Shown: positions 1 to 46,706 of the stretch, in pieces
Numbering within the stretch: position 1 is the first letter of the stretch
How the letters are laid out: every line of letters begins with the position of its first letter
Source: a virus
Direction: 5' to 3' (one strand)
IMG/VR virus record: IMGVR_UViG_3300033153_004756
Location: 1 to 46,706 of that record
Length of the DNA stretch: 46,706 nt
Position numbers and translations under genes: made by a program
Notes under the pieces: model-generated
What the model was told of the DNA's origin: nothing
Databases searched by the model: none
The model's input: only the letters and a program-made list of their open reading frames with translations

Positions 1-113
1 ATCACCGATGGCCACAGCTATGTCTTGTAATTCAGGCATATCACCGATGGCCACAGCTATGTCTTGTAATTCAGGCATATCACCGATGGCCACAGCTATG
101 TCTTGTAATTCAG
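1..113. repeat. 39-bp tandem repeat (about 2.9 copies) inside the tape measure gene; identical copies at the other window end
   Basis: The unit is atcaccgatggccacagctatgtcttgtaattcaggcat, at 1-39 and 40-78, with a partial third copy. It encodes MPELQDIAVAIGD. Confidence 0.95.
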
Positions 114-1722
114 GTACTTCTGCAATGTTAACTTCCATAGCTTGTAGCTCAGGTATCACTTCACCTAAGTCTGTTAATATTACATTGGCTAAATCAAATC
201 CTTCAGGTATATTAGCGATCTTACCTGTGTCAGCGAAGCGTTCAATATTATCCTGACCAAGCACCGCATTCGATAAGTCCATTTCAGGCTTACCTTCTGT
301 GTTTATTTTAACTTTTATTTCTTCATCTTCAAATCCAAAGAAATCTTTAATGGTTTTTAATTTATCGGTGATTGGTTTTATAACATTGTTGTCAAATCCA
401 AAGAAATCTTTAATGATTTTTAATTTATCGGTGATTGGTTTTATAACATTGTTGTCAAAACTATTGGCGACATCATCCCATAAATCACTGAAAAATTTAG
501 CAATTGCAACACCTATTTCTTTAAAGGCAGTAACTAAATCTTTTTGAAGTTGTCGTATAGCTACTAATAGATCGCCAATAGGATCTTCAGCATTGAATAA
601 ATCAAATATTTGACCCCATCCATTAAATACCATGCCGACTAAATCAGCAACGGTGGCCATCGTAGCAGCGACAACAATGATCTGATTAGACCATTCAGGA
701 TATTTCTTTAACATGCTCCCTATGAAACTTTCCCCACCTTCAAAGAACACCTTAGCGTCTTCGGCAAGTAAACCAATGGCGGTAATAATTGTTCCAATTA
801 ATATAGGCAATGCGGCTATGGCAAGATTGGCAAATACAGCTCTAGCGCCGAGGGTACTAAACAATGTTATCATTGTAACTAGTGCGGTTATTAATTTAAC
901 ACTTAAAAATCCCATGGCCGCTAAGGTTAGCAATTTAAATGCTAGAGTAATTTTATCTATGATTTTGGGTATGTTTTGTTCTATGACTTCTTTGTTAGTT
1001 TTCCACCATTCGGTCATTTTATTTGACGCGTCTTTCAGTACTGGTGCTAGTGATCTAGTAATAATTCTGGACAGTTGCTTTACTATTTGGAATATATCGG
1101 CTAGTGAGTCTTGGAACTGTTCAGATAGAAGTGCATCTTCTTTAGTAGTTACGCCAAATTCTTTAGCTTCGGCGGTTAGTTTCCTAATTCCTGTTGAGCC
1201 TTCCTGCAATAAAAGGATGGAATCTCTCAATCCAAGTTTATCAGCAAGTTCAATTTGTTCGGCTTTTGAAAATCTTTGAAGTCTGTCAGATACTTCTAGT
1301 AATACTTGGTCAGTTGCTTTTAGTTTACCATTGGTATCAGTAACGGATACACCAAGTATCCCAAATGCTTCTATTCCAGATCCCATGCCACGCGAGGTTT
1401 CTGATATACGAATAGCAAGGTTGTCTAAGCTACTGCCCATAGACTCACTCTGACCCCCCGCGCGTTTAAGGGCAAATTCTAATGCATCTATTTCTTCAAC
1501 TGAAACGCCTGTTTGCTTAGATAATTTGCCTTGCCTATCGGTGGCGGCTGTGGTGGCGGCTGTGAATCCAACTAATGCGGCTGTTCCTGCAACAACTATT
1601 TTTGCAAAAGTTTTAATCGTAGAGGTAACAGCACCGATATCATCGTTAAACTGCTCTAAGTCTTTAGGATCATATTCGAACCCTAAGCCAACTAAGAGTT
1701 CATCGATAACACCTAATGCCAT
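1..1722 (-). CDS. tail tape measure protein, N-terminal ~574 codons (partial; continues in frame across the window junction)
   Basis: My own minus-strand translation from the ATG at 1722-1720 (MALGVIDELLVGLGFEYDPKDLEQF...) stays open to position 1. It has a long coiled-coil/hydrophobic profile and internal 21-aa and 13-aa tandem repeats. It lies directly after the chaperone pair. The + strand track ORFs 8-1756 are antisense shadows. Confidence 0.8.
   Translation of the reverse strand, partial: MALGVIDELLVGLGFEYDPKDLEQFNDDIGAVTSTIKTFAKIVVAGTAALVGFTAATTAATDRQGKLSKQTGVSVEEIDALEFALKRAGGQSESMGSSLDNLAIRISETSRGMGSGIEAFGILGVSVTDTNGKLKATDQVLLEVSDRLQRFSKAEQIELADKLGLRDSILLLQEGSTGIRKLTAEAKEFGVTTKEDALLSEQFQDSLADIFQIVKQLSRIITRSLAPVLKDASNKMTEWWKTNKEVIEQNIPKIIDKITLAFKLLTLAAMGFLSVKLITALVTMITLFSTLGARAVFANLAIAALPILIGTIITAIGLLAEDAKVFFEGGESFIGSMLKKYPEWSNQIIVVAATMATVADLVGMVFNGWGQIFDLFNAEDPIGDLLVAIRQLQKDLVTAFKEIGVAIAKFFSDLWDDVANSFDNNVIKPITDKLKIIKDFFGFDNNVIKPITDKLKTIKDFFGFEDEEIKVKINTEGKPEMDLSNAVLGQDNIERFADTGKIANIPEGFDLANVILTDLGEVIPELQAMEVNIAEVPELQDIAVAIGDMPELQDIAVAIGDMPELQDIAVAIGD
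330..455. repeat. 63-bp tandem duplication inside the tape measure gene (62/63 identical)
   Basis: The units are 330-392 and 393-455. Each encodes FDNNVIKPITDKLK(I/T)IKDFFG. Confidence 0.9.
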
Positions 1723-1723
1723 T

Positions 1724-2349
1724 TTATTTTCCTTTTCGCGGTTTGGGTTTCAATGATTGTTTTAAGTCTAACAATTCATTCATAATTAATACATCTTCAA
1801 TTGAGTATGTACCATCTTCCAATTCCTTGAGTGAACACATTGGGGGATCAGCTAATAGAGGCCGATGCACCCAAGGGTCAACATTCGGGAATTTGCTAAA
1901 ATCTACAGGGTCGCCTCCGCTTTGGCAAGAAGTTCTTGTGCCTTCTTGCCTTTGAAAAAACCCGCGTAATTTGTCCTCAACACAAAAATGAATACTTTGT
2001 ACATATCAGCTAAATCATCCCCACCAAAAGCTTGTTCAAAGGTTGTTTTAGTTAGAATGACTAGCTTGCCTTCTTCATTGGCTCTAGCAACTGTGCCGGA
2101 TGTTACCATCTCAACTAGTAAGTCGATAAGTTCATCAGGAGTTGCGTGTTTAAATAATTTGTCCACAGCTTCGGCCAATGCCTTGACCTGATCATCTGTT
2201 TTACCGGACATAGCAGGGACTATCGCCGCTAACGATGCACCAAAAGCTTTGATGACTTTTAATTTATACTTAGCACCAATGATCGCTGAGTACTGTCTGC
2301 ATGAATATTCTATTTCATTTATGGTTGTTGTTTCTGTTTTACAAGCCAC
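1724..2349 (-). CDS. tail assembly chaperone, -1 frameshift fusion product (gpGT-like)
   Basis: After a -1 slip on G_GGT_TTT the frame stays open for about 78 codons (GFFQRQEGTRTSCQSGGDPVDFSKFPNVDPWVHRPLLADPPMCSLKELEDGTYSIEDVLIMNELLDLKQSLKPKPRKGK). It stops at the TAA at 1726-1724, one nt before the tape measure ATG. Confidence 0.6.
1903..2349 (-). CDS. tail assembly chaperone (gpG-like, zero-frame product)
   Basis: It sits between the tube and tape measure genes. The likely start is the GTG at 2349-2347, preceded by GGGAGA with a 6-nt spacer. The ATG at 2424 in the track lies inside the loop of the upstream terminator hairpin. The product ends ...YAGFFKGKKAQELLAKAEATL. Confidence 0.65.
   Translation of the reverse strand: MACKTETTTINEIEYSCRQYSAIIGAKYKLKVIKAFGASLAAIVPAMSGKTDDQVKALAEAVDKLFKHATPDELIDLLVEMVTSGTVARANEEGKLVILTKTTFEQAFGGDDLADMYKVFIFVLRTNYAGFFKGKKAQELLAKAEATL
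1957..1963 (-). other. -1 programmed ribosomal frameshift slippery heptamer G_GGT_TTT
   Basis: The + strand reads aaaaccc at 1957-1963, which is GGGTTTT on the coding strand. In the zero frame this reads gcG GGT TTT ttc and fits X_XXY_YYZ. It lies 18 codons before the zero-frame stop. Confidence 0.6.
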
Positions 2350-2357
2350 TTTATTTC

Positions 2358-2384
2358 TCCCGACAAGATAATCCCGACAAGATA
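2358..2384. repeat. direct repeat tcccgacaagata x2 (14-bp period) between the terminator hairpin and the chaperone start
   Basis: The copies are 2358-2370 and 2372-2384. The minus-strand core TTGTCGG also occurs in the hairpin arm. Confidence 0.8.
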
Positions 2385-2448
2385 AAAAGGGGGTTTTGTC
2401 GTAACAAACGATGCCGGGAACCATTAGTTACTAAGCCGACAAAACCCC
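2384..2448 (-). terminator. terminator/attenuator-like hairpin after the tube gene
   Basis: The minus strand reads GGGGTTTTGTCG-(35-nt loop)-CGACAAAACCCC followed by cTTTTT. The stem is a perfect 12 bp, but the loop is unusually long. Confidence 0.45.
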
Positions 2449-2455
2449 TAAGTTG

Positions 2456-2875
2456 TTATGATTCGCCGTGAAGCAAATCCAACCGTTCAACCACAACTTT
2501 CCATTCTTGTGATTGAGCGTTAACACCACGTTTCATTCCTGCAGGCTTAGTAATATAGCCTTGCGTTCCTGACGCTAGATCATTTCCTCTAGTATCTTTA
2601 AATTGAGCAAAAATTGGCACAAAAGCACCATTTTCTTGAGCTGCAATTAAACCAGATAAATAGACATTAGAAGCCGATCCTTGTTGTAATCTAAAAGTTA
2701 ACTCACCAGAGCGATCAGCACTGAGCGAAACAGTCATTTCACCCATTGCACCGATCACATGAGCGGCTGAATCTCCAAGTCGTTGCATGTCAATGACATC
2801 GTCACCTTCATCCCAACCTGATAAATCTACACCGTTGATGAGAAAAACTGTATCTAAAAAACTATAAACTTTCAT
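2456..2875 (-). CDS. tail tube protein (DUF3277-like)
   Basis: A 139-aa ORF immediately downstream of the sheath gene and upstream of the chaperone/tape measure genes. The sequence style (..GEMTVSLSADRSGELTFRLQQGS..) resembles the DUF3277 tube family that pairs with DUF3383 sheaths. Confidence 0.6.
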   Translation of the reverse strand: MKVYSFLDTVFLINGVDLSGWDEGDDVIDMQRLGDSAAHVIGAMGEMTVSLSADRSGELTFRLQQGSASNVYLSGLIAAQENGAFVPIFAQFKDTRGNDLASGTQGYITKPAGMKRGVNAQSQEWKVVVERLDLLHGES

Positions 2876-2886
2876 GTGCTTTTCTC

Positions 2887-4371
2887 CTATCGCTCAAACA
2901 CGCCTTGGATTTGAACGCCATGGATAGCACCCGCCCCAAGACCAACAAAGCTAAGACCATTGTATTGACGATTCTGTTTTTCACTAGCAGAAACATCCGC
3001 TACTGGAATAGTTATCGTCTTATACCCGTTTGGCAAGAATTCACCATCAACCGTAGTTCCCGGAGCAAGTAAGCCATTGCGAACTGCTTCATCCATAATC
3101 TTGATTAATTGCTGTTCTAATGCCGCTACACCTTGATCAGTATATGGAACTTTAGTTGCACGAGACAACAAGTAACCATAAACTTCAATTTGGATAGCAT
3201 CCGTTAACCAATCCACGCCATGGATTTCATCAAAGAAGAAATCACTAGCCATGTATGATTCAGCGTAGATCTTAGTTTCACCTACTTCAAAGAATGCGTT
3301 ACCGCGCTTACTATCAAGCACCGCTTTCTCGTCGGTATTAAGTGTCTCAACAGTGATTCCAGGAAGTTGTTTGAACTTCAAAGTAAGTGTTGAATTCGGT
3401 TGACTGAATTGAACAGTAAATGCTCTACCTGCAATCGCTGCGCTTGGATATTCAGCGATTGTAGAACTGAATGTAGACATCGTACGAGTCATCGTCGCCG
3501 CATCTAAAAGGCTGACAATATCGGTAGTGGTAACACTATCAAGAACATCAAGATCATTCGATGTATTGAAAAAGGTCTTAACTCGCGCTTGTGTCCAAGC
3601 GGCAGCCGCCATAACAGCATCTTCAGTGTTAACAACTGCAAGATCACGAACTTCTTTAGTGAATATTAGTCCGTACCAATCGTCATTCTTTTGATTGATC
3701 GCATCTAACGCCTCAGTAATAGTTTCAGCATCAAGACCATTAGTTTTAGTGCCTTTACCTTGTTCCATTTCTAACAACGTACTGATGTCAGTTCCAGAAG
3801 CAGGTGCTACAGTTGTTAAGAATGAAATAATCGATGTTGCCCCGACTGTTCCTGAACGAATGAAGAAACGACCATCTTCGTAAGTGACTGTTGATGTTGG
3901 GAATGGTAATGTAACAATCGCTTGCAATGCTGTTTGAATAGTTGCGGCAACATCAGCCATATTGGTATCTGAACTAAAGTCCATTGCAATAATATCTTCA
4001 GCACCACCGTCAATTGATATAGCAAAACTACCATCAGTTATCGCTACGAACAATGCTAGGTTTGCCGCATTGTCTACAACAGAACCACCACGTAATTCTG
4101 CAGCAACATCATTCTCAGCTCTTAACGATACCGCAAAATCTGTTGGTTTTGGCTGTTGGCTAAAGTAGGCGTTTGCCAATTTAACTACTTCAGTTCCAGC
4201 CCAATCAGCCGCAACCCCATCTGCATCAGAATAATATCTGATACGTTCTGCGAACCCGATAACACCGAGTTCAGCCGTTACACAATTGAGAATCCCAAAT
4301 CCCTTGCGAGAAGGGAAAGTAGCCCCAATTGTGATACCGACGTTTACAATACTACTAACTGGAATAGTCAT
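2887..4371 (-). CDS. contractile tail sheath protein (DUF3383-like)
   Basis: A 494-aa ORF positioned before the tube gene. Its size and composition are typical of sheath proteins of small myoviruses. Confidence 0.65.
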   Translation of the reverse strand: MTIPVSSIVNVGITIGATFPSRKGFGILNCVTAELGVIGFAERIRYYSDADGVAADWAGTEVVKLANAYFSQQPKPTDFAVSLRAENDVAAELRGGSVVDNAANLALFVAITDGSFAISIDGGAEDIIAMDFSSDTNMADVAATIQTALQAIVTLPFPTSTVTYEDGRFFIRSGTVGATSIISFLTTVAPASGTDISTLLEMEQGKGTKTNGLDAETITEALDAINQKNDDWYGLIFTKEVRDLAVVNTEDAVMAAAAWTQARVKTFFNTSNDLDVLDSVTTTDIVSLLDAATMTRTMSTFSSTIAEYPSAAIAGRAFTVQFSQPNSTLTLKFKQLPGITVETLNTDEKAVLDSKRGNAFFEVGETKIYAESYMASDFFFDEIHGVDWLTDAIQIEVYGYLLSRATKVPYTDQGVAALEQQLIKIMDEAVRNGLLAPGTTVDGEFLPNGYKTITIPVADVSASEKQNRQYNGLSFVGLGAGAIHGVQIQGVFER

Positions 4372-4376
4372 AAGTA

Positions 4377-4907
4377 TTAAACCTCTACAGTAACAGGGAT
4401 AATTTTCCCCCTAGTTTGAAATCCACCGTCCATGACAACATTTTCTATTGAAGTAATGATATCATTGTCAGTGCCAATTGCGCTCAACACTAAATCAAAT
4501 TGAGCGCGTTCTTCCCAACCGTTTTCCAGTTGTTCAGAAATATCGCGAACTTCTGATCTGGTCGCCAAACCTAAATCAGCGGCTCTTAATGTTTCCAAAA
4601 TTGAATTTCTAGTGAATCCTATTTTGGTGAGAGTAGCATTGTCGAACGCATTGTCTCTATAAAATTGTAAACTAAACATCACTTCTCGATAGCCTGTGCG
4701 ACGACTATCAATATCAGGATCAATAATTCTATCCGTCATCTTTAGTTCTTCAATACCAACAGAAGAACTAATCATAGTGTCAACCGATGCATAAGAAGTG
4801 GTAGGTCGTGGAGCGTTTTGTTTTGCTTTGATAGCGAAATTAGGAGATATTATTGCATTGACAATATCTCTAACAGCTTTATTTAATGTTTCTTCCACTA
4901 AAGTCAT
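4377..4907 (-). CDS. tail terminator / tail completion protein (putative)
   Basis: A 176-aa ORF directly upstream of the sheath gene. Called on synteny only. Confidence 0.4.
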   Translation of the reverse strand: MTLVEETLNKAVRDIVNAIISPNFAIKAKQNAPRPTTSYASVDTMISSSVGIEELKMTDRIIDPDIDSRRTGYREVMFSLQFYRDNAFDNATLTKIGFTRNSILETLRAADLGLATRSEVRDISEQLENGWEERAQFDLVLSAIGTDNDIITSIENVVMDGGFQTRGKIIPVTVEV

Positions 4908-5254
4908 TTTACTTTAGCCCCTATAGCGAAGAACCAACCATAATCTAGCCAATCCCCCGCATGGATCACTTTGTATCTCACACCACGATGGCTGATTTCA
5001 GTTGCACTTCTAGTGTCATCAGAGGTATATACCTCTTTATTAAGATAAAAAGTTTTTAAACTCTTTGTCCTTTCGCCACCTTCTAAAAAATTCATTTCTT
5101 CGGGCGTAGGCTTTTGTACACTCGCAATGGCTTTTGTGGATTTTTCTTTGCCATCCACAAAGACCCCATCCACATACCCCCCATTGATTCTATTAAATAA
5201 ACCAACTATCGTTCCTGTGTCCATGTCAATGGCTTCTGATACATTAATAGGCAT
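4904..5254 (-). CDS. head-tail joining (neck) protein (putative)
   Basis: A 116-aa ORF in the connector block, with 4-nt overlaps to both neighbours. Called on synteny only. Confidence 0.35.
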   Translation of the reverse strand: MPINVSEAIDMDTGTIVGLFNRINGGYVDGVFVDGKEKSTKAIASVQKPTPEEMNFLEGGERTKSLKTFYLNKEVYTSDDTRSATEISHRGVRYKVIHAGDWLDYGWFFAIGAKVK

Positions 5255-5709
5255 TAAGCATCAACCTGATGAGTGATTGATTGTCTTAGATGACCTGTAT
5301 CAATTAGAGGATTACCTTCTCTATATTTCAGTGCCGGATTGGAAAGTTCTGTCAAACGACCTTTAACATCGGCTTCAACTTTTAGAGCCAAGAGGGAAAG
5401 TGCCTTTTCAGAAGTCAAAGCGCCAGTAGCAATTTTAGCTCCCAATTTAGATAAATCTTTTTTATATTTACGTTTGTTATCTTGCATTGTGGATCGCAAA
5501 TAACTTCTTTCAGGGATATTACGTGACGGACTGCCAAATTCATGTACTGAACCGACCATTATAACACTAGTGCCATCAGGATACGCATTGCTATTTTTAG
5601 GCAAGCCTACTTTGATCTTTCCTTTACCACTCATCTGTTTGGTAATGGCTTCAATATTTTCAATTGCTTTAAGAGGAGATTTTTTAGTTTTGACTTTTTT
5701 GAATTTCAT
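5254..5709 (-). CDS. HK97 gp10-like head-tail connector protein
   Basis: The C-terminal motif NPLIDTGHLRQSITHQV resembles the DTGxLRxSI signature of the HK97 gp10 family. Its position in the connector block fits. Confidence 0.55.
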   Translation of the reverse strand: MKFKKVKTKKSPLKAIENIEAITKQMSGKGKIKVGLPKNSNAYPDGTSVIMVGSVHEFGSPSRNIPERSYLRSTMQDNKRKYKKDLSKLGAKIATGALTSEKALSLLALKVEADVKGRLTELSNPALKYREGNPLIDTGHLRQSITHQVDA

Positions 5710-5710
5710 A

Positions 5711-6094
5711 TCAATTGGCCGTCAATGCGCCGACAAAGCATGAATTACGAATAGCTAAGAATTGAATACCATATGTTGTTGTTGCTAACACTCCATCGGA
5801 ATCTGATCTGTCTTTAGCAACCACAGCTCTGGCAACACTCACGCCACCTGCTGTTTTATTTTGTATAGAACCACTAATGGCAGATGTATCTCCCGCTTCA
5901 GATTTAGTTCCGATAGTCAATAGATGAGCAACATAGTAAGCTTGTGCACGATCGTATCTACCGCACCAACGATTCTCATCAGAGCCAATATCTTCAATTG
6001 AATCACCAATAAATAATTGTATGCGATCATCACAATAAAGAGATTCGTCCTCATATTCCGGGAATCGTATTCTAAATTGATCTATGGTTATCAT
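5711..6094 (-). CDS. head completion adaptor (DUF4054-like)
   Basis: The N-terminus MITIDQFRIRFPEYED... and the 127-aa size resemble DUF4054 proteins found next to DUF2184 capsid genes. Confidence 0.5.
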   Translation of the reverse strand: MITIDQFRIRFPEYEDESLYCDDRIQLFIGDSIEDIGSDENRWCGRYDRAQAYYVAHLLTIGTKSEAGDTSAISGSIQNKTAGGVSVARAVVAKDRSDSDGVLATTTYGIQFLAIRNSCFVGALTAN

Positions 6095-6615
6095 TATTTA
6101 CTCGCCACTAATGCTACAATAACAGCTGATAAAATGCCTGCTATCCATTTAAAAATGTTTGTTCTAATTTCAGCCTTGCCTTTGCCGATATTACCAACTG
6201 TTTTAAGCCCTTCGACAATGTCTTTCAATTCTTTAATATCTTTATGTGTTTGTTTTTTAAATTCTTTAATATTTAATTCAATATGGCCTTCTAAATTTTG
6301 TATGTCATTTTTATGGGTATTTTTGAAACTATCCACATCTTCTTGCACATGCTTAACTAATCGGTCAATTGACTCTTTATGCGCCAAGTCTAGTTCCATT
6401 TCACGTTGACGATCCTTTATATTGTCAATGCTCTTTCCGAATCTGCGTATGGTTTCTCCATGGTTGCCGACTCGTTCCTTTAAAGTGATAAGTTCTTTAA
6501 GATCTTGCTCTATTAATGTTAGCCTCTCGGACATTCCATCTATAGCTTTTAATATTCTGACTTCCGGTAACTGATCCATATTAACTACTATACTCGATTT
6601 GTCGTTATTTGGCAT
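6094..6615 (-). CDS. coiled-coil protein with a C-terminal transmembrane anchor (XhlA-like architecture)
   Basis: A 173-aa product with heptad-rich, charged sequence throughout. It ends in the hydrophobic segment IFKWIAGILSAVIVALVASK. Confidence 0.45.
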   Translation of the reverse strand: MPNNDKSSIVVNMDQLPEVRILKAIDGMSERLTLIEQDLKELITLKERVGNHGETIRRFGKSIDNIKDRQREMELDLAHKESIDRLVKHVQEDVDSFKNTHKNDIQNLEGHIELNIKEFKKQTHKDIKELKDIVEGLKTVGNIGKGKAEIRTNIFKWIAGILSAVIVALVASK

Positions 6616-6666
6616 ACATTACTCTATTAATTTTTAAATAGATCACTAAACGATAATGATCTATTT

Positions 6667-6692
6667 AAAAAACCTTCCCTAATAAGGGAAGG
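6667..6692 (-). terminator. rho-independent terminator after the capsid operon
   Basis: The minus strand reads CCTTCCC-ttatta-GGGAAGG followed by TTTTTT. It lies 11 nt after the stop of 6703..6975. A second 10-bp hairpin follows at 6636-6666. Confidence 0.75.
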
Positions 6693-6702
6693 TGTAAAGG
6701 AA

Positions 6703-6975
6703 CTAGTCCTCATCTTTCTTCTTCGGAGTAGGATTTGAAGTTGATTTTGCTTTAACTTTAACTTCGCCTTCCATAGACTCTTCTAAAATTTTACCAAAAC
6801 CAATCTTATTTTCCTTCTTCAACAGCGCTACGTATTCATCATCTTTGAATTCAGCCCAATGATCACCGTTAACGTCGTTTAATCCGGGAACTAAACGAAC
6901 TGTGACACGATTACCATTTTTGCCGATACATTTCAAGTTATACGGACGAGCCGTTTTATTTATTACCCCAGCCAT
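6703..6975 (-). CDS. hypothetical protein (capsid-operon member)
   Basis: A 90-aa ORF between the major capsid gene and a strong terminator. It has a Lys/Glu-rich tail. Confidence 0.5.
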   Translation of the reverse strand: MAGVINKTARPYNLKCIGKNGNRVTVRLVPGLNDVNGDHWAEFKDDEYVALLKKENKIGFGKILEESMEGEVKVKAKSTSNPTPKKKDED

Positions 6976-6984
6976 AATAAACTC

Positions 6985-8025
6985 CTAGATACCTGTTGCT
7001 ATTGCTAAAGAAAGTGGGTAGTAAATGTTTAGACCTGCTAAACGTGAACGACCCGGAATGATAAATTCTAGATTTTTCTGTTGAACAGGAAGCATTTCTA
7101 GCTCAACAGGAATTTCAAGTTGCAATTTATCTGGATTACGATCATAAGCCACCATGGCATCAGTTGCCAATTCTGGATTATTTGCCGCCGCACACTCATT
7201 TACAGGAATAATATCATCGATACTTTTCAAGAAAGGACTGTTTGCCGCGATAAATTGAGCGATAGTAGTATCATTGTTGTCTGCTCTAGGCGTAGTCATG
7301 ATATATGACCATTGCGCGGGAGGCAACAAGAGTGTATTACCATTCTCGACCATATTAGTGGTTTCGAAAATGTCGTTGAATAAGTCGTTGATATCAAATA
7401 AAATTTGATCAGGAGTCTTATTAACGAATTCAGTACCTGAGCCTGGATTAACTACTGCGCCAGTTGGGATATTTGGATTATCAAACAACCCGCCCATACC
7501 AGATTCAGCATCGCCAAAGAACGCGACTTCATTAACCTTCTGTTCAATAGAACGACGGGCGGCGTTTGCGCGGCGTTGATCAAGTGAAGCACCAGTTAAT
7601 TGTGAAGATTGAATTTCATCAAGATTGTAACCATATGAAATACCGACAGAACGAACAGGAATTGAAGTCTCTTTACCAGAAACATCTGCACGAGGCAAAT
7701 CGTTTGCATAAGCATTGATAATTGCCGCAGTGCCAACCTGATCGTATGTGCGATATACGATAGAGGTGATACCTTTACCGCCTTCATTTGATACAGGGAA
7801 CAATTCGCGAGCTTTTAGATTCGGATATTGAACATCGTAACTTTTAGCTTTGATATGCTCTAATTGACGTTGAAAGAATGCACCGCCATCAGCATCTAGC
7901 CACGCATCATTAATAGCGGTGGCAATAGCACTGTCGATTGTGATTTTATCTGCGCCTTTAGTGACAGTTGCAATAGCACCGTCAAAAGTCATTACAGATC
8001 CATCACGTAGTTTGAAATTTCTCAT
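6985..8025 (-). CDS. major capsid protein (DUF2184-like, HK97 fold)
   Basis: A 346-aa product. The segment FFQRQLEHIKAKSYDVQYPNLKARELFPVS...NDLPRADVSG matches my recollection of the DUF2184 capsid family. Preceded by AACTTAGGGGATAAATT-ATG. Confidence 0.75.
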   Translation of the reverse strand: MRNFKLRDGSVMTFDGAIATVTKGADKITIDSAIATAINDAWLDADGGAFFQRQLEHIKAKSYDVQYPNLKARELFPVSNEGGKGITSIVYRTYDQVGTAAIINAYANDLPRADVSGKETSIPVRSVGISYGYNLDEIQSSQLTGASLDQRRANAARRSIEQKVNEVAFFGDAESGMGGLFDNPNIPTGAVVNPGSGTEFVNKTPDQILFDINDLFNDIFETTNMVENGNTLLLPPAQWSYIMTTPRADNNDTTIAQFIAANSPFLKSIDDIIPVNECAAANNPELATDAMVAYDRNPDKLQLEIPVELEMLPVQQKNLEFIIPGRSRLAGLNIYYPLSLAIATGI

Positions 8026-8035
8026 AATTTATCCC

Positions 8036-8524
8036 CTAAGTTCCGGCTGTGAATTTTTCAACATTCTTCACGCGAAGAATAGCTAATTCGCCTGCGGCGG
8101 CTACCGAATCCCAAAAACAGTCATCAAGACCAGTTTCACCTACACCCGATGGAACACCTGAATCAAGAATACCAGTAACTTCTGTGAAATTAACAGGATC
8201 TCCCGGATTGCAACCAGTAGGGCATTTTGCCCAAATATATCCATCACGCATGATGCCTGCGGTTTCTTTCTCACTGTATTTAACAGTAGAGTCGTTAATT
8301 GCGCCTTCACGACCTAAATCACGAATAGTGATGCCTAAGAAACCATTCGTGCCACCTAAGACAGCTTGCTTTTCTTTGTCTGTGCCGCGACTAACAACAA
8401 CAGCGAAAGCAACACCTGCAACACCTTCCACTGAACGTGAAATAATGTCGTGTGACGCTTGAGCAACGATCAAGCCTTCATATGCTTTAGGTTGATTAAT
8501 AGCGTATGTTAATTGAGCAGTCAT
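8036..8524 (-). CDS. head decoration / cement protein (putative)
   Basis: A 162-aa ORF between the scaffold/protease-like gene and the major capsid gene. This is the usual slot for a decoration protein in DUF2213-DUF2184 modules. Confidence 0.45.
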   Translation of the reverse strand: MTAQLTYAINQPKAYEGLIVAQASHDIISRSVEGVAGVAFAVVVSRGTDKEKQAVLGGTNGFLGITIRDLGREGAINDSTVKYSEKETAGIMRDGYIWAKCPTGCNPGDPVNFTEVTGILDSGVPSGVGETGLDDCFWDSVAAAGELAILRVKNVEKFTAGT

Positions 8525-9666
8525 TATTTAGCACTCCCTTTCCAAGCGTCGCGACTATCAGCCATCATTTTTTCACGAGCGATAGTCGATACTGAACGCG
8601 TATCTTTAGGTTTAAAATCATTATTTACTTGGTGCTTGAATGCATCGTCAAGTGGATTATGATCGGTATCTGTCGCATCTTCAAGCAACATGTCAAAACG
8701 AGCATTAATGTAGTCTGATGACACAGAATCCATTTGTACATTAGGACATTTAGAACTAACAACTTCTTTACGAAGTGTGTCGGCATCTTTGTTCACAACA
8801 TCAATTTCAGGCACGATTTTACGAGCTGAATCAATCAATGCTGTACGATCTGCAACCATTTTATCCAATGCTTTAGCAGTTGGAATCTTGGTATTAGCAG
8901 CATCAAGTTGAGCTTTTAAAGAATCTTCAGTTTTCTCAGCCTTTTTCTTGGCTAATTCAAATTCATCTTCTTTTTTCTTAGCTTCATCTTCTTTTTTGGA
9001 CGTTTCATTTTCAGCATCAGTCAATTTTGCTTGCAGTTTGCCTACTGCTTGCGCTACTTGACCTTCTACTTCAAAATCAACTCCATCGATGGTGATTTTA
9101 GCCATTGGCTTATCTCCTTTTTGGGGTAAATTATCAGCCACTCGGCAAGCAGAGCCAGCGCGACCTCTTTCAACTAGGGCAATATGATTGCCCCTGATAT
9201 TTCTCTGAATAGCGTCATAAGTTTCGCCACTCGGAGCAACTCCTGATACCCATTCTATATCAGCCACGTAGCCATTCGAAAGTTCAACTTTTCCGCTTTC
9301 AACTTTTTTAATGGCACAAGCATCGTGTATATATAGAAAGGTAGACGCAAAATCACCATCACGGACTACTTCATGCCCCGCATGGCCAACGGCAAGATTT
9401 TTTGCGTTTTTAACTGTTACTAATTCAGACGGATGATCATCTGTGATAGGTTTATTTGTGAATGAATTCAATGAATCATCAGAAAATACTTCTTCTTCAG
9501 GACGAAAAACTTTGATGATGTCATTCGGATTACGATCTTCAAGACCCATTTCCGACGCAAGATAATTTTGAATACCTGTACGGGATATACGCGCAGGAAC
9601 TTTCAGGAAACCCTCGTCAGTATATTCTCTTTTAGTATTTATTTGGAGCCGATCTTTCAGAAACAT
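8524..9666 (-). CDS. prohead scaffold/protease-like protein (DUF2213-like)
   Basis: A 380-aa product. The N-terminal segment EGFLKVPARISRTGIQNY..ITDDHP resembles DUF2213. The middle is a Lys/Glu coiled coil typical of scaffolds. Confidence 0.6.
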   Translation of the reverse strand: MFLKDRLQINTKREYTDEGFLKVPARISRTGIQNYLASEMGLEDRNPNDIIKVFRPEEEVFSDDSLNSFTNKPITDDHPSELVTVKNAKNLAVGHAGHEVVRDGDFASTFLYIHDACAIKKVESGKVELSNGYVADIEWVSGVAPSGETYDAIQRNIRGNHIALVERGRAGSACRVADNLPQKGDKPMAKITIDGVDFEVEGQVAQAVGKLQAKLTDAENETSKKEDEAKKKEDEFELAKKKAEKTEDSLKAQLDAANTKIPTAKALDKMVADRTALIDSARKIVPEIDVVNKDADTLRKEVVSSKCPNVQMDSVSSDYINARFDMLLEDATDTDHNPLDDAFKHQVNNDFKPKDTRSVSTIAREKMMADSRDAWKGSAK

Positions 9667-9691
9667 TCAGGGAATCCTTAAGGTTTGAAAA

Positions 9692-9720
9692 ATTATAACA
9701 TACGGAAATTTTTTTGTCAA
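9692..9720 (-). promoter_or_regulatory. promoter P7 (TTGACA-N17-TATAAT, TGt) inside the structural arm, upstream of the scaffold-capsid genes
   Basis: The minus strand reads cTTGACAcTTGACAaaaaaatttccgtatgTTATAAT, with a second tandem TTGACA at 9727-9722. It lies 26 nt upstream of the ATG at 9666. Confidence 0.7.
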
Positions 9721-9742
9721 GTGTCAAGTAAGCATTCATTAA

Positions 9743-9767
9743 CTGAAAAGGCTATATTTTCAGTAGT
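9743..9767 (-). terminator. hairpin immediately after the MuF-like gene stop
   Basis: The minus strand reads ACTGAAAA-tatagcc-TTTTCAGT, an 8-bp stem with no clear U-tract. It lies directly upstream of promoter P7. Confidence 0.35.
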
Positions 9768-10565
9768 CTAAATTTTAATAATGGGTTCAGCTATACAACG
9801 GCAATTTATGTCAGTTCCCGGATGGCCTGTAGCCTTTGGCGGATTATTCCATTTGAAAATTTTTCCATTGTTAGCTTTGTGTTCATCACGTACCCTTTCA
9901 TCACCAGAAGTACGCCATTTATATTCCTCTATTCCTAAATTTTGTTGTCTTTGTTGCGATAAAGCTGAATTTAATTTTGAAGATTGATCACGAGCGATAA
10001 GCCTAGCGCGTTTTTCAGTTGTTTTATTGATCTTCATGATCTCTTTTATCATGGAACCGGGAGCATTGCCTTGAGTCGTACCCGTAAAAACTATTGTTTC
10101 GATTTTTTTAAAGTACTCTTCCGGTATTGATTTTATTAAAGCGACATTTTCACGGGTAGTGGCTACTAATATATCTTCTAGGCCTTCGTTTTGTATTACG
10201 CTTCTGAGATCAACGCCCACCGCTGTATTCATGGCTGAATAAAATCTCTGTTTATTAGCGTTGTTGGCGTTCTCAACAAAGGAATTAGCTACAATTTTTG
10301 CGTTGACGTTAATGCCAACATATGCCTGTCTTAAATTATCGAAAGCATCTGATAATGACTGAGCATAACCATCATTAATATATTCAGATTTGAATTGACG
10401 CAATAAAGGAATGATGTCAACCTTAACACCATTCCTCAATTTTCTTGTTAATATTATTAATTTTTTCTTATATCTAGACTCCGGAGTTCTAGGTGTCTTC
10501 ACCCCCATTACTTTTTTCTTTCTCTTCTTTGATTTCAGGGTTGTTGATATCGGTATCAGGCTCAT
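9768..10565 (-). CDS. head morphogenesis protein (SPP1 gp7 / Mu F family)
   Basis: The C-terminal signature is WRTSGDERVRDEHKANNGKIF...HPGTDINCRCIAEPI. The start is uncertain: the ATG at 10565 overlaps the portal gene by 77 nt, and an alternative ATG lies at 10508. Confidence 0.7.
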   Translation of the reverse strand: MSLIPISTTLKSKKRKKKVMGVKTPRTPESRYKKKLIILTRKLRNGVKVDIIPLLRQFKSEYINDGYAQSLSDAFDNLRQAYVGINVNAKIVANSFVENANNANKQRFYSAMNTAVGVDLRSVIQNEGLEDILVATTRENVALIKSIPEEYFKKIETIVFTGTTQGNAPGSMIKEIMKINKTTEKRARLIARDQSSKLNSALSQQRQQNLGIEEYKWRTSGDERVRDEHKANNGKIFKWNNPPKATGHPGTDINCRCIAEPIIKI

Positions 10566-11907
10566 CTTCTAAGTCCTCTAATTCTTCAAGTTCTTCAAGT
10601 TCTTCAATGTGATCATCCGTGATGTTAGTGTAGGTTGATTTTTGTTTTAGTTCTTTAGCAATCGTTGATTCCGTCACTATATCTCTGTCTAAATAGATAG
10701 CATCACGTTGAGCATCGACTAGATTAGCATCTGCGATTTCTTTAGGAGTCATCTGGAATAAAGAATTAAATTCGTATGAGAGATCAGCGTCATCACCGAT
10801 TCCTAAATGTTTTGCCATTATGTTGTCAAATACGTCTAATTTAGGCTTATAATCCTTCTTTTGATCAGAACGTAACTTATCATAATAATTCTTCAGATCA
10901 CCGATTCCAGTTGCGTTAAGTCCACTAGCGGAATCACCAAATAATCGTGTTCTAGGAATATCAGAAGCTCCTGATAATAAACCACTGTAACGGTCTATCA
11001 AATCTGGCAATCCTGCGAAAGTATTAGTCTTATTTTCATATGTTTCTTCAGTATCAAGTAATAGCATATTATTAAAACTTTTCATAACTCCTGCTAAGGC
11101 AAATCTTTTTCTCAACAATGCCTCACCATCTGCAGTCTGCAAATATGTCATCAAGCCTTTCACTTTCATGATATCCACATTAGTTTCATATACCATGCTC
11201 GCCGCACCGTCAGTGACAGTGTTCAAATTTGTGATCGATTCATACAGTCTATCTAACACTGAATCTGAATAATAATTATTGCGTCTAAATTCATCGAACG
11301 GTAATAAAACGCCATCAAATCTTATGACTCGTGAATGATGAATTTTAACAGTGGTTTCGTTAATTCTGTAAAATTCAGGCATACCAAAATTAGCGTTCAT
11401 TGGATCTTGAACAGGCACGGTCTCCGCGTGTGACATTCGATGTCTATCGATAACTTTGATATGTCGTAATGAACCTTCTTTCAATCGATTAACATCTAAT
11501 GGTTCGTGCGGCTCTTTACCATCTTCAACGGATATGATTATAAAAGCTGTTCCATATAATCTAGCCCATTTGTGTGCTTGCCTAAAAGCATCGGCAAGAG
11601 CCAGACGATCTTCTTCTTCAATTAGTTTCTTAACCATATCAGGGTCAATGTCACCAGTAAAAGATCTCCATTCACGAGTCATATCATCCGGGATAACATC
11701 AACAACTTTACCGGACAGCCAATCAGTGCGATAAAGCGCGTTAAGTTCATCCTGATTCCCTTCACCAGATAAACGTTTATTATTAACGAATCTAGAGGAA
11801 TGCCGTTTATCAGCGGCAGTACCTAATTCAGCGACTAAATTTTCCATCCCATCTTTGAGTTTAGTTTCTTCGTCAGTTAGTATTCTAGCCACTGGAGCAT
11901 TATTCAT
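10489..11907 (-). CDS. portal protein (DUF1073-like)
   Basis: A 472-aa product. The segment YRTDWLSGKVVDVIPDDMTREW is typical of DUF1073 portals. It has an acidic EELEELEELEDLEDE tail and precedes the MuF-like gene. Confidence 0.75.
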   Translation of the reverse strand: MNNAPVARILTDEETKLKDGMENLVAELGTAADKRHSSRFVNNKRLSGEGNQDELNALYRTDWLSGKVVDVIPDDMTREWRSFTGDIDPDMVKKLIEEEDRLALADAFRQAHKWARLYGTAFIIISVEDGKEPHEPLDVNRLKEGSLRHIKVIDRHRMSHAETVPVQDPMNANFGMPEFYRINETTVKIHHSRVIRFDGVLLPFDEFRRNNYYSDSVLDRLYESITNLNTVTDGAASMVYETNVDIMKVKGLMTYLQTADGEALLRKRFALAGVMKSFNNMLLLDTEETYENKTNTFAGLPDLIDRYSGLLSGASDIPRTRLFGDSASGLNATGIGDLKNYYDKLRSDQKKDYKPKLDVFDNIMAKHLGIGDDADLSYEFNSLFQMTPKEIADANLVDAQRDAIYLDRDIVTESTIAKELKQKSTYTNITDDHIEELEELEELEDLEDEPDTDINNPEIKEEKEKSNGGEDT

Positions 11908-11911
11908 CTTA

Positions 11912-12253
11912 TCAATCCTTAGTTATGTCTTGCGACAACTTATAAGAGCCGCTTGCGAAGGTAATCTTTTCACTGTTAACATCGGTGGCTTGCACGTCAT
12001 AATAATAATCGCCTACATCGGCTGTTCCCGGTGGAGTGAATCCAATACGACCATCCGTTCCATCAGTGATCAAAGCACCTGTAATTTGAAATAAGTTGTT
12101 AGTGTTGTCAATAGGAGCTTTTTCTGGATCGACTGTTAATAAAAATAATGACCATGAAGAAATATCAATAATAGCTCCATCTTCGTCTTTAATCACGAAA
12201 ATTATACGCCTAGTATCCCCACGTTTTCTTTTAATATTTAATGTTGTAGCCAT
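11912..12253 (-). CDS. small beta-rich structural protein (putative)
   Basis: The ATG at 12253 overlaps the upstream stop (TAATG) and has GGAGG 10 nt upstream. The TTG at 12262 in the track is less likely. The product is 113 aa and beta-strand rich. Confidence 0.5.
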   Translation of the reverse strand: MATTLNIKRKRGDTRRIIFVIKDEDGAIIDISSWSLFLLTVDPEKAPIDNTNNLFQITGALITDGTDGRIGFTPPGTADVGDYYYDVQATDVNSEKITFASGSYKLSQDITKD

Positions 12254-12489
12254 TAGGTGCAAACCTCCACGGTTAATTCTGGTTCTAATATTGCTTCTAA
12301 ATCAGATTCTATCTCAGCAACCAATTCTGGTTCTAATTCAACTTCTAAATCGGCCACAAGCTCAACCTTTAATTCAGCAAAGACCTGTACGGTCTTGGTT
12401 CCGGCATCTAAGTTATTTAGATGATCTCGATGTGTGTTTCCTTGCGGCAAAGTACTAGCCGCTAATATTAATTCTCTGACAGTTGGCAT
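12253..12489 (-). CDS. acidic repeat protein (hypothetical)
   Basis: A 78-aa product. Its C-terminal half is a repetitive acidic pattern, ELKVELVADLEVELEPELVAEIESDLEAILEPELTVE. Confidence 0.45.
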   Translation of the reverse strand: MPTVRELILAASTLPQGNTHRDHLNNLDAGTKTVQVFAELKVELVADLEVELEPELVAEIESDLEAILEPELTVEVCT

Positions 12490-13601
12490 TACGTTATCGA
12501 ATCCAAGTATATCTCTGATTCAAGAGTCGATATATTAACATTTGTACCATTTGAATTATCGATCACTTTTATTCCGCCACTGGCAACTATATTTCCCGCA
12601 ACACAAGAAGAATCTATAGTTAATGTCCCGTTTGAGCCATGAAAATGAAGGTTATCTTCTGCGTGATCCATATTGACAACTATTACTTCTCCACTGCTTC
12701 TATGAATGCCGATAACACTAGGTTGTCCGCTATTCATGTCCAATGTCCATGGCAACCCGGCGACAGCAGGGGCTACGCGACTAATAATAACGCTTGCATT
12801 CGGCGCTACTGTTAATGTCCCTGCGGCAGAAATAGTAAGGAATACTCCAGAAAGCTCACTCACATTCACAAGGGCACACTCACTTACATTTATTGTGCCG
12901 ATATAATTCCCGGTAAGCGTCATTCGTTCTAAAGTGGTTTTATCCATGTTTTGACCATTAAAGTCAAGCCTAGGATTACCTTCACCGTGGATTTGGAAAT
13001 TTTTAATTTGTCTATCTACAACAGCGTCAGCAAGCAATATCATCCTATGCAAATTGCTTGCTTCCATGTAGTCCACAGCATCGGTAAAATTATTATATGG
13101 TGTTTGCTGATATCCATTACCGGGGTCAATTTGTTCAGTATCAATATGAACTTGTCTTTCCGCCTGACCATGGATTTCTTTTAATAACAGATCTTGAGTT
13201 CCTGTTAATCCACTTCCTGACGTTACTTTTGTAACTAAACTTGATACAACTTGTTCAGTTAACACTTGATAAGTGCCTACTGTAAAAGTGAAAATCGATG
13301 ATCCATCGGTTGAAAAAATATCGCCATTCAAAATAAACCTGTGATCAGCTTCATAAGGTCTTATTTTCCAAGCGGCATCAAGAAAATATATATCTCCGGC
13401 GGCATCGCCGCCGACAGTTGGTTGACCGCCGATAACAGAAATTGGTGGTCTGAATTTATTTAAAAGAGAATCAGAACGCCAATCTTCTTTCATATCTGAA
13501 TATAGATCCGCTTGAACATCAGCAAAAACTTCTCCCCCAACAGGGAGAGAAGTCATCTGGATGATCTTATTGATCGGATCAAAGGTAGCTTTACTACCCA
13601 T
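12489..13601 (-). CDS. beta-helix spike/fibre-like protein, paralogous N-terminus with 13881..15506
   Basis: A 370-aa product. The N-terminal motif LYSDMKEDWRSDSLLNKFRPPI matches FYSFLKEEWRADSALNKFRFPL of the 541-aa protein at 13 of 22 positions. Downstream short repetitive strands are typical of a parallel beta-helix. Confidence 0.5.
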   Translation of the reverse strand: MGSKATFDPINKIIQMTSLPVGGEVFADVQADLYSDMKEDWRSDSLLNKFRPPISVIGGQPTVGGDAAGDIYFLDAAWKIRPYEADHRFILNGDIFSTDGSSIFTFTVGTYQVLTEQVVSSLVTKVTSGSGLTGTQDLLLKEIHGQAERQVHIDTEQIDPGNGYQQTPYNNFTDAVDYMEASNLHRMILLADAVVDRQIKNFQIHGEGNPRLDFNGQNMDKTTLERMTLTGNYIGTINVSECALVNVSELSGVFLTISAAGTLTVAPNASVIISRVAPAVAGLPWTLDMNSGQPSVIGIHRSSGEVIVVNMDHAEDNLHFHGSNGTLTIDSSCVAGNIVASGGIKVIDNSNGTNVNISTLESEIYLDSIT

Positions 13602-13869
13602 TTAACAACTCCGGTACTTTTTCTGTTAATAATTCATTCCATTGTTCTTCAAGTGACTTATTAAGAAAAACAATGTTCCATCCTGACTCATCAACGTCCC
13701 AAGTCACTTGATATCCCATCCAACCTCTAAATCTTGGTTGTTCTTCAAATGACTTTTTAAATCCTGTAGGGAGTTTAGGATATTTAACTGTCTCAGCTGA
13801 ATCATTATCCTTAGTATCAGAATATGTCTTAATTCTTCTTAATAAATATCTAATGTTGCGTCTATTCAT
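13594..13869 (-). CDS. hypothetical protein
   Basis: A 91-aa ORF, tightly packed with an 8-nt overlap downstream. Confidence 0.45.
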   Translation of the reverse strand: MNRRNIRYLLRRIKTYSDTKDNDSAETVKYPKLPTGFKKSFEEQPRFRGWMGYQVTWDVDESGWNIVFLNKSLEEQWNELLTEKVPELLNG

Positions 13870-13880
13870 AGATCACCCGA

Positions 13881-15506
13881 TTATGGATTTAAGTAGTTAA
13901 GTTCATCATTCGCTGTTACATTGAATGTTAGGCCTGTTGCTTCTGTTATAGTACCTGTTGCTTCAACCCATTGTGCCCCATCTTCACCTAAAGCAACTAT
14001 AGTAATCGGAGCATCGTCACCTGCAGAAGCCGCGCCACGTTGAACATTATTAGTGTAATCATAATCAAATGCAATTGCAGTGCTTGTGATTACGTCAGTG
14101 ATTGGTGATGCACTGTTATCATCAACTATGATAGCTGTTGAGGTGTCAAAATCACGGCCAGTATTATCGCCTGCATCGTCATTAGTAAAATACATGGTGT
14201 ATTTCGTTGTTCCTGCATTGGCTACTTCAGCATCTCTTAAATTTTGGGAAAAATTCATTGTTCCTGCTGATACAAATGGAAAATTCAATAAACTCGCTGT
14301 TGTGGGAACATATTCAGGATCAAGTATAGCCCCCGCCGCGATAGGATACATGTTTAAATCATTTTTATCGTTGGTATTATATCCATCAACAAAAACACCA
14401 AAATCCATTTCAAGCTTTCCGGCATTAACTGTGGTCAATAATCGAGCAACATTGCCATTTACAGTACCAAATGTGGTAGTAGTTGTATCAGCATTGATAT
14501 CAGAAGCCAATGACAGTTGGTACTGCGCCCAAGAATGGATTTCCTTTATTCTCGCTGCTGTTGCACCAATATCTTCAGCGTCAACGATTCGGTTGAATGC
14601 GTAATAATTAGCGCCAACTTGTCTTTCACCTTCGAACGTGGTAAATGTAGCTGTTCCCGCGCCGCCCATTGTTCCTAAATCGTTGATATCAGTGGCATCG
14701 ACATTTCCTGCGCCAGTACAGCGATACCAACGTCCTGCTAAATCCTGGATTATTTCATTAAGCACATAAGAACCGACTTGAGCCGTCGCATATGTTGTGC
14801 CTTGAATATAATCGACTGATAATTCAGAATAGGTAACGCCAGAAACAGATCCAGTACCGGTAACACCAACTGTATTGTAATTATCTACGGCATCGACATC
14901 GACACTCGACGATAATGGTAATCTATACGCTTGGTATGTTAATGCCGATAGACCCTGTTCAGTTAATATGTTATATTCTGCATATCTATCTTGATCGGCT
15001 CGTAAGAAAGCTTTAAAATAACCAGTGTTATCAGGAGTACCACCTGTGCCTTTAATCTGGATATTCTCATTTAATTCCCCGGGCTTGTCAAAAGCATTAG
15101 ATGACTGATCTAGTCCTGCGACATTAGTGTAATACGCAGAAACACTCGCGTCATAGAAAGCACCGAGAGATATGATACAGGCGTTTTCTCTGCCATCTGT
15201 TTCTTTAAACCCTGCGTCGCGGATTAGATCACGCGTTTGATCATCTGCAGGTGTCCATCCATTAATCCATAAAAATTGTGCTTCATAGATCATTTGTAAC
15301 GGAAATCTAAATTTGTTTAACGCCGAATCTGCTCTCCATTCTTCTTTCAAGAACGAATAAAAAGCTTTGCCAGTAACACCTGATGTTGCGCCAGTTGGTG
15401 TGTCTACTAGATTTCCTGCTACTAAAAGTTGGATTGTTTTAGCACCAGTATCTATGACCACCTCGGTGGCTTGATTCAGGTCATCTGGATCAATAAGTTT
15501 TGCCAT
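13881..15506 (-). CDS. fibre/spike-like structural protein (putative)
   Basis: A 541-aa product rich in Thr/Gly/Ala/Asn/Asp. It shares the N-terminal motif with 12489..13601. Confidence 0.5.
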   Translation of the reverse strand: MAKLIDPDDLNQATEVVIDTGAKTIQLLVAGNLVDTPTGATSGVTGKAFYSFLKEEWRADSALNKFRFPLQMIYEAQFLWINGWTPADDQTRDLIRDAGFKETDGRENACIISLGAFYDASVSAYYTNVAGLDQSSNAFDKPGELNENIQIKGTGGTPDNTGYFKAFLRADQDRYAEYNILTEQGLSALTYQAYRLPLSSSVDVDAVDNYNTVGVTGTGSVSGVTYSELSVDYIQGTTYATAQVGSYVLNEIIQDLAGRWYRCTGAGNVDATDINDLGTMGGAGTATFTTFEGERQVGANYYAFNRIVDAEDIGATAARIKEIHSWAQYQLSLASDINADTTTTTFGTVNGNVARLLTTVNAGKLEMDFGVFVDGYNTNDKNDLNMYPIAAGAILDPEYVPTTASLLNFPFVSAGTMNFSQNLRDAEVANAGTTKYTMYFTNDDAGDNTGRDFDTSTAIIVDDNSASPITDVITSTAIAFDYDYTNNVQRGAASAGDDAPITIVALGEDGAQWVEATGTITEATGLTFNVTANDELNYLNP

Positions 15507-15517
15507 TTCATTTTCTC

Positions 15518-17122
15518 CTAAGGATTTTCAAAATTGCCATCTACGAAAGTTTGGATTTTAATACTTGAATCTGTTGTTGGCAGTGTCAGATCATGTATAT
15601 CTGATAAATTGGGGTCTATCAAATCATCGATTATTAGAATATCCACAGTTTCACCGCCTGCATGAGGGTATGTGATATCCACGCCTGTGGATATTGAATC
15701 TTGTAGAATATTTCTAGTTGAACTGTTCACAATAGTAACTCTTGCTCCACTTGGAACATCGGTCAATGTTAATGTGTAACCTACTTGGATAGTAACTGTT
15801 CCCGCCCCGGTATTATGTGCCGTAGGAGCGTCTGCACCTGTAGCCACATTTATGACCAATGCTGATCCGGTATCAGTATAGTTAACCTTAATCACTTCGT
15901 TTCCGGTAGATCCATCCACAGCGGCAAAATTAGAAGTGTTGAACGTATTGTCCCATGTCAAAGTGGTTGATGATGAAATAGTGCCTAAATTTATGGCATA
16001 TCCCGTTCCATCACCCTCAAAATAATTATCTGTGACGAGCGATAAATCATCTACAGTGATCAATGCTTCAGTAGTTACGTTAACACTACCACTGAAAGTA
16101 TTGTTAGTTATGGTTGCTCCTGATTGTGTTATTACTTCAGAAGTCAACACAGTGTTATTGTCAAAAGTTACACCACTAGTAAATGTTATACTTGCAAGAT
16201 TAGTAAATACAGAATAATCTAATGTTAAACTGCCAGATGTTCCAGTTACATTTACTATAGCTCTTGTATCTTCTACAGCGGTAGATCCTAGACTTTTCCA
16301 ATCTTTATTAGATATGGATATGGCAGTAGAAGCATTTTGTAAATCAAATGCTAATCCACTCCATCCTGCCGCGAAAAGACCATCAGCGAAAATAACACCA
16401 ACTCTAGTGGTGTCCGTTATAGTAGTGGCGGTAGCACTGGCCATTGTCCATGTGCCAAATGCTTGGTATACGCCATCTGCCAATACTGTTGCATAACCAA
16501 ATCTATTAGTTGATGTGCCTTCATCATAATTCACAAAATCTACCAATGCTACGCCTGTACCATCAAGTGTTAATCCTGTGCCTAGATCAAGAGCATCAAG
16601 ACCAATATTTTCGGCTTTGGCCGAAGCACTGGCAAAAGCGCCAACTAAAGCATAATAATCGCCACTCGCTAAAGCAGGTGATCCACTAGTTGAATTTCGA
16701 TATGCTACAATGTTGGGATCAATAGGCACGAGAATAAAACCGCCTTTAGCAGGATATTCCTGTAACGCGGGGATTTTAGCAGAAGAGCCTGCTACCACGT
16801 AATCATGATAAGCGCCAGACCCAGATCCAATGCGAACCCTCATACCATTGGTAGCTTGTAATCCACCAAAATCAGTGCAATTGACTTTACACATGAATGT
16901 ACGGGTGGCATCGGCTGTCATATCGTCAGTACTTGCATTCTCATATTGAAACCCTGCGCCAGTAGATGATGTCACCTTTCTATAGATGATGCCTGTGCCT
17001 TGATAGAAGAACGCCGCCGGATTATCTGTTGACTCCGCACCCGCACCGCCACCGATAGAACTAATGCCTGTGTTACTGAAGACATCGCCCCTAACTCTGG
17101 TATTATTAGCTGTTACAGTCAA
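15518..17122 (-). CDS. beta-helix spike-like structural protein (putative)
   Basis: A 534-aa product. The TTG start at 17122 overlaps the stop of the upstream small ORF (TTGA). It has repetitive segments such as NNTVLTSEVITQSGATITNNTFSGSVNV that suggest a right-handed beta-helix. Confidence 0.5.
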   Translation of the reverse strand: MTVTANNTRVRGDVFSNTGISSIGGGAGAESTDNPAAFFYQGTGIIYRKVTSSTGAGFQYENASTDDMTADATRTFMCKVNCTDFGGLQATNGMRVRIGSGSGAYHDYVVAGSSAKIPALQEYPAKGGFILVPIDPNIVAYRNSTSGSPALASGDYYALVGAFASASAKAENIGLDALDLGTGLTLDGTGVALVDFVNYDEGTSTNRFGYATVLADGVYQAFGTWTMASATATTITDTTRVGVIFADGLFAAGWSGLAFDLQNASTAISISNKDWKSLGSTAVEDTRAIVNVTGTSGSLTLDYSVFTNLASITFTSGVTFDNNTVLTSEVITQSGATITNNTFSGSVNVTTEALITVDDLSLVTDNYFEGDGTGYAINLGTISSSTTLTWDNTFNTSNFAAVDGSTGNEVIKVNYTDTGSALVINVATGADAPTAHNTGAGTVTIQVGYTLTLTDVPSGARVTIVNSSTRNILQDSISTGVDITYPHAGGETVDILIIDDLIDPNLSDIHDLTLPTTDSSIKIQTFVDGNFENP

Positions 17123-17292
17123 CCTTTTGTCCTTTGAGGTTCATCAACCGACATTTGTTTATCAAACACTTCATCATAGATAGAGTATAAATGACAGGAT
17201 CGGCATTGATTAAGCCATTTGTAAGCATCGACTTGGATAGCTTCATTTTCAAAATTTTCACTATCACAGTATGGACAATGATTATTCATCAT
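17119..17292 (-). CDS. small zinc-ribbon protein (57 aa)
   Basis: My own translation is MMNNHCPYCDSENFENEAIQVDAYKWLNQCRSCHLYSIYDEVFDKQMSVDEPQRTKG, with a CxxC...CxxC pattern. It has ATGA and TTGA overlaps with its neighbours. It is below the ORF-track size cutoff. Confidence 0.45.
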   Translation of the reverse strand: MMNNHCPYCDSENFENEAIQVDAYKWLNQCRSCHLYSIYDEVFDKQMSVDEPQRTKG

Positions 17293-17453
17293 ATGTTCAC
17301 AATTTCAGTCGAATCGACAACAATTGATTGTAGCGCTTGAGCATCACCAACACGAGCCATCTGAAAAGCTTGCGCCGGGGCTTCTACTTTTTCAAAAAAA
17401 CCATTGATAATGCCAATATACATTTCAGTGTTTACTACTTTTAATACGTACAT
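17289..17453 (-). CDS. hypothetical small protein (54 aa)
   Basis: My own translation is MYVLKVVNTEMYIGIINGFFEKVEAPAQAFQMARVGDAQALQSIVVDSTEIVNI. It is preceded by AACTTAGGGGAATTATC-ATG. Confidence 0.4.
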   Translation of the reverse strand: MYVLKVVNTEMYIGIINGFFEKVEAPAQAFQMARVGDAQALQSIVVDSTEIVNI

Positions 17454-17463
17454 GATAATTCCC

Positions 17464-17835
17464 CTAAGTTGTTCCTGTTCGTTCTCTCATGAATGTAACG
17501 TGTTGATATTGTACAGAACCTTGTTCCGTATCATCCCAACTTTTTTGGTCTTCTTCTGCCCAATACCTAGCGTCAGCATTACTTTCAGCATCGACGACAA
17601 TGTTTCTTCTAAATCGTACAACAACTTCATATCTATTTAAGATGTGATTACCATCTTCACTAACACCTGAATTTTCAATCAATAACTTAGCACCCTGAGA
17701 GGATATTTTTTCAGCATCCTCCATTTGAGTTACGTCTTCCTCAGCCAATGCTTTAGCATGGGATGCATTTTGAGCATCAAGAATGATCTTTCTTTTCTGT
17801 TGTATTCGAACTGAATATCTGTTTAACCATCCCAT
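17464..17835 (-). CDS. hypothetical protein
   Basis: A 123-aa ORF directly after the large terminase gene. Confidence 0.5.
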   Translation of the reverse strand: MGWLNRYSVRIQQKRKIILDAQNASHAKALAEEDVTQMEDAEKISSQGAKLLIENSGVSEDGNHILNRYEVVVRFRRNIVVDAESNADARYWAEEDQKSWDDTEQGSVQYQHVTFMRERTGTT

Positions 17836-17844
17836 AACAATCTC

Positions 17845-19308
17845 CTATAAAGCGTTGGCGTACATCATTTCTTCAAAAATCACCATGTCTTCGATAGCAT
17901 CCATCGTCGGATCTATCTGATCATCGTGTTTATGAGTCATTGTTGGTGTAAATTTTCTAAATTCATCCATATAGTCGCTTAACCAAGGGGCGTTTCTGGG
18001 CAAGTGGACATGGCCTGACGCGATATGCGGTATTGAACCCATAGCACGAGTGACTTTATCTATATTTCGTTGTATCCCTTCAATAGGAATCATACTGTTC
18101 TGTCTAATTGTCTGAATGAGGCTTGAACCGGAACTTTTATCTTCTACTTTAACGAGTTGTGCGCCTTGAGGCTTGAATTGCGTTGGCTTGTGCTTATTCC
18201 AGAACGCAACAAGATTTGACTCTAACTGCGGTGCTTCCCATTTGCCTCGTAATAAATCGATCAAGAACAACCCTTGACTAGCAGACTTACCCCAACACTG
18301 AAATACACTGAAATCATTATGTTCTTTCGTTTTTTGGGCGGTGTCAGCATAAATACGTATTAAAACAAGATCCATTGGCAAAACGTCATAAAACTGCCAA
18401 TATTCATCTTTAAACAAACCGCCACCAAGGGGAGAAGGTTGTTGTTGCATCTGGGCTGAAAACATATATGGATTTTTAGATTTCATATCCTTTAATCTTT
18501 TTAATGAATGTTTATCTTCCCATAATGAATGTTCATTTTCAGTATTTTCATCAACGATGGACGGTAAAATAAGACGTGTCCATTCAAATTCTTCATCGTC
18601 CATCAACATTCCGCAAAAATCTTCTTCGTGCAACCTCTGCATTATGATTATTACGGGAGTGGTTCTGTCGTTGTTTCTTCTGGATTTGATTGTTTCATCC
18701 CATCTTCGGTTGACCGCGTTTCTTTTCGCATCAGAATAGGCATCATCGGGCTTCAAAGGGTCATCTATGATTATAGCTCCTGAGAATTTATACTCACCAT
18801 CGTCATCTTCATCAATCTTCCCTGCGCCGAAACCCGTTACTGAGCCGCCTGCCGCAGTGGCATAAAATACACCATTCTGAACAGTACCCCAAGATTTTTT
18901 AGCATCTTTGTTCGGTTTGATTTTTATATGTGGCCATAACTGCTGGAATTCAGCTGACTTAATGACTTCTTTTACTGTATCACTATTATCAGTGGCTAAA
19001 TTATCTGAATATGATAGATGAATAAATTCTGAACATGGATTTTTCATCATGCCCCAAGCGCTGAACATCTTGACCACTAATTCCGTTTTACTATATCGGG
19101 GGGCTATATTGACCATAAGGTACGTGATGTCGCCCTGATACACCTTCATTAGGGCATCGCATATCTTCTTATGATGAGAGCTAAACTTGAATTTAGACCC
19201 TTTTTGGTGTTTGAAAAAATATCGAACGAAAAACTCAAAGTCATCCTCACAACGTGACTTAATATAACTTAAGTATTGGTCAGGATTGATGACCTGTCTT
19301 AATCCCAT
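17845..19308 (-). CDS. terL: terminase large subunit
   Basis: A 487-aa product with an ATPase-like N-terminal half (MVNIAPRYSKTEL). The segment IIIMQRLHEEDFCG resembles the conserved xRxHExD motif of terminase ATPase domains. The C-terminal half is nuclease-like. Confidence 0.75.
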   Translation of the reverse strand: MGLRQVINPDQYLSYIKSRCEDDFEFFVRYFFKHQKGSKFKFSSHHKKICDALMKVYQGDITYLMVNIAPRYSKTELVVKMFSAWGMMKNPCSEFIHLSYSDNLATDNSDTVKEVIKSAEFQQLWPHIKIKPNKDAKKSWGTVQNGVFYATAAGGSVTGFGAGKIDEDDDGEYKFSGAIIIDDPLKPDDAYSDAKRNAVNRRWDETIKSRRNNDRTTPVIIIMQRLHEEDFCGMLMDDEEFEWTRLILPSIVDENTENEHSLWEDKHSLKRLKDMKSKNPYMFSAQMQQQPSPLGGGLFKDEYWQFYDVLPMDLVLIRIYADTAQKTKEHNDFSVFQCWGKSASQGLFLIDLLRGKWEAPQLESNLVAFWNKHKPTQFKPQGAQLVKVEDKSSGSSLIQTIRQNSMIPIEGIQRNIDKVTRAMGSIPHIASGHVHLPRNAPWLSDYMDEFRKFTPTMTHKHDDQIDPTMDAIEDMVIFEEMMYANAL

Positions 19309-19883
19309 TAAAATTCACTATCCATGAGTTTATCGAGTTGCTTCTGTTGGGCTTCTGTTAATGTTGGTTTTGGTGACATGCTACCATCAGATGATTTATG
19401 ATCTAGACCGCCTGACATGTTAAGGTTCATTTTATCATTAAACTGTTCAGGATACATGGCTTTAATAAACATGGTGGTCAGTTTACTATCAGCGCCATGA
19501 AAAATAGGATTTCCTTCAGCGTCTTCTTGATACCCACTTTCAGTATCATCAGCCGCTATCAAATAACCTTTAGCTCTGGTAGCGGCTGATACGTATATAT
19601 CATCGTGCCATTCTTCAATGATACCGTTGAAAGTCTGAACGAAATGAATTGATGTACGTCGCCATTTCTGGTATATGCGATATTCAATATCCGCCATCTT
19701 AATGGACATTTTTACACTAAAAGTTTTGCGAAATGTGTCTAAAAAATCATTCTGGTTCTGAATATCTCTACTAAAGTCTTGCCAATGTTGACCGCCTAAT
19801 TTTGTCGCATACTCTTCAAGGCGTATACTTTCAGCCTTTATATGTTCATACGCGTTTTCATGGATCATTCGTGGTAATGACAT
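19308..19883 (-). CDS. terminase small subunit (putative, by position)
   Basis: A 191-aa ORF that is the first gene of the leftward arm. It shares a 1-nt overlap with terL. No motif was recognised. Confidence 0.4.
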   Translation of the reverse strand: MSLPRMIHENAYEHIKAESIRLEEYATKLGGQHWQDFSRDIQNQNDFLDTFRKTFSVKMSIKMADIEYRIYQKWRRTSIHFVQTFNGIIEEWHDDIYVSAATRAKGYLIAADDTESGYQEDAEGNPIFHGADSKLTTMFIKAMYPEQFNDKMNLNMSGGLDHKSSDGSMSPKPTLTEAQQKQLDKLMDSEF

Positions 19884-19912
19884 TGTAAAACCTTATTTTT
19901 CTGACTATCATG

Positions 19913-19942
19913 ATTTTAACATGAAAAGATAGTTTCTGTCAA
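19913..19942 (-). promoter_or_regulatory. candidate promoter of the leftward (structural) arm
   Basis: The minus strand reads TTGACA (19942-19937), an 18-nt spacer ending in TGT, then TAAAAT (19918-19913). This lies about 30 nt upstream of the first leftward gene. Confidence 0.4.
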
Positions 19943-19955
19943 GTATGAAGGATAA

Positions 19956-19971
19956 GTTAGTGAGTACTTAC
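19956..19971. promoter_or_regulatory. operator-like palindrome GTTAGTGAGTACTTAC between the divergent promoters
   Basis: It matches 11 of 12 positions of the perfect palindrome GTAAGTACTTAC. Related copies lie at 21814-21829, 21842-21852 and 21918-21933. Confidence 0.5.
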
Positions 19972-20006
19972 AATCATACCGTTCATCGGAAAATTAACTG
20001 AAATAC

Positions 20007-20035
20007 TTGTGTTCAGAAGTCGAATGTGGTATAAT
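20007..20035 (+). promoter_or_regulatory. promoter P0 (TTGTGT-N17-TATAAT, TGg extended -10)
   Basis: It aligns position for position with P2, including the upstream ATACCGTTCATCGG box. Confidence 0.55.
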
Positions 20036-20085
20036 AAATTATGGATTGGGATTGGCTCGATCCACAAGAGCGAAGAGAGAAGATA

Positions 20086-20262
20086 ATGACAACACGTAGA
20101 ATAACAGTAATAAAAACTTGGATCACAATGGTTGACATTGAGGTTCCTGAAGAATTCACCAATGAAGAAATTCAAGATGCCGCCACCAATGTTGGAAATG
20201 ATGGGTATACATGGGATACCACCGATTTATTAGACCCAAATACACATGAACCAATAATATAG
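20086..20262 (+). CDS. hypothetical early protein (58 aa)
   Basis: The ATG at 20086 follows the CAAGAGCGAAGAGAGA leader motif, as at 20328. The ATG at 20041 in the track lies at or before the predicted transcription start of promoter P0. Confidence 0.45.
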   Translation: MTTRRITVIKTWITMVDIEVPEEFTNEEIQDAATNVGNDGYTWDTTDLLDPNTHEPII

Positions 20263-20266
20263 GCAC

Positions 20267-20295
20267 TTGACACACCCTTCGGGGTGTGTTATAAT
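20267..20295 (+). promoter_or_regulatory. promoter P1 (TTGACA-N17-TATAAT, TGt extended -10)
   Basis: Both consensus hexamers are perfect with a 17-nt spacer. The spacer itself forms a C(UUCG)G hairpin. Confidence 0.7.
20271..20288 (+). terminator. C(UUCG)G tetraloop hairpin after the first early ORF, embedded in the P1 spacer
   Basis: The sequence is cacaccc-ttcg-gggtgtg, a 7-bp stem followed by ttataatt. Confidence 0.4.
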
Positions 20296-20327
20296 TCAGA
20301 TTCCGAAGAGCGAAGAGAGATAAAACA

Positions 20328-20600
20328 ATGAACATTAAAATTTATGATACAGCCACAGGCGAAACTGAAATTCATCAGACTGTGATTCAATCGTGGAAGA
20401 AAAGCCCATTCGAAGCCGCTAAGCAACTGGAACAAGCTTTACACATTCTACATCCATCTTGGGGCGAAGAAGAGTATTCTTTTAAGGATTGGGGATTTAT
20501 TCCCTTCATGGTGGCGGGTACAACATTGATGGCACAATCGAATAAAAACAGTTGGTGCGGCGATGGCCATCGACTAACGGCAACGATACTGGAGAATTAA
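20328..20600 (+). CDS. hypothetical early protein
   Basis: A 90-aa ORF downstream of promoter P1 and the leader motif. Confidence 0.55.
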   Translation: MNIKIYDTATGETEIHQTVIQSWKKSPFEAAKQLEQALHILHPSWGEEEYSFKDWGFIPFMVAGTTLMAQSNKNSWCGDGHRLTATILEN

Positions 20601-20601
20601 A

Positions 20602-20820
20602 ATGAGCAAAAGATATGGTAGACAACAAAAACGAAAAGCTAGAGCCAGAATTGAGAAGCTAACAAAAGGATTAGAGAGATCAAAAGAAGCGTTGGCTCGT
20701 AAAATTCAAGAAGTAGCAATTGCAACTCATATCGTTGGGATAGCTCAAGAGATAAGCCCTAACTCGATATGTTTTGAACCCTCAATAGTTGATTACCGTT
20801 CAAAATATCCACGCAAGTAA
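20602..20820 (+). CDS. small basic protein (hypothetical)
   Basis: A 72-aa product with GGAGAA 5 nt upstream. The N-terminus is very basic (KRYGRQQKRKARARIEK). Confidence 0.55.
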   Translation: MSKRYGRQQKRKARARIEKLTKGLERSKEALARKIQEVAIATHIVGIAQEISPNSICFEPSIVDYRSKYPRK

Positions 20821-20937
20821 GGTGATATTGAAGTGATCATGGAATGTGACAACGGATTCACATATTCGCATATTATTGGCCGATTAGGTGCGATCCGAGA
20901 GGATTAATACCGTTCATCGGCTCGTTTACTGAAGGTA

Positions 20938-20966
20938 TTGACACCAGATTTTCAGTATGTTATAAT
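20938..20966 (+). promoter_or_regulatory. promoter P2 (TTGACA-N17-TATAAT, TGt)
   Basis: Perfect consensus hexamers, located 49 nt upstream of the ATG at 21015. Confidence 0.75.
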
Positions 20967-21014
20967 AAGTTATCGGTTAGGATTAACCTAGCCCACTACC
21001 AAGAGAGAAGAGAC

Positions 21015-21575
21015 ATGAAAAATTCAGAAATTAAAGTTGGTTCTACTGTTATCACACCTATCACAGATGGCGAAGGTCAAGCAGAATATGTTACTGGTAA
21101 ATTAGTTAGCATCAACAGTCGTTACGCAAAAATAGACCTTGGCGATAAAGTAATCAATGTCGGTAAGTCTAAGATCGAATTGGTAGACCCACCGAAAGCC
21201 ACTAAAAAGGTTACTAAAAAGCCCACTGAAATCAAATGTGGTGGATGCGGAACAATTGCTGAAGATGGTGATGAAGAATGTTCTGAATGTGGTGAAGCAT
21301 TAGAGCTTGAAGATGATGAAGGTGGTCGAATAGCTGATGAATATGAATATAAACAGGCGATTGCGGCATCTGGGCGTACTTCATGTGATACTGGCGATCA
21401 GGTGGCGGACACTCTTCGCGGCAAAACACTTGATGAAGCTTATGCCATAGTTGCTAAGGTCATCGGAGATACCCAGAAGGCTCTTAAGGCTAGATACCAA
21501 CACCTTAATCCCGGTCATCAAAGAATGTGTATTGGAAACCGTCTTCGTGGCTTCTACGCTAAACAGGAGGCGTAG
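21015..21575 (+). CDS. hypothetical protein with a central zinc ribbon
   Basis: A 186-aa product containing CGGCGTIAEDGDEECSEC, downstream of promoter P2. Confidence 0.55.
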   Translation: MKNSEIKVGSTVITPITDGEGQAEYVTGKLVSINSRYAKIDLGDKVINVGKSKIELVDPPKATKKVTKKPTEIKCGGCGTIAEDGDEECSECGEALELEDDEGGRIADEYEYKQAIAASGRTSCDTGDQVADTLRGKTLDEAYAIVAKVIGDTQKALKARYQHLNPGHQRMCIGNRLRGFYAKQEA

Positions 21576-21579
21576 ATCG

Positions 21580-21828
21580 ATGAAGTACGGCAATAGGCAT
21601 CTGGTTCGAGACAATGTGGTGTATAATGCAGAACTTGATGTCGAATACGCAATCAAAATGCCCAGATCTATTCTAGAGTGTGAATTCTTCATATCTGAAA
21701 CACCCCACGAAAATAATGATTATAGTTACCAATGTATTGGCAATAGGCACTGCATGTGCCGCGCCTTGGCATGGAAAGCCTATCTCCTGAAAATCCGATC
21801 CGCGTCATCTCCAGTTAGTAAGTACTAA
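21580..21828 (+). CDS. hypothetical protein (82 aa)
   Basis: The internal ATG of track ORF 21451..21828 is preceded by AGGAGG with a 9-nt spacer. The longer form overlaps 21015..21575. Confidence 0.55.
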   Translation: MKYGNRHLVRDNVVYNAELDVEYAIKMPRSILECEFFISETPHENNDYSYQCIGNRHCMCRALAWKAYLLKIRSASSPVSKY

Positions 21829-21852
21829 CGTACTTGTCCAAGTAGTACTTAC
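21814..21852. promoter_or_regulatory. two GTAAGTACT-type palindrome copies that can also pair as a 9-bp hairpin
   Basis: GTTAGTAAGTACTAAC lies at 21814-21829 and GTAGTACTTAC at 21842-21852. The arm gtaagtact (21818-21826) is complementary to agtacttac (21844-21852). Confidence 0.5.
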
Positions 21853-21917
21853 CTGAAGTCATTTTACACGAGTAGTATTGCTTGTTCCACAAGATATGTT
21901 TCACGGGCTTCTGTGGA

Positions 21918-21933
21918 GTTAGTAAGTACTAAC
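21918..21933. promoter_or_regulatory. exact second copy of GTTAGTAAGTACTAAC
   Basis: Together with the preceding A it gives a 17-nt identity with 21813-21829. Confidence 0.5.
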
Positions 21934-22019
21934 TTAATATATTCTTTGGGGTTAGCAAACACTTATTTAATGGATTAGCACCTAGTGATGTACCCCCCCC
22001 CTCGATCTGTCTATAGGCC

Positions 22020-22207
22020 GCGTCCGACGGGGGCGCAATTGCTATGACATATTGTCCCCCCCTATTAAGTTCGGAGGTTCTCTCTTTTGTTCTTTTTTCT
22101 TCCGTGAAACATTGTTTTCAGTCGAAAAGCTGTTATTTTTAATAACTAAAAAAAAAAAAAAGAGAGAGGTGGGGGATATTTTACCATATGCTGCGTCCGT
22201 CGGGGGC
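22020..22207. repeat. GC-rich 15-mer direct repeats (gcgtccgAcgggggc / gcgtccgTcgggggc) flanking an imperfect inverted CT-rich/GA-rich structure
   Basis: DR1 is 22020-22034 and DR2 is 22193-22207. Between them lie C7 (22056-22062), ttctctcttttgttctttttt, A14 (22148-22161), gagagagg and G5 (22171-22175). A C9 run lies at 21993-22001. Confidence 0.8.
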
Positions 22208-22269
22208 TTTGAGTCTCACCGTCCTCTTTCCGCAAAATATAAGACCTAGGTGGACTATATAGAGATTAC

Positions 22270-22298
22270 TTGACAAGCATGGCTTACCATGTTATAAT
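22270..22298 (+). promoter_or_regulatory. promoter P3 (TTGACA-N17-TATAAT, TGt) for the primase-helicase gene
   Basis: Perfect consensus hexamers, located 35 nt upstream of the ATG at 22333. Confidence 0.8.
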
Positions 22299-22332
22299 CA
22301 TTGCTCAACTAAAATCAGAGGTTAATATAATA

Positions 22333-24729
22333 ATGAAAGCACCTTCTCGGCGCAACGCGCCTATGTCCTTAGATGTTCAATCCCTTCGTTCCATCATCGA
22401 TCACATAGCAGATTATCCACAGAAAATTTATGCCGCCGCTACATGGTATGCAAAGAATGGTATAATGGTAGTACCATTTGTTGATTATGGTAATAAAAAA
22501 ATGGGTTATCCAAAGGGAGTCTCCCAACACCATTGCACTTTATCACAAGATCAGGTCGACAAATGGTGGCATCCTCAAACAGGCATTTGTCCCGGAGCGG
22601 CCATTGCAATGGGTCACGGTGGTGCGTCTGGTTTTTGCGCAATAGATCTCGATATCAAAGGCGATATTAATGGTCTAGAGACACTTACCGACTTAATTTA
22701 CACATATGGCGAGTATGACGATGGTGAATCATCACTTGACACACTTATGGCAACCACACCGTCAGGAGGCCGACATCTAGTTTTCCGTTACCATCCCGAA
22801 ATCATATCAAATTCTGAAATATCATATCCCGGCATAGATACTCGTGGCGGTCTTAAGCGCAATCCATCGGAGAATGGTGGCATCACCTTTATAGAACCCT
22901 CGATTAAACCTGGCTCAAAAACAACCAAACCTTATCGTTGGGATAATACTATAACTGAAATTATCGATATGCCACAATGGCTTGTTGAGGTGCTTAATGG
23001 CCGACCACCTAAACGGGGTGGTATGAAGTTGCAGGAGTCTTACAATGAGTCTGAGATGGGCGAACATGGAGAAGGTCGTGACCGCAACATTTACATCGAT
23101 TTATTGCGTTTCGTCGGTATTGGGTATTCAGAACAGCAACTTTGGGATCTCATGCCAGAAATTATTGCTAGAATGAATCCACCAGACGAACAAATGGTCA
23201 AACGTAAAATAGAATCAGTCCTCCAATCAGATGCATTTATCAAAGCACAAAACGAATCAGAACGAAGAGAGAAAGCAGATAGCCTAGATCTAGATCGATC
23301 TGAAAAAGGCGGTATTATTAAATCAGCAAAAAACCTTCACGCAATTCTCACGTCACCTTTATTTCAACATGGATACGGCGATATTCGTTACGATGAATTC
23401 CAACATAACTACACGAAAAATGGCAAGCCACTTGCTATGATGGCAGATTATGCAGTGGGTATTAATATATGGATGTCTACCAATCTCATGGTTGATTTTG
23501 GCGTTGATATAGTACGTAAAGCAGTTGAATATGCGGCATATACTACTGAACATTCAAATTCAGCTAGAGATTACATGTTTTCATGTCCAAAACCAACATG
23601 TGAACGTAAAGATGATTATTGGGGGTCAGGTCGCAAGCATCCCGGTAAAGCATTTCGCCGCCTCTGCAATGAAGTTATGGATCTAGATAATCCTGACCTT
23701 CATAAGGGTTACACGCCTAATCACAAAATAGCATATGAAGCTTTCCTTTGGTTTTGGATGCAAGGAATCGTAACACGAGCTTGCATCCCCGGTTGTAAAA
23801 TGGAAATCATGTTAAATCTATTCGGCTCACAAGGTGTCGGTAAATCAACCTTTTTCAGAGATCTTTGTCCAGACCCAGAATGGTTCAGTGATAGTGTTCA
23901 AGATACCATAGTATCAGGTGGTCGTGATAACAAAGACGAACTTACTAAATTACAAGCAAAACTCATTGTAGAACTCCCGGAGCTTTCACCAATCAAGCGT
24001 GGTGGTAAAGCAGGTGATGATAAAATGAAGCAATTCATATCAACACAGGTCGATTATTTCAGAAAATCTTATGGTACAGATACAGTAGGCCATCCCCGCA
24101 CTTGCGTCTTATGCGGCTCATCCAACAATAACGACGTATATCGAGATATGACAGGGGATAGACGTTTCGTATCAATCAATCATGGTGAGACTCCATTTAA
24201 GTTGGGCGATCAAAACAACGGTGTGATGGATGAAATTCGTGATGAATTATGGGGTGAAGTGGTGGCAAGTTTCAGAGATGGTGAATTGATGGCCGACAGA
24301 AATGCCATTTTAGTTTGCATACCGCCTGACTTGCGAGAATATCAAAATAAGATTAATGATAGTCACAGATACGAAGAAGTTGGTTTGCCTGAATTATTAG
24401 AATGGATGATGACTAAAACACGTATAACATGGGAAGAAATTATTCATCATACTAAATCAATTCCCGGTCTACGTGATGCCAAAGAAACCCAAGTCATGGC
24501 ATTGATCAGAACGACACTCCGCAACTCTGGTAATTGGGTGTATAAGAAACGCTCCATCAGATACAGCGCGACGGGGGATAAAGAAAAGATTAATTTTTGG
24601 CTCAACGAGGATCATGAATTAGAAATTGAAAGAACAGTTGATATTGGCCAAAGGAGTATCGGAGGCATGAAAGCACCTGAACATTGGTCAAAGTATGACA
24701 TCGAAAATCAAAAGCCTGAGGAATATTGA
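22333..24729 (+). CDS. DNA primase-polymerase / VirE-type P-loop helicase fusion
   Basis: The N-terminus has PrimPol-like motifs (FCAIDLDIKGD, TPSGGRHLVFRY). The C-terminal half has the Walker A LFGSQGVGKSTFFRDL typical of the VirE/D5-like family. The start is set at the ATG at 22333 because 22270-22298 is a promoter. Confidence 0.75.
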   Translation: MKAPSRRNAPMSLDVQSLRSIIDHIADYPQKIYAAATWYAKNGIMVVPFVDYGNKKMGYPKGVSQHHCTLSQDQVDKWWHPQTGICPGAAIAMGHGGASGFCAIDLDIKGDINGLETLTDLIYTYGEYDDGESSLDTLMATTPSGGRHLVFRYHPEIISNSEISYPGIDTRGGLKRNPSENGGITFIEPSIKPGSKTTKPYRWDNTITEIIDMPQWLVEVLNGRPPKRGGMKLQESYNESEMGEHGEGRDRNIYIDLLRFVGIGYSEQQLWDLMPEIIARMNPPDEQMVKRKIESVLQSDAFIKAQNESERREKADSLDLDRSEKGGIIKSAKNLHAILTSPLFQHGYGDIRYDEFQHNYTKNGKPLAMMADYAVGINIWMSTNLMVDFGVDIVRKAVEYAAYTTEHSNSARDYMFSCPKPTCERKDDYWGSGRKHPGKAFRRLCNEVMDLDNPDLHKGYTPNHKIAYEAFLWFWMQGIVTRACIPGCKMEIMLNLFGSQGVGKSTFFRDLCPDPEWFSDSVQDTIVSGGRDNKDELTKLQAKLIVELPELSPIKRGGKAGDDKMKQFISTQVDYFRKSYGTDTVGHPRTCVLCGSSNNNDVYRDMTGDRRFVSINHGETPFKLGDQNNGVMDEIRDELWGEVVASFRDGELMADRNAILVCIPPDLREYQNKINDSHRYEEVGLPELLEWMMTKTRITWEEIIHHTKSIPGLRDAKETQVMALIRTTLRNSGNWVYKKRSIRYSATGDKEKINFWLNEDHELEIERTVDIGQRSIGGMKAPEHWSKYDIENQKPEEY

Positions 24730-24754
24730 CAAAGAATTTCAAGTGTGTTATAAT
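24726..24754 (+). promoter_or_regulatory. promoter P4 (TTGACA-N17-TATAAT, TGt) driving a short non-coding transcript
   Basis: Perfect consensus hexamers. The -35 hexamer overlaps the primase stop codon. A terminator lies about 70 nt downstream. Confidence 0.7.
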
Positions 24755-24760
24755 ATAAGA

Positions 24761-24850
24761 GTCGGTTAATTTCCTCTGGATTTTAGTTGAAGCTGACACC
24801 TTCCTGTTATTGAAGAGATATTTTAAGGCCGTTAATTCGGCCTTTTTTTT
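24761..24850 (+). ncRNA. candidate ~90-nt small RNA (P4 to intrinsic terminator, no ORF)
   Basis: The predicted start is about 7 nt after the -10 of P4. There is no ATG, and the only ORF starts at a TTG and has 8 codons. The unit ends at the hairpin AAGGCCG-ttaatt-CGGCCTT, whose last two T begin a run of 8 T. It contains the CU-rich stretches tttcctctgg and caccttcctg. Confidence 0.45.
24825..24850 (+). terminator. rho-independent terminator
   Basis: A 7-bp GC-rich stem (aaggccg/cggcctt) with a 6-nt loop. The last two T of the stem begin a run of 8 T. Confidence 0.75.
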
Positions 24851-24934
24851 GGCTCTGACTACTGAAAATAAAGCCGTCCTCTTTCTTCCCTTTAAACCCC
24901 GAATCGCCACATCAGCCTCAATACCCCCGTCTAT

Positions 24935-24966
24935 GTCCAAGGGAAGTACCAAGGAAACAGCCGGAG
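24935..24966. repeat. 32-nt intergenic element, inverted copy of 38467-38498 (27/32)
   Basis: The + strand reads gtccaagggaagtaccaaggaaacagccggag. Its reverse complement aligns without gaps to ttccggctgttttcttggtatttttcttggac. All 5 mismatches are C/T transitions. Confidence 0.85.
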
Positions 24967-25072
24967 ATACATTTTGACCATCAGACATTAATTTCCCAAT
25001 CAATCAACCTGTTTTCAGTAGGATCTGGGGATACCAATAACTTCCAGTCAATCAACTTCTTAAATTAATATA

Positions 25073-25101
25073 TTGACAACATCTCAATGATGTGTTATAA
25101 T
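25073..25101 (+). promoter_or_regulatory. promoter P5 (TTGACA-N17-TATAAT, TGt)
   Basis: Perfect consensus hexamers with the A/T-rich upstream AATTAATATA shared with P6. It lies 55 nt upstream of the ATG at 25156. Confidence 0.8.
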
Positions 25102-25155
25102 ATCCCTCTCGATCAATGAGACTAATTTAACATCAATCCAAGCCGGAGAAATACA

Positions 25156-25602
25156 ATGAGTACAGCAATGAAGCAACTAAAAAAGAACGATTTCCTAAAC
25201 GCCATTACTGAAGAGCCTATGACACGTGGCCAGTTGATCGATGCCCTTGAAGAGTATGACTTCATAGATTCATGGTTAACTTACCTTACTGAACATTTCG
25301 AAACACAAGGTAAAATCCTTGTTGAAACGGACGAAGATGGTAACGTTACTCTTCAACGTAAAGCTAAAAAAGGCGGAGCGGCAAGCCGTGAAGTTTTTTT
25401 AGTGGAATTCGACGAAGACTTAAACGAAGAAGGTGGTTACAAAATCACACAACGTACTTTGGAAAAAGGCGAAACGATGGATAAAGACGCAGGTGAAGCT
25501 ACAACAGTTAAACGCGCTGTTAAAAATGCAACGTCAGCGATTTTTGCACAATACAAGGCTGATACAGCTATTGTAAAAGCGTTATTAGAAGACGTTGAAT
25601 AA
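25156..25602 (+). CDS. hypothetical acidic protein (possible winged-helix DNA binder)
   Basis: A 148-aa product with GGAGAA 6 nt upstream. It is the first gene after promoter P5. Confidence 0.5.
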   Translation: MSTAMKQLKKNDFLNAITEEPMTRGQLIDALEEYDFIDSWLTYLTEHFETQGKILVETDEDGNVTLQRKAKKGGAASREVFLVEFDEDLNEEGGYKITQRTLEKGETMDKDAGEATTVKRAVKNATSAIFAQYKADTAIVKALLEDVE

Positions 25603-25718
25603 ATCCTTAAGGTAGTGTCGGCGCATACGACGGCATGTGACGATCGGAAAGACGATTGACACCCCGGAAAGACGGGGAAACCAAGAGCGAAGAGAGAAAT
25701 AATTTAAGGGGAATAATC

Positions 25719-26483
25719 ATGATTGATTTAAAAAATATATTGAAAGAACATTCATCGTTTTTAAATGGCGGAGGTGGTTCTCGTGCTAACTTACGCGGTG
25801 CTAACTTACGCGGTGCTAACTTATGCGGTGCTAACTTACGCGGTGCTAACTTACGCGGTGCTAACTTATGTGATGCTAACTTATGTGATGCTAACTTACG
25901 CGGTGCTAACTTATGCGGTGCTAACTTACGCGGTGCTAACTTACGCGGTGCTAACTTACGCGGTGCTAACTTATGCGGTGCTAACTTACGCGGTGCTAAC
26001 TTACGCGGTGCTAACTTACGCGGTGCTAACTTACGCGGTGCTAACTTATGCGGTGCTAACTTACGCGGTGCTAACTTATGTGGTGCTAACTTATGTGATG
26101 CTAACTTACGCGGTGCTAACTTACGCGGTGCTAACTTATGCGATGCTAACTTACGCGGTGCTAACTTACGCGGTGCTGACTTACGCGGTGCTAACTTATG
26201 TGATGCTGACTTATGCGATGCTAACTTATGTGATGCTAACTTATGTGATGCTAACTTACGCGGAGGATTCAAGTGTGATGGGAATTTTCACCATATCAAT
26301 AACGTCGGATCGGAAAAAGGGATACTGGAGCTATATTCCTGTTCCGAGTCAGGTTGGTTCATAAAAAGAGGCTGTTTTTCTGGGTCTAAAAAAGAATTTT
26401 TAGAAGCTGTCTCAGAAACTCATGGTGAAAATTCCCATGCCATTAAGTATAGGCAAATAATCAATCTTTTTTGTGGGGAATAA
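25719..26483 (+). CDS. pentapeptide-repeat protein (32 consecutive A[N/D]L[R/C][G/D] units plus an 80-aa C-terminal domain)
   Basis: The ATG at 25719 is preceded by AAGGGGAATAATC. The repeat matches the canonical A(D/N)LXX pentapeptide consensus. The other open frames across the repeat are artefacts. Confidence 0.75.
   Translation: MIDLKNILKEHSSFLNGGGGSRANLRGANLRGANLCGANLRGANLRGANLCDANLCDANLRGANLCGANLRGANLRGANLRGANLCGANLRGANLRGANLRGANLRGANLCGANLRGANLCGANLCDANLRGANLRGANLCDANLRGANLRGADLRGANLCDADLCDANLCDANLCDANLRGGFKCDGNFHHINNVGSEKGILELYSCSESGWFIKRGCFSGSKKEFLEAVSETHGENSHAIKYRQIINLFCGE
25785..26264 (+). repeat. 32 tandem copies of the 15-bp unit gctaacttacgcggt (coding)
   Basis: The tract is 480 nt with no indels. 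Variation is limited to transitions at unit positions 4, 10, 12 and 14. Confidence 0.95.
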
Positions 26484-26485
26484 TC

Positions 26486-26704
26486 ATGTCTAAGTTATAT
26501 GGCGTTAACCCAGAAAAATTGGGGGAGTTGCAAGATCAAGGTTATTATGATAAACATGTTTTAGCCATGACAACTGAAAATTTATTAGGTAAAATGTATA
26601 TAGCATCAGAGTTAGCATCGCGTGATCAGCAAATAGATCAGTTGCTATCTGAAATAGATCGCCATCTAGACCATATTAACCGTCTGGAGAGTAAAAATGA
26701 TTAA
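26486..26704 (+). CDS. hypothetical protein (72 aa)
   Basis: The ATG at 26486 is preceded by GGGGAATAATC, identical to the upstream gene's initiation region. Confidence 0.5.
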   Translation: MSKLYGVNPEKLGELQDQGYYDKHVLAMTTENLLGKMYIASELASRDQQIDQLLSEIDRHLDHINRLESKND

Positions 26705-26924
26705 AATACTTTCAGTAGGTTATGCTTTAATAGTCGCAATTGTTTACATCATCGGCACTTTCATTGCAATGAACTTTGATCCATTTGAATGGACACCGAT
26801 AGGTCGTTGGTTAGCAGTGGGAATTTTCATTTTCACCAGTGTCATTTTCACCACAGCCATGTTGGATAAAGCAGGGAGAACAGCCCTGTTGGAATTATTA
26901 GGGCTGTTGGAAGAGAAACAATGA
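26697..26924 (+). CDS. small membrane protein with two TM segments
   Basis: A 75-aa product with hydrophobic segments ILSVGYALIVAIVYIIGTFIAM and WLAVGIFIFTSVIFTTAML and a charged C-terminus. Confidence 0.55.
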   Translation: MIKILSVGYALIVAIVYIIGTFIAMNFDPFEWTPIGRWLAVGIFIFTSVIFTTAMLDKAGRTALLELLGLLEEKQ

Positions 26925-27109
26925 GCGGAATATATGGCGGTGATCTAGAAGACAAAATTCGCGCCAATGAATGTGATGAACACACAGATGGTCTTGATGA
27001 TCTTCACCGTTTTTGTTGTGGATGCAACAATACCTTTCATGAAAGTGAATTAGAAGATGGTTTTTGTCTAGATTGTCTAGATTGTCTAGTTGAAATGGAG
27101 GATTTATGA
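26921..27109 (+). CDS. small acidic Cys-rich protein
   Basis: A 62-aa product with the motifs CCGC and CLDCLDC. It has 4-nt overlaps with both neighbours. Confidence 0.5.
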   Translation: MSGIYGGDLEDKIRANECDEHTDGLDDLHRFCCGCNNTFHESELEDGFCLDCLDCLVEMEDL

Positions 27110-27282
27110 ATTTTTTAAAATTATTATGTTATACTATTGATCATATGTGGGTCGAAGATAAATCAGATATTTTGTTGCCTCGTCGCAAATGTGCCAGTTG
27201 TGGTGAAGAACAAGTTTATCTAACTGGCGTTGGCTCAATCCACAAAGGTTGGATCAAGGCTAAAGTGAGGAATAACATATGA
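27106..27282 (+). CDS. hypothetical small protein (58 aa)
   Basis: My own translation is MNFLKLLCYTIDHMWVEDKSDILLPRRKCASCGEEQVYLTGVGSIHKGWIKAKVRNNI. It has GGAGG upstream and ATGA overlaps on both sides. Confidence 0.45.
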   Translation: MNFLKLLCYTIDHMWVEDKSDILLPRRKCASCGEEQVYLTGVGSIHKGWIKAKVRNNI

Positions 27283-27830
27283 GATTAATTAGAACTCTTT
27301 TACAATGTGTTAATTGTTATGAAAAAGCAGATAGTGAAGGTCGACAAAACAATATTGAAAAAGCAAAGCAACAAGTAAAAATTATGGCTGAATACGGTGC
27401 TGAGTTCGTGGCTCCTAAGAAAGATGACACATATCCAACAATGGTTAAATGCCCTGAGTTACTATTGACTGCTGATCAATATTCAGATCTAATAATTAAA
27501 GGAGTAACTTTACAACAGCCAGTTTATTTGAAAACAAAAGGTGGTGACGATGTTGATCCGTTTGTGGCGGTAATGGCCAAAATTGATGAACTCTTAGCGA
27601 TGGATTTTTCCTCATCAGGTGACACCCATTATAATTCTAAATGCGAAGTTGCCATGCCGGGTCAAGCTTTATCAATGTACAACGACACTTTATTAGAAGA
27701 AGATTGTTGCACCGATCAATTACAACGCCACGTCGCAAATGGTTGGCGTATCATAGCGGCATGTCCTCAACCAAATCAACGTCGACCAGATTATATCTTA
27801 GGCCGTTATAACCCAGACATAGAGAATTAG
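27279..27830 (+). CDS. hypothetical protein
   Basis: A 183-aa ORF immediately upstream of the SNF2 helicase gene. Confidence 0.55.
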   Translation: MRLIRTLLQCVNCYEKADSEGRQNNIEKAKQQVKIMAEYGAEFVAPKKDDTYPTMVKCPELLLTADQYSDLIIKGVTLQQPVYLKTKGGDDVDPFVAVMAKIDELLAMDFSSSGDTHYNSKCEVAMPGQALSMYNDTLLEEDCCTDQLQRHVANGWRIIAACPQPNQRRPDYILGRYNPDIEN

Positions 27831-27831
27831 A

Positions 27832-29517
27832 ATGAAAATAACATATGAAAATAAATCAAATAAGTTTGTTATCCAGTGTGAAGCTCACGAAAATAGAATA
27901 GTGATGGGTCTATCCGATAAGAGATTTAGAAAAGCTTCTCGCACTTGGGGAGTCCCTGCGTTGCGCCGTAATATTGAATACATGCGACAGCACATGAATA
28001 ACTCCACTATGTATTCAGAAGAAGCACTGGCAATCTATAACAACCCACTGAAGACACCAAACCAAATCAAACAATTGTTCCCATCATGGTATAAGTTCAA
28101 GAAGTTTCAGCCAATGAAACATCAACAAGTATCGCTTGATCATGCCATCAACATGGATGAATACGGCCTATTTTATGAACAAGGATTAGGTAAAACTTTT
28201 ACCACTATTAATTTAGCTACGGCATGGAGAATGAACAATCAAATCAATGCCGTTGTGGTCGTTTGTCCGTCTTCAATCAAGTTGGTTTGGGAAGATGAAT
28301 TAGAAGATCATTGCCCTATTGATCATCAAGTCCATGCTATGATGGCAGGCAAGTATAAAAAAGTTGATAAATTCCTTGAAGAACCAAACGATTTTAAGTG
28401 GTTAATAGTGGGAGTCGAAGCGTTGTCGCAAGGTGGCGCTATCGATTATATGAAAAAATTTCTTATGACTCACAATTGTTTAATGGTCATAGATGAAAGT
28501 TCGACAATCAAAACGCCGAATAAAACCCGAACAGATCGATGCATCGACGCAGGGTTATTGGCCAAAAAACGAATGATTTTGTCTGGCACATCTATCACAC
28601 AAGGCATTGAAGATCTTTATACTCAGTTGCGTTTCCTCAATCCGGATATCATCGGATTCAATTCCTTTTTTACATTCCGCGCCAATTATTGCGTCACTAT
28701 GACACAAGAAGTCGGATTTAAAAACGGAAGGCCAATAACAGTACAGAAAATCATCGGGTATCAAAACGAAGACGAATTAATTAAAAGTATTAGCCCATAT
28801 GTGACACGTGTTGAAAAAGTTGATGCATTGGATCTCCCTGAAAAGGTTTATCAAAAACGTTATGTCGAAATGTCGAAACAACAACTGAAAGTTTATACTG
28901 AAATGAAGCAAGAATTATTCATGGAAGTGGGTGGTCAGGAATATGAAGTGACCACAGTTCTTGAGCAAATGTTACGACTACAACAAATAACAGGTGGTTT
29001 TTATCCATTTGATGATGGTGAAAAAATTATAGCAGAACCGATACCCGGCAAGAATGCCAAGATTGAAGAACTGAAAAAAGTGATGGAAGAAACTCAAGGA
29101 AAGGTAGTCATTTGGTGCATGTTCAGACATGAAATAGAAGCGGTGGCGGAAGCTTTGAGAAAAATGGAAATTAAAACAGTTCAATTCCATGGCGGTTGTG
29201 ATGATACTGAAAAGAAGTTTGCTGTTCATTCTTTCAGAAAAGACCCGGAAGTGAAAGTATTTTTAGCAACTAAAGCCGCCGCGCGAGGGTTAACTTTGAT
29301 CGAGGCATCGACATCCATTTATTATTCAGTGGGTTATTCACTTGAAGATTATGAACAATCGCAAGACAGAATACATCGAATAGGTCAAACAGACCCTTGT
29401 ACATACATCCATTTAATCTGTCCACGTACGATAGACGTTAAGGCTTTGATTGCGTTAAGAGATAAAAAGAATGTAGCACAAATAGTTTACGATTCATTAA
29501 AGATGGGAATACAGTGA
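27832..29517 (+). CDS. SNF2/RAD54-family DNA helicase
   Basis: A 561-aa product with helicase motifs LFYEQGLGKTFT (I), LMVIDESSTIK (II, DExx), LSGTSITQG (III) and a C-terminal QSQDRIHRIGQ (VI). Confidence 0.8.
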   Translation: MKITYENKSNKFVIQCEAHENRIVMGLSDKRFRKASRTWGVPALRRNIEYMRQHMNNSTMYSEEALAIYNNPLKTPNQIKQLFPSWYKFKKFQPMKHQQVSLDHAINMDEYGLFYEQGLGKTFTTINLATAWRMNNQINAVVVVCPSSIKLVWEDELEDHCPIDHQVHAMMAGKYKKVDKFLEEPNDFKWLIVGVEALSQGGAIDYMKKFLMTHNCLMVIDESSTIKTPNKTRTDRCIDAGLLAKKRMILSGTSITQGIEDLYTQLRFLNPDIIGFNSFFTFRANYCVTMTQEVGFKNGRPITVQKIIGYQNEDELIKSISPYVTRVEKVDALDLPEKVYQKRYVEMSKQQLKVYTEMKQELFMEVGGQEYEVTTVLEQMLRLQQITGGFYPFDDGEKIIAEPIPGKNAKIEELKKVMEETQGKVVIWCMFRHEIEAVAEALRKMEIKTVQFHGGCDDTEKKFAVHSFRKDPEVKVFLATKAAARGLTLIEASTSIYYSVGYSLEDYEQSQDRIHRIGQTDPCTYIHLICPRTIDVKALIALRDKKNVAQIVYDSLKMGIQ

Positions 29518-29678
29518 TGATCACACAGGATCAAATTGATCAATTACAGGATCAAGTCAATGTAAATTCCATGGAATTCAAATTGATCATTGAAAGATAT
29601 AGAGAAACAATACGTGATCAAAATGACATAATTAACCGACTTCAACGTCAAGTTGACAGATTATTAAAGGAAACATGA
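29517..29678 (+). CDS. small coiled-coil protein (53 aa)
   Basis: My own translation is MITQDQIDQLQDQVNVNSMEFKLIIERYRETIRDQNDIINRLQRQVDRLLKET. Its ATG overlaps the helicase stop. Confidence 0.4.
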   Translation: MITQDQIDQLQDQVNVNSMEFKLIIERYRETIRDQNDIINRLQRQVDRLLKET

Positions 29679-29727
29679 TGATTAGCAAGATTTTAAAATT
29701 GTCTTTCGACAGGATATCGGCGTTGAA

Positions 29728-29913
29728 ATGACTGATGATATGATGGTTGTTAATGATCAAATATATCATTTCCAATTTGGGTGGAAGGATTGTGAGCATC
29801 TGATGTATGCCGGGGAAGAAATTTGGGTTCCGGTAACTGAAGATTATCCTTCCAATGCTCCAGTTTGGATTTCACGTGAAGATTTATTAATAGTGAAAGG
29901 AGTAAAATTATGA
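29728..29913 (+). CDS. hypothetical protein
   Basis: A 61-aa ORF with a 4-nt overlap to the next gene. Confidence 0.45.
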   Translation: MTDDMMVVNDQIYHFQFGWKDCEHLMYAGEEIWVPVTEDYPSNAPVWISREDLLIVKGVKL

Positions 29914-30098
29914 AGAACACCGAATTTATCGTCTATGCTATCATTGTTTCTCTTTCTATATCAGCATTAATTTTAAATCCTATAAAAAAGAATGATCAAC
30001 CGAAGTGCGGGGATTATGGATTTGAGACAGGCGATGTAACAGTTTTTGATAAAAAATCTAAAATTTTAAAAATCCAATGTGGAGAAAAGAAATGGTAG
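29910..30098 (+). CDS. small membrane protein with one TM segment
   Basis: A 62-aa product with the N-terminal hydrophobic segment FIVYAIIVSLSISALILNPI. Confidence 0.5.
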   Translation: MKNTEFIVYAIIVSLSISALILNPIKKNDQPKCGDYGFETGDVTVFDKKSKILKIQCGEKKW

Positions 30099-30640
30099 CC
30101 GGAAATACAACAAAATTAAGCGAACGGGATTTAGATTTTTATCCAACTGACCCGGCATGGGTTCATGTTCTATTGCGTCATGAAAAATTTGACGGCGAAA
30201 TAGATGAAACTTGTTGCGGTGATGGTGCTATATCTAAAGTATTAAAAGATCATGAATATAAAGTGAATTCATTTGATATTAAATGTTACGGGTATCCAAA
30301 GACTCATATCGAAGACACTTTACACAACGCTTACAGTCGTCCTAATGTGGTAACAAATCCACCTTATAATAAGGCTACTGAAATGATCAACCATTGGTTG
30401 CAGATTACAGAAGGCAAGGTGGCAGTGTTGATGAGATTGAGTTATATCGAAGGTGTGGAGCGATATGAACAATTCAAAGGAATTAGACCACATAAAATAA
30501 TTCTTGTTACGGATCGAATGAAACACAAAGATCGTAACACTGGTAAAATGGTATCGAGTCAATTTCCGCAAGCATGGCTGATCTGGGATAACAGCAAACC
30601 ACCAGTGGACGAATCAATTTTAATATGGGATAGAGTTTAG
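30092..30640 (+). CDS. small orphan DNA N6-adenine methyltransferase
   Basis: It carries motif IV, VVTNPPYNK, and a SAM-binding-like ETCCGDGAIS, with DFYPTDP near the N-terminus. The ATG at 30092 is preceded by GGAGAA. No restriction partner is nearby. Confidence 0.7.
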   Translation: MVAGNTTKLSERDLDFYPTDPAWVHVLLRHEKFDGEIDETCCGDGAISKVLKDHEYKVNSFDIKCYGYPKTHIEDTLHNAYSRPNVVTNPPYNKATEMINHWLQITEGKVAVLMRLSYIEGVERYEQFKGIRPHKIILVTDRMKHKDRNTGKMVSSQFPQAWLIWDNSKPPVDESILIWDRV

Positions 30641-30650
30641 GAGAACCACC

Positions 30651-30875
30651 ATGATGATGTTTGAGAGAAGATTAATAGGAGAGTTTAAAGGTTGGCTAGA
30701 AGCGCAAGGAAAAACCCTTCTAGAGCCTCAAGGAGATTACGAGGTGTTAAGATGGCAAGGAGAATCTTGTAGACCGATGCCGATTATTCACAGAAGGGCT
30801 AGAACTAGAGATTTTTCTGTTAACCGAGAAGCTGAAAAGATGGTTAAGAAATTTCTGAAAACCCGCAAAAATTAA
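30651..30875 (+). CDS. hypothetical protein
   Basis: A 74-aa ORF with AGGAGA 6 nt upstream. Confidence 0.55.
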   Translation: MMMFERRLIGEFKGWLEAQGKTLLEPQGDYEVLRWQGESCRPMPIIHRRARTRDFSVNREAEKMVKKFLKTRKN

Positions 30876-30879
30876 TATA

Positions 30880-30908
30880 TTGACACGATTAACGGGATAT
30901 GTTATAAT
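30880..30908 (+). promoter_or_regulatory. promoter P6 (TTGACA-N17-TATAAT, TGt)
   Basis: Perfect consensus hexamers with the AATTAATATA upstream element. It lies 41 nt upstream of the ATG at 30949. Confidence 0.8.
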
Positions 30909-30948
30909 ATCCCCCTAGAATTAAAGTAATTTCAAAGAGAGTAGAGCG

Positions 30949-31266
30949 ATGACAATGCCGATAGTATGGGTGATCCAAGAGGGTCGCAATGATTATGCCC
31001 CTGCGGAAGAATATGGTGAAGTGCGATTTGTAACCAAGGCCGATTTGACTAAATTCAATGATAGTCAACAGAATTTAGAAGTAACACATGATCTAAAAAA
31101 ATTTCTAACTCAATACGTGGTGGGAGTGGATTATATAATCCCTGCCGGAAACCCAATGTTGGTTGCTATGGCAACGATGTCTTTAACATCAGGGACACAA
31201 CATAATTTTCTCAAGTGGGATGGAAGACGAGCAATGTACATACCGTACACATTAAAATCAATATAA
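30949..31266 (+). CDS. hypothetical protein
   Basis: A 105-aa ORF that is the first gene after promoter P6. GTAGAGCG lies immediately before its ATG, as for the next gene. Confidence 0.55.
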   Translation: MTMPIVWVIQEGRNDYAPAEEYGEVRFVTKADLTKFNDSQQNLEVTHDLKKFLTQYVVGVDYIIPAGNPMLVAMATMSLTSGTQHNFLKWDGRRAMYIPYTLKSI

Positions 31267-31278
31267 GAGGGTAGAGCG

Positions 31279-31722
31279 ATGTCTAAAGAAATGTTTGATG
31301 CACTGCAAGAAGGATATGATAGAATGTCCATAGCCGAATTGGGCGCTTGTATCAAAGAATTAAAAGGCCAATTGGAAGAATTAGGCGCTGAAAAATCATC
31401 TATCCAAAAAATTTACGATTTTCTAACCATCACCGTTGTCCCAGAACGAATGGATGATGAGGGTCTTGAAGTGATTAAGATCAAAGATGTCGGTAGGTTG
31501 CAATTAGCATCTGACATAAGATGTGCTTGCCCTGCGGGAAATCGTGAAGACCTCTATAAATGGTTAACTGATCACGGTCATGCCGCAATGATTACTGATA
31601 CTGTCAATGCTAGTACTTTAAAAGCATTCGTAAAAGAACAAATGAAACAAGCCGATGGCGAATATCCGAAAGACTTGTTAAAAATCGACCCTTATAGCCG
31701 CGCCACAGTGGTTAAAGGGTAA
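31279..31722 (+). CDS. hypothetical protein (replication/recombination module)
   Basis: A 147-aa product with a coiled-coil N-terminus. Confidence 0.5.
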   Translation: MSKEMFDALQEGYDRMSIAELGACIKELKGQLEELGAEKSSIQKIYDFLTITVVPERMDDEGLEVIKIKDVGRLQLASDIRCACPAGNREDLYKWLTDHGHAAMITDTVNASTLKAFVKEQMKQADGEYPKDLLKIDPYSRATVVKG

Positions 31723-31863
31723 AGAATCGGCTTAACGGGGCGATACGATCTCAATCCCAGAGGCTCTATGCTGAGTGGGGAGAGAAATTAAAATCTGTTC
31801 AAGCGTCCGTCTTGTAAAACCGGACAAAATTAAACTTAAACTTTAAAGAAAGGAAATAGTCTC

Positions 31864-32583
31864 ATGACTAAAGCAAAGAAAGACGTAGCGACAACTGAAG
31901 ACCAATTACCAAGTTATATCAAGCAAGGTCAAAATCGCGGAAATGAAAACGTTGAAAGTGATGATTTGCAACTACCACGAATTGATGTTTTACAGGCATT
32001 ATCGCCACAGATCAACAAGAAAAAGGATGAATATATCGACGGCGCAGAAGTTGGAATGATTTTCAACACCCTAACCGGAGAACTCTATCCAGATGGAGTC
32101 AATTTTACACCAGTTAGTTTTGTAAAACGCCATTTAGTTTGGGTTGATCGTAAAATGGACAGTTCTGGTGGTCTTCGTGGTGTATTCGACACCGCAGAAG
32201 AAGCAGAAGCATTTATCACACAAGACGCAGACGAAGCGAAATTAGAAGCAGTGCCAACGGCAGAGCATTTAGTGTTGCTTGACAACGGTGATGAAGTTAT
32301 CCTTTCCATGGCTAAATCAAAAATGAAAGTTAGTCGTAAATTCAACAGTCTAGTTCGCCTTAATTCTGGTGATCGATTCAGTCGAAAGTACAAGTTATCT
32401 AGTATTGATGATGAGGGTGCGAAGGGCGAGTATCAAAATCTCAAAGTCGAAAATGATGGATTTCCTGTGGAAGAAGTTTATTTCAAAGCCGAGAAGTTAT
32501 ATGAAGCTATTCAAGGTGGAGCTAAACAGGCAGGTGGTAATTACGAAAGTGAAAAGTCCTCGGATGAATCAACAGGATATTAA
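31864..32583 (+). CDS. putative ssDNA-binding protein
   Basis: A 239-aa product positioned before the DNA polymerase. It has an acidic C-terminal tail (ESEKSSDESTGY), as in phage SSBs. No clear OB-fold motif was recognised by eye. Confidence 0.3.
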   Translation: MTKAKKDVATTEDQLPSYIKQGQNRGNENVESDDLQLPRIDVLQALSPQINKKKDEYIDGAEVGMIFNTLTGELYPDGVNFTPVSFVKRHLVWVDRKMDSSGGLRGVFDTAEEAEAFITQDADEAKLEAVPTAEHLVLLDNGDEVILSMAKSKMKVSRKFNSLVRLNSGDRFSRKYKLSSIDDEGAKGEYQNLKVENDGFPVEEVYFKAEKLYEAIQGGAKQAGGNYESEKSSDESTGY

Positions 32584-32591
32584 TTACTAAT

Positions 32592-32610
32592 GACCCGGTG
32601 ATGCCGGGTC
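32592..32610 (+). terminator. hairpin between the SSB-like gene and the polymerase gene (weak attenuator candidate)
   Basis: The sequence is gacccgg-tgatg-ccgggtc, a 7-bp stem with no U-tract. Confidence 0.3.
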
Positions 32611-32641
32611 AACTTTAAACCAATAACGAAGAGCGAATAAT

Positions 32642-34492
32642 ATGAAAGATTTCCCAGATCTAACCAAGTTCGATGAAGTTGCGTATGATACTGAAACCAC
32701 CGGACTTAATCCCAATGCTGGGGCGCGGGTTTTTGGTTTTAGTTTAAGCACTCCCGATGGCAAAGATTATTATTATGATGTCCGTGAACAACCAGAAGCA
32801 GTGAAAATGTTCAATCGCCAAATGAAAGATTATGAGGGCGATACTATCTGTCACAACCTTTCATTTGATTACAGGATGTCTCAAGCAAGCGGCCTTAATT
32901 TTGATCTAGCTAGATCATCGGATACGGTTATTCAAGCCGGACTTATCAATGAACATGAACACGCCTATTCCCTCGATCATCTAGCAGGGAAATATACATC
33001 AGAATTTAAGAAGGGTGATCAACTTTATACAGATTTAGCGGCGATATTCGGCGGACGAGCTACCAAAAATGTCCAGATGAAAAATATATCCGACGCGCCC
33101 TCCGAGATAGTTGATCCTTATGCCAAGGCTGATACTAGGGCAACACTAGCATTGCATCAATTCCAAAAGAAGGAAATAACCAAACAAGGGCTAGAAAAGA
33201 TATTAACATTTGAACAATCGGTGACACCAGTTTTATTGGCGGCTGAAATGCATGGAGTTAGAGTCGATATTCCGGCGGCTGAAAAGGCGGTGGGCGAATT
33301 AAGTGGCGTAATCCGTCAAATGCAAAAAGAATTAAATGATGCGGCGGGATTTCCATGCAACGCGCAACCAAGTGGTGATATTAAAAAGTTATTCAAGCCG
33401 CAATGGAAAGATGGCCGATGGTGGGCTATTGATGGCACACCACTTGAAGAAACTAAATCCGGCAATGCCAGTGTTGGTGCTGACGCATTGCGCAAAATGT
33501 CCCATCCGGCGGCAAAAATAATTCTTGATCTAAGAAGTATGATTAAGACTCGTGATACCTTTTTAGTAGGTCACGTTTTAGAATCAGCCCAAAATGGCCG
33601 AGTTTATCCTAATATCAATCAAACTAAAGGTGATGATGGCGGTACGGGCACAGGTCGATTATCATACACAAGTCCCGCATTGCAACAAATACCAGATCGA
33701 AACAAACAAGTTGCCGAAATCGTAAAGCAAGTATTCTTACCAGATGAAGATCACAGTTGGGTAGACATGGATATGGCATCGTTTGAGGTACGTATCTTTG
33801 CACATTTAGTTGGCACACCTGATATAGTTGATGCTTATTTGCGCGATCCAGAACAGGATTTCCATCAATATGTAGCCGATTTAACAGGTCTAGTGAGAAA
33901 TGCAACTTATAACGGACAGCCGAACGCCAAACAATTAAATCTTTCCATGATTTTCAATCAAGGCAATGGTACGACAGCCGAAGAAATGGGTCTTCCTTGG
34001 TCTTGGGAATCATTCTACCCTAAAGGCAGTGGCAATATGATCACGTACAAGAAAGCAGGCGAAGAAGCGATGGGAGTAATAAACGCTTACCATAATCGCC
34101 TACCCGGTGTAAAAAGATTGGCCGATGGTTGTAAGAAAGTAGCTGAAGAAAGAGGTTATATCTTCACAAGAAGTGGTCGCCATTTGAGATTCCCACGTGG
34201 GTATCAATCCTACAAGGCATCAGGCATATTAATTCAAGCAACGGCGGCAGATGAAAATAAACGCAACTGGTTATTGATTGATGAAGCGATCCAAGGCACT
34301 GGTGCTAAAATGTTACTGAATACACATGATTCATACTCATTATCAATACCGAAAGGAGAAGAAGAAAAAGTATCAAAATTGATTAAGGAACGAATAGAAG
34401 AAGACCGGGGATTAAAAGTCCCTTTAATTTTAGAAGTAAACAGATCCGGCAAAAATTGGTGGGAAAGTAAAAAATCAGATAGATGGCTGTAA
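32642..34492 (+). CDS. family-A DNA polymerase with 3'-5' exonuclease domain (DpoZ candidate)
   Basis: Exo motifs are AYDTETTGL, HNLSFDY and YAKADTRATLAL. Pol motif A is DMDMASFEVRIFAHL, motif B is NAKQLNLSMIFNQG, and motif C is LLNTHDS. Confidence 0.85.
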   Translation: MKDFPDLTKFDEVAYDTETTGLNPNAGARVFGFSLSTPDGKDYYYDVREQPEAVKMFNRQMKDYEGDTICHNLSFDYRMSQASGLNFDLARSSDTVIQAGLINEHEHAYSLDHLAGKYTSEFKKGDQLYTDLAAIFGGRATKNVQMKNISDAPSEIVDPYAKADTRATLALHQFQKKEITKQGLEKILTFEQSVTPVLLAAEMHGVRVDIPAAEKAVGELSGVIRQMQKELNDAAGFPCNAQPSGDIKKLFKPQWKDGRWWAIDGTPLEETKSGNASVGADALRKMSHPAAKIILDLRSMIKTRDTFLVGHVLESAQNGRVYPNINQTKGDDGGTGTGRLSYTSPALQQIPDRNKQVAEIVKQVFLPDEDHSWVDMDMASFEVRIFAHLVGTPDIVDAYLRDPEQDFHQYVADLTGLVRNATYNGQPNAKQLNLSMIFNQGNGTTAEEMGLPWSWESFYPKGSGNMITYKKAGEEAMGVINAYHNRLPGVKRLADGCKKVAEERGYIFTRSGRHLRFPRGYQSYKASGILIQATAADENKRNWLLIDEAIQGTGAKMLLNTHDSYSLSIPKGEEEKVSKLIKERIEEDRGLKVPLILEVNRSGKNWWESKKSDRWL

Positions 34493-34514
34493 ATTAACCT
34501 AGAGGAAAATAAAA

Positions 34515-35228
34515 ATGATTAAAGTTTTAGATCACGGATTTATAAGACTTGTAGATTCAATGGGAGATGATCTTTCGATTGTTCGAAACGCTAGAGTATC
34601 TTATGATGCAGAATGGCGAGCGGGAGAAGATAAGGGCAGTGATGAACGGCTCATAAATTATCTTTATAATAACGGTCACAATACACCATTTGAGGCAGTC
34701 ACTTTAACATTTGATGTTAAAGCTCCTATATTCGTATTCAGACAATGGCATCGCCACCGTACACAATCGTTTAATGAATTAAGCGCTAGATATCGCGAAT
34801 TACCAGAAGAATTTTACATTCCTGAACCACATTTGATCGGTAAACAAAATAAAGATAATAAACAGATGCGTGATCCGATGACCAAAGAAGAGTTTGAAGC
34901 GTTGCCGCATGAAGAAAAATTTAACATTGAACAGTGGTTAATGCACATGGCGCATTGTAACAAAGATTCTTTCTCTCTGTACAAATCTATGATAAAGGGC
35001 GGAATGCCTCGCGAATTGGCTAGATCAGTTCTTCCAGTATCAACGTATAGTCATATGTTCGCTACGGTCAACCTTCATAATTTATTCAGATTTTTAGCGG
35101 AAAGACTTCACCCTCATGCACAATATGAAATTAAAGTTTATGCCGAAGCAATACTCGAATTGATTCGTCCAGTGGTTCCGGTAGCGGTTGCAGCATTCGA
35201 AAAACGATTTAACGAACAAGGTTGGTAA
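34515..35228 (+). CDS. thyX: FAD-dependent thymidylate synthase ThyX
   Basis: The ThyX signature RHRTQSFNELSARY (RHRxxSxxxxSxR) is present in a 237-aa product. Confidence 0.85.
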   Translation: MIKVLDHGFIRLVDSMGDDLSIVRNARVSYDAEWRAGEDKGSDERLINYLYNNGHNTPFEAVTLTFDVKAPIFVFRQWHRHRTQSFNELSARYRELPEEFYIPEPHLIGKQNKDNKQMRDPMTKEEFEALPHEEKFNIEQWLMHMAHCNKDSFSLYKSMIKGGMPRELARSVLPVSTYSHMFATVNLHNLFRFLAERLHPHAQYEIKVYAEAILELIRPVVPVAVAAFEKRFNEQGW

Positions 35229-36283
35229 TGAAAATGAAAGCATATATGATTTTAGATTTACAATTTGGCAGTACGGGTAAAGGTTCATTAGCGGGATATT
35301 TGGCCATTGAAAGAGAACCTGACACAGTAGTCACAGCATGGGCGCCCAATGCAGGACATACTTATATCGACGAAAATGGACGTGAATTTATTCACAGAAT
35401 GTTGGCTAATGGGATTGTATCACCGAAATTAAAGACAATTCTCATTGGCGCGGGATCGGTTGTTGATCCTCAATGCCTACATGATGAAATTTTCGCTTGT
35501 AAGGATTTGTTACAAGGCAAAAAGATAGTGATCCATCCACAAGCGGCAATCGTCTTGCCAGAGCATCTGAACATCGAAAAAGCCAATGTAAAAATAGGAA
35601 GCACTATGAAAGGTTCCGGTGCGGCTTTAATACAAAAAATTCAACGTGATCCAGACAATTGTAACAACGCTAGAATGGCATTCCCGCAAGATATCTGCAA
35701 TAAAATTCATGCAATGGGAGTAAACATTGTGATTTCAGCGGATGAATATCGCGTAGCAATCAAACAAGCGAAAGTTATGCAAATTGAAGGCGCACAAGGG
35801 TATAGCTTGTCGGTTCACCATGGTTTCTACCCTTATTGTACTAGTCGTGATGTTACTCCGGCACAAGTGATGGCAGATTGTTGTATTCCTTATTCAATTA
35901 AACCTGAAGTATATGGTACATTAAGAACTTTCCCGATCCGTGTTGCAAATCGTTATGATGAAAATGGAAAGTTGATTGGTACTAGTGGCTGTGGTTATGA
36001 TGATCAAGTTGAACTTGATTGGTCAAAAGTAGGTGTAGAGCCAGAATTAACAACAGTAACAAAATTACCGCGTCGCGTGTTCAGTTTTAGTCTGATGCAA
36101 ACGCAAGAAGCTTGTTTTCAATGTTCACCAGATTATTTATTCTTGAATTTCGCTAATTATATGCACGAAGACGATCTTGCAACATTGAAAACAAGGATAG
36201 AAGCCGCGACAGGAATTCCTGTCAGATGGTTAGGTTTTGGTGCAACACATAATGATGTAGTTGATTTAGGGGAAATATCATGA
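35228..36283 (+). CDS. purZ: PurZ-like N6-succino-2-amino-2'-deoxyadenylate synthase (truncated adenylosuccinate synthetase homologue)
   Basis: PurA-family motifs are NAGHT, IGSTMKGSG, EGAQGYSLSVHHGFYPYCTSR and TKLPRRV. The P-loop reads QFGSTGKGS rather than QWGDEGKGK. The product is 351 aa against about 430 aa for PurA. It is flanked by MazG-like and HD-domain genes. The ATG at 35228 overlaps the thyX stop (TAATG). Confidence 0.75.
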   Translation: MKMKAYMILDLQFGSTGKGSLAGYLAIEREPDTVVTAWAPNAGHTYIDENGREFIHRMLANGIVSPKLKTILIGAGSVVDPQCLHDEIFACKDLLQGKKIVIHPQAAIVLPEHLNIEKANVKIGSTMKGSGAALIQKIQRDPDNCNNARMAFPQDICNKIHAMGVNIVISADEYRVAIKQAKVMQIEGAQGYSLSVHHGFYPYCTSRDVTPAQVMADCCIPYSIKPEVYGTLRTFPIRVANRYDENGKLIGTSGCGYDDQVELDWSKVGVEPELTTVTKLPRRVFSFSLMQTQEACFQCSPDYLFLNFANYMHEDDLATLKTRIEAATGIPVRWLGFGATHNDVVDLGEIS

Positions 36284-37272
36284 GTCAATTAATAGCGTTT
36301 ACTGGAAAAGCAAGATCAGGCAAGGATGCATCGGCAGATGTTTTATGCGAAAATTACAGATTTGATCGAGCTTCATTTGCTAGAGCCATGAAAGATGGTA
36401 TCAAAGTTATGATCGGACTAGATGAAGAACAAGTAAATGGTGATTTGAAAGAAGAGCCTGTTGGATTTGGTAATTTAACGCCGCGAGACATCTTACAGAC
36501 TTTGGGAACGGAATGGGGCAGAGAAATGATCCACCCTGATATTTGGATAGTCAAAGTTGCCCAACAATGGGAAAAATTCAAGTTGCAGGGCAGGGATATG
36601 GTCATCACTGATCTTCGTTTTGAAAACGAAGCAGAATGGGTTAGATCTATAGGTGGCACAGTAGTCCATATCAAAGCTTCAAATTCAACAGAAATTAAAA
36701 ACAATGATCATATATCAGAATCCGGCATCGTTGTCCATTCTCGCGATAAAATAATTGTAAATGATAAGTCTGCAGGAATAAAATCATTGATAGGTAAAAT
36801 AGATTGGCTGATCAGATCCATTAAAAATCTCCACAAGAATGAATCCGTGAGTATCCGGGAAGATCTAGAAGAACCAACATCAACAATTTTATCCTTACAA
36901 CATTTAATTACTTCATGGGCTGACGAAGTGATGCCACAAAGGACAATCACCAATGCCTTGACTAAATTGGTGATGGAAGAAATTCCAGAATATTTAACGT
37001 CTCAACATGATCCTATGGAACTGGCCGATTGTGCTATTTTAATTTATGATATCGCACACTTGGCCGGGATTGATCTAGAGAAAGCCATGCGTGATAAAAT
37101 GGAAATCAATAAAAATCGAACTTGGGCTATCGACGATGAAACTGGCTTATTAAATCACGTGGAAAAAAGTGTTGATGAGTCAAAACATAAGTGTTGTGAA
37201 GGTAAGGATGCTCCTCATTGCGAATGCCATGCATCGCCAAATTACTTTAAAGAACGTGGAGAAATCGGGTGA
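36280..37272 (+). CDS. fusion protein: N-terminal dNMP kinase-like P-loop domain plus C-terminal MazG/DUF550-like nucleotide pyrophosphohydrolase (MazZ candidate)
   Basis: The N-terminus has the P-loop FTGKARSGKDASAD followed by LGTEWGRE, as in phage dNMP kinases. The C-terminal region KLVMEEIPEY...MELADCAILIYDIAHLAGIDLEKAMRDKMEINKNRTW is a typical MazG-like helix pair. It has a Cys/His-rich tail. Confidence 0.65.
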   Translation: MSQLIAFTGKARSGKDASADVLCENYRFDRASFARAMKDGIKVMIGLDEEQVNGDLKEEPVGFGNLTPRDILQTLGTEWGREMIHPDIWIVKVAQQWEKFKLQGRDMVITDLRFENEAEWVRSIGGTVVHIKASNSTEIKNNDHISESGIVVHSRDKIIVNDKSAGIKSLIGKIDWLIRSIKNLHKNESVSIREDLEEPTSTILSLQHLITSWADEVMPQRTITNALTKLVMEEIPEYLTSQHDPMELADCAILIYDIAHLAGIDLEKAMRDKMEINKNRTWAIDDETGLLNHVEKSVDESKHKCCEGKDAPHCECHASPNYFKERGEIG

Positions 37273-37790
37273 TCTTAGATTTCAGTTTCCAACAGATGAT
37301 GAGATTATCAAACATCAAAAGGTGGGGTATCGTCGAGATGTCTCGCCCTCAATCAGTGGCTGAACATTCATATAATGTGGCAATTATCGCAAGCGCTATT
37401 TGCGATAGAATTGATCTCAGCCCAGAGTATAAAAACGCGGTGGTGAATTGGGCATTGACACATGACTTGCCCGAAGTTGTTACAGGTGATGTTCCTTCAC
37501 CTTTGAAACGATTTAGTCCAATTACTTTTAATGATTTAGAAAGTGAAATGTTCCCCTTATACAGAGCATCGAAAGAGAAACATCAGGGTATGGCGGCGAT
37601 GATAGTTAAGGTAGCGGATTATATAGATGCAATCCAGTTTGCGCAAAAATTTTGTGTTGATACTCGCAAAGATGGAATTATATCTGAGATGATAGCTTAT
37701 CTTGATAACGCCATTAAAGTAACCGAAGATGCTCTAGGCAAATATAATCAATTGGTAGATGACTCATGGCTAAACGTGAAAATAGACTAA
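37269..37790 (+). CDS. datZ: HD-domain nucleotide hydrolase (DatZ-like dATP triphosphohydrolase candidate)
   Basis: A 173-aa product with H..HD..D metal ligands visible (VAEHSYNV, LTHDLPEVVTGD). The GTG start at 37269 has GGAGAA 6 nt upstream. Size and context match the published DatZ. Confidence 0.65.
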   Translation: MILDFSFQQMMRLSNIKRWGIVEMSRPQSVAEHSYNVAIIASAICDRIDLSPEYKNAVVNWALTHDLPEVVTGDVPSPLKRFSPITFNDLESEMFPLYRASKEKHQGMAAMIVKVADYIDAIQFAQKFCVDTRKDGIISEMIAYLDNAIKVTEDALGKYNQLVDDSWLNVKID

Positions 37791-38191
37791 AAAATTATCT
37801 ACTTGAAATGATGGGAACGGTATGGGATGCCCAATCACACGAAGATCGCTTTTCGTTGGGCATCCCTGACCTTTCTTATGGCGTGGCGGGAGTAAATGGA
37901 TGGATCGAACTTAAACAAGTGGAAAAATATCCAAAGAAGTCTTCTACGCCTATAGATCTCAAACATTTCACCCCTAGTCAGGTCAATTGGTTGCGCAAAA
38001 GGGGTAAAAGAGCGGGATCATGCTTCATCTTGATTCAAATAACTACTGAATATTATATTTTTTCCTTTCACAAAGCTCGTCTTTTACGGGCTGGCATGAC
38101 CAAGGAAAAAATGGAAGAACAATGTATTCAGAAGTGGGAAAATGGTATACCGAGGATTCAATTATTAAACGTCTTAATAGGAGATATGTAA
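37766..38191 (+). CDS. VRR-NUC / PD-(D/E)xK nuclease-like protein
   Basis: The motif GIPDLSYGVAGVNGWIELK (D...ExK) is present in a 141-aa product. The start is uncertain (alternative ATG at 37808). Confidence 0.5.
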   Translation: MAKRENRLKNYLLEMMGTVWDAQSHEDRFSLGIPDLSYGVAGVNGWIELKQVEKYPKKSSTPIDLKHFTPSQVNWLRKRGKRAGSCFILIQITTEYYIFSFHKARLLRAGMTKEKMEEQCIQKWENGIPRIQLLNVLIGDM

Positions 38192-38466
38192 TGAAAAGAA
38201 AAATGCCAAAATTTACGGTAAGTTTTAAAAAAGAGGATTTTAGAACGGCCATAAATATTAACAAGCAACACGTAGGTGATATATTCAGTAATGATGGTGA
38301 CTGTGGTTATCACGTCAGGTTGAAAGTGGTAGATAAGTTTTCTAATTGTGATCACGCGTTGAAGACATTAAAATCTAGATTCGATACTATTGGCGAAGCC
38401 AAAAGCTATCTGAGGGCAAATCTTAAAGAGTTCCACAAAGAGAATGATCTTAAGTTAGAACCATAA
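38191..38466 (+). CDS. hypothetical protein (91 aa)
   Basis: The internal ATG at 38191 has AGGAG 7 nt upstream and a TAATG overlap with the previous stop. It is the last gene of the rightward arm. Confidence 0.5.
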   Translation: MKRKMPKFTVSFKKEDFRTAININKQHVGDIFSNDGDCGYHVRLKVVDKFSNCDHALKTLKSRFDTIGEAKSYLRANLKEFHKENDLKLEP

Positions 38467-38498
38467 TTCCGGCTGTTTTCTTGGTATTTTTCTTGGAC
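38467..38498. repeat. 32-nt intergenic element, inverted copy of 24935-24966
   Basis: See the partner feature. It contains an internal direct repeat, CTTGG (N8) CTTGG. Confidence 0.85.
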
Positions 38499-38536
38499 GT
38501 AAAGAATCGGGAAAGGTTAACGTGAGGATATGGAAG

Positions 38537-38566
38537 AGAAGCCCTTTTTCGGGGCTTCTTATTATT
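38537..38566. terminator. bidirectional terminator hairpin at the convergence of the two arms
   Basis: The sequence is agaagccc-tttttcg-gggcttct. A T-rich tract follows on the + strand. It lies between the ends of 38191..38466 (+) and 38562..38966 (-). Confidence 0.6.
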
Positions 38567-38966
38567 TCAGTCGTTTCGATAAATCTTGTTTACCTGACCA
38601 AAAAGCGTCTCCGCCAAAATGCTTAACAGCTAAGTAATACTTCAAAGCACGTTGTCTCATCAAAAAGGTTGGTTTCCACCAAGCGTTTTCAATTTTAATA
38701 ATACGATACAAATTGTTTAAGAAGATTCTATCCGCTCGTTCCTTGTCTTCAATCGTTTCACCTTCATCGTACATCCAATCATGGATATGGCAAGCATACC
38801 CAATATAAGTGAAGTAAATAGTATCAGGAATGAAATCAAATTTAGCATCAGCAGCGCCGCATCCATTGCAAACCAGACGCAATTCATATACCGATGCAAT
38901 CTTAAAAGATTTAGGTGCATACAATTTCCCTTCGTGTGCTAGTTTCAAAGTCTTCTTAAGCCTCAT
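38562..38966 (-). CDS. DUF1353-like protein
   Basis: A 134-aa product. The core CNGCG...ACHIHDWMY...ADRIFL resembles the DUF1353 family. It is the last gene of the leftward arm. Confidence 0.5.
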   Translation of the reverse strand: MRLKKTLKLAHEGKLYAPKSFKIASVYELRLVCNGCGAADAKFDFIPDTIYFTYIGYACHIHDWMYDEGETIEDKERADRIFLNNLYRIIKIENAWWKPTFLMRQRALKYYLAVKHFGGDAFWSGKQDLSKRLK

Positions 38967-39301
38967 TGGTCTGTACCATCTTTAGGTTGAATTAGTGGTA
39001 AAAGCCCTGTGATTGTATCTAGCATCTTACCTTGGTTTTGTGCGTTAACTGTGGCAGGGTCAGAAGCGTTTACACCTTTCTCATCAAGGGTTACTTCTAT
39101 TGTTCCGTCTACATTCTTTTTAAGTTTAAACTTAAAGTTTTCATAGTCCTTGGAATTAAATACATTAACCTTACAACAAACAACAGTACCATCAGCTAAG
39201 ACAATAGGTTCAACAGTGTATTCTGTTTGACCCATTACACCACTTAGCATTTGGCAACCTGATAAAAGTAACAAGATAATACTCGACATTATTAATTTCA
39301 T
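38963..39301 (-). CDS. lipoprotein (spanin-like or exclusion-type)
   Basis: It has the signal peptide plus lipobox MKLIMSSIILLLLSGC. The 112-aa ORF lies directly downstream of the endolysin gene. Confidence 0.6.
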   Translation of the reverse strand: MKLIMSSIILLLLSGCQMLSGVMGQTEYTVEPIVLADGTVVCCKVNVFNSKDYENFKFKLKKNVDGTIEVTLDEKGVNASDPATVNAQNQGKMLDTITGLLPLIQPKDGTDQ

Positions 39302-39310
39302 TTCTTTCCC

Positions 39311-39700
39311 CTAGTCTATTAATTCAACATGAGGCATGTCTTTGAAGTTTTTCCAAAGACCTCCCCATCTCAATTTATACCCTAATATAGAAGCGGCCTG
39401 TAAAAATGCAGTCGCCACCATAGCTAGATGTAATTTATCCCAACTAGCCTTTCCTTTAACATAGGCATAAAAATCTAAAGCTTTACCATGTTGATGGTTA
39501 CTAATTTTCACATAACCGTCGCACTGAGACATCCCATCGGCATAAAGATCACTTTGTTGCTTGGCGGTTCTTTTCCCTGCTAATTTAGGATGTCCAAAAT
39601 CTATTGCGGTCAATGTGATAGCTAGATCGCTAATTTTAATTAATCTTGGATCAGCACCTTTACGTCTTTCCTTAGACCTTTCGCTTAACTGATAACTCAT
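39311..39700 (-). CDS. endolysin, peptidase M15 (L-alanyl-D-glutamate peptidase / VanY-like)
   Basis: A 129-aa product with a Zn-ligand pattern (SNHQHGKALDFYAY) and the overall M15 layout seen in T5-type endolysins. Confidence 0.7.
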   Translation of the reverse strand: MSYQLSERSKERRKGADPRLIKISDLAITLTAIDFGHPKLAGKRTAKQQSDLYADGMSQCDGYVKISNHQHGKALDFYAYVKGKASWDKLHLAMVATAFLQAASILGYKLRWGGLWKNFKDMPHVELID

Positions 39701-40161
39701 AATTTAATACCCAATTGTATGCGAATTTTATCATCCGCATTCATATAGTTTTGTAATATAAAGTGATCCAACGCATCAGTCATTAATTGGTCGGTGACTT
39801 CAATCAAACCGTCTTTGGCTACAGGGTCTTTAGCGCGCTCAAAGAAGTACAAAGCTTCATCATCTTCAGCCTTACTACCCTGTGGATAAGCCGCTCTATA
39901 TACTTTGGAATATGGTTGTTGTTCGAACAATACTTTAAGTTCCCCAAAGGTGACACGAGTTCGATATTCCCCTAGATCTACAAATGGTGTTAACGGTAAC
40001 AATCCTGAATATTCACCTATTAAATACTCAATACCGTTTTCTTTTATTAATTCAACGTTTCTAAACAATTGATTATTTTCACCATCATGCAATGGGTCGA
40101 TCGCTTGGTAGTTAATCCCTCTTGAATTAGGGAAAAATTGAGCTTCTTCTTTAAATTTCAT
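39697..40161 (-). CDS. hypothetical protein
   Basis: A 154-aa ORF between the fibre-like genes and the endolysin. It has no TM segment. Confidence 0.5.
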   Translation of the reverse strand: MKFKEEAQFFPNSRGINYQAIDPLHDGENNQLFRNVELIKENGIEYLIGEYSGLLPLTPFVDLGEYRTRVTFGELKVLFEQQPYSKVYRAAYPQGSKAEDDEALYFFERAKDPVAKDGLIEVTDQLMTDALDHFILQNYMNADDKIRIQLGIKL

Positions 40162-40162
40162 A

Positions 40163-41125
40163 TTATGTTTTCTCCGCTAAACCTAAGTAAGTACACATAT
40201 CATGCAACCATTCGTCAAATTCCGCAATTTCCCACTGGCGAACGCCGACAACGGGCGAACCGGATGAAAAATTAGTAGCACTGGCCGTAGCAGTGAGTAA
40301 GATCCCACCATCCCATTCGATAAATTTCATTAATCCCCAAAAATTACTTCCTGCCGCATGACCCAACAAATTAGGCATTGTTTGTTGCATATTAATAACA
40401 CCCGCTGCATTTTTCCTTTGTATAGATAGTCCGTTAAATACTGATTCACCACCGCCAAGGTCGTATACTGTCCCGCTACCGATCATCACCCTACCGTCAC
40501 GAGAAATATAAGCTCCATTAAGTTCTGGTGTATCTGTCCCACCTACAAGATTAAAGTCTGCAGTCGTCGATTGCACCGTACCATCAGATGAGCTAATGAC
40601 TGTTCTATCATCTGATGAACCTATTGAAATTGTGAAATCTCCACTCCCCTGAGTAGCCCTAACCCAATGGGATTGAGCACCTGACTTAGGTGGTGGTGCA
40701 TTGTTAGTCCAGTTTGCGATGGTATCACTACCAACCAGAACTATAGTACCTGTTTTTGAAATGGTGATTAAATAAACGCTATTGGCTGTGGTGTCGTCGA
40801 CCACTAAGCAATAAAACAATAAATCAACATTATCATACCAATACAAACCCGCCCAATAAGTCAAAGTTAGCGTTTCTTGTGTGTTAATATCAGATAAACT
40901 TACCGAGAACACTGAACCTGTAGAATCAACCAATTGACAAGTATTTGATGTGTTAGTGCTTTGAGTTGGTGTTCTGAATAATGTATTACCATTACTGAAA
41001 CTGAACATAGGCAAGTGCATGGCGTTAGACAAATGTCCGTTGGAGCCAATTTTTGCAGGCGGCATTTGTGGTTGACCAAAACCACCACCCCCACCACCTA
41101 AAAAGAAATCTGTTGCTACACTCAT
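40163..41125 (-). CDS. putative receptor-binding / distal tail fibre protein
   Basis: A 320-aa product with a Gly-run N-terminus, rich in Ser/Thr/Gly. It is positioned after the fibre-anchor gene. Confidence 0.4.
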   Translation of the reverse strand: MSVATDFFLGGGGGGFGQPQMPPAKIGSNGHLSNAMHLPMFSFSNGNTLFRTPTQSTNTSNTCQLVDSTGSVFSVSLSDINTQETLTLTYWAGLYWYDNVDLLFYCLVVDDTTANSVYLITISKTGTIVLVGSDTIANWTNNAPPPKSGAQSHWVRATQGSGDFTISIGSSDDRTVISSSDGTVQSTTADFNLVGGTDTPELNGAYISRDGRVMIGSGTVYDLGGGESVFNGLSIQRKNAAGVINMQQTMPNLLGHAAGSNFWGLMKFIEWDGGILLTATASATNFSSGSPVVGVRQWEIAEFDEWLHDMCTYLGLAEKT

Positions 41126-41613
41126 TGAATTTTCCCCTGTAAAGCAGTTATGTTAATTTTCCAAAGTGACGCAGAACTATCCCAATAAAATATGAATAAT
41201 GTATTATCAATATTTAAAACACAATTTGTGTCTGCGGCAACCATTATATCATTTGTTCCGCCTTCGATATCCACTGCAAATATGCTGAATTTTTCAACAC
41301 CCCCAAATATAACCCATTGACCATTGATAGGAGATGTTGGTAAGTTACCTGTTGCCGTACCTGATGAATTGTCTATCAAAACGATTTCACCGGATTCAGC
41401 TTCATATCCATCAGCTTCGATTTTGAATTCATTGTTTGCTCGTATGAAATGCCCTTGCAAACTCTGTAATTGATTCATCTGCTGTAGTGTTGGTTTTTCT
41501 ACACCCCACCCATCAGTTTTATGTGCTGCGGATATTGGTTCTTTATTTGGATCACCATTACCGATATCAGCAATATCGGTTGTGGCAAAATCTGGAAAGA
41601 CTTTTTGTACCAT
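41122..41613 (-). CDS. tail fibre protein (proximal/anchor part)
   Basis: A 163-aa product. The N-terminal segment HKTDGWGVEKPTLQQMNQLQ resembles conserved fibre N-termini. It follows the baseplate genes. Confidence 0.45.
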   Translation of the reverse strand: MVQKVFPDFATTDIADIGNGDPNKEPISAAHKTDGWGVEKPTLQQMNQLQSLQGHFIRANNEFKIEADGYEAESGEIVLIDNSSGTATGNLPTSPINGQWVIFGGVEKFSIFAVDIEGGTNDIMVAADTNCVLNIDNTLFIFYWDSSASLWKINITALQGKIQ

Positions 41614-41625
41614 CGTATTAATCCT

Positions 41626-42246
41626 CTATGAAAATGTACCCTCGTCATCAGCGTAGATAACTCCTACTCCTGCTGGACGTGGGGCATATGGTGTTCTTGC
41701 AAGTAATAATTTATCAGTGTCACTTAACAATCCCGGAAAAGTTAATTTAAAGTTAGCCATAGTTTCAGATACTGTTACGGTTGCAGCACTAGTCACGCCT
41801 TGTAGCACAACATCAATCACTTCATTAATAGTAACTCTTGTTTTATTCTTGGAGATCTTAGACCGTATAAATATTCTATAAGTAGCATCGTCAAATACGA
41901 CATCTATAAATTCAACATCAGAAGTAGACCTGAAGTTAGAACCTATATTAGTATCCCCACTTGTACCAAATGTATCCGCACCGATCGCTCCAATAAATCC
42001 AAAGAACGTGTCTGCGACTGTTTGGCTAAACCCTCTGTCCTGACCGACAATATCCCCTATAACATCTAAGTTAACACCCACAGCAGTATCTATCCACCGC
42101 ATAGAACAGATGTTTTGAAACACTTGCTCAAGGTCGTCATTTTCACGCAACAATAATTTGATATAATTAATAAGATTAGGTGACTCTTTAAACTGAGTAA
42201 CCAATCTAGATTCAGCTAAAGCCCTGTGATCAATTTGGTCTATCAT
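41626..42246 (-). CDS. baseplate protein (DUF2612-like)
   Basis: The N-terminus RLVTQFKESPNLINYIKLLL...IDTAVGVNLDVIGDIVG resembles DUF2612. It follows the baseplate J-like gene. Confidence 0.55.
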   Translation of the reverse strand: MIDQIDHRALAESRLVTQFKESPNLINYIKLLLRENDDLEQVFQNICSMRWIDTAVGVNLDVIGDIVGQDRGFSQTVADTFFGFIGAIGADTFGTSGDTNIGSNFRSTSDVEFIDVVFDDATYRIFIRSKISKNKTRVTINEVIDVVLQGVTSAATVTVSETMANFKLTFPGLLSDTDKLLLARTPYAPRPAGVGVIYADDEGTFS

Positions 42247-43427
42247 ACTGGAGTCTCATTAATAATTATGTTACCGATTACAAAATCAGACACTTCATCA
42301 AAATCAATTGTTATATTATTTTCCAATGTAGGGGTCGGCGTAATGCCAATTAAAATACTATTAATGGAATGACCTATAACATTATTAACAGGTGTATTTA
42401 ATTCAGATTGAATTATGTCATCGTTGACACCAAAACCTCTTCCGCTAACTAATAATCCATCAGCATAGTCAACAATATTTTGCTTTATAGTATCGCCGCC
42501 ATCAGCAGGGAAATTATTAAATGTGTTGATGTTTACGATGATATATATAGATATTGTCGCAGGTCTAGTGAATCCGATATCATGAGGTATCAATTGTGAA
42601 TCGTCCACTGCTACAATAGTTGTGCCATAGGCTTCAATCCCTACAGGTTTTTCATCAAATATTGCGGTGGCTATTGTGGCATCTGATCCACCAAGTACCA
42701 CGACTTGAAACGCCTTTCCCGGAGTGTTATTATTGATATTCGTGGATAATGTTGTATTCTCATAAACGAATGCTTCTACAACATTATCCACTGCCAACAC
42801 TTCAGCTAATATTGTTTCCAATATGCCTTTAGCCGCTTTAGAAACTGACAATTCTCGTCTAGCTCTGAGTTCTGTGTCGGTTTCTTCAGCGCTACCCTCT
42901 ATTGCATCCGCTGCATTGATCACAGAATCCCATCCTGTGATAGGTGTATCTATTATAGTGATTGTACTTGCAACAGCCGGGACAGCGCCCACACTGGTAG
43001 CAGTGACACTAACATCGATAAACCCTGCGACAGGAATAGTCACCAAAACATCTGTTGTGAACGTAACACTCTTATCTATTGTACTAATTGAACTACCGAG
43101 TGGGATATTAGTACCGTTTGTTCCAGTTATAGTTACCGTAGCAGTTGTCGCAACAGCAATTTGTCGGGTGATACCGTTTATCTGTACTAAGTTAGATAAT
43201 GCATTGCCAGTTGCCGCAGAAGGATTGAACGCATTGTAATCTCCCTCAGCTATTTCCCATAAATCCGCTTGTGATCCTGATATTAGCCCTATGATTTGGC
43301 CATCAGGTGATTCAGGTGTGACATTGAGATTATCGCCAAATACTGTTTTAAAATCAGCAGTTGTATCTGCTATAATCTCATCCAATCTTTTTCGTTGGAA
43401 TCCAGTTGCGCTTATACCATTAGACAT
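42243..43427 (-). CDS. baseplate J-like wedge protein
   Basis: A 394-aa ORF in the expected position, with N-terminus GFQRKRLDEIIADTTADFKTVFGDNLNVTPESPDGQ typical of the Baseplate_J family. Confidence 0.6.
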   Translation of the reverse strand: MSNGISATGFQRKRLDEIIADTTADFKTVFGDNLNVTPESPDGQIIGLISGSQADLWEIAEGDYNAFNPSAATGNALSNLVQINGITRQIAVATTATVTITGTNGTNIPLGSSISTIDKSVTFTTDVLVTIPVAGFIDVSVTATSVGAVPAVASTITIIDTPITGWDSVINAADAIEGSAEETDTELRARRELSVSKAAKGILETILAEVLAVDNVVEAFVYENTTLSTNINNNTPGKAFQVVVLGGSDATIATAIFDEKPVGIEAYGTTIVAVDDSQLIPHDIGFTRPATISIYIIVNINTFNNFPADGGDTIKQNIVDYADGLLVSGRGFGVNDDIIQSELNTPVNNVIGHSINSILIGITPTPTLENNITIDFDEVSDFVIGNIIINETPV

Positions 43428-43785
43428 TTAAAAATACCTCTTCACTGTTTATAGTGCCAAAAGTTGTTTCTGCTGAAAACGACACTTGTAATTTTCTATC
43501 TGCGGGATTAGGCAGAGACATAGAAAATTCCGTAATCTGATCCAGTTCTGGCGTATTCGCAATTCTAGATTTTATAATAGTTTCCACCGCTCCAATATTA
43601 AATGGCTTAATAAAAACTTCCTGAAACCAAGGTGTCCCTGCTCTATTATCAGCAAACCACTCCCCCAAATAAAATAGTAATCTAGTTCTAACATGTTGTG
43701 TCACTTGACCGCCTTCTTTAATAGTGGTAAAAGACCCATTGCGGATGAATATATCATTATTACTGTCTAATGCTCGTTCTATCAT
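43420..43785 (-). CDS. small baseplate wedge protein (gp25/W-like slot)
   Basis: A 121-aa ORF between the spike and baseplate J-like genes. Confidence 0.45.
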   Translation of the reverse strand: MIERALDSNNDIFIRNGSFTTIKEGGQVTQHVRTRLLFYLGEWFADNRAGTPWFQEVFIKPFNIGAVETIIKSRIANTPELDQITEFSMSLPNPADRKLQVSFSAETTFGTINSEEVFLNV

Positions 43786-44540
43786 AGTGGTGGACTCGTG
43801 TTTGGTGTCCCGTGTGCATGAAGATGTGTATCACTAATATCCTTGTTGTTAGAAGTAACTATATCGCTAAGTGTAGTATCGCCTAATACATCTAAATCAA
43901 CATCTATGTTGATACTTCCATCAACCTGTAAATCGCCCGTTAACGTTGTTAGCGGTGTATCAATATTAACTGCCACTGGTGCAACCATATTAATAATCTC
44001 ACTAGCGTTTAACATATTAATTTCAACTGTACCTGTAACAACCTTTATATCTTTGTTAGGCTTCATTGTAAAAGTTTGATCATGCTCTTCGTTTCTTATT
44101 TGAAAATTAGCAGGATCAAAATCCGTGATAACTTTGGGTTGAGAAGACATACCCACAAGACATATCGCATCTGATAGACTGTGCATTCTCATGTCATGCG
44201 GCGATTGATTACCGCTAAATTTAATCCATCTATCTAATGATCGTTCTGCAAATAAAACTAAACATTCATCGTTTTTAGCGATAGGAAATGTTATATTAAA
44301 ACCTCCTGCTCTAGGGAACCAAACAGGAACATTTACTAGTAAAGGCAAAGGTTGGCTCTCTCCATTGATAAATGACCTAGTAATCACTATTTGCACTTCA
44401 GCTAATTGTGTTTCAGGATCAAAAGAAACAATCTCTCCGGGAAGGCATGTATGGACATCCTTCATATAGTTTTTGATGCCCTGTTGAATCACTCCCGCAA
44501 GGCCACCATCACTTATGTTATTAAGTCTATCATCAGCCAT
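43782..44540 (-). CDS. baseplate central spike protein (Gp138-N / gpV-like)
   Basis: The N-terminus CLPGEIVSFDPETQLAEVQIV resembles the Gp138 N-terminal OB domain. A repetitive beta-helix follows, and the C-terminus ends with the HLHAH metal-binding-like tip. Confidence 0.6.
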   Translation of the reverse strand: MADDRLNNISDGGLAGVIQQGIKNYMKDVHTCLPGEIVSFDPETQLAEVQIVITRSFINGESQPLPLLVNVPVWFPRAGGFNITFPIAKNDECLVLFAERSLDRWIKFSGNQSPHDMRMHSLSDAICLVGMSSQPKVITDFDPANFQIRNEEHDQTFTMKPNKDIKVVTGTVEINMLNASEIINMVAPVAVNIDTPLTTLTGDLQVDGSINIDVDLDVLGDTTLSDIVTSNNKDISDTHLHAHGTPNTSPPL

Positions 44541-45429
44541 TTGGGATTATAGTTCCTCTCGCTGTGGAATACCAATTGTTGCCATGGGTATCCCCGTTAA
44601 AAATCACCTCAAACGCTCGGTAAATGCCCTCAGCGGTTGTTCTTCTTAATGATCTAAACTGTAAATTAGTCAATGCGATAGTCGTACTAACAGATTCAAT
44701 CTTGAACGCGATGTTAGGCAATAAATCAGGGTTCAGTAATGTGGTAACGTCTGCGCCTATTTCAGTTAAGGTTGGTGAACCGATCATACCTGTGTTTTGA
44801 TTTATTAATACTGCTTCTGTGAATTCAATCGGCGCGTCTGCATCCATAACAACAATTTCATTATCTTGAATACTCCATATAAGTCCATAGTCATCCGCTA
44901 TTTTATCCATAACATCTTTAGTGGAACCACTAAGGCTAACCCCCATCAATTTATCAGCCTCTCTATCTTCCATATCCTGTAATGTACCGAGTGTTAATTC
45001 ACCTGATTCTAAAAAGGTTGAAACGATATCGGTCACTAATTCTTTCAGTTTGAAATTACTAGAATAGGTTTTATTGATAATGGTGTTTTCCCATTCACGT
45101 TGACCGTCCCCCGCATACAAAGTTAAAATTCTATCTTCGGAAATACGATTAACAAATGAATTTCTTAAACGACCTTTAAATATTAACCCCATATTACCAT
45201 CGTAACCCGCGTTTAAGATAACAATAGGATTGTCATTATCTACTAGGGCTATTGTGTCACCATTAGGATTGAATACATCTATCTTAGCTAAGTTAGGATA
45301 ACTTCTTAAAGATTTGCTGACCTCAAACACAATTCGTAAATCTGTGATAGCCTTAATATTTTCTTCACCTAATAAGATTAATTCATATTTCCTTTTAAAT
45401 TGTTTAGCCACTAACTGGAACCTCTGCAA
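44533..45429 (-). CDS. baseplate hub protein (gpD / XkdQ-like)
   Basis: A 298-aa ORF upstream of the spike gene. The start is uncertain: the TTG at 45429 overlaps the upstream gene by 26 nt, and an alternative GTG lies at 45411. Confidence 0.45.
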   Translation of the reverse strand: MQRFQLVAKQFKRKYELILLGEENIKAITDLRIVFEVSKSLRSYPNLAKIDVFNPNGDTIALVDNDNPIVILNAGYDGNMGLIFKGRLRNSFVNRISEDRILTLYAGDGQREWENTIINKTYSSNFKLKELVTDIVSTFLESGELTLGTLQDMEDREADKLMGVSLSGSTKDVMDKIADDYGLIWSIQDNEIVVMDADAPIEFTEAVLINQNTGMIGSPTLTEIGADVTTLLNPDLLPNIAFKIESVSTTIALTNLQFRSLRRTTAEGIYRAFEVIFNGDTHGNNWYSTARGTIIPNG

Positions 45430-45724
45430 CGTTTAATTTATATAACTTAACATCTGTTCCAAGGTTTTCTTTTGTTGCATCAATTTTAGGGTCGTTTAAA
45501 TTTACAATATAGAGGTTCTTCAGGGCGAATGTAAATTGTTTAACAATATCTACTCCCCCAACTAATGCAATTCCATTCACAAGCTCTACACCTTCTGTAG
45601 ATATGTTTGCTGTCCATATCCCAATGCGGGTATTGTACATCACGTTAAACGAATAATTGATTCCATCTAATATAATTGTAAATTTTTGAGAACCATCTGA
45701 TGTTAATATGATTTCTTGTGCCAT
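45404..45724 (-). CDS. hypothetical tail/baseplate protein (106 aa)
   Basis: The start is set at the ATG at 45724, 4 nt after the upstream stop. The longer track form overlaps the upstream gene by 53 nt. Confidence 0.45.
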   Translation of the reverse strand: MAQEIILTSDGSQKFTIILDGINYSFNVMYNTRIGIWTANISTEGVELVNGIALVGGVDIVKQFTFALKNLYIVNLNDPKIDATKENLGTDVKLYKLNVAEVPVSG

Positions 45725-45728
45725 TATG

Positions 45729-46328
45729 TCACCCGAATAGATCAAATAAGATTGACGAACCAGTCTGAGTATCTGGGACAATAGGTTCCTGTCTACCCCG
45801 ATCTGAAGTTGGTGTTATATTCTTTTTAATACTATTAGTGACATCATTTTCAGTCAATGATATATTTTCACTAATAGTTATTATTATTTCTTCAAACACC
45901 ATATCAAGGAACACGATTTGGCTAGTATCTTTGTCTTGGCTAGTTTTAAGGCTAGTCATTAACATATTGCTATATAATTTTAAACCTGTGGCTACTTCGA
46001 ACGGCTCACGTTGTTCCATAAGCTCTAATAATAACTCATAAGCATTCTTAGATCGTGTAATATTGGAAGAGGTTGATGTACCAAATAGACCAGTAACAGA
46101 ATCTACAAGTTGCCCAAAAGCGGCTGCTCGCAATGGGGTGTCAGTCACAGCACCCCTAACGAATAATATCTTAGGTTCTACAATAGCGTGGTCAGTTATG
46201 TCTACTCCCGCTTCTACAGGGTTTTTAGTTATAATAACTGAATTATCGTGATCTTCAATCAAAACGGTATCTAGTTCAATCGAGCCGATGGTTCTTTGTG
46301 TTCTTACAAATAAGTTTTCAAAAGCCAT
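45729..46328 (-). CDS. tail protein downstream of the tape measure (distal tail/baseplate initiator slot)
   Basis: A 199-aa ORF whose ATG overlaps the tape measure stop. Confidence 0.45.
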   Translation of the reverse strand: MAFENLFVRTQRTIGSIELDTVLIEDHDNSVIITKNPVEAGVDITDHAIVEPKILFVRGAVTDTPLRAAAFGQLVDSVTGLFGTSTSSNITRSKNAYELLLELMEQREPFEVATGLKLYSNMLMTSLKTSQDKDTSQIVFLDMVFEEIIITISENISLTENDVTNSIKKNITPTSDRGRQEPIVPDTQTGSSILFDLFG

Positions 46329-46706
46329 TAGATCGCCACCGCGCTATTTAGGTCAATGGATGCCTGTTTAAATAAAGGCTCTAATTCTTGTCGTATTTTC
46401 TCACCAATAATTTTACCTGATGTTTGTGGATCACCTGTAGTTTCTTTAATATCCACTTTAATGCCACCTAGATCAATCTTAACTTCGCTAGTAGTATTAT
46501 TGGAAACGTCATTAGAAGTAATCCCTGATAACTGGTTAGTATTGGCTTGATCTTCTTTACTGAATTTATTGAGGATTTCAACATTTTCTGGCGCTATGTC
46601 TTGTAATTCAGGCATATCACCGATGGCCACAGCTATGTCTTGTAATTCAGGCATATCACCGATGGCCACAGCTATGTCTTGTAATTCAGGCATATCACCG
46701 ATGGCC
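46328..46706 (-). CDS. tail tape measure protein, C-terminal part (partial; joins 1..1722 through the terminal overlap)
   Basis: The frame of track ORF 46328..46693 is open up to the window end. It contains repeated MPELQDIAVAIGD units identical to those encoded at 1-113. Removing the 13, 52 or 91 nt terminal overlap joins both parts in frame. The TAA stop overlaps the next ATG (TAATG at 46326-46330). Confidence 0.8.
   Translation of the reverse strand, partial: AIGDMPELQDIAVAIGDMPELQDIAVAIGDMPELQDIAPENVEILNKFSKEDQANTNQLSGITSNDVSNNTTSEVKIDLGGIKVDIKETTGDPQTSGKIIGEKIRQELEPLFKQASIDLNSAVAI
46592..46706. repeat. 39-bp tandem repeat (partial copy, two full copies, then 13 nt); the last 91 nt equal window positions 1-91
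   Basis: Full units lie at 46616-46654 and 46655-46693, and 46694-46706 equals 1-13. Confidence 0.95.

What the first reader, a model, noticed from the sequence alone, without database searches (positions are those of the whole stretch)
25719..26483. Hyper-regular pentapeptide-repeat protein encoded by 32 near-identical 15-bp units
The tract 25785-26264 is 480 nt of gctaacttacgcggt repeated 32 times with no indel. The only variation is four transition sites per unit:
- position 4 A/G gives Asn/Asp
- position 10 C/T gives Arg/Cys
- position 12 C/T is a silent Cys change
- position 14 G/A gives Gly/Asp

The product, (A[N/D]L[R/C][G/D])x32, fits the A(D/N)LXX consensus of right-handed quadrilateral beta-helix proteins of the Qnr/MfpA/AlbG class, at about 8 coils.

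Unlike those acidic DNA mimics, the outward-facing positions here are mostly Arg and Cys. That predicts a strongly basic, Cys-studded rod.

The nucleotide-level homogeneity points to recent expansion or ongoing concerted evolution, and to copy-number instability. The 80-aa C-terminal domain (GGFKCDGNFHH...GCFSGSKKEFLEAV...) has no function I recognise. The gene sits in the early/middle arm, next to several tiny genes.
Basis: partly seen in the sequence, partly recalled or inferred. Interest (0 to 1): 0.65.

Follow-up and report, generated by a model that had tools for sequence, protein, structure and literature searches.

The report
Expanded pentapeptide-repeat phage accessory protein
A phage early gene encodes a rod-shaped repeat protein whose 32 near-identical 15-bp units look like a recent in-frame expansion, attached to a small, widespread but uncharacterised phage "head" domain; it is real and striking, but it is an extreme member of an existing (unstudied) family, not a Qnr-type DNA mimic.

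Summary
Positions 25785-26264 are 32 in-register 15-bp units with no indel, inside a 254-aa ORF (25719-26483, +). The ORF has a strong RBS and lies downstream of a perfect sigma-70 consensus promoter.

The repeat region is a pentapeptide-repeat beta-helix: Pfam PF00805 E=1.9e-71, AlphaFold pLDDT mostly 80-96, and best PDB match a designed consensus solenoid. It is not a Qnr/MfpA member. NCBIfam scores are far below the cut-offs, the net charge is +9, and there are no loops.

The most informative part is the 72-aa C-terminus:
- It is a conserved domain (4 strands, 2 helices; G-S...G-C-F-x-G...H...Y) with at least 753 clusters at 50% identity.
- It has no Pfam model and no PDB sequence or fold match.
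- It is almost always C-terminal to a beta-solenoid, either pentapeptide or YdcK/hexapeptide type, or stands alone.

DNA-level tandem arrays recur across this family. Two phage contigs about 99% identical in their flanks differ by 15 units (4 vs 19). The closest relatives of the window protein carry about 1-8 units.

Best reading: an early phage accessory protein with a length-unstable solenoid stalk and a conserved effector head. The target is unknown, and the copy number is unverified in this assembly.

The parts
25073..25101 (+). Sigma-70 consensus promoter-like site (TTGACA-17-TATAAT with TG), the nearest upstream promoter candidate for the orf148 / repeat gene / small-gene transcription unit
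   Evidence: 12 of 12 matches. No terminator-like site lies between it and the repeat gene. A second 12/12 site is at 24726-24754.
25603..25718 (+). 116-nt structured intergenic leader with three hairpins, two of which carry the motif CGGAAAGACG
   Evidence: MFE -30 kcal/mol, z = -2.67 against shuffles. No Rfam family matches. Function unknown.
25708..25721 (+). RBS plus start codon, GGGGAATAATCATG; first copy of a 14-nt exact direct repeat that brackets the gene
   Evidence: exact copies only at 25708 and 26475. With up to 2 mismatches the window has 5 matches, against 0.44 expected.
25719..26483 (+). Complete CDS, 254 aa: N-cap, 32 pentapeptide units and C-terminal domain
25719..25784 (+). 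N-terminal cap, MIDLKNILKEHSSFLNGGGGSR (helical), the typical 'L..IL..H..WL....G.RA.L' start of this pentapeptide subfamily
   Evidence: phrog_7713 matches residues 3-61. The same motif is in P0001, P0158 and the L002 protein. Helices 4-16 in the model.
25785..26264 (+). 32 x 15-bp tandem array encoding (A[N/D]L[R/C][G/D])x32, predicted as 8 coils of right-handed quadrilateral beta-helix
   Evidence: array; PF00805, E=1.9e-71; pLDDT 77-96 over residues 21-160, falling to 57-64 over 161-180; 4ycq TM 0.81, rmsd 2.5 A.
26265..26480 (+). 72-aa conserved C-terminal domain (beta1-4, alpha1-2) with near-invariant G-S, G-C-F-x-G, F, V, H, Y
   Evidence: phrog_20532 E=2.3e-10 and phrog_7964. 753 representative clusters. 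pLDDT 93-96 with an alignment. No Pfam, NCBIfam or PDB match.
26475..26488 (+). Second copy of GGGGAATAATCATG; it overlaps the stop codon of the repeat gene and supplies the RBS and start of the next gene (26486-26704, 72 aa, phrog_34533)

Best explanation
The gene encodes a cytoplasmic, early-expressed phage accessory protein. It belongs to a widespread but unstudied family that is defined by its C-terminal domain, not by its repeats.

**The C-terminal domain.** It is about 65 aa, with 4 strands and 2 helices and near-invariant Ser, Cys, His and Tyr. I take it to be the working 'head', either binding a host target or carrying out Cys/His-dependent chemistry.

**The solenoid.** The beta-solenoid in front of the head is a rigid stalk or scaffold. 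Its type (pentapeptide or YdcK-hexapeptide), length (0 to more than 30 units) and surface are free to vary.

**The window's copy.** Its stalk was expanded to 32 units, which is 8 coils and roughly 4 nm. The likely route is recent in-frame slippage or unequal recombination of one 15-bp unit. A few C:G->T:A transitions at outward-facing codons (CGC->TGC->TGT, GGT->GAT) were then copied along with the units, giving the Arg/Cys and Gly/Asp dimorphism.

**Shown**
- The array, the fold class and the domain family.
- The recurrence of DNA-level arrays across the family.
- A 15-unit copy-number difference between near-identical phage contigs.
- Early-region context.

**Inferred**
- The division of labour between head and stalk.
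- That the conserved residues form one site at the distal tip.
- A role in host takeover, counter-defence or exclusion.
For: **Family**
- The C-domain profile finds 753 clusters at E<=1e-3.
- In the top 150 it lies within 10 residues of the C-terminus in 117. It follows pentapeptide repeats in 48, hexapeptide repeats in 58, and is short or stand-alone in 25.
- A Pfam census finds almost only solenoid partner domains.
- Complete stand-alone forms exist, for example P0047 at 71 aa. The domain is therefore not merely a solenoid cap.
- Near-invariant residues are G, S, G-C-F-x-G, F, V, H and Y.
- The domain model is confident (pLDDT 93-96). It has no PDB analogue. In BFVD it matches only other phage solenoid proteins.

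**The stalk is not conserved**
- Repeat-region net charge ranges from -13 to +6 across the family, with a median of about -2.
- Unit numbers differ widely among relatives.
- L002 and L013 share 99.3% and 98.7% identical flanking DNA but carry 19 and 4 units.
- DNA-level arrays occur in both solenoid types: 15 bp x11.8, 15 bp x17.9, 18 bp x30.9 and 18 bp x12.
- Within an array the core codons are homogenised while surface codons are dimorphic.

**Expression and context**
- RBS plus ATG, a 12/12 consensus promoter upstream and no intervening terminator.
- The gene lies between the primase-helicase and an SNF2-type helicase.
- Relatives sit in a lambdoid nin region, next to RecT/exonuclease, or beside NinG/recombination genes.
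Against: - No experiment or characterised homologue supports any function. All database names are 'hypothetical', and I found no paper on the family.
- About 65 residues is small for an enzyme. The invariant Cys and His could instead be structural or bind a metal.
- I could not inspect model coordinates, so the clustering of conserved residues is inferred from topology only.
- The window protein is an outlier within the family: 160-aa repeat region against a maximum of 115, charge +9 against a maximum of +6, and 13 Cys against a maximum of 6. Its stalk may therefore have acquired a role of its own, or the gene may be decaying.
- The copy number is unverified.
Confidence: 0.5

Rival explanations
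1. Qnr/MfpA-type action: the beta-helix mimics B-DNA and binds host (or phage) gyrase, topoisomerase or another DNA-handling enzyme. This would modulate supercoiling or protect against a poison.
For: - It has the same fold class and a similar length of about 8 coils. MfpA and QnrB1 structures superpose at TM about 0.5-0.7.
- PDB sequence hits include QnrB1, MfpA and AlbG.
- Phages are known to encode gyrase modulators (PMC10886550).
- The gene lies in a replication module.
Against: - NCBIfam scores are far below the cut-offs for every Qnr/MfpA model.
- The repeat surface is net +9 instead of acidic.
- There are no loop insertions, since the 32 units carry no indel.
- A different globular domain replaces the C-terminal dimerising helix.
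- Relatives with the same C-domain have only 1-6 units or a hexapeptide solenoid. DNA-like length and shape are therefore not conserved.
Confidence: 0.1
2. The Arg-rich rod itself is the active part. It acts as a basic nucleic-acid-binding (or polyanion-binding) solenoid, for example coating DNA or RNA or binding an anionic envelope or teichoic polymer. Expansion would then increase avidity.
For: - There are 19 Arg at the outward-facing i+1 position.
- Units 1-20 carry about +12 net charge (derived).
- The window protein is the most basic and longest of 48 pentapeptide-type relatives. This could reflect directional selection.
Against: - Basic charge is not a family trait: the median is -2, and 31 of 48 members are net negative.
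- Thirteen Arg codons have already mutated to Cys, and 8 Gly to Asp. This erodes the charge, which argues against selection for it.
- No known pentapeptide-repeat protein binds nucleic acid this way (own knowledge).
Confidence: 0.1
3. The array has no adaptive meaning. It is a neutral or mildly harmful runaway expansion in a dispensable moron gene, or its length is partly an assembly artefact.
For: - The gene is accessory, and its neighbours are not conserved among relatives.
- Every change away from the consensus unit at positions 10, 12 and 14 is a C:G->T:A transition, in a 39% GC genome with a 48% GC array. This fits mutational decay.
- As few as 5-7 mutational events explain the pattern.
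- The contig ends in another tandem repeat.
- Many NCBI homologues are 'partial', suggesting that arrays often break assemblies.
Against: - The frame is intact over 480 bp.
- Core codons for the inward-facing Ala and Leu are untouched in all 32 units.
- The model folds confidently.
- Long regular arrays recur independently in other family members and in isolated, fully sequenced phages such as Curvibacter P26059A, with about 31 units. Long stalks are therefore tolerated or favoured.
- The longest internal repeat of 89 bp is resolvable.
Confidence: 0.2
4. Filament or lattice former: solenoids stack end to end (bactofilin-like) or dimerise through the C-domain. The resulting cytoskeleton-like structure would reorganise the infected cell.
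For: - Hexapeptide-type relatives hit Bactofilin and YdcK solenoid models and are annotated 'polymer-forming cytoskeletal protein'.
- Uncapped beta-solenoids tend to polymerise (own knowledge).
Against: - Both ends are capped, by an N-terminal helix and by the C-domain.
- Pentapeptide-repeat proteins are not known to polymerise.
- The bactofilin hits are weak and reflect repeat similarity only.
Confidence: 0.07

Closest known systems
Phage beta-solenoid + C-domain proteins (phrog_20532 / phrog_7964). Examples: Mannheimia phage vB_MhS_587AP2 gp43, Curvibacter phage P26059A_0104, Paenibacillus phage Pd_22F QVQ56278, Bacillus phages Bp8p/phiAGATE. All uncharacterised.
   Same: - The same C-terminal domain with the same conserved residues.
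- The same position, directly after a beta-solenoid.
- Early or accessory gene context.
- DNA-level tandem arrays with dimorphic surface codons.
   Different: - Those listed use YdcK/hexapeptide (18-bp) solenoids with a different N-terminal domain.
- The window protein uses pentapeptide (15-bp) units.
- It has the longest, most basic and most Cys-rich pentapeptide stalk among the 48 pentapeptide-type relatives in the 150 listed representatives.
Short pentapeptide orthologue-like relatives (P0001, P0002, P0154, P0157, P0158; L002/L013; L007/P0003)
   Same: - N-cap motif and C-domain 58-71% identical.
- Several share the same DNA unit, GCT-RAC-TTA-YGC-GGT, including the R/C dimorphism.
   Different: They carry about 1-19 units against 32 here. 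They lie in unrelated phage backbones.
Qnr / MfpA / AlbG / McbG topoisomerase-protecting pentapeptide-repeat proteins
   Same: Right-handed quadrilateral beta-helix of about 8-9 coils, A(D/N)LXX repeats, cytoplasmic.
   Different: - Those proteins are acidic and DNA-like, with irregular repeats.
- Qnr has two functional loops.
- They dimerise by a C-terminal helix.
- The window protein is basic and perfectly regular, ends in a different globular domain, and fails the family score cut-offs.
Designed consensus pentapeptide solenoid 'Beta1' (PDB 4YC5/4YCQ/4YEI)
   Same: It is the best sequence and structure match in the PDB (E=3e-54 by sequence; TM 0.81, rmsd 2.5 A, 54% identity). Both are near-ideal consensus repeats.
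   Different: Beta1 is synthetic, has engineered caps and has no effector domain. The window protein is natural and carries the phage C-domain.
In-frame VNTR / contingency-type repeat genes (length-variable repeat proteins of bacteria and phages)
   Same: The unit is a multiple of 3. There is near-identity at the DNA level, and copy number differs between near-identical genomes.
   Different: Those are typically surface or tail proteins under immune or receptor selection. Here the product is a cytoplasmic early protein, and no phenotype for length change is known.

Membership tests
Pentapeptide-repeat proteins (Pfam PF00805, Rfr fold) | Tandem A(D/N)LXX pentapeptides above the family score threshold | tested here: met
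   PF00805 scores 235.5 bits against a cut-off of 20.2, E=1.9e-71. PF13599 and PF13576 also pass. There are 32 uninterrupted units.
Pentapeptide-repeat proteins (Pfam PF00805, Rfr fold) | Right-handed quadrilateral beta-helix, four units per coil | tested here: met
   This is a prediction only. The AF2 single-sequence model has one strand per 5 residues, with pLDDT 77-96 over residues 21-160 and 57-64 over 161-180. It superposes on solved pentapeptide structures (4ycq TM 0.81, rmsd 2.5 A; also NP275/276, MfpA, QnrB1).
Qnr / MfpA / AlbG topoisomerase-protecting PRPs | Sequence membership (NCBIfam curated cut-offs) | tested here: not met
   Qnr 54.8 bits against 240. MfpA 57.2 against 360. QnrA/B/C/D/E/S/VC 27-48 against 425-500.
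Qnr / MfpA / AlbG topoisomerase-protecting PRPs | Net-negative, DNA-like electrostatic surface | tested here: not met
   The repeat region has net charge +9 and pI 9.2. The whole protein has pI 8.9.
Qnr / MfpA / AlbG topoisomerase-protecting PRPs | Loops interrupting the helix (Qnr) and a C-terminal helix mediating tail-to-tail dimers | tested here: not met
   There is no indel in 32 units. The C-terminus is a beta4-alpha2 globular domain instead. The oligomeric state itself was not testable.
Qnr / MfpA / AlbG topoisomerase-protecting PRPs | Binds gyrase/topoisomerase IV and alters its activity or drug sensitivity | not testable with these tools
   This needs biochemistry.
Phage solenoid + C-domain family (phrog_20532 / phrog_7964; no Pfam model) | Significant match of the C-terminal ~65 aa to the family profile, with conserved G-S, G-C-F-x-G, F, V, H, Y | tested here: met
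   phrog_20532 E=2.3e-10 and phrog_7964 E=5.4e-8 for residues 9-68 of the domain. All conserved residues are present in the window sequence.
Phage solenoid + C-domain family (phrog_20532 / phrog_7964; no Pfam model) | The domain lies at the extreme C-terminus, directly after a beta-solenoid repeat region | tested here: met
   In the window the array ends at residue 182, the domain covers residues 183-254, and the stop codon follows directly. Of the family representatives, 117 of 150 have fewer than 10 residues after the domain.
Phage solenoid + C-domain family (phrog_20532 / phrog_7964; no Pfam model) | Encoded in phage or prophage early/accessory regions | tested here: met
   The window gene lies between the primase-helicase and an SNF2 helicase. 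Relatives lie in a nin region, next to RecT/exonuclease, and in isolated phages of six or more host genera.
Alr5209-family pentapeptide protein (NCBIfam NF052603) | Equivalog score cut-off; a ~113-aa single-domain cyanobacterial protein with type I turns | tested here: inconclusive
   It scores 141.5 bits against a cut-off of 125, but through 3 repeated stretches of consensus units. Length, architecture and C-domain all differ. I read the hit as a repeat-consensus effect.
Cys-every-fifth RiPP precursor CefA (NCBIfam NF038108) | A short (~65 aa) precursor peptide with Cys every fifth residue and an adjacent radical-SAM maturase | tested here: not met
   The score is borderline (30.2 against 30) and limited to residues 137-178. 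The protein is 254 aa with folded caps. No Radical_SAM domain was found in the eight large ORFs scanned or in the neighbours.
Diversity-generating retroelement target | Adenine-specific variation against a template repeat, plus a reverse transcriptase nearby | tested here: not met
   Variable sites are C/T, C/T and G/A, with only two A/G. No template copy or RT appeared among the annotated ORFs. The RT search was not exhaustive.

The most novel reading that the evidence does not exclude
The conserved C-terminal domain is a new phage effector module with a previously unseen fold and a Ser/Cys/His/Tyr site. It is displayed on interchangeable beta-solenoid stalks. The length of those stalks is tuned by hypermutable in-frame tandem repeats, making the gene a contingency-locus-like 'adjustable ruler' used in a phage-host conflict. 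The length might match the geometry of a host target, or let the phage escape a defence that recognises the protein. The 32-unit window gene would be the extreme of this mechanism.
Probability: 0.25. Interest if true: 0.7.

Novelty: new variant of a known kind. Interest (0 to 1): 0.45.

Why it matters
- **Unknown function in phages.** Pentapeptide-repeat proteins are common in phages, yet none of this type has a known function.
- **Where the conserved information lies.** In this lineage it lies in a small unannotated C-terminal domain, present in at least 753 sequence clusters. That domain is shared with hexapeptide-solenoid proteins, while the solenoid itself turns over rapidly by repeat slippage.
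- **What this offers.**
  - A concrete family to add to domain databases.
  - A clear experimental handle: head point mutants versus stalk-length variants.
  - A natural series of near-ideal consensus solenoids of different lengths, of interest for protein design.
- **If length variation proves adaptive.** It would be a new example of contingency-type variation in a cytoplasmic phage protein.
- **If not.** The locus remains a clean case study of concerted evolution and assembly risk in coding tandem repeats.

Tried and rejected
**Searches that returned nothing useful**
- Close relatives of the phage: megablast of the locus against 50,697 phage records found no match. The primase-helicase found no relative in IMG/VR.
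- Near-identical copies of the gene, to test copy-number polymorphism directly: exact-pattern scans of metagenome and viral contigs with a C-domain 24-mer gave 0 hits. The protein is not on record in the gene-position index. A profile scan of metagenome contigs found nothing. The broad alignment A2 was too diverse for locus scanning.
- The repeat-unit dimer has no match in the GTDB genome collection. Its single viral hit (L014) has an unrelated C-terminal domain (hhalign probability 0.3).
- Defence-system membership: PADLOC gave no hit.
- C-domain annotation: Pfam and NCBIfam have no family. PDB searches by sequence and by profile found nothing. Foldseek against the PDB gave nothing below E=0.8.
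- Conserved gene neighbours that could hint at a partner: the upstream genes are unrelated in the window, L001, L002 and L008, as is the nearby helicase compared with L008.
- RNA element in the structured leader: no Rfam family and no tRNA.
- Literature: six searches found no paper on this family.

**Readings considered and rejected**
- A CefA-type RiPP precursor: the hit is borderline and driven by periodicity, and the large ORFs scanned contain no maturase.
- A DGR target: the variable bases have the wrong specificity.
- Face-specific Cys or Asp stripes: I tallied the unit list by unit number modulo 4. This gives 3-4 Cys on each of the four faces, so there is no stripe.
- Strong selection inferred from the 23:7 non-synonymous to synonymous count: the variants are copies of a handful of events, so the count is not independent evidence.
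Full report
**1.

- Positions 25785-26264 hold 32 head-to-tail copies of a 15-bp unit with no indel. TRF reports period 15, 32.1 copies, 92% matches, 0% indels and score 752 (sequence).
- Unit-by-unit parsing gives 17 copies of GCTAACTTACGCGGT, 6 of ...TGTGAT, 4 of ...TGCGGT and five singletons.
- Variation is confined to four positions: 4 (A/G 30:2), 10 (C/T 19:13), 12 (C/T 25:7) and 14 (G/A 24:8).
- T12 and A14 occur only on units that also carry T10. The array is therefore a mosaic of two main unit haplotypes, CGCGGT and TGTGAT, plus intermediates.
- The translated product is (A[N/D]L[R/C][G/D])x32.
- The other long ORFs across the tract, on the minus strand and in a second plus-strand frame, are by-products of a stop-free periodic sequence.

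**2. Gene model and expression signals**

- The CDS runs from 25719 to 26483 (254 aa). The ATG is preceded by GGGGAATAATC.
- The N-terminus, MIDLKNILKEHSSFLNGGGGSRANL, aligns with the N-caps of relatives such as P0001, P0158 and the L002 protein. This supports the ATG over the upstream TTG listed.
- A 12/12 sigma-70 consensus promoter with an extended TG lies at 25073-25101, in front of the upstream 148-aa ORF. No terminator-like site separates it from the repeat gene.
- The 116-nt spacer is more structured than shuffled controls (z = -2.67) but matches no Rfam family.
- The exact 14-mer GGGGAATAATCATG occurs twice, at the start codon of this gene and at the start codon of the next one. It brackets the gene like a cassette.

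**3. The repeat region**

- *Membership of the pentapeptide-repeat superfamily is solid.* PF00805 gives E=1.9e-71. A single-sequence AlphaFold model has one short strand every five residues, with pLDDT 77-96 over residues 21-160 and 57-64 over 161-180.
- *The model superposes on solved pentapeptide structures.* The best match is the designed consensus solenoid Beta1 (4ycq, TM 0.81, rmsd 2.5 A, 54% identity). NP275/276, HetL, MfpA and QnrB1 follow (sequence-level hits).
- *Size.* Thirty-two units at four per coil give 8 coils. At the roughly 4.8 A rise per coil known from solved structures (own knowledge), that is about 4 nm.
- *Membership of the Qnr/MfpA/AlbG group fails.*
  - Every NCBIfam model for those families scores far below its cut-off, for example Qnr 54.8 against 240 and MfpA 57.2 against 360.
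  - The repeat surface is net +9 (19 Arg, 10 Asp, 13 Cys; pI 9.2) instead of acidic.
  - There are no loop insertions.
  - The C-terminus is a different domain.
- *Two odd NCBIfam hits are repeat-consensus or periodicity effects.* Alr5209 falls just above its cut-off through three repeated stretches. The 'Cys-every-fifth' RiPP model scores 30.2 against 30. The large ORFs scanned contain no radical-SAM maturase.

**4. The C-terminal 72 residues are the conserved, defining part**

- They match phrog_20532 (E=2.3e-10) and phrog_7964, both of unknown function.
- They have no Pfam or NCBIfam model and no PDB relative by sequence or profile.
- An exhaustive HMMER search with a three-sequence profile found 753 representative clusters at E<=1e-3.
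- In the top 150 the domain is at the extreme C-terminus in 117. It follows pentapeptide repeats in 48 and hexapeptide-type repeats in 58. It is short or stand-alone in 25.
- A Pfam census of those 150 finds almost only solenoid partners: PF00805 in 48, the YdcK solenoid PF18836 in 34, Hexapep in 18, and LbH/Bactofilin in a few.
- Examples in isolated phages are Mannheimia vB_MhS_587AP2 gp43, Paenibacillus Pd_22F and Curvibacter P26059A_0104. Further examples come from Bacillus, Achromobacter, Fusobacterium and Xanthomonas phages.
- With an 80-sequence alignment the domain models at pLDDT 93-96 as four strands followed by two helices.
- Foldseek finds nothing in the PDB below E=0.8. In BFVD the significant hits (E<=0.001) are phage proteins carrying solenoid-type names (hexapeptide, pentapeptide, beta-solenoid, polymer-forming) or short unnamed fragments.
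- Near-invariant residues are G-S (loop beta1-beta2), G-C-F-x-G (turn beta3-beta4), F and V (helix 1), H (end of helix 1) and Y (helix 2).
- From the meander topology, these loops and helix ends should lie at the same end of the domain, distal to the solenoid. This is an inference, because I could not read the coordinates.

**5. How the array evolves**

- *Tandem arrays are a family trait.* They occur in both solenoid types:
  - 15 bp x11.8 in L006
  - 15 bp x17.9 in L002
  - 18 bp x30.9 in Curvibacter phage
  - 18 bp x12 in Mannheimia phage
- *Core codons are homogenised within each array.* The codons for the inward-facing residues are uniform, synonymous sites included. The outward-facing codons are dimorphic by single steps:
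  - GCT-RAC-TTA in the window, L001, L002 and L007
  - GCC-AAT-CTG in the 53% GC L008
  - GCT-AAC-CTY in L006
  - CGG/TGG/CAG and AAC/GAC in the hexapeptide array
- *The C-domains have diverged much further.* Between the window and L001 or L002, only 26/48 and 15/38 third positions are identical at conserved residues. Within-array homogeneity therefore reflects concerted evolution or recent duplication, not slow divergence.
- *Copy number changes quickly.* L002 and L013 share 99.3% and 98.7% identical flanking DNA. Their genes carry 19 and 4 units, a clean 225-bp in-frame difference. Collapse in one short-read assembly cannot be fully excluded.
- *The window's closest relatives are short.* P0001, P0002 and P0153-P0158 (58-71% identical C-domains) carry about 1-8 units. 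Expansion in the window lineage is therefore the parsimonious reading.
- *The window is the extreme.* Among the 48 pentapeptide-type representatives it has the greatest repeat-region length (160 aa against at most 115), charge (+9 against at most +6) and Cys count (13 against at most 6).
- *Mutational spectrum.* All three common departures from the consensus unit (C10->T, C12->T, G14->A) are C:G->T:A transitions. The array is 48% GC in a 39% GC genome. As few as 5-7 mutational events, copied by unit duplication, explain the pattern.
- I therefore do not read the Cys residues as designed. I also do not treat the 23:7 non-synonymous to synonymous count as evidence of selection.
- I tallied the unit list by unit number modulo 4. 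Each of the four faces carries 3-4 Cys, so there is no face-specific stripe.

**6. Genome context**

- The window is a roughly 46.7-kb phage contig whose ends overlap by 91 bp inside a perfect 39-bp tandem repeat.
- The minus-strand modules encode terminase, portal, major head protein, a DUF3383 protein and a baseplate J protein.
- The plus-strand arm encodes primase-helicase, the repeat gene, several tiny ORFs, an SNF2-type helicase, a methyltransferase-like protein and a family-A DNA polymerase. It also encodes thymidylate synthase, a PurZ-like synthetase, and a dNMP-kinase fused to a dATP/dGTP pyrophosphohydrolase. The last items form a 2-aminoadenine (Z-genome) gene set.
- PurZ is about 50% identical to those of Acinetobacter, Salmonella, Klebsiella and Providencia phages.
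- No close relative of the phage is in the searched collections.
- Relatives of the repeat gene sit in unrelated backbones:
  - a lambdoid nin region after DnaB-NinB-NinG, identical in 8 contigs
  - next to RecT and an exonuclease
  - near DUF2800 and helicase genes
- Neighbouring genes are not conserved. The gene behaves as a mobile early-region accessory gene.

**7. Mechanism**

The best-supported picture is a division of labour.
- The conserved C-domain is the effector or target-binding head. It exists alone, keeps polar invariant residues and is indifferent to solenoid type.
- The solenoid is a rigid stalk that tolerates, and perhaps exploits, rapid length change in steps of 5 residues; four units make one coil.
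- Expression from a strong early promoter, and placement among replication, recombination and nin-type genes, suggest a role in host takeover, counter-defence or exclusion. No tool here can name the target.

Rivals:
- A Qnr-like DNA mimic is contradicted by charge, scores, missing loops and non-conserved length.
- A basic nucleic-acid-binding rod is possible for this outlier. Basic charge is not a family trait, however, and it is being eroded here.
- A neutral runaway expansion or assembly artefact cannot be excluded without long reads. Against it stand the intact frame, the untouched core codons and the recurrence of long arrays in isolated phages.
- A bactofilin-like polymer has weak support.

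**8. Novelty and verdict**

- The array is genuine and unusually regular. Its nearest structural neighbour in the PDB is an engineered consensus protein.
- Hyper-regular solenoid arrays are nevertheless a recurring feature of this phage family, and pentapeptide-repeat proteins in phages are well known as annotations.
- Three things are new relative to curated knowledge:
  - the C-terminal domain family, which has no Pfam model and no fold match
  - its exclusive pairing with two kinds of beta-solenoid
  - direct evidence for repeat-number change between near-identical phages
- I found no paper on it, and all database names are 'hypothetical'.
- I rate it a new variant of a known kind, of moderate interest.

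Noticed in passing
window 32642-37272 (+): A 2-aminoadenine (Z-genome) gene set. It comprises a family-A DNA polymerase (32642-34492), thymidylate synthase (34515-35228) and a PurZ-like synthetase (35222-36283; phrog_1211, E=1.3e-84). PurZ is about 50% identical to those of Acinetobacter SH-Ab 15497, Salmonella PMBT28 and Klebsiella phages. The set also has a dNMP-kinase fused to a dATP/dGTP pyrophosphohydrolase (36280-37272). The structural module looks myovirus-like (DUF3383, Baseplate_J).
   Followed up: partly
window 1-114 and 46593-46706: The contig ends overlap by 91 bp inside a perfect 39-bp (13-codon) tandem repeat, with about 2.9 copies at each end. The record is therefore probably a circularised assembly that broke in a second coding tandem repeat. 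Its copy number is uncertain. A 63-bp x2.1 repeat lies nearby at 329-459.
   Followed up: partly
window 25708-25721 and 26475-26488: The exact 14-nt direct repeat GGGGAATAATCATG sits at the start codon of the repeat gene and at the start codon of the next gene. It brackets the gene precisely. This could be a shared RBS context or a recombination joint for gain or loss of a gene cassette.
   Followed up: partly
window 24726-24754 and 25073-25101 (+): Two perfect 12/12 sigma-70 consensus promoters with an extended -10 TG lie 350 bp apart, at the start of this early gene block.
   Followed up: no
window 25603-25718: The structured intergenic leader has three hairpins. Two of them carry the same CGGAAAGACG motif in stem and loop (z = -2.67). 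No Rfam match.
   Followed up: partly
L002 4950-5549 vs L013 1930-2295: Two metagenomic phage contigs are 99% identical in their flanks, but the orthologous pentapeptide gene carries 19 units in one and 4 in the other. This is a 225-bp in-frame difference.
   Followed up: yes
L005 2418-2974 (Curvibacter phage P26059A_0104): An isolated phage carries about 31 near-identical 18-bp hexapeptide units (GDAQVY/GNARVY/GDAWVS) in front of the same C-terminal domain. It shows the same style of dimorphic surface codons: A/G for N/D, and CGG/TGG/CAG for R/W/Q.
   Followed up: partly
L014 3389-3886 (IMGVR_UViG_3300012346_000074): Another phage pentapeptide protein uses the identical 15-bp unit GCTAACTTACGCGGT (14.7 copies). 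Its C-terminal domain is unrelated, and the gene lies between a Cys-rich 178-aa ORF that looks NinG-like by eye and two downstream ORFs that may be recombination genes (not tested). The same repeat DNA is therefore combined with different heads.
   Followed up: partly
homologue list: Many NCBI members of the C-domain family are flagged 'partial' and are short. This is consistent with draft assemblies breaking inside the tandem arrays, so repeat lengths in this family are probably under-reported in databases.
   Followed up: no
window 26137-26252 (protein residues 137-178): The run of ANLCD units scores just at the NCBIfam cut-off for the 'Cys-every-fifth' RiPP precursor CefA (30.2 against 30). 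I judged this a periodicity artefact, because the large ORFs scanned contain no maturase.
   Followed up: partly

Follow-up and report, generated by a model that had tools for sequence, protein, structure and literature searches.

The window analysed here, a stretch of 46,706 nucleotides, holds the complete genome (~46.6 kb) of a phage of contractile-tailed type, in which five consecutive + strand genes at 32642-37790 encode a DpoZ-type PolA, ThyX, PurZ, a fusion of a dNMP kinase with MazZ, and DatZ. Read from its sequence, this block is a complete, translationally coupled operon, consisting of a Z-cluster plus polymerase, of a virulent-type myovirus that very probably replaces adenine with 2-aminoadenine (Z). 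While the chemistry of this replacement is already known, the chief novelty lies in the fusion of a nucleotide kinase to a pathway enzyme. All five open reading frames of the initial annotation are present at their coordinates on the + strand, and the motifs it quoted (QFGSTGKGS, NAGHT, IGSTMKGSG, EGAQGYSLSVHHGFYPYCTSR, TKLPRRV and AEHS...THDLPEVVTGD) all occur in the translations. The features of the block are:

32642..34492, + strand: DpoZ, family-A DNA polymerase with 3'-5' exonuclease, phiVC8-like aminoadenine-selective subfamily (616 aa; NF038380)
34515..35228, + strand: ThyX, flavin-dependent thymidylate synthase, between dpoZ and purZ (237 aa; TIGR02170)
35228..36283, + strand: PurZ, succino-amino-deoxyadenylate synthase (dGMP + Asp + ATP/dATP -> dSMP; NF038379)
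36280..36843, + strand: T4-type deoxynucleoside monophosphate kinase domain, fusion aa 1-188 (Pfam DNMK PF21448)
36844..36888, + strand: linker between kinase and MazZ, fusion aa 189-203 (pLDDT <50 in the AlphaFold2 model)
36889..37167, + strand: MazZ-1 (DUF550, MazG-like) dGTP/dATP pyrophosphohydrolase domain, fusion aa 204-296 (PF04447)
37168..37272, + strand: Cys/His-rich C-terminal tail, fusion aa 297-330, sequence KHKCCEGKDAPHCECH
37269..37790, + strand: DatZ-like HD-domain dATP triphosphohydrolase (173 aa, GTG start; phrog_7076)

By sequence comparison, the family assignments of the five genes are far beyond chance. The proposed PurZ / MazZ / DatZ / DpoZ set is borne out by curated family models and best solved-structure matches, as well as by phylogeny, gene order and published specificity residues, all tested ones of which are kept in the four proteins. 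The protein initially described as a PurA homologue (351 aa from ATG, or 353 aa if translation starts at a TTG at 35222) scores 341.1 bits with NCBIfam NF038379 (cut-off 300), while all PurA models fall below cut-off. It also matches Pfam Adenylsucc_synt (1e-28) and PHROGs phrog_1211, '2-aminooxy adenylosuccinate synthetase' (1e-84), and its matches to PDB 6FM1 (2.6e-83) and 7ODX (2.7e-74) far exceed that to the best PurA (1.8e-27). Its residues F13, S15, T275, F308 and Y311 correspond to phiVC8 F12, S14, T262, F295 and Y298, and in the phylogeny it falls inside the PurZ clade, which 99% bootstrap separates from PurZ0 and PurA.

The polymerase scores 833.6 bits with NCBIfam NF038380 phage_DpoZ_1 (cut-off 500), with Pfam matches to DNA_pol_A (2e-45) and the exonuclease (3e-13); an ordinary PolA identity was rejected, the PolA equivalog models being below cut-off. 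Its best PDB match is phiVC8 DpoZ (7PBK, 5e-200, versus 4.5e-37 for Klenow), to which it is 52.9% identical, and it has insertions 1-3 together with L434/G528 (=L455/G548) and K142/M146 (=R161/M165). DatZ is more divergent, with only 21-25% identity to characterised DatZ enzymes. It nevertheless matches phrog_7076 dATP triphosphohydrolase (1.8e-27) and Pfam YfbR-like HD (1.5e-19), contains the H...HD...D motif, and has S-2L DatZ as its best PDB match (6ZPA, 6e-10, the HMMER alignment spanning the N-terminal half only). Its W19 and I21 stand at the positions of W20 (sugar) and I22 (adenine) in S-2L DatZ, a pair confined to dZ contigs in an enrichment study (bioRxiv 2025.10.22.683976).

The two-domain protein at 36280-37272 (+) is a continuous open reading frame of 330 aa. 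Its kinase domain matches DNMK PF21448 (79.9 bits, 3e-22; cut-off 27.1) and T4 gp1 (PDB 1DEK) both by sequence (4e-10) and as the top fold match (9e-9), and it keeps the T4 pocket residues K38, R69, T77, D111, R113, E117, H144 and E147. The MazZ domain matches PF04447, dATP-dGTP_PPHyd (DUF550; 32 bits, 1.5e-7; cut-off 23) and S-2L MazZ (PDB 7ODY, 3e-14; fold TM 0.79, rmsd 2.1 A, 40% identity); the fusion protein is assigned to phrog_801, dATP/dGTP pyrophosphohydrolase. The metal ligands E233/E234/E237/E247/D250 and the guanine determinants I253/D257 are kept, as is R280. An AlphaFold2 model of the fusion has two confident domains, matching 1DEK and 7ODY, and low confidence in the tail; Cys-rich tails of this kind occur in two other fusions (P0006 and P0027) and are absent from most. 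Across 23 fusion homologues at 38-55% identity, both catalytic residue sets, including P-loop G9/G14/K15, are invariant, while the linker varies in length and sequence. The fusion marks a monophyletic group of some 25 phages known from metagenomes, with 98% bootstrap for PurZ. The initial annotation had called the kinase fusion new, and this stands within the searches made: it is absent from all 50,697 GenBank phage records, from the best 80 IMG/VR matches and from the literature searched. N-terminal fusions on MazZ-1 are frequent, and the general principle has already been noted (PMC8342488).

From family membership and the intact catalytic and specificity residues, we infer the following activities. 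The MazZ domain would cut dGTP, perhaps dATP too, down to the monophosphate, supplying dGMP, which PurZ would join to aspartate, with ATP or dATP, to give succino-2-amino-deoxyadenylate. Host PurB would then free dZMP (purB was absent among the window ORFs screened), and host guanylate kinase and NDK would raise it to dZTP. DatZ would destroy dATP, and the proofreading exonuclease of DpoZ would keep Z over A opposite T. The T4-type dNMP kinase at the MazZ N-terminus and thyX in the operon are lineage-specific add-ons. The base pocket of the kinase domain does not differ from that of standalone phage dNMP kinases, one of which substitutes for thymidylate kinase in vivo (PMC10653934), and the domain is therefore best read as an ordinary dTMP/dGMP-type enzyme. 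Acting with ThyX, it would drive dUMP to dTMP to dTDP, feeding the pairing partner of Z, and it may also send part of the MazZ-made dGMP back to the dGTP pool. With both on one polypeptide, the activity that drains the pool and the one that refills it would be sure to be co-expressed at equal dose. Counting against this explanation, a kinase that accepts dGMP and a dGTP pyrophosphohydrolase within one protein would seem to form a futile cycle.

An alternative that we consider unlikely, though deserving of serious attention, is that the fused kinase is dedicated to dZMP, replacing host guanylate kinase at the dZMP to dZDP step. In that case only PurB and NDK would still be needed from the host, and fusion to MazZ would link the kinase physically to the enzyme at the pathway's entry. 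The published pathway assigns the kinase step to host enzymes (PMC8342488; bioRxiv 2025.10.22.683976), a genuine gap that a phage kinase would close; moreover, the fusion was seen only inside Z clusters, with purZ upstream and datZ downstream in 10 of the 10 other contigs inspected, and coincides with a single PurZ clade. R197, the arginine of T4 Dnk at the ATP base, is kept in 6/6 standalone kinases and variable in the fusions, which hints at some functional shift but could reflect an altered phosphate donor or merely poor loop alignment. On the other hand, the T4 Dnk base contacts T140, D175, R177 and E181 are all kept (T77, D111, R113, E117), the standalone kinases of phages without Z have the identical residues, and no fusion-clade-specific residue was found in the pocket, which has the look of an ordinary dGMP/dTMP kinase pocket rather than of one adapted to dZMP. 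T4 Dnk accepts dGMP, dTMP and hm-dCMP and rejects dAMP. As dZMP is like dAMP at N1 and C6, a pocket that has stayed the same speaks against the kinase having switched to Z. That the fusion is instead an artefact of assembly or gene calling, such as a stop codon lost between adjacent genes, is scarcely credible: the window is one metagenomic contig and its linker is disordered and poorly conserved, but about 25 independent proteins from different samples and sources (Logan, ENA, NCBI, JGI) have the same two-domain architecture at 38-55% identity, their reading frames are intact despite the varying linkers (ten of their contigs were inspected), and the cluster has no separate MazZ gene elsewhere.

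It is also improbable that the cluster is present while the phage DNA is canonical or partly substituted, for instance through dNTP-pool remodelling, purine salvage or one inactive component. The base in the virion is not readable from sequence, DatZ is divergent, and the genome also encodes a DNA methyltransferase with an NPPY motif; were this enzyme adenine-specific, complete substitution by Z would deprive it of its canonical target. Phage phiJL001 uses a DpoZ-related polymerase with ATGC DNA and lacks Z genes (PMC8599892); the polymerase alone therefore proves nothing. Against this stand four intact, translationally coupled components with all tested catalytic and specificity residues kept, and conservation across about 25 diverged genomes, which shows purifying selection on the whole set. 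Earlier reports attribute complete Z replacement in phiVC8, SH-Ab 15497 and S-2L to the same gene set (PMC8342488, PMC8599892, PMC12884076), and the purZ+mazZ+datZ triad by itself turns A into Z in E. coli DNA (PMC8342488). Environmental PurZ-clade proteins (28/29 from restriction-resistant contigs; bioRxiv 2025.10.22.683976) and W-x-I DatZ track such contigs almost perfectly. By homology, this phage most likely makes ZTGC DNA, and the initial annotation's inference of Z-DNA is reasonable as such.

The layout and surroundings of the block, together with the structural genes, involve these further features:

2887..4371, - strand: tail sheath, contractile-tail marker (phrog_205, 5.9e-104)
30949..32583, + strand: Pam3 gp32-, gp33- and gp34-like genes (PF23992 1.7e-16, PF23984 5.6e-32, PF23977 4.3e-56)
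37766..38191, + strand: small gene overlapping the datZ end (phrog_2165, 1.9e-29)
38536..38560, + strand: terminator-like hairpin (10-bp stem, 5 G-C pairs, T-rich tail after)
42243..45429, - strand: baseplate wedge (42243-43427), baseplate hub (44533-45429) and genes between (phrog_6 2.9e-63, phrog_196 1.7e-58)

The overlapping stop/start junctions TAATG (thyX/purZ, a 1-nt overlap), ATGA (purZ/fusion) and GTGA (fusion/datZ) indicate translational coupling, and support for an operon also comes from the single terminator, which closes the + strand replication/nucleotide block where gene orientation flips. The product of 37766-38191 has a weak, below cut-off Pfam match to RecU and no pairwise similarity to the phiVC8 gene in the equivalent position; it is probably a co-transcribed nuclease- or helicase-labelled protein, with only putative membership of the Z pathway. 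The gp32/gp33/gp34-like genes upstream of dpoZ are replication-module neighbours common to known Z-phages, the gp34-like protein being 39-44% identical to SH-Ab 15497- and phiVC8-group proteins. Their order recurs in 9/10 fusion-bearing contigs, the tenth (L015) being cut upstream of purZ.

ThyX is securely assigned (TIGR02170, 182.4 bits, cut-off 87.9; Pfam Thy1, 8e-50), with an RHRTQS motif at residue 80 and an RBS-like GAGGAAA upstream of the gene. The suggestion that its insertion is new holds for the dpoZ-thyX-purZ position, seen only in this genome among the clade; thyX itself is common, being found in 6/11 fusion-clade genomes, where it was gained at least twice, and in 1919 of 50,697 GenBank phage records. 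A functional link to Z is plausible, although, given how common ThyX is in phages, the gene may be there for unrelated reasons.

Among known systems, phiVC8 (Vibrio podovirus, Enhodamvirus; DpoZ / PurZ / MazZ-2 / DatZ) provides the closest solved structures (DpoZ 7PBK, 53% identity; PurZ 6FM1, 48%), and shares all PurZ specificity residues and the DpoZ insertions and signature residues. It differs in its small standalone MazZ-2, a primase gene between polymerase and purZ, an extra DpoZ exonuclease insertion (117-127), L for I at the adenine-selecting DatZ position, and the lack of kinase and thyX within the 13-kb region inspected. SH-Ab 15497 (Acinetobacter siphovirus; DpoZ - small ORF - PurZ - DUF5664::DUF550 MazZ - DatZ) shares the order PolA ... 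PurZ, MazZ-1, DatZ and the upstream gp34-like gene (42% identity), with 51% identity in PurZ and 42% in DpoZ, the latter again of the phiVC8-like subfamily. Both phages have a MazZ-1 with an N-terminal extra domain, but the partner in SH-Ab 15497 is DUF5664 (PF18909, dNTP diphosphohydrolase) rather than a dNMP kinase; its tail is non-contractile, a 99-aa ORF annotated SSB lies between polymerase and purZ, and no thyX occurs within the 13-kb region inspected. The cyanophage S-2L (siphovirus; datZ-mazZ-purZ) shares the MazZ-1 type, with metal and guanine-binding residues all kept, the DatZ W20/I22 pair, and 44.5% PurZ identity. Its MazZ is unfused and it replicates with a non-selective PrimPol and without DpoZ (PMC8342488), whereas the window has both DpoZ and a PrimPol/VapE primase-helicase (22270-24729). 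Standalone T4-type dNMP kinases (T4 gp1, ~185-190-aa enzymes of Pseudomonas and other phages, P. putida PP_1964) share the fold, P-loop and phosphate- and base-contacting residues of the fused kinase, with 35-40% identity for the short forms, but are not covalently joined to MazZ.

The published surveys consulted class Z-phages as Siphoviridae or Podoviridae (PMC8342488, PMC8599892), and the initial annotation took a contractile-tail carrier to be new. The tail is real, with sheath and baseplate genes, the sheath being 44% identical to that of Vibrio phage vB_VpaM_VPs20 (Chaseviridae); the novelty is only partial in view of Burkholderia phage Bm1 (PP183292.1, 67.5 kb; relative BCSR129), a cultured myovirus by electron microscopy (PMC12003559). 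Although its Z cluster is not mentioned in that paper, the Bm1 GenBank record already carries an annotated PolA - PurZ - MazG-like - DatZ cluster with a gp34-like gene upstream, in addition to sheath and baseplate genes. Bm1 has a larger genome of a different structural lineage, its MazG-like protein is standalone (111 aa) without a kinase, and its cluster is without thyX, with a dUTPase upstream.

All five open reading frames proposed in the initial annotation lie exactly where it placed them, and its core claim, that together they make up a 2-aminoadenine (Z) DNA gene set, is confirmed by three profile libraries and the Protein Data Bank, by specificity residues and by phylogeny. The genes are:

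32642-34492 (+), dpoZ, DpoZ-type DNA polymerase
34515-35228 (+), thyX, ThyX
35228-36283 (+), purZ, 351-aa PurZ
36280-37272 (+), 330-aa fusion of a T4-type dNMP kinase and MazZ-1 (kinase::MazZ)
37269-37790 (+), datZ, HD-domain protein DatZ

The window thus contains a contiguous purZ, mazZ and datZ cluster. With this bona fide Z-cluster and a DpoZ in its sequence, the window phage very probably packages ZTGC DNA. To our knowledge, no other natural genomes than those with ZTGC DNA exchange a canonical base completely for one of different pairing strength.

The window ends in a 91-bp exact direct repeat (1-91 and 46616-46706), indicating a complete phage genome from a circular assembly of about 46.6 kb. 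Its G+C content is 39%, and no tRNA genes were found in it. The + strand carries the early and replication genes, between about 20 and 38.5 kb, and the remaining genes, for morphogenesis and lysis, are on the - strand. Within the Z block, a 22-nt spacer with GAGGAAA ahead of thyX separates it from dpoZ, while the following genes overlap one another (TAATG for thyX/purZ, ATGA for purZ/fusion and GTGA for fusion/datZ). The sole strong terminator-like hairpin of the region, at 38536-38560, coincides with the flip of gene orientation. Given these tight junctions and the single hairpin, the five genes look like one translationally coupled unit; a promoter scan returned 23 sites versus 24 expected by chance. 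The gene 3' of datZ (37766-38191) was tested for orthology to its positional counterpart in phiVC8 and was left out of the cluster because the two have no pairwise similarity (E 0.94).

Specificity determinants of the Z enzymes were taken from the literature and mapped by alignment. For the 351-aa protein, a profile search and a phylogeny had been proposed to separate PurZ from PurA, and both group it with PurZ rather than with PurA or PurZ0. It scores 341.1 bits against the PurZ model NF038379 (cut-off 300), and every PurA model fails (129/368, 106/395 and 89/402). Its Protein Data Bank matches to 6FM1 (~1e-83) and 7ODX (~1e-74), both PurZ, are far stronger than the best match to a PurA (~1e-27). 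A neighbor-joining tree, distance-based only and built from 14 sequences with 500 bootstraps, sets all PurZ apart from PurZ0 and PurA at 99% and places the window protein in the clade of the fusion-carrying contigs at 98%. At the residue level, S15, F13 and T275 align with S14, F12 and T262 of phiVC8 PurZ, positions occupied by D, W and G in E. coli PurA. The donor pocket also matches, F308 and Y311 corresponding to phiVC8 F295 and Y298; these positions are a gap and V in Wayne PurZ0, and K and V in E. coli PurA. The phiVC8 pair stabilises the ATP adenine, and this ATP/dATP-type donor pocket sets PurZ apart from the GTP-using PurZ0 and PurA (bioRxiv 2025.10.22.683976). The remaining differentially conserved positions of that study are also in the PurZ state in the window protein, which is predicted to act as a succino-amino-deoxyadenylate synthase, forming dSMP from dGMP, Asp and (d)ATP.

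The HD protein matches PF12917 (YfbR-like; 70.8 versus 25.9 bits) and phrog_7076, annotated as dATP triphosphohydrolase (1.8e-27), and its best solved relative is S-2L DatZ (6ZPA). The window enzyme is 21-25% identical to those of S-2L, phiVC8 and SH-Ab 15497, and its HMMER alignment to 6ZPA covers only residues 9-82. The DatZ selectivity residues W20 (deoxyribose) and I22 (adenine) correspond to W19 and I21 in its RWGIV motif, and in an enrichment study this W-I pair was found in dZ-modified contigs only (bioRxiv 2025.10.22.683976). The protein is predicted to convert dATP to dA and triphosphate while sparing the other dNTPs.

The polymerase belongs to the phiVC8-like subfamily of DpoZ. Its score against NF038380 (phage_DpoZ_1), NCBI's model for polymerases that incorporate aminoadenine, is 833.6 bits (cut-off 500), compared with 33.8 versus 350 for the Wayne-like DpoZ_2 model, and all PolA equivalog models fail. 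The best solved relative is phiVC8 DpoZ (7PBK, E 5e-200), with the Klenow fragment at 4.5e-37, and both the exonuclease and the polymerase Pfam domains are present. Markers of the DpoZ clade are three insertions within palm and fingers together with L455, G548, R161(K) and M165(I/A) (PMC8599892). In the window protein, insertion 1 reads GDDGG and insertion 3 PWSWESFYPKGSGNMITYKK, while the presence of insertion 2 is judged from sequence conservation alone; the signature residues are L434 and G528, with K142 and M146 in helix E2, and the helix-O loop RNATYNGQPN is kept as in phiVC8. One feature of the phiVC8 enzyme, the exonuclease insertion 117-127, is missing from the window DpoZ. It is likewise missing from SH-Ab 15497 DpoZ, which is Z-selective by experiment (PMC8599892), so this insertion is phiVC8-specific rather than clade-defining. 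By homology, we expect the window DpoZ to favour dZTP over dATP opposite T. The window also encodes, at 22270-24729 (+), an 819-aa PrimPol and VapE-like primase-helicase. While S-2L relies on PrimPol alone for replication, the window phage thus has both types of Z-phage enzyme, PrimPol and DpoZ.

Z-DNA chemistry was already established in 2021, and surveys of PurZ diversity are available. The window leaves this known chemistry unchanged; what sets it apart is the dNMP-kinase::MazZ fusion, which marks a small clade of metagenomic phages, together with a thyX inside the operon. The 330-aa fusion is a true two-domain protein. Residues 1-188 match the Pfam family DNMK (PF21448, 79.9 versus 27.1 bits) and the Protein Data Bank entry 1DEK, and residues 204-296, a predicted MazG-like (d)GTP pyrophosphohydrolase of the MazZ-1 type, match DUF550 (PF04447, 32 versus 23 bits) and 7ODY (3e-14). 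The AlphaFold2 model, for which 23 homologues were used, shows a mean pLDDT of 86 and two confident domains, joined by a disordered linker (189-203) and followed by a low-confidence Cys/His-rich tail. The two top Foldseek matches of this model are again 1DEK and 7ODY, the latter a MazG-HisE fold (TM 0.79, rmsd 2.1 A, 40% identity). In S-2L MazZ, E35, E38, E50 and D53 are metal ligands, I56 and D60 determine guanine recognition and R83 is the transition-state arginine (PMC8342488). The window protein has MazZ residues E234, E237, E247, D250, I253, D257 and R280, all of which are invariant in 23 of 23 fusion proteins except I253, which is nearly so (at least 90%). The tail, residues 297-330 (37168-37272, +), reads KHKCCEGKDAPHCECH. 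Of the other fusion proteins, P0006 and P0027 end in a comparable Cys-rich tail and most lack one, so it may be a small appendage that binds metal.

The fusion gene sits between purZ and datZ with 4-nt overlaps on both sides, and this arrangement recurs in its relatives. In a collection of 5.8 billion proteins, the kinase::MazZ architecture is found in about 25 proteins of 38-55% identity, mostly on contigs of 40-50 kb. All 10 fusion contigs inspected have purZ directly upstream and an HD gene downstream, 9 have a polymerase of the DpoZ type upstream (the remaining contig is truncated there), and 5 have contractile-tail baseplate genes within the 10-kb flank. The seven PurZ proteins of fusion contigs in the tree form one clade (98% bootstrap). 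Across the 23 fusions, conservation is complete or almost so for the kinase P-loop, D-x-R and H-x-S-E motifs and for every MazZ catalytic residue, which indicates that both halves are under purifying selection. Overall, this is a genuine and old fusion that is linked to the Z cluster.

In SH-Ab 15497, Kokobel2 and PSA28, the N-terminal partner of MazZ-1 is DUF5664 (PF18909), an association known from the literature (PMC12884076), whereas in the window it is a dNMP kinase. The fusion defines a clade, monophyletic and comprising about 25 phages from metagenomes, whose MazZ has a dNMP kinase in place of DUF5664. A kinase partner of MazZ appears to be undescribed so far: three papers on the Z pathway (PMC12884076, PMC8342488, PMC13128860) do not mention one, the only kinase in them being the host GMP kinase, and no literature linking PurZ with "monophosphate kinase" was found. 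When the fusion protein was searched by tblastn against 50,697 GenBank phages, no record covered at least 80% of it, and in an IMG/VR scan with the fusion alignment the best 80 loci among the matches listed were all kinase-only. The claim that the fusion is new therefore stands for GenBank phages, for these best 80 IMG/VR matches and for the literature searched.

T4 Dnk accepts dGMP, dTMP and hm-dCMP. The P-loop of the fusion kinase reads GKARSGKD, and the enzyme keeps K38, R69, T77, D111, R113, E117, H144, E147 and N161. From the list of T4 Dnk pocket residues in PMC10653934, those kept comprise the phosphate binders K37 and R132, the base contacts T140, D175, R177 and E181, and the lid residues H206 and E209. 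These pocket residues are identical in the standalone dNMP kinases of non-Z phages, and residue comparison with these standalone enzymes found no Z-specific re-tooling of the pocket. Since the pocket is unchanged and a standalone member of the short kinase family substitutes for thymidylate kinase in vivo (PMC10653934), we favor a conventional dTMP/dGMP-type enzyme as the more plausible identity of the fusion kinase. Such an enzyme would act with ThyX to raise dTTP, and would perhaps send part of the dGMP back to the dGTP pool.

A more far-reaching possibility is a bifunctional fusion that acts as "gatekeeper" to the Z pathway, with the kinase taking both dZMP and dTMP while MazZ supplies dGMP. 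The myovirus clade would then have internalised a phosphorylation for which every characterised Z-phage depends on the guanylate kinase of its host, and the two independent captures of thyX would reflect real selection for more dTTP in a genome where each T pairs with Z. Nothing in the kinase pocket points to a switch to dZMP, and we consider this reading unlikely. The fusion nevertheless bears on whether any Z-phage has its own dZMP kinase or only a means of boosting dTTP. Z-pathway enzymes are in use for making Z-DNA in cells, and a kinase that accepted dZMP would be a useful part for Z-DNA synthesis in hosts where guanylate kinase is limiting.

A separate observation concerns T4 Dnk R197, which stacks on the ATP base and is shared by all 6 standalone phage dNMP kinases compared. 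In eight kinase::MazZ fusions this position (about residue 133, 36676-36678, in the window) is A, P, S, R, D, T, D and D, with an uncertain alignment of the loop; this variability could reflect a changed phosphate donor or loop misalignment.

The window ThyX, a flavin-dependent thymidylate synthase, matches its family model well (TIGR02170, 182.4 versus 87.9 bits) and carries the RHRxxS motif as RHRTQS at residue 80. The initial annotation had regarded the thyX insertion as new. This holds for its position, since thyX lies between dpoZ and purZ in the window only when it is compared with 10 related contigs, but not for the gene itself, which is common in phages and occurs as Thy1 in 5 of these 10 contigs, always between gp33-like and gp34-like genes. 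The window ThyX is 39-40% identical to the three clade ThyX proteins aligned with it (contigs L007, L013 and L014), which are 62-70% identical among themselves, and 67-75% identical to ThyX of the non-Z phages MW202455 and Vibrio phage VpaJT_1. Being nearer to ThyX of non-Z phages than to that of its own clade, it indicates that thyX entered the clade at least twice, and thus that the gene has been repeatedly recruited into the Z module. Among the first six contigs and the window, thyX is present in 4 of 7 genomes, versus 3.8% of phage records, a difference with a naive binomial P of 7e-5 that is based on few events in related genomes and on a common phage gene. The repeated entry is suggestive of selection, and a link between thyX and Z is plausible. 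Some Thy1-domain proteins of the clade relatives are up to twice the normal ThyX length (314-543 aa; L013:3942-5429, L100:3164-4795 and L014:4657-5601), which suggests extra domains or tandem ThyX. In a further relative, contig L103, a 508-aa protein with no Pfam match occupies the position of the Thy1 gene.

The replication and structural modules of the window have different origins. Upstream of dpoZ lie a SNF2 helicase and genes similar to Pam3 gp32, gp33 and gp34, and the known Z-phages related to SH-Ab 15497 and phiVC8 have this replication module too, with proteins about 40% identical. The structural genes, on the other hand, encode a tail sheath (phrog_205, 6e-104), tube, chaperone, and baseplate hub and wedge. 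Vibrio phage VPs20 (Chaseviridae) has the nearest sheath (44%), followed by the uncultured Myoviridae sp. MW202455 (39%); these nearest structural relatives were considered as possible Z-phages, but purZ is annotated in neither. The genome is thus a mosaic, a complete genome that joins a Z-type replication and nucleotide module to a contractile-tail chassis. When the 5.1-kb block was compared by Megablast with 50,697 GenBank phages, no match was returned, so it has no close cultured relative there. At 39541-43774, MW202455.1 itself encodes ThyX, a ThyA-like thymidylate synthase, a "pyrimidine hmase synthase", an NTP-PPase-like protein and a thymidylate kinase, apparently a module for pyrimidine modification in a comparable structural background; its ThyX is 67% identical to that of the window.

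Z-phages have been described as Siphoviridae and Podoviridae (PMC8342488, PMC8599892), and we found no literature linking PurZ to myoviruses. While these surveys support the suggestion that a contractile-tail carrier is new, a second one is already in GenBank. Burkholderia phage Bm1 (PP183292.1, L018/L019; 67.5 kb) encodes a sheath and baseplate proteins and has, at L018:13306-17238, a cluster of PolA, PurZ, a MazG-like protein (111 aa) and DatZ. It is a cultured myovirus by electron microscopy, and its paper mentions neither PurZ nor aminoadenine (PMC12003559). Bm1 is thus an overlooked candidate Z-DNA myovirus. A contractile-tailed carrier of the Z cluster was already on public record, though apparently not remarked upon, which makes the tail type less of a novelty than the initial annotation had it. 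With the window and Bm1 both on contractile tails, the Z module moves between all three tail types.

Several other features of the window merit mention. Between the portal and terminase genes, at 12489-17122 (-), are three large open reading frames (370, 541 and 534 aa) without a PHROG or Pfam match, which is unusual for a packaging/head module. At 30077-30640 (+) lies a 187-aa DNA methyltransferase (phrog_799, E 3e-40; no Pfam match) whose NPPY motif is characteristic of methyltransferases acting on N6 of adenine or N4 of cytosine; as the genome is predicted to lack adenine, the target may be Z, cytosine or host DNA. The early region also encodes, at 25656-26483 (+), a 275-aa pentapeptide-repeat protein (PF00805, E 2e-71) that could be a Qnr/MfpA-type DNA mimic or an anti-defence protein. 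Finally, an open stretch of 586 codons spans the 1-91/46616-46706 junction, for which reason it is absent from the ORF lists; it is presumably the tape measure gene.

Follow-up and report, generated by a model that had tools for sequence, protein, structure and literature searches.

A predicted dNMP kinase fused to a MazZ-like pyrophosphohydrolase between purZ and datZ of an IMG/VR virus

The DNA analyzed here (the window) comprised positions 1–46,706 of the IMG/VR record IMGVR_UViG_3300033153_004756, a viral stretch of 46,706 nucleotides. The Z gene block and the features within its fusion ORF were located as follows:

32642–34492, + strand: family-A DNA polymerase (PolA, DpoZ-like), 616 aa, first gene of the Z block
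34515–35228, + strand: ThyX thymidylate synthase (PF02511, E=7.5e-50)
35222–36283, + strand: PurZ, an adenylosuccinate-synthetase homologue (PF00709, E=1.2e-28)
36280–37272, + strand: fusion ORF (dNMP kinase, linker, DUF550/MazZ and tail), 330 aa
36280–36843, + strand: kinase domain, aa 1–188 (PF21448, PHROG 139, Foldseek; pLDDT >90)
36844–36888, + strand: disordered inter-domain linker, aa 189–203 (pLDDT <50)
36889–37170, + strand: DUF550/MazZ all-alpha NTP pyrophosphohydrolase domain, aa 204–297 (PF04447, 7ODY)
37171–37272, + strand: Cys/His-rich tail (H303, C305, C306, H313, C314, C316, H317) and stop codon
37269–37790, + strand: DatZ-like HD dATPase with a GTG start (PF12917, E=1.5e-19; PF13023, E=3e-12)
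37766–38191, + strand: small nuclease-like gene (weak RecU match, PF03838, E=8.6e-4, below the cut-off)

The genes for PolA, ThyX, PurZ, the fusion protein and DatZ were contiguous on the + strand, and the gene order of this cluster was common to 21 IMG/VR loci and to the contigs L106–L109. PolA was syntenic with the PolA of L085, L086, and L108 (phmmer E=0), while the nuclease-like gene lay downstream of datZ in all close relatives (L085, L086, L106, L108, and L109). The fusion ORF was flanked by purZ and datZ with a 4-nt overlap at each end, its ATG overlapping the purZ stop (ATGA) and its stop overlapping the datZ GTG start (GTGA), which confirms the predicted position inside the PurZ cluster. 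The window PurZ was 46–50% identical to the experimentally studied proteins of SH-Ab 15497, PMBT28, and phiVC8, and carried the motif G-S-T-G-K-G at the position where PurA has G-D-E-G-K-G. The phage appears to substitute 2-aminoadenine (Z) for adenine.

The original prediction of a single 330-aa ORF joining an N-terminal P-loop dNMP-kinase-like domain to a C-terminal MazG-like domain was upheld. One reading frame contained the P-loop GKARSGKD, the motifs LGTEWGRE and ITDLRFENEAEW, and the tail KHKCCEGKDAPHCECH. In an AlphaFold model both folded domains reached pLDDT >90, and the best Foldseek matches of the model were T4 Dnk (1DEK) and the MazZ of cyanophage S-2L (7ODY). The same two structures were found when the profile of the fusion family was compared with the PDB (E=8.8e-17 and 1.7e-23, respectively). 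The pTM of the model was 0.57, a value that does not give confident packing between the domains.

The kinase domain matched Pfam PF21448 (DNMK; E=2.8e-22, 79.9 bits, cut-off 27.1) and PHROG 139 (dNMP kinase; E=6.7e-51), and its top Foldseek match was 1dek_A (E=5.4e-9, target TM 0.61), the complex of T4 Dnk with dGMP. Its motifs were a P-loop at G9–K15 (G9-x4-G14-K15), R69, D111-x-R113, E117, H144, and N161, among which the P-loop, R69, D111-x-R113, and H144 aligned with motifs of T4 Dnk. G9, G14, K15, D111, and R113 were invariant in 23 homologues with 38–51% identity, R69 and H144 were each retained in 22 of the 23, and residue 16, directly after the P-loop Lys, was D, S, T or N. By sequence and predicted fold, the N-terminal domain is an intact dNMP kinase of the T4/T5 family. 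It shares PF21448 and the motifs D-x-R, H-x-x-E, and N with T4 gp1 (1DEK) and T5 Dnk, and its P-loop resembles that of T4 (GVKRSGKD). However, those enzymes stand alone, whereas the window kinase, shorter by about 50 residues, shares its chain with a pyrophosphatase. T4 Dnk acts on dGMP, dTMP, and hmdCMP, while T5 Dnk accepts all four dNMPs. The fusion-family profile, which also matched the T5 Dnk ORF (E=1.5e-20), recovered T4 and T5 Dnk about equally; family membership cannot tell whether the predicted substrate range is narrow as in T4 or broad as in T5. A search of the window with the guanylate kinase profile PF00625 gave no match.

The C-terminal domain matched PF04447 (dATP/dGTP pyrophosphohydrolase; E=1.5e-7, 32 bits, cut-off 23) and PHROG 801 (E=3.5e-13), and resembled 7ODY in fold (TM 0.79, rmsd 2.1, 40% identity). 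The model showed a MazG-HisE fold with two C-terminal beta-strands at residues 282–284 and 291–293. Residues E233, E234, E237, E247, and D250 were the equivalents of the S-2L MazZ metal ligands E34, E35, E38, E50, and D53. E233 was Glu in 18 of the 23 homologues and His in five; the other four ligands were invariant, as were W213, K229, D257, K273, N277, W282, and H293. D257 corresponds to S-2L D60, which contacts guanine N2. At the position of S-2L N20, which contacts O6, the window had M218 and 22 of the 23 homologues had Phe, suggesting a specificity unlike that of S-2L, perhaps for both dATP and dGTP as in SH-Ab 15497. Because the domain retains every metal ligand of S-2L MazZ and most of the residues that touch the nucleotide, it should cleave dGTP, and probably also dATP, to give monophosphates, dGMP being the one supplied to PurZ. 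The homologous catalytic domain, with its five metal ligands and guanine-N2 Asp, is thus common to both proteins, but the S-2L chain stands alone, has 111 residues and is (d)GTP-specific.

The Cys/His-rich tail noticed in the original prediction was present in the ORF but proved to be lineage-specific. A Cys-rich tail of any kind occurred in only about three of the 23 homologues, and those of P0006 and P0027, although Cys-rich, differed from that of the window. A conserved zinc module was rejected on account of the many homologues lacking a Cys-rich tail and of low model confidence (pLDDT ∼50).

A search of 1.84 billion representatives recovered the uninterrupted kinase–DUF550 architecture in about 18 clusters (50% identity level); they originated from public metagenomes (Logan, ENA, NCBI, and JGI). 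At 90% identity, 27 clusters matched 72–97% of the query, and Pfam detected both domains in 22 of these and the kinase only in five. The 23 aligned homologues were without exception one continuous ORF, in which the final kinase motif and the initial DUF550 motif were 36 to 114 residues apart. This comparison answers the earlier concern that a frameshift or stop near 36790–36900 might separate the halves. Gene context for fusions with the window's kinase (type 1) was available for two proteins, those of the window and of contig L106. The latter, at 45% identity, encoded PurZ, the fusion, DatZ, and the nuclease in this order. Other fusions were also encountered, namely a triple fusion of kinase, DUF550, and HD (DatZ) in P0124, and a PurZ–DUF550 fusion in P0169, which was found in two sources.

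No split version, with a stand-alone kinase adjoining a DUF550 gene, was found among 84 kinase loci and 21 DUF550 loci. None of the 84 stand-alone kinase loci lay near PurZ, DatZ or DUF550. A full-length profile scan of IMG/VR was swamped by stand-alone kinases, and a profile centred on the shared C-terminal domain was used instead; the 19 IMG/VR loci with stand-alone DUF550 had no type-1-like kinase in the fetched flanks of up to 5 kb on each side. Comparison of the cluster with GenBank phages by Megablast returned no match, no phage record covered at least 80% of the fusion protein in tblastn, and a scan of GTDB genomes found no relative. The searchable literature contained no description of a kinase–MazG fusion or of a Z-phage kinase, in agreement with the original impression that the fusion was undescribed. 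Judged by the homologues, the fusion is real and old, and the predicted product is a true two-domain enzyme occupying the mazZ slot of a purZ–mazZ–datZ operon.

The tight DUF550 lineage that carries type 1 also included fusions, roughly 20 proteins, with a second P-loop kinase module (type 2), which matched phrog_38514 and had 1DEK as its best kinase-fold match. Types 1 and 2 were aligned by hhalign with a probability of 28% and 13% identity, and each had stand-alone relatives at about 41–48% identity. That type 2 is a diverged type 1 was rejected given the low hhalign probability and these far closer relatives. A published HHpred result implies that type 2 is T5-Dnk-like (PMC8541194); the T5 genome was matched by the type-1 profile and not by the type-2 profile. 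Of the 50 rows of the DUF550 tree that had a fused kinase, 47 grouped in one clade (support 99/96), apart from the Acinetobacter form. The two kinase types were intermixed within this clade, and monophyly of type 2 was rejected by the AU test (p-AU=0.001). Retention of the kinase–MazZ link across module exchange suggests selection for the link.

The cultured PurZ siphophages SH-Ab 15497, PMBT28, Kokobel2, and Bhz20 encode a dATP/dGTP pyrophosphohydrolase composed of DUF5664 (PF18909) and DUF550 (PF04447) (PMC12884076). PF18909 was detected in the PMBT28, Kokobel2, and Bhz20 proteins (E ∼1e-24) and was not matched in the window protein, and the PF21448 kinase was encoded in none of the five cultured Z-phages examined. 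The window and the four siphophages share the slot between purZ and datZ, a C-terminal DUF550 preceded by an N-terminal module, and PurZ proteins about 50% identical. They differ in that DUF5664 is itself a dNTP pyrophosphohydrolase, whereas the N-terminal module of the window is a predicted P-loop dNMP kinase. The kinase would add a new reaction, while DUF5664 duplicates one. The N-terminus of MazZ is a modular docking point: in this slot it can be bare or carry DUF5664, a type-1 kinase or a type-2 kinase.

In the published Z pathway, the phage supplies PurZ, MazZ, DatZ, and DpoZ, and the steps from dSMP to dZMP and dZTP are left to host enzymes, as the original prediction also noted for the phosphorylation of dZMP. 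With moderate confidence, we regard the fusion as a two-domain MazZ-slot enzyme, the likeliest role of its kinase being phage-encoded phosphorylation of dZMP, and probably of dTMP and dGMP. The MazZ domain would convert dGTP to dGMP for PurZ, and dZMP made by PurZ and host PurB would be phosphorylated by the kinase. Both dGMP and the dTMP produced by neighboring ThyX would probably be substrates as well, and host Ndk would raise the resulting dNDPs to dNTPs. The kinase would act in place of host guanylate kinase or in addition to it, and the independence from that host enzyme proposed earlier is plausible. The fusion would most likely secure co-expression, in equal amounts, of the entry and exit enzymes of the pathway, and perhaps their co-assembly on a flexible tether.

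Such an arrangement would mirror the logic of T4 (gp56, gp42, and gp1), whose hmC pathway runs from the gp56 dCTPase through the gp42 hydroxymethylase to the gp1 dNMP kinase. By analogy, both systems start with a pyrophosphatase that provides the dNMP to be modified while drawing down the dNTP that is not wanted; the base is then altered on the monophosphate, after which a dNMP kinase of the phage brings the product back into the dNDP pool. T4 uses three proteins, whereas in the window the first and last activities would belong to one polypeptide with dZMP as a presumed substrate. Channelling of substrate directly from one active site to the other, which the original prediction had raised, is unlikely because the steps are the first and the fourth, not consecutive, and the model predicts no interface between the domains (pTM 0.57), which are joined by a disordered linker of variable length (36–114 residues between motifs). 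It counts against the proposed role that cultured Z-phages can rely on host Gmk for this step. In addition, many phages with unmodified DNA carry a dNMP kinase, so such a domain is not necessarily Z-specific, and use of dGMP by the kinase would work against the MazZ domain.

It is possible, though not probable, that the kinase is a broad-range salvage enzyme, recycling the dNMPs of degraded host DNA as in T5, and that its fusion was neutral, with no Z-specific role. Stand-alone relatives (∼40–50% identity) are abundant in normal-DNA phages and prophages, the linker is flexible with no predicted interface, and other fusions in Z clusters are sporadic. Furthermore, neighboring genes overlap by 4 nt, so that a single indel can fuse them. 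However, a single DUF550 lineage carries either of two remotely related kinase modules at the same place, with the link kept, none of the 84 stand-alone kinase loci was near a Z-cluster gene searched for, and the flanks of the 19 stand-alone DUF550 loci were devoid of type-1-like kinases. A salvage role overlaps with the favored explanation because a broad kinase would also accept dZMP.

More doubtful is a stronger form of the favored reading, in which a dedicated dZMP kinase rejects dAMP, is tethered through the MazZ tetramer into a PurZ-centered Z-nucleotide synthetase complex, and marks a clade independent of host guanylate kinase. If true, the dAMP-rejecting kinase would be an extra adenine-exclusion filter besides DatZ, MazZ, and DpoZ.

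It is improbable that the protein regulates a substrate cycle, in which the opposed reactions dGTP to dGMP and dGMP to dGDP would set the dGMP/dGTP balance, feeding PurZ and sparing dGTP for replication. Both T4 and T5 Dnk accept dGMP, MazZ drains a nucleotide that the phage itself needs, and the guanine-contacting D257 is invariant; yet a futile cycle would consume ATP, and neither a regulatory element nor an inter-domain contact was predicted in the model. Still less credible is a nucleotide-sensing or scaffolding pseudo-kinase that would have taken over the accessory position of DUF5664 next to DUF550. The modular slot and the variable position 16 would fit such a role, but at 38–51% identity there is little or no change at the P-loop Lys, R69, D111, R113, and H144, and the Dnk fold is assigned with confidence. 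That an error of sequencing or assembly united two genes can be dismissed, even with one assembly of this genome, because the uninterrupted architecture recurs in about 18 independent clusters (50% identity level) originating from Logan, ENA, NCBI, and JGI, and in L106 within the purZ/datZ slot.

The fusion is thus a candidate phage dZMP kinase, for a step so far ascribed to the host, and a candidate part for raising Z incorporation in E. coli purZ/mazZ/datZ systems. The persistence of a kinase in the Z cluster across module exchange suggests that phosphorylation of dZMP is sometimes a bottleneck, which some phages overcome with an enzyme of their own. Fused enzymes of nucleotide metabolism in three other phages were compared with that of the window, and none was a PurZ-cluster kinase. 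The NDT-Dut protein of Wayne (DmtZ-DutZ) is a precedent for fused nucleotide-pool enzymes in a Z-phage, although its partner domains or pathway differ. RcRudolph gp46 combines a MazG/HisE-like pyrophosphatase with a type-2 kinase in a domain order different from that of the window, and gp31 of roseophage RD-1410W1-01 joins a type-2 kinase to ThyX, thereby linking consecutive steps.

The window, 46.7 kb long, is a complete virus record and carries direct terminal repeats. Its genes around the mazZ slot, the position between purZ and datZ, are:

32642–34492, family-A polymerase (assigned by length and synteny, not Pfam)
34515–35228, ThyX (Pfam)
35222–36283, PurZ, adenylosuccinate-synthetase homologue (Pfam)
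36280–37272 (+), the fusion, a single 330-aa ORF (Pfam)
37269–37790, DatZ, YfbR/HD hydrolase (Pfam)

The PurZ-like protein shared 46–50% identity with its PurZ counterparts in SH-Ab 15497, PMBT28, and phiVC8. The ATG of the fusion shares ATGA with the stop of its 5' neighbor purZ, and the GTG start of datZ shares GTGA with the fusion stop, so purZ, the fusion and datZ look translationally coupled. ThyX sits between the polymerase and purZ in the window and upstream of the polymerase in the related locus L085; in cultured relatives, the polymerase–purZ interval holds a small DNA-binding or SSB gene. Just 5' of the polymerase, three successive genes (30949–32583) matched the Pam3 gp32, gp33, and gp34-like families (PF23992, PF23984, and PF23977), and an 819-aa PrimPol plus VapE/D5-like primase-helicase (22270–24729) occurs alongside the family-A polymerase in this putative Z-genome.

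The original prediction of one ORF joining a dNMP kinase to a MazG-like domain was borne out, with its motifs present exactly. HMM domain annotation assigned the N-terminal part to PF21448 (dNMP kinase; 79.9 bits; PHROG 139, 6.7e-51) and the C-terminal part to PF04447 (DUF550, dATP/dGTP pyrophosphohydrolase; 32 bits; also PHROG 801). A 23-homologue profile matched only three PDB sequences, including S-2L MazZ (7ODY, 1.7e-23) and T4 Dnk (1DEK, 8.8e-17), and picked up the T5 Dnk ORF at 1.5e-20. The AlphaFold2 model (mean pLDDT 86) had confident folds at residues 1–188 and 204–297, a disordered linker at 189–203 (pLDDT <50) and a low-confidence tail, and its pTM of 0.57 means that the relative placement of the domains is not confident. 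Foldseek placed 1DEK first, followed by 7ODY (TM 0.79, 40% identity). The tail after the MazZ domain (37171–37269) is Cys/His-rich (H303, C305, C306, H313, C314, C316, H317) and may be a small zinc knuckle; among the fusion homologues, the protein clusters P0006 and P0027 had unrelated CxxC...CxC/H tails and all others had none.

A word-indexed search recovered 27 clusters (90% identity level) covering 72–97% of the fusion at 38–51% identity, several of them from 40–50-kb contigs. Pfam detected both domains in 22 and the kinase alone in five, two of which showed PF04447 just under the cut-off on rescanning. Exhaustive HMMER searching of 1.84 billion representatives gave ∼18 clusters (50% identity level) matching the fusion full-length. 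The frame was continuous in every fused homologue, and the distance from the last kinase motif to the first DUF550 motif was variable (36–114 residues), in line with a tether. These uninterrupted homologues with variable linkers answered the concern that a frameshift or stop separates the halves, and by this comparison the kinase–DUF550 fusion is real. In the source databases its homologues were unnamed or called 'hypothetical protein'.

MazZ residues were mapped using the residue list of the S-2L MazZ paper and a profile alignment, with conservation taken from a 23-sequence alignment. The five S-2L metal ligands corresponded to E233, E234, E237, E247, and D250, and the nucleotide contacts W15, K31, D60, K76, N80, W85, and H95 to W213, K229, D257, K273, N277, W282, and H293; all were invariant except E233 (Glu in 18, His in five). 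The sole clear difference was the guanine-O6 contact N20, replaced by Met in the fusion and by Phe in 22/23 homologues. This suggests that the specificity differs from that of S-2L MazZ, which is strict for (d)GTP, and perhaps covers dATP plus dGTP, as reported for DUF550 enzymes. In the kinase domain, P-loop residues G9, G14, and K15 together with D111 and R113 were invariant, and R69 and H144 were each present in 22/23 homologues. At the sequence level, one chain was shown to carry two intact catalytic domains in the mazZ slot of a Z cluster.

A profile centered on the fusion C-domain gathered 21 IMG/VR loci. In all of them DUF550 was followed by datZ, and purZ lay upstream in 20, the exception (L104) starting at a contig edge. 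Measured from stop to stop, the open frame containing DUF550 spanned 112–282 codons in 19, with the domain forming the C-terminal ∼90 residues, and no type-1-like (PF21448) kinase occurred in the flanks of these 19, which reached at most 5 kb on either side. In L085 and L086, the two closest relatives, a long gene occupied the slot. Locus L106 (JGI scan, 45% identity) encoded PurZ, a kinase–DUF550 fusion, DatZ and a nuclease, in the order of the window. None of 84 stand-alone kinase loci was near PurZ, DatZ or DUF550; the two domains were fused in the window and L106, with no split pair in the loci examined (84 kinase, 21 DUF550). The nearest cultured Z-phages, PMBT28, Kokobel2, and Bhz20, carry PF18909 (DUF5664) plus PF04447 in the slot, a fusion already described (2026 NAR paper, PMC12884076). 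No PF21448 match occurred anywhere in the records of Bhz20, PMBT28, Kokobel2, phiVC8, and PSA28, and the guanylate-kinase family (PF00625) had none in the window.

A second N-terminal Walker-A module (type 2; consensus MKLMVCGHGRHGKD...) was found in four close relatives and about 20 database clusters. In the relatives, it was fused to DUF550 in the mazZ slot:

L085:4617–5390, type-2 kinase-like module plus DUF550 (phrog_38514)
L086:4320–5393, the same (phrog_38514)
L108:4488–5366, the same (phrog_38514)
L109:2671–3399, the same (phrog_38514)

The module matched phrog_139 weakly and had no Pfam match, being a family without a Pfam model. Its predicted structure (pLDDT 91.7) had T4 Dnk as best kinase-fold match, then other P-loop small-molecule kinases. 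Type 1 and type 2 modules scarcely aligned (hhalign probability 28%, 13% identity), and their stand-alone relatives were at median 41% and at 40–48% identity, respectively. Unlike these modules, the DUF550 domains of the two fusion types shared 58–70% identity. In the DUF550 tree, one clade (99/96) took in 47 of 50 kinase-fused rows. The marine stand-alone forms (100/99) and the Acinetobacter form fell outside it; of the other three rows, P0021 and P0022 adjoined the stand-alone clade, and L110, which is partial, grouped with the Acinetobacter form. Both types were intermixed within the fused clade, and type-2 monophyly was rejected (AU test, delta lnL 80, p = 0.001). Retention of the kinase–MazZ link through module exchange is reasonably supported by these domain comparisons, the number of exchanges being uncertain because the alignment has only 93 columns.

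In the proposed pathway, the MazZ domain would yield dGMP and remove dATP/dGTP, PurZ and host PurB would convert dGMP to dZMP, the kinase domain would take dZMP, and likely also ThyX-derived dTMP and dGMP, to the diphosphate level, and host Ndk would complete the triphosphate. T4 gp56, gp42, and gp1 follow a parallel pathway logic, which the fusion would share by analogy. The dNMP kinase family spans the narrow T4 and the broad T5 enzyme, so the substrate range of the fused kinase is not predictable. Substrate channelling, which the original prediction had raised, was not supported: the domains catalyze non-adjacent steps across a floppy tether, making direct channelling unlikely, and the benefit more likely lies in co-assembly or in co-expression at equal amounts. 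Independence from the host, also proposed, is plausible. Published work describes the enzymes that turn dSMP into dZTP as not encoded by the phage. A 2025 metaGPA preprint credits host PurB and GMP kinase with the dSMP to dZMP to dZTP steps and names no kinase among its PurZ-associated domains, and the NAR paper of 2026, which surveys nucleotide enzymes of Z-phages (PMC12884076), does not contain the word 'kinase'. As the original prediction had supposed, no kinase–MazZ fusion was found in the searchable literature, outside which lie most subscription papers, so that an earlier mention is possible. The fusion is a new MazZ architecture bringing a kinase into the Z cluster of an uncultured phage clade, and a concrete, testable candidate for a missing phage-encoded step rather than a new kind of system.

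Other fusions were also observed. P0124 (544 aa; Logan contig, 3135 nt) joined dNMP kinase, DUF550 and a DatZ-like YfbR/HD domain in one ORF; as a single-member cluster, it may reflect an indel fusing overlapping genes. P0169/P0249 (462 aa) combined PurZ (PF00709) with DUF550 on contigs from two independent sources, ENA and JGI; the Z-phage papers examined do not mention this fusion. In non-Z phages, the type-2 module was fused ahead of ThyX in roseophage RD-1410W1-01 gp31 (L121:2489–4012), and followed a PRA-PH/MazG/HisE-like pyrophosphatase in Rhodobacter phage RcRudolph gp46 (L120:1892–3013), which adjoins ThyX, dCMP deaminase and DHFR. The records label gp46 and gp31 just 'MazG-like' or 'thymidylate synthase', leaving the kinase half unannotated. 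Such 'Rosetta-stone' fusions link the putative kinase modules to enzymes predicted to make or consume deoxynucleoside monophosphates.
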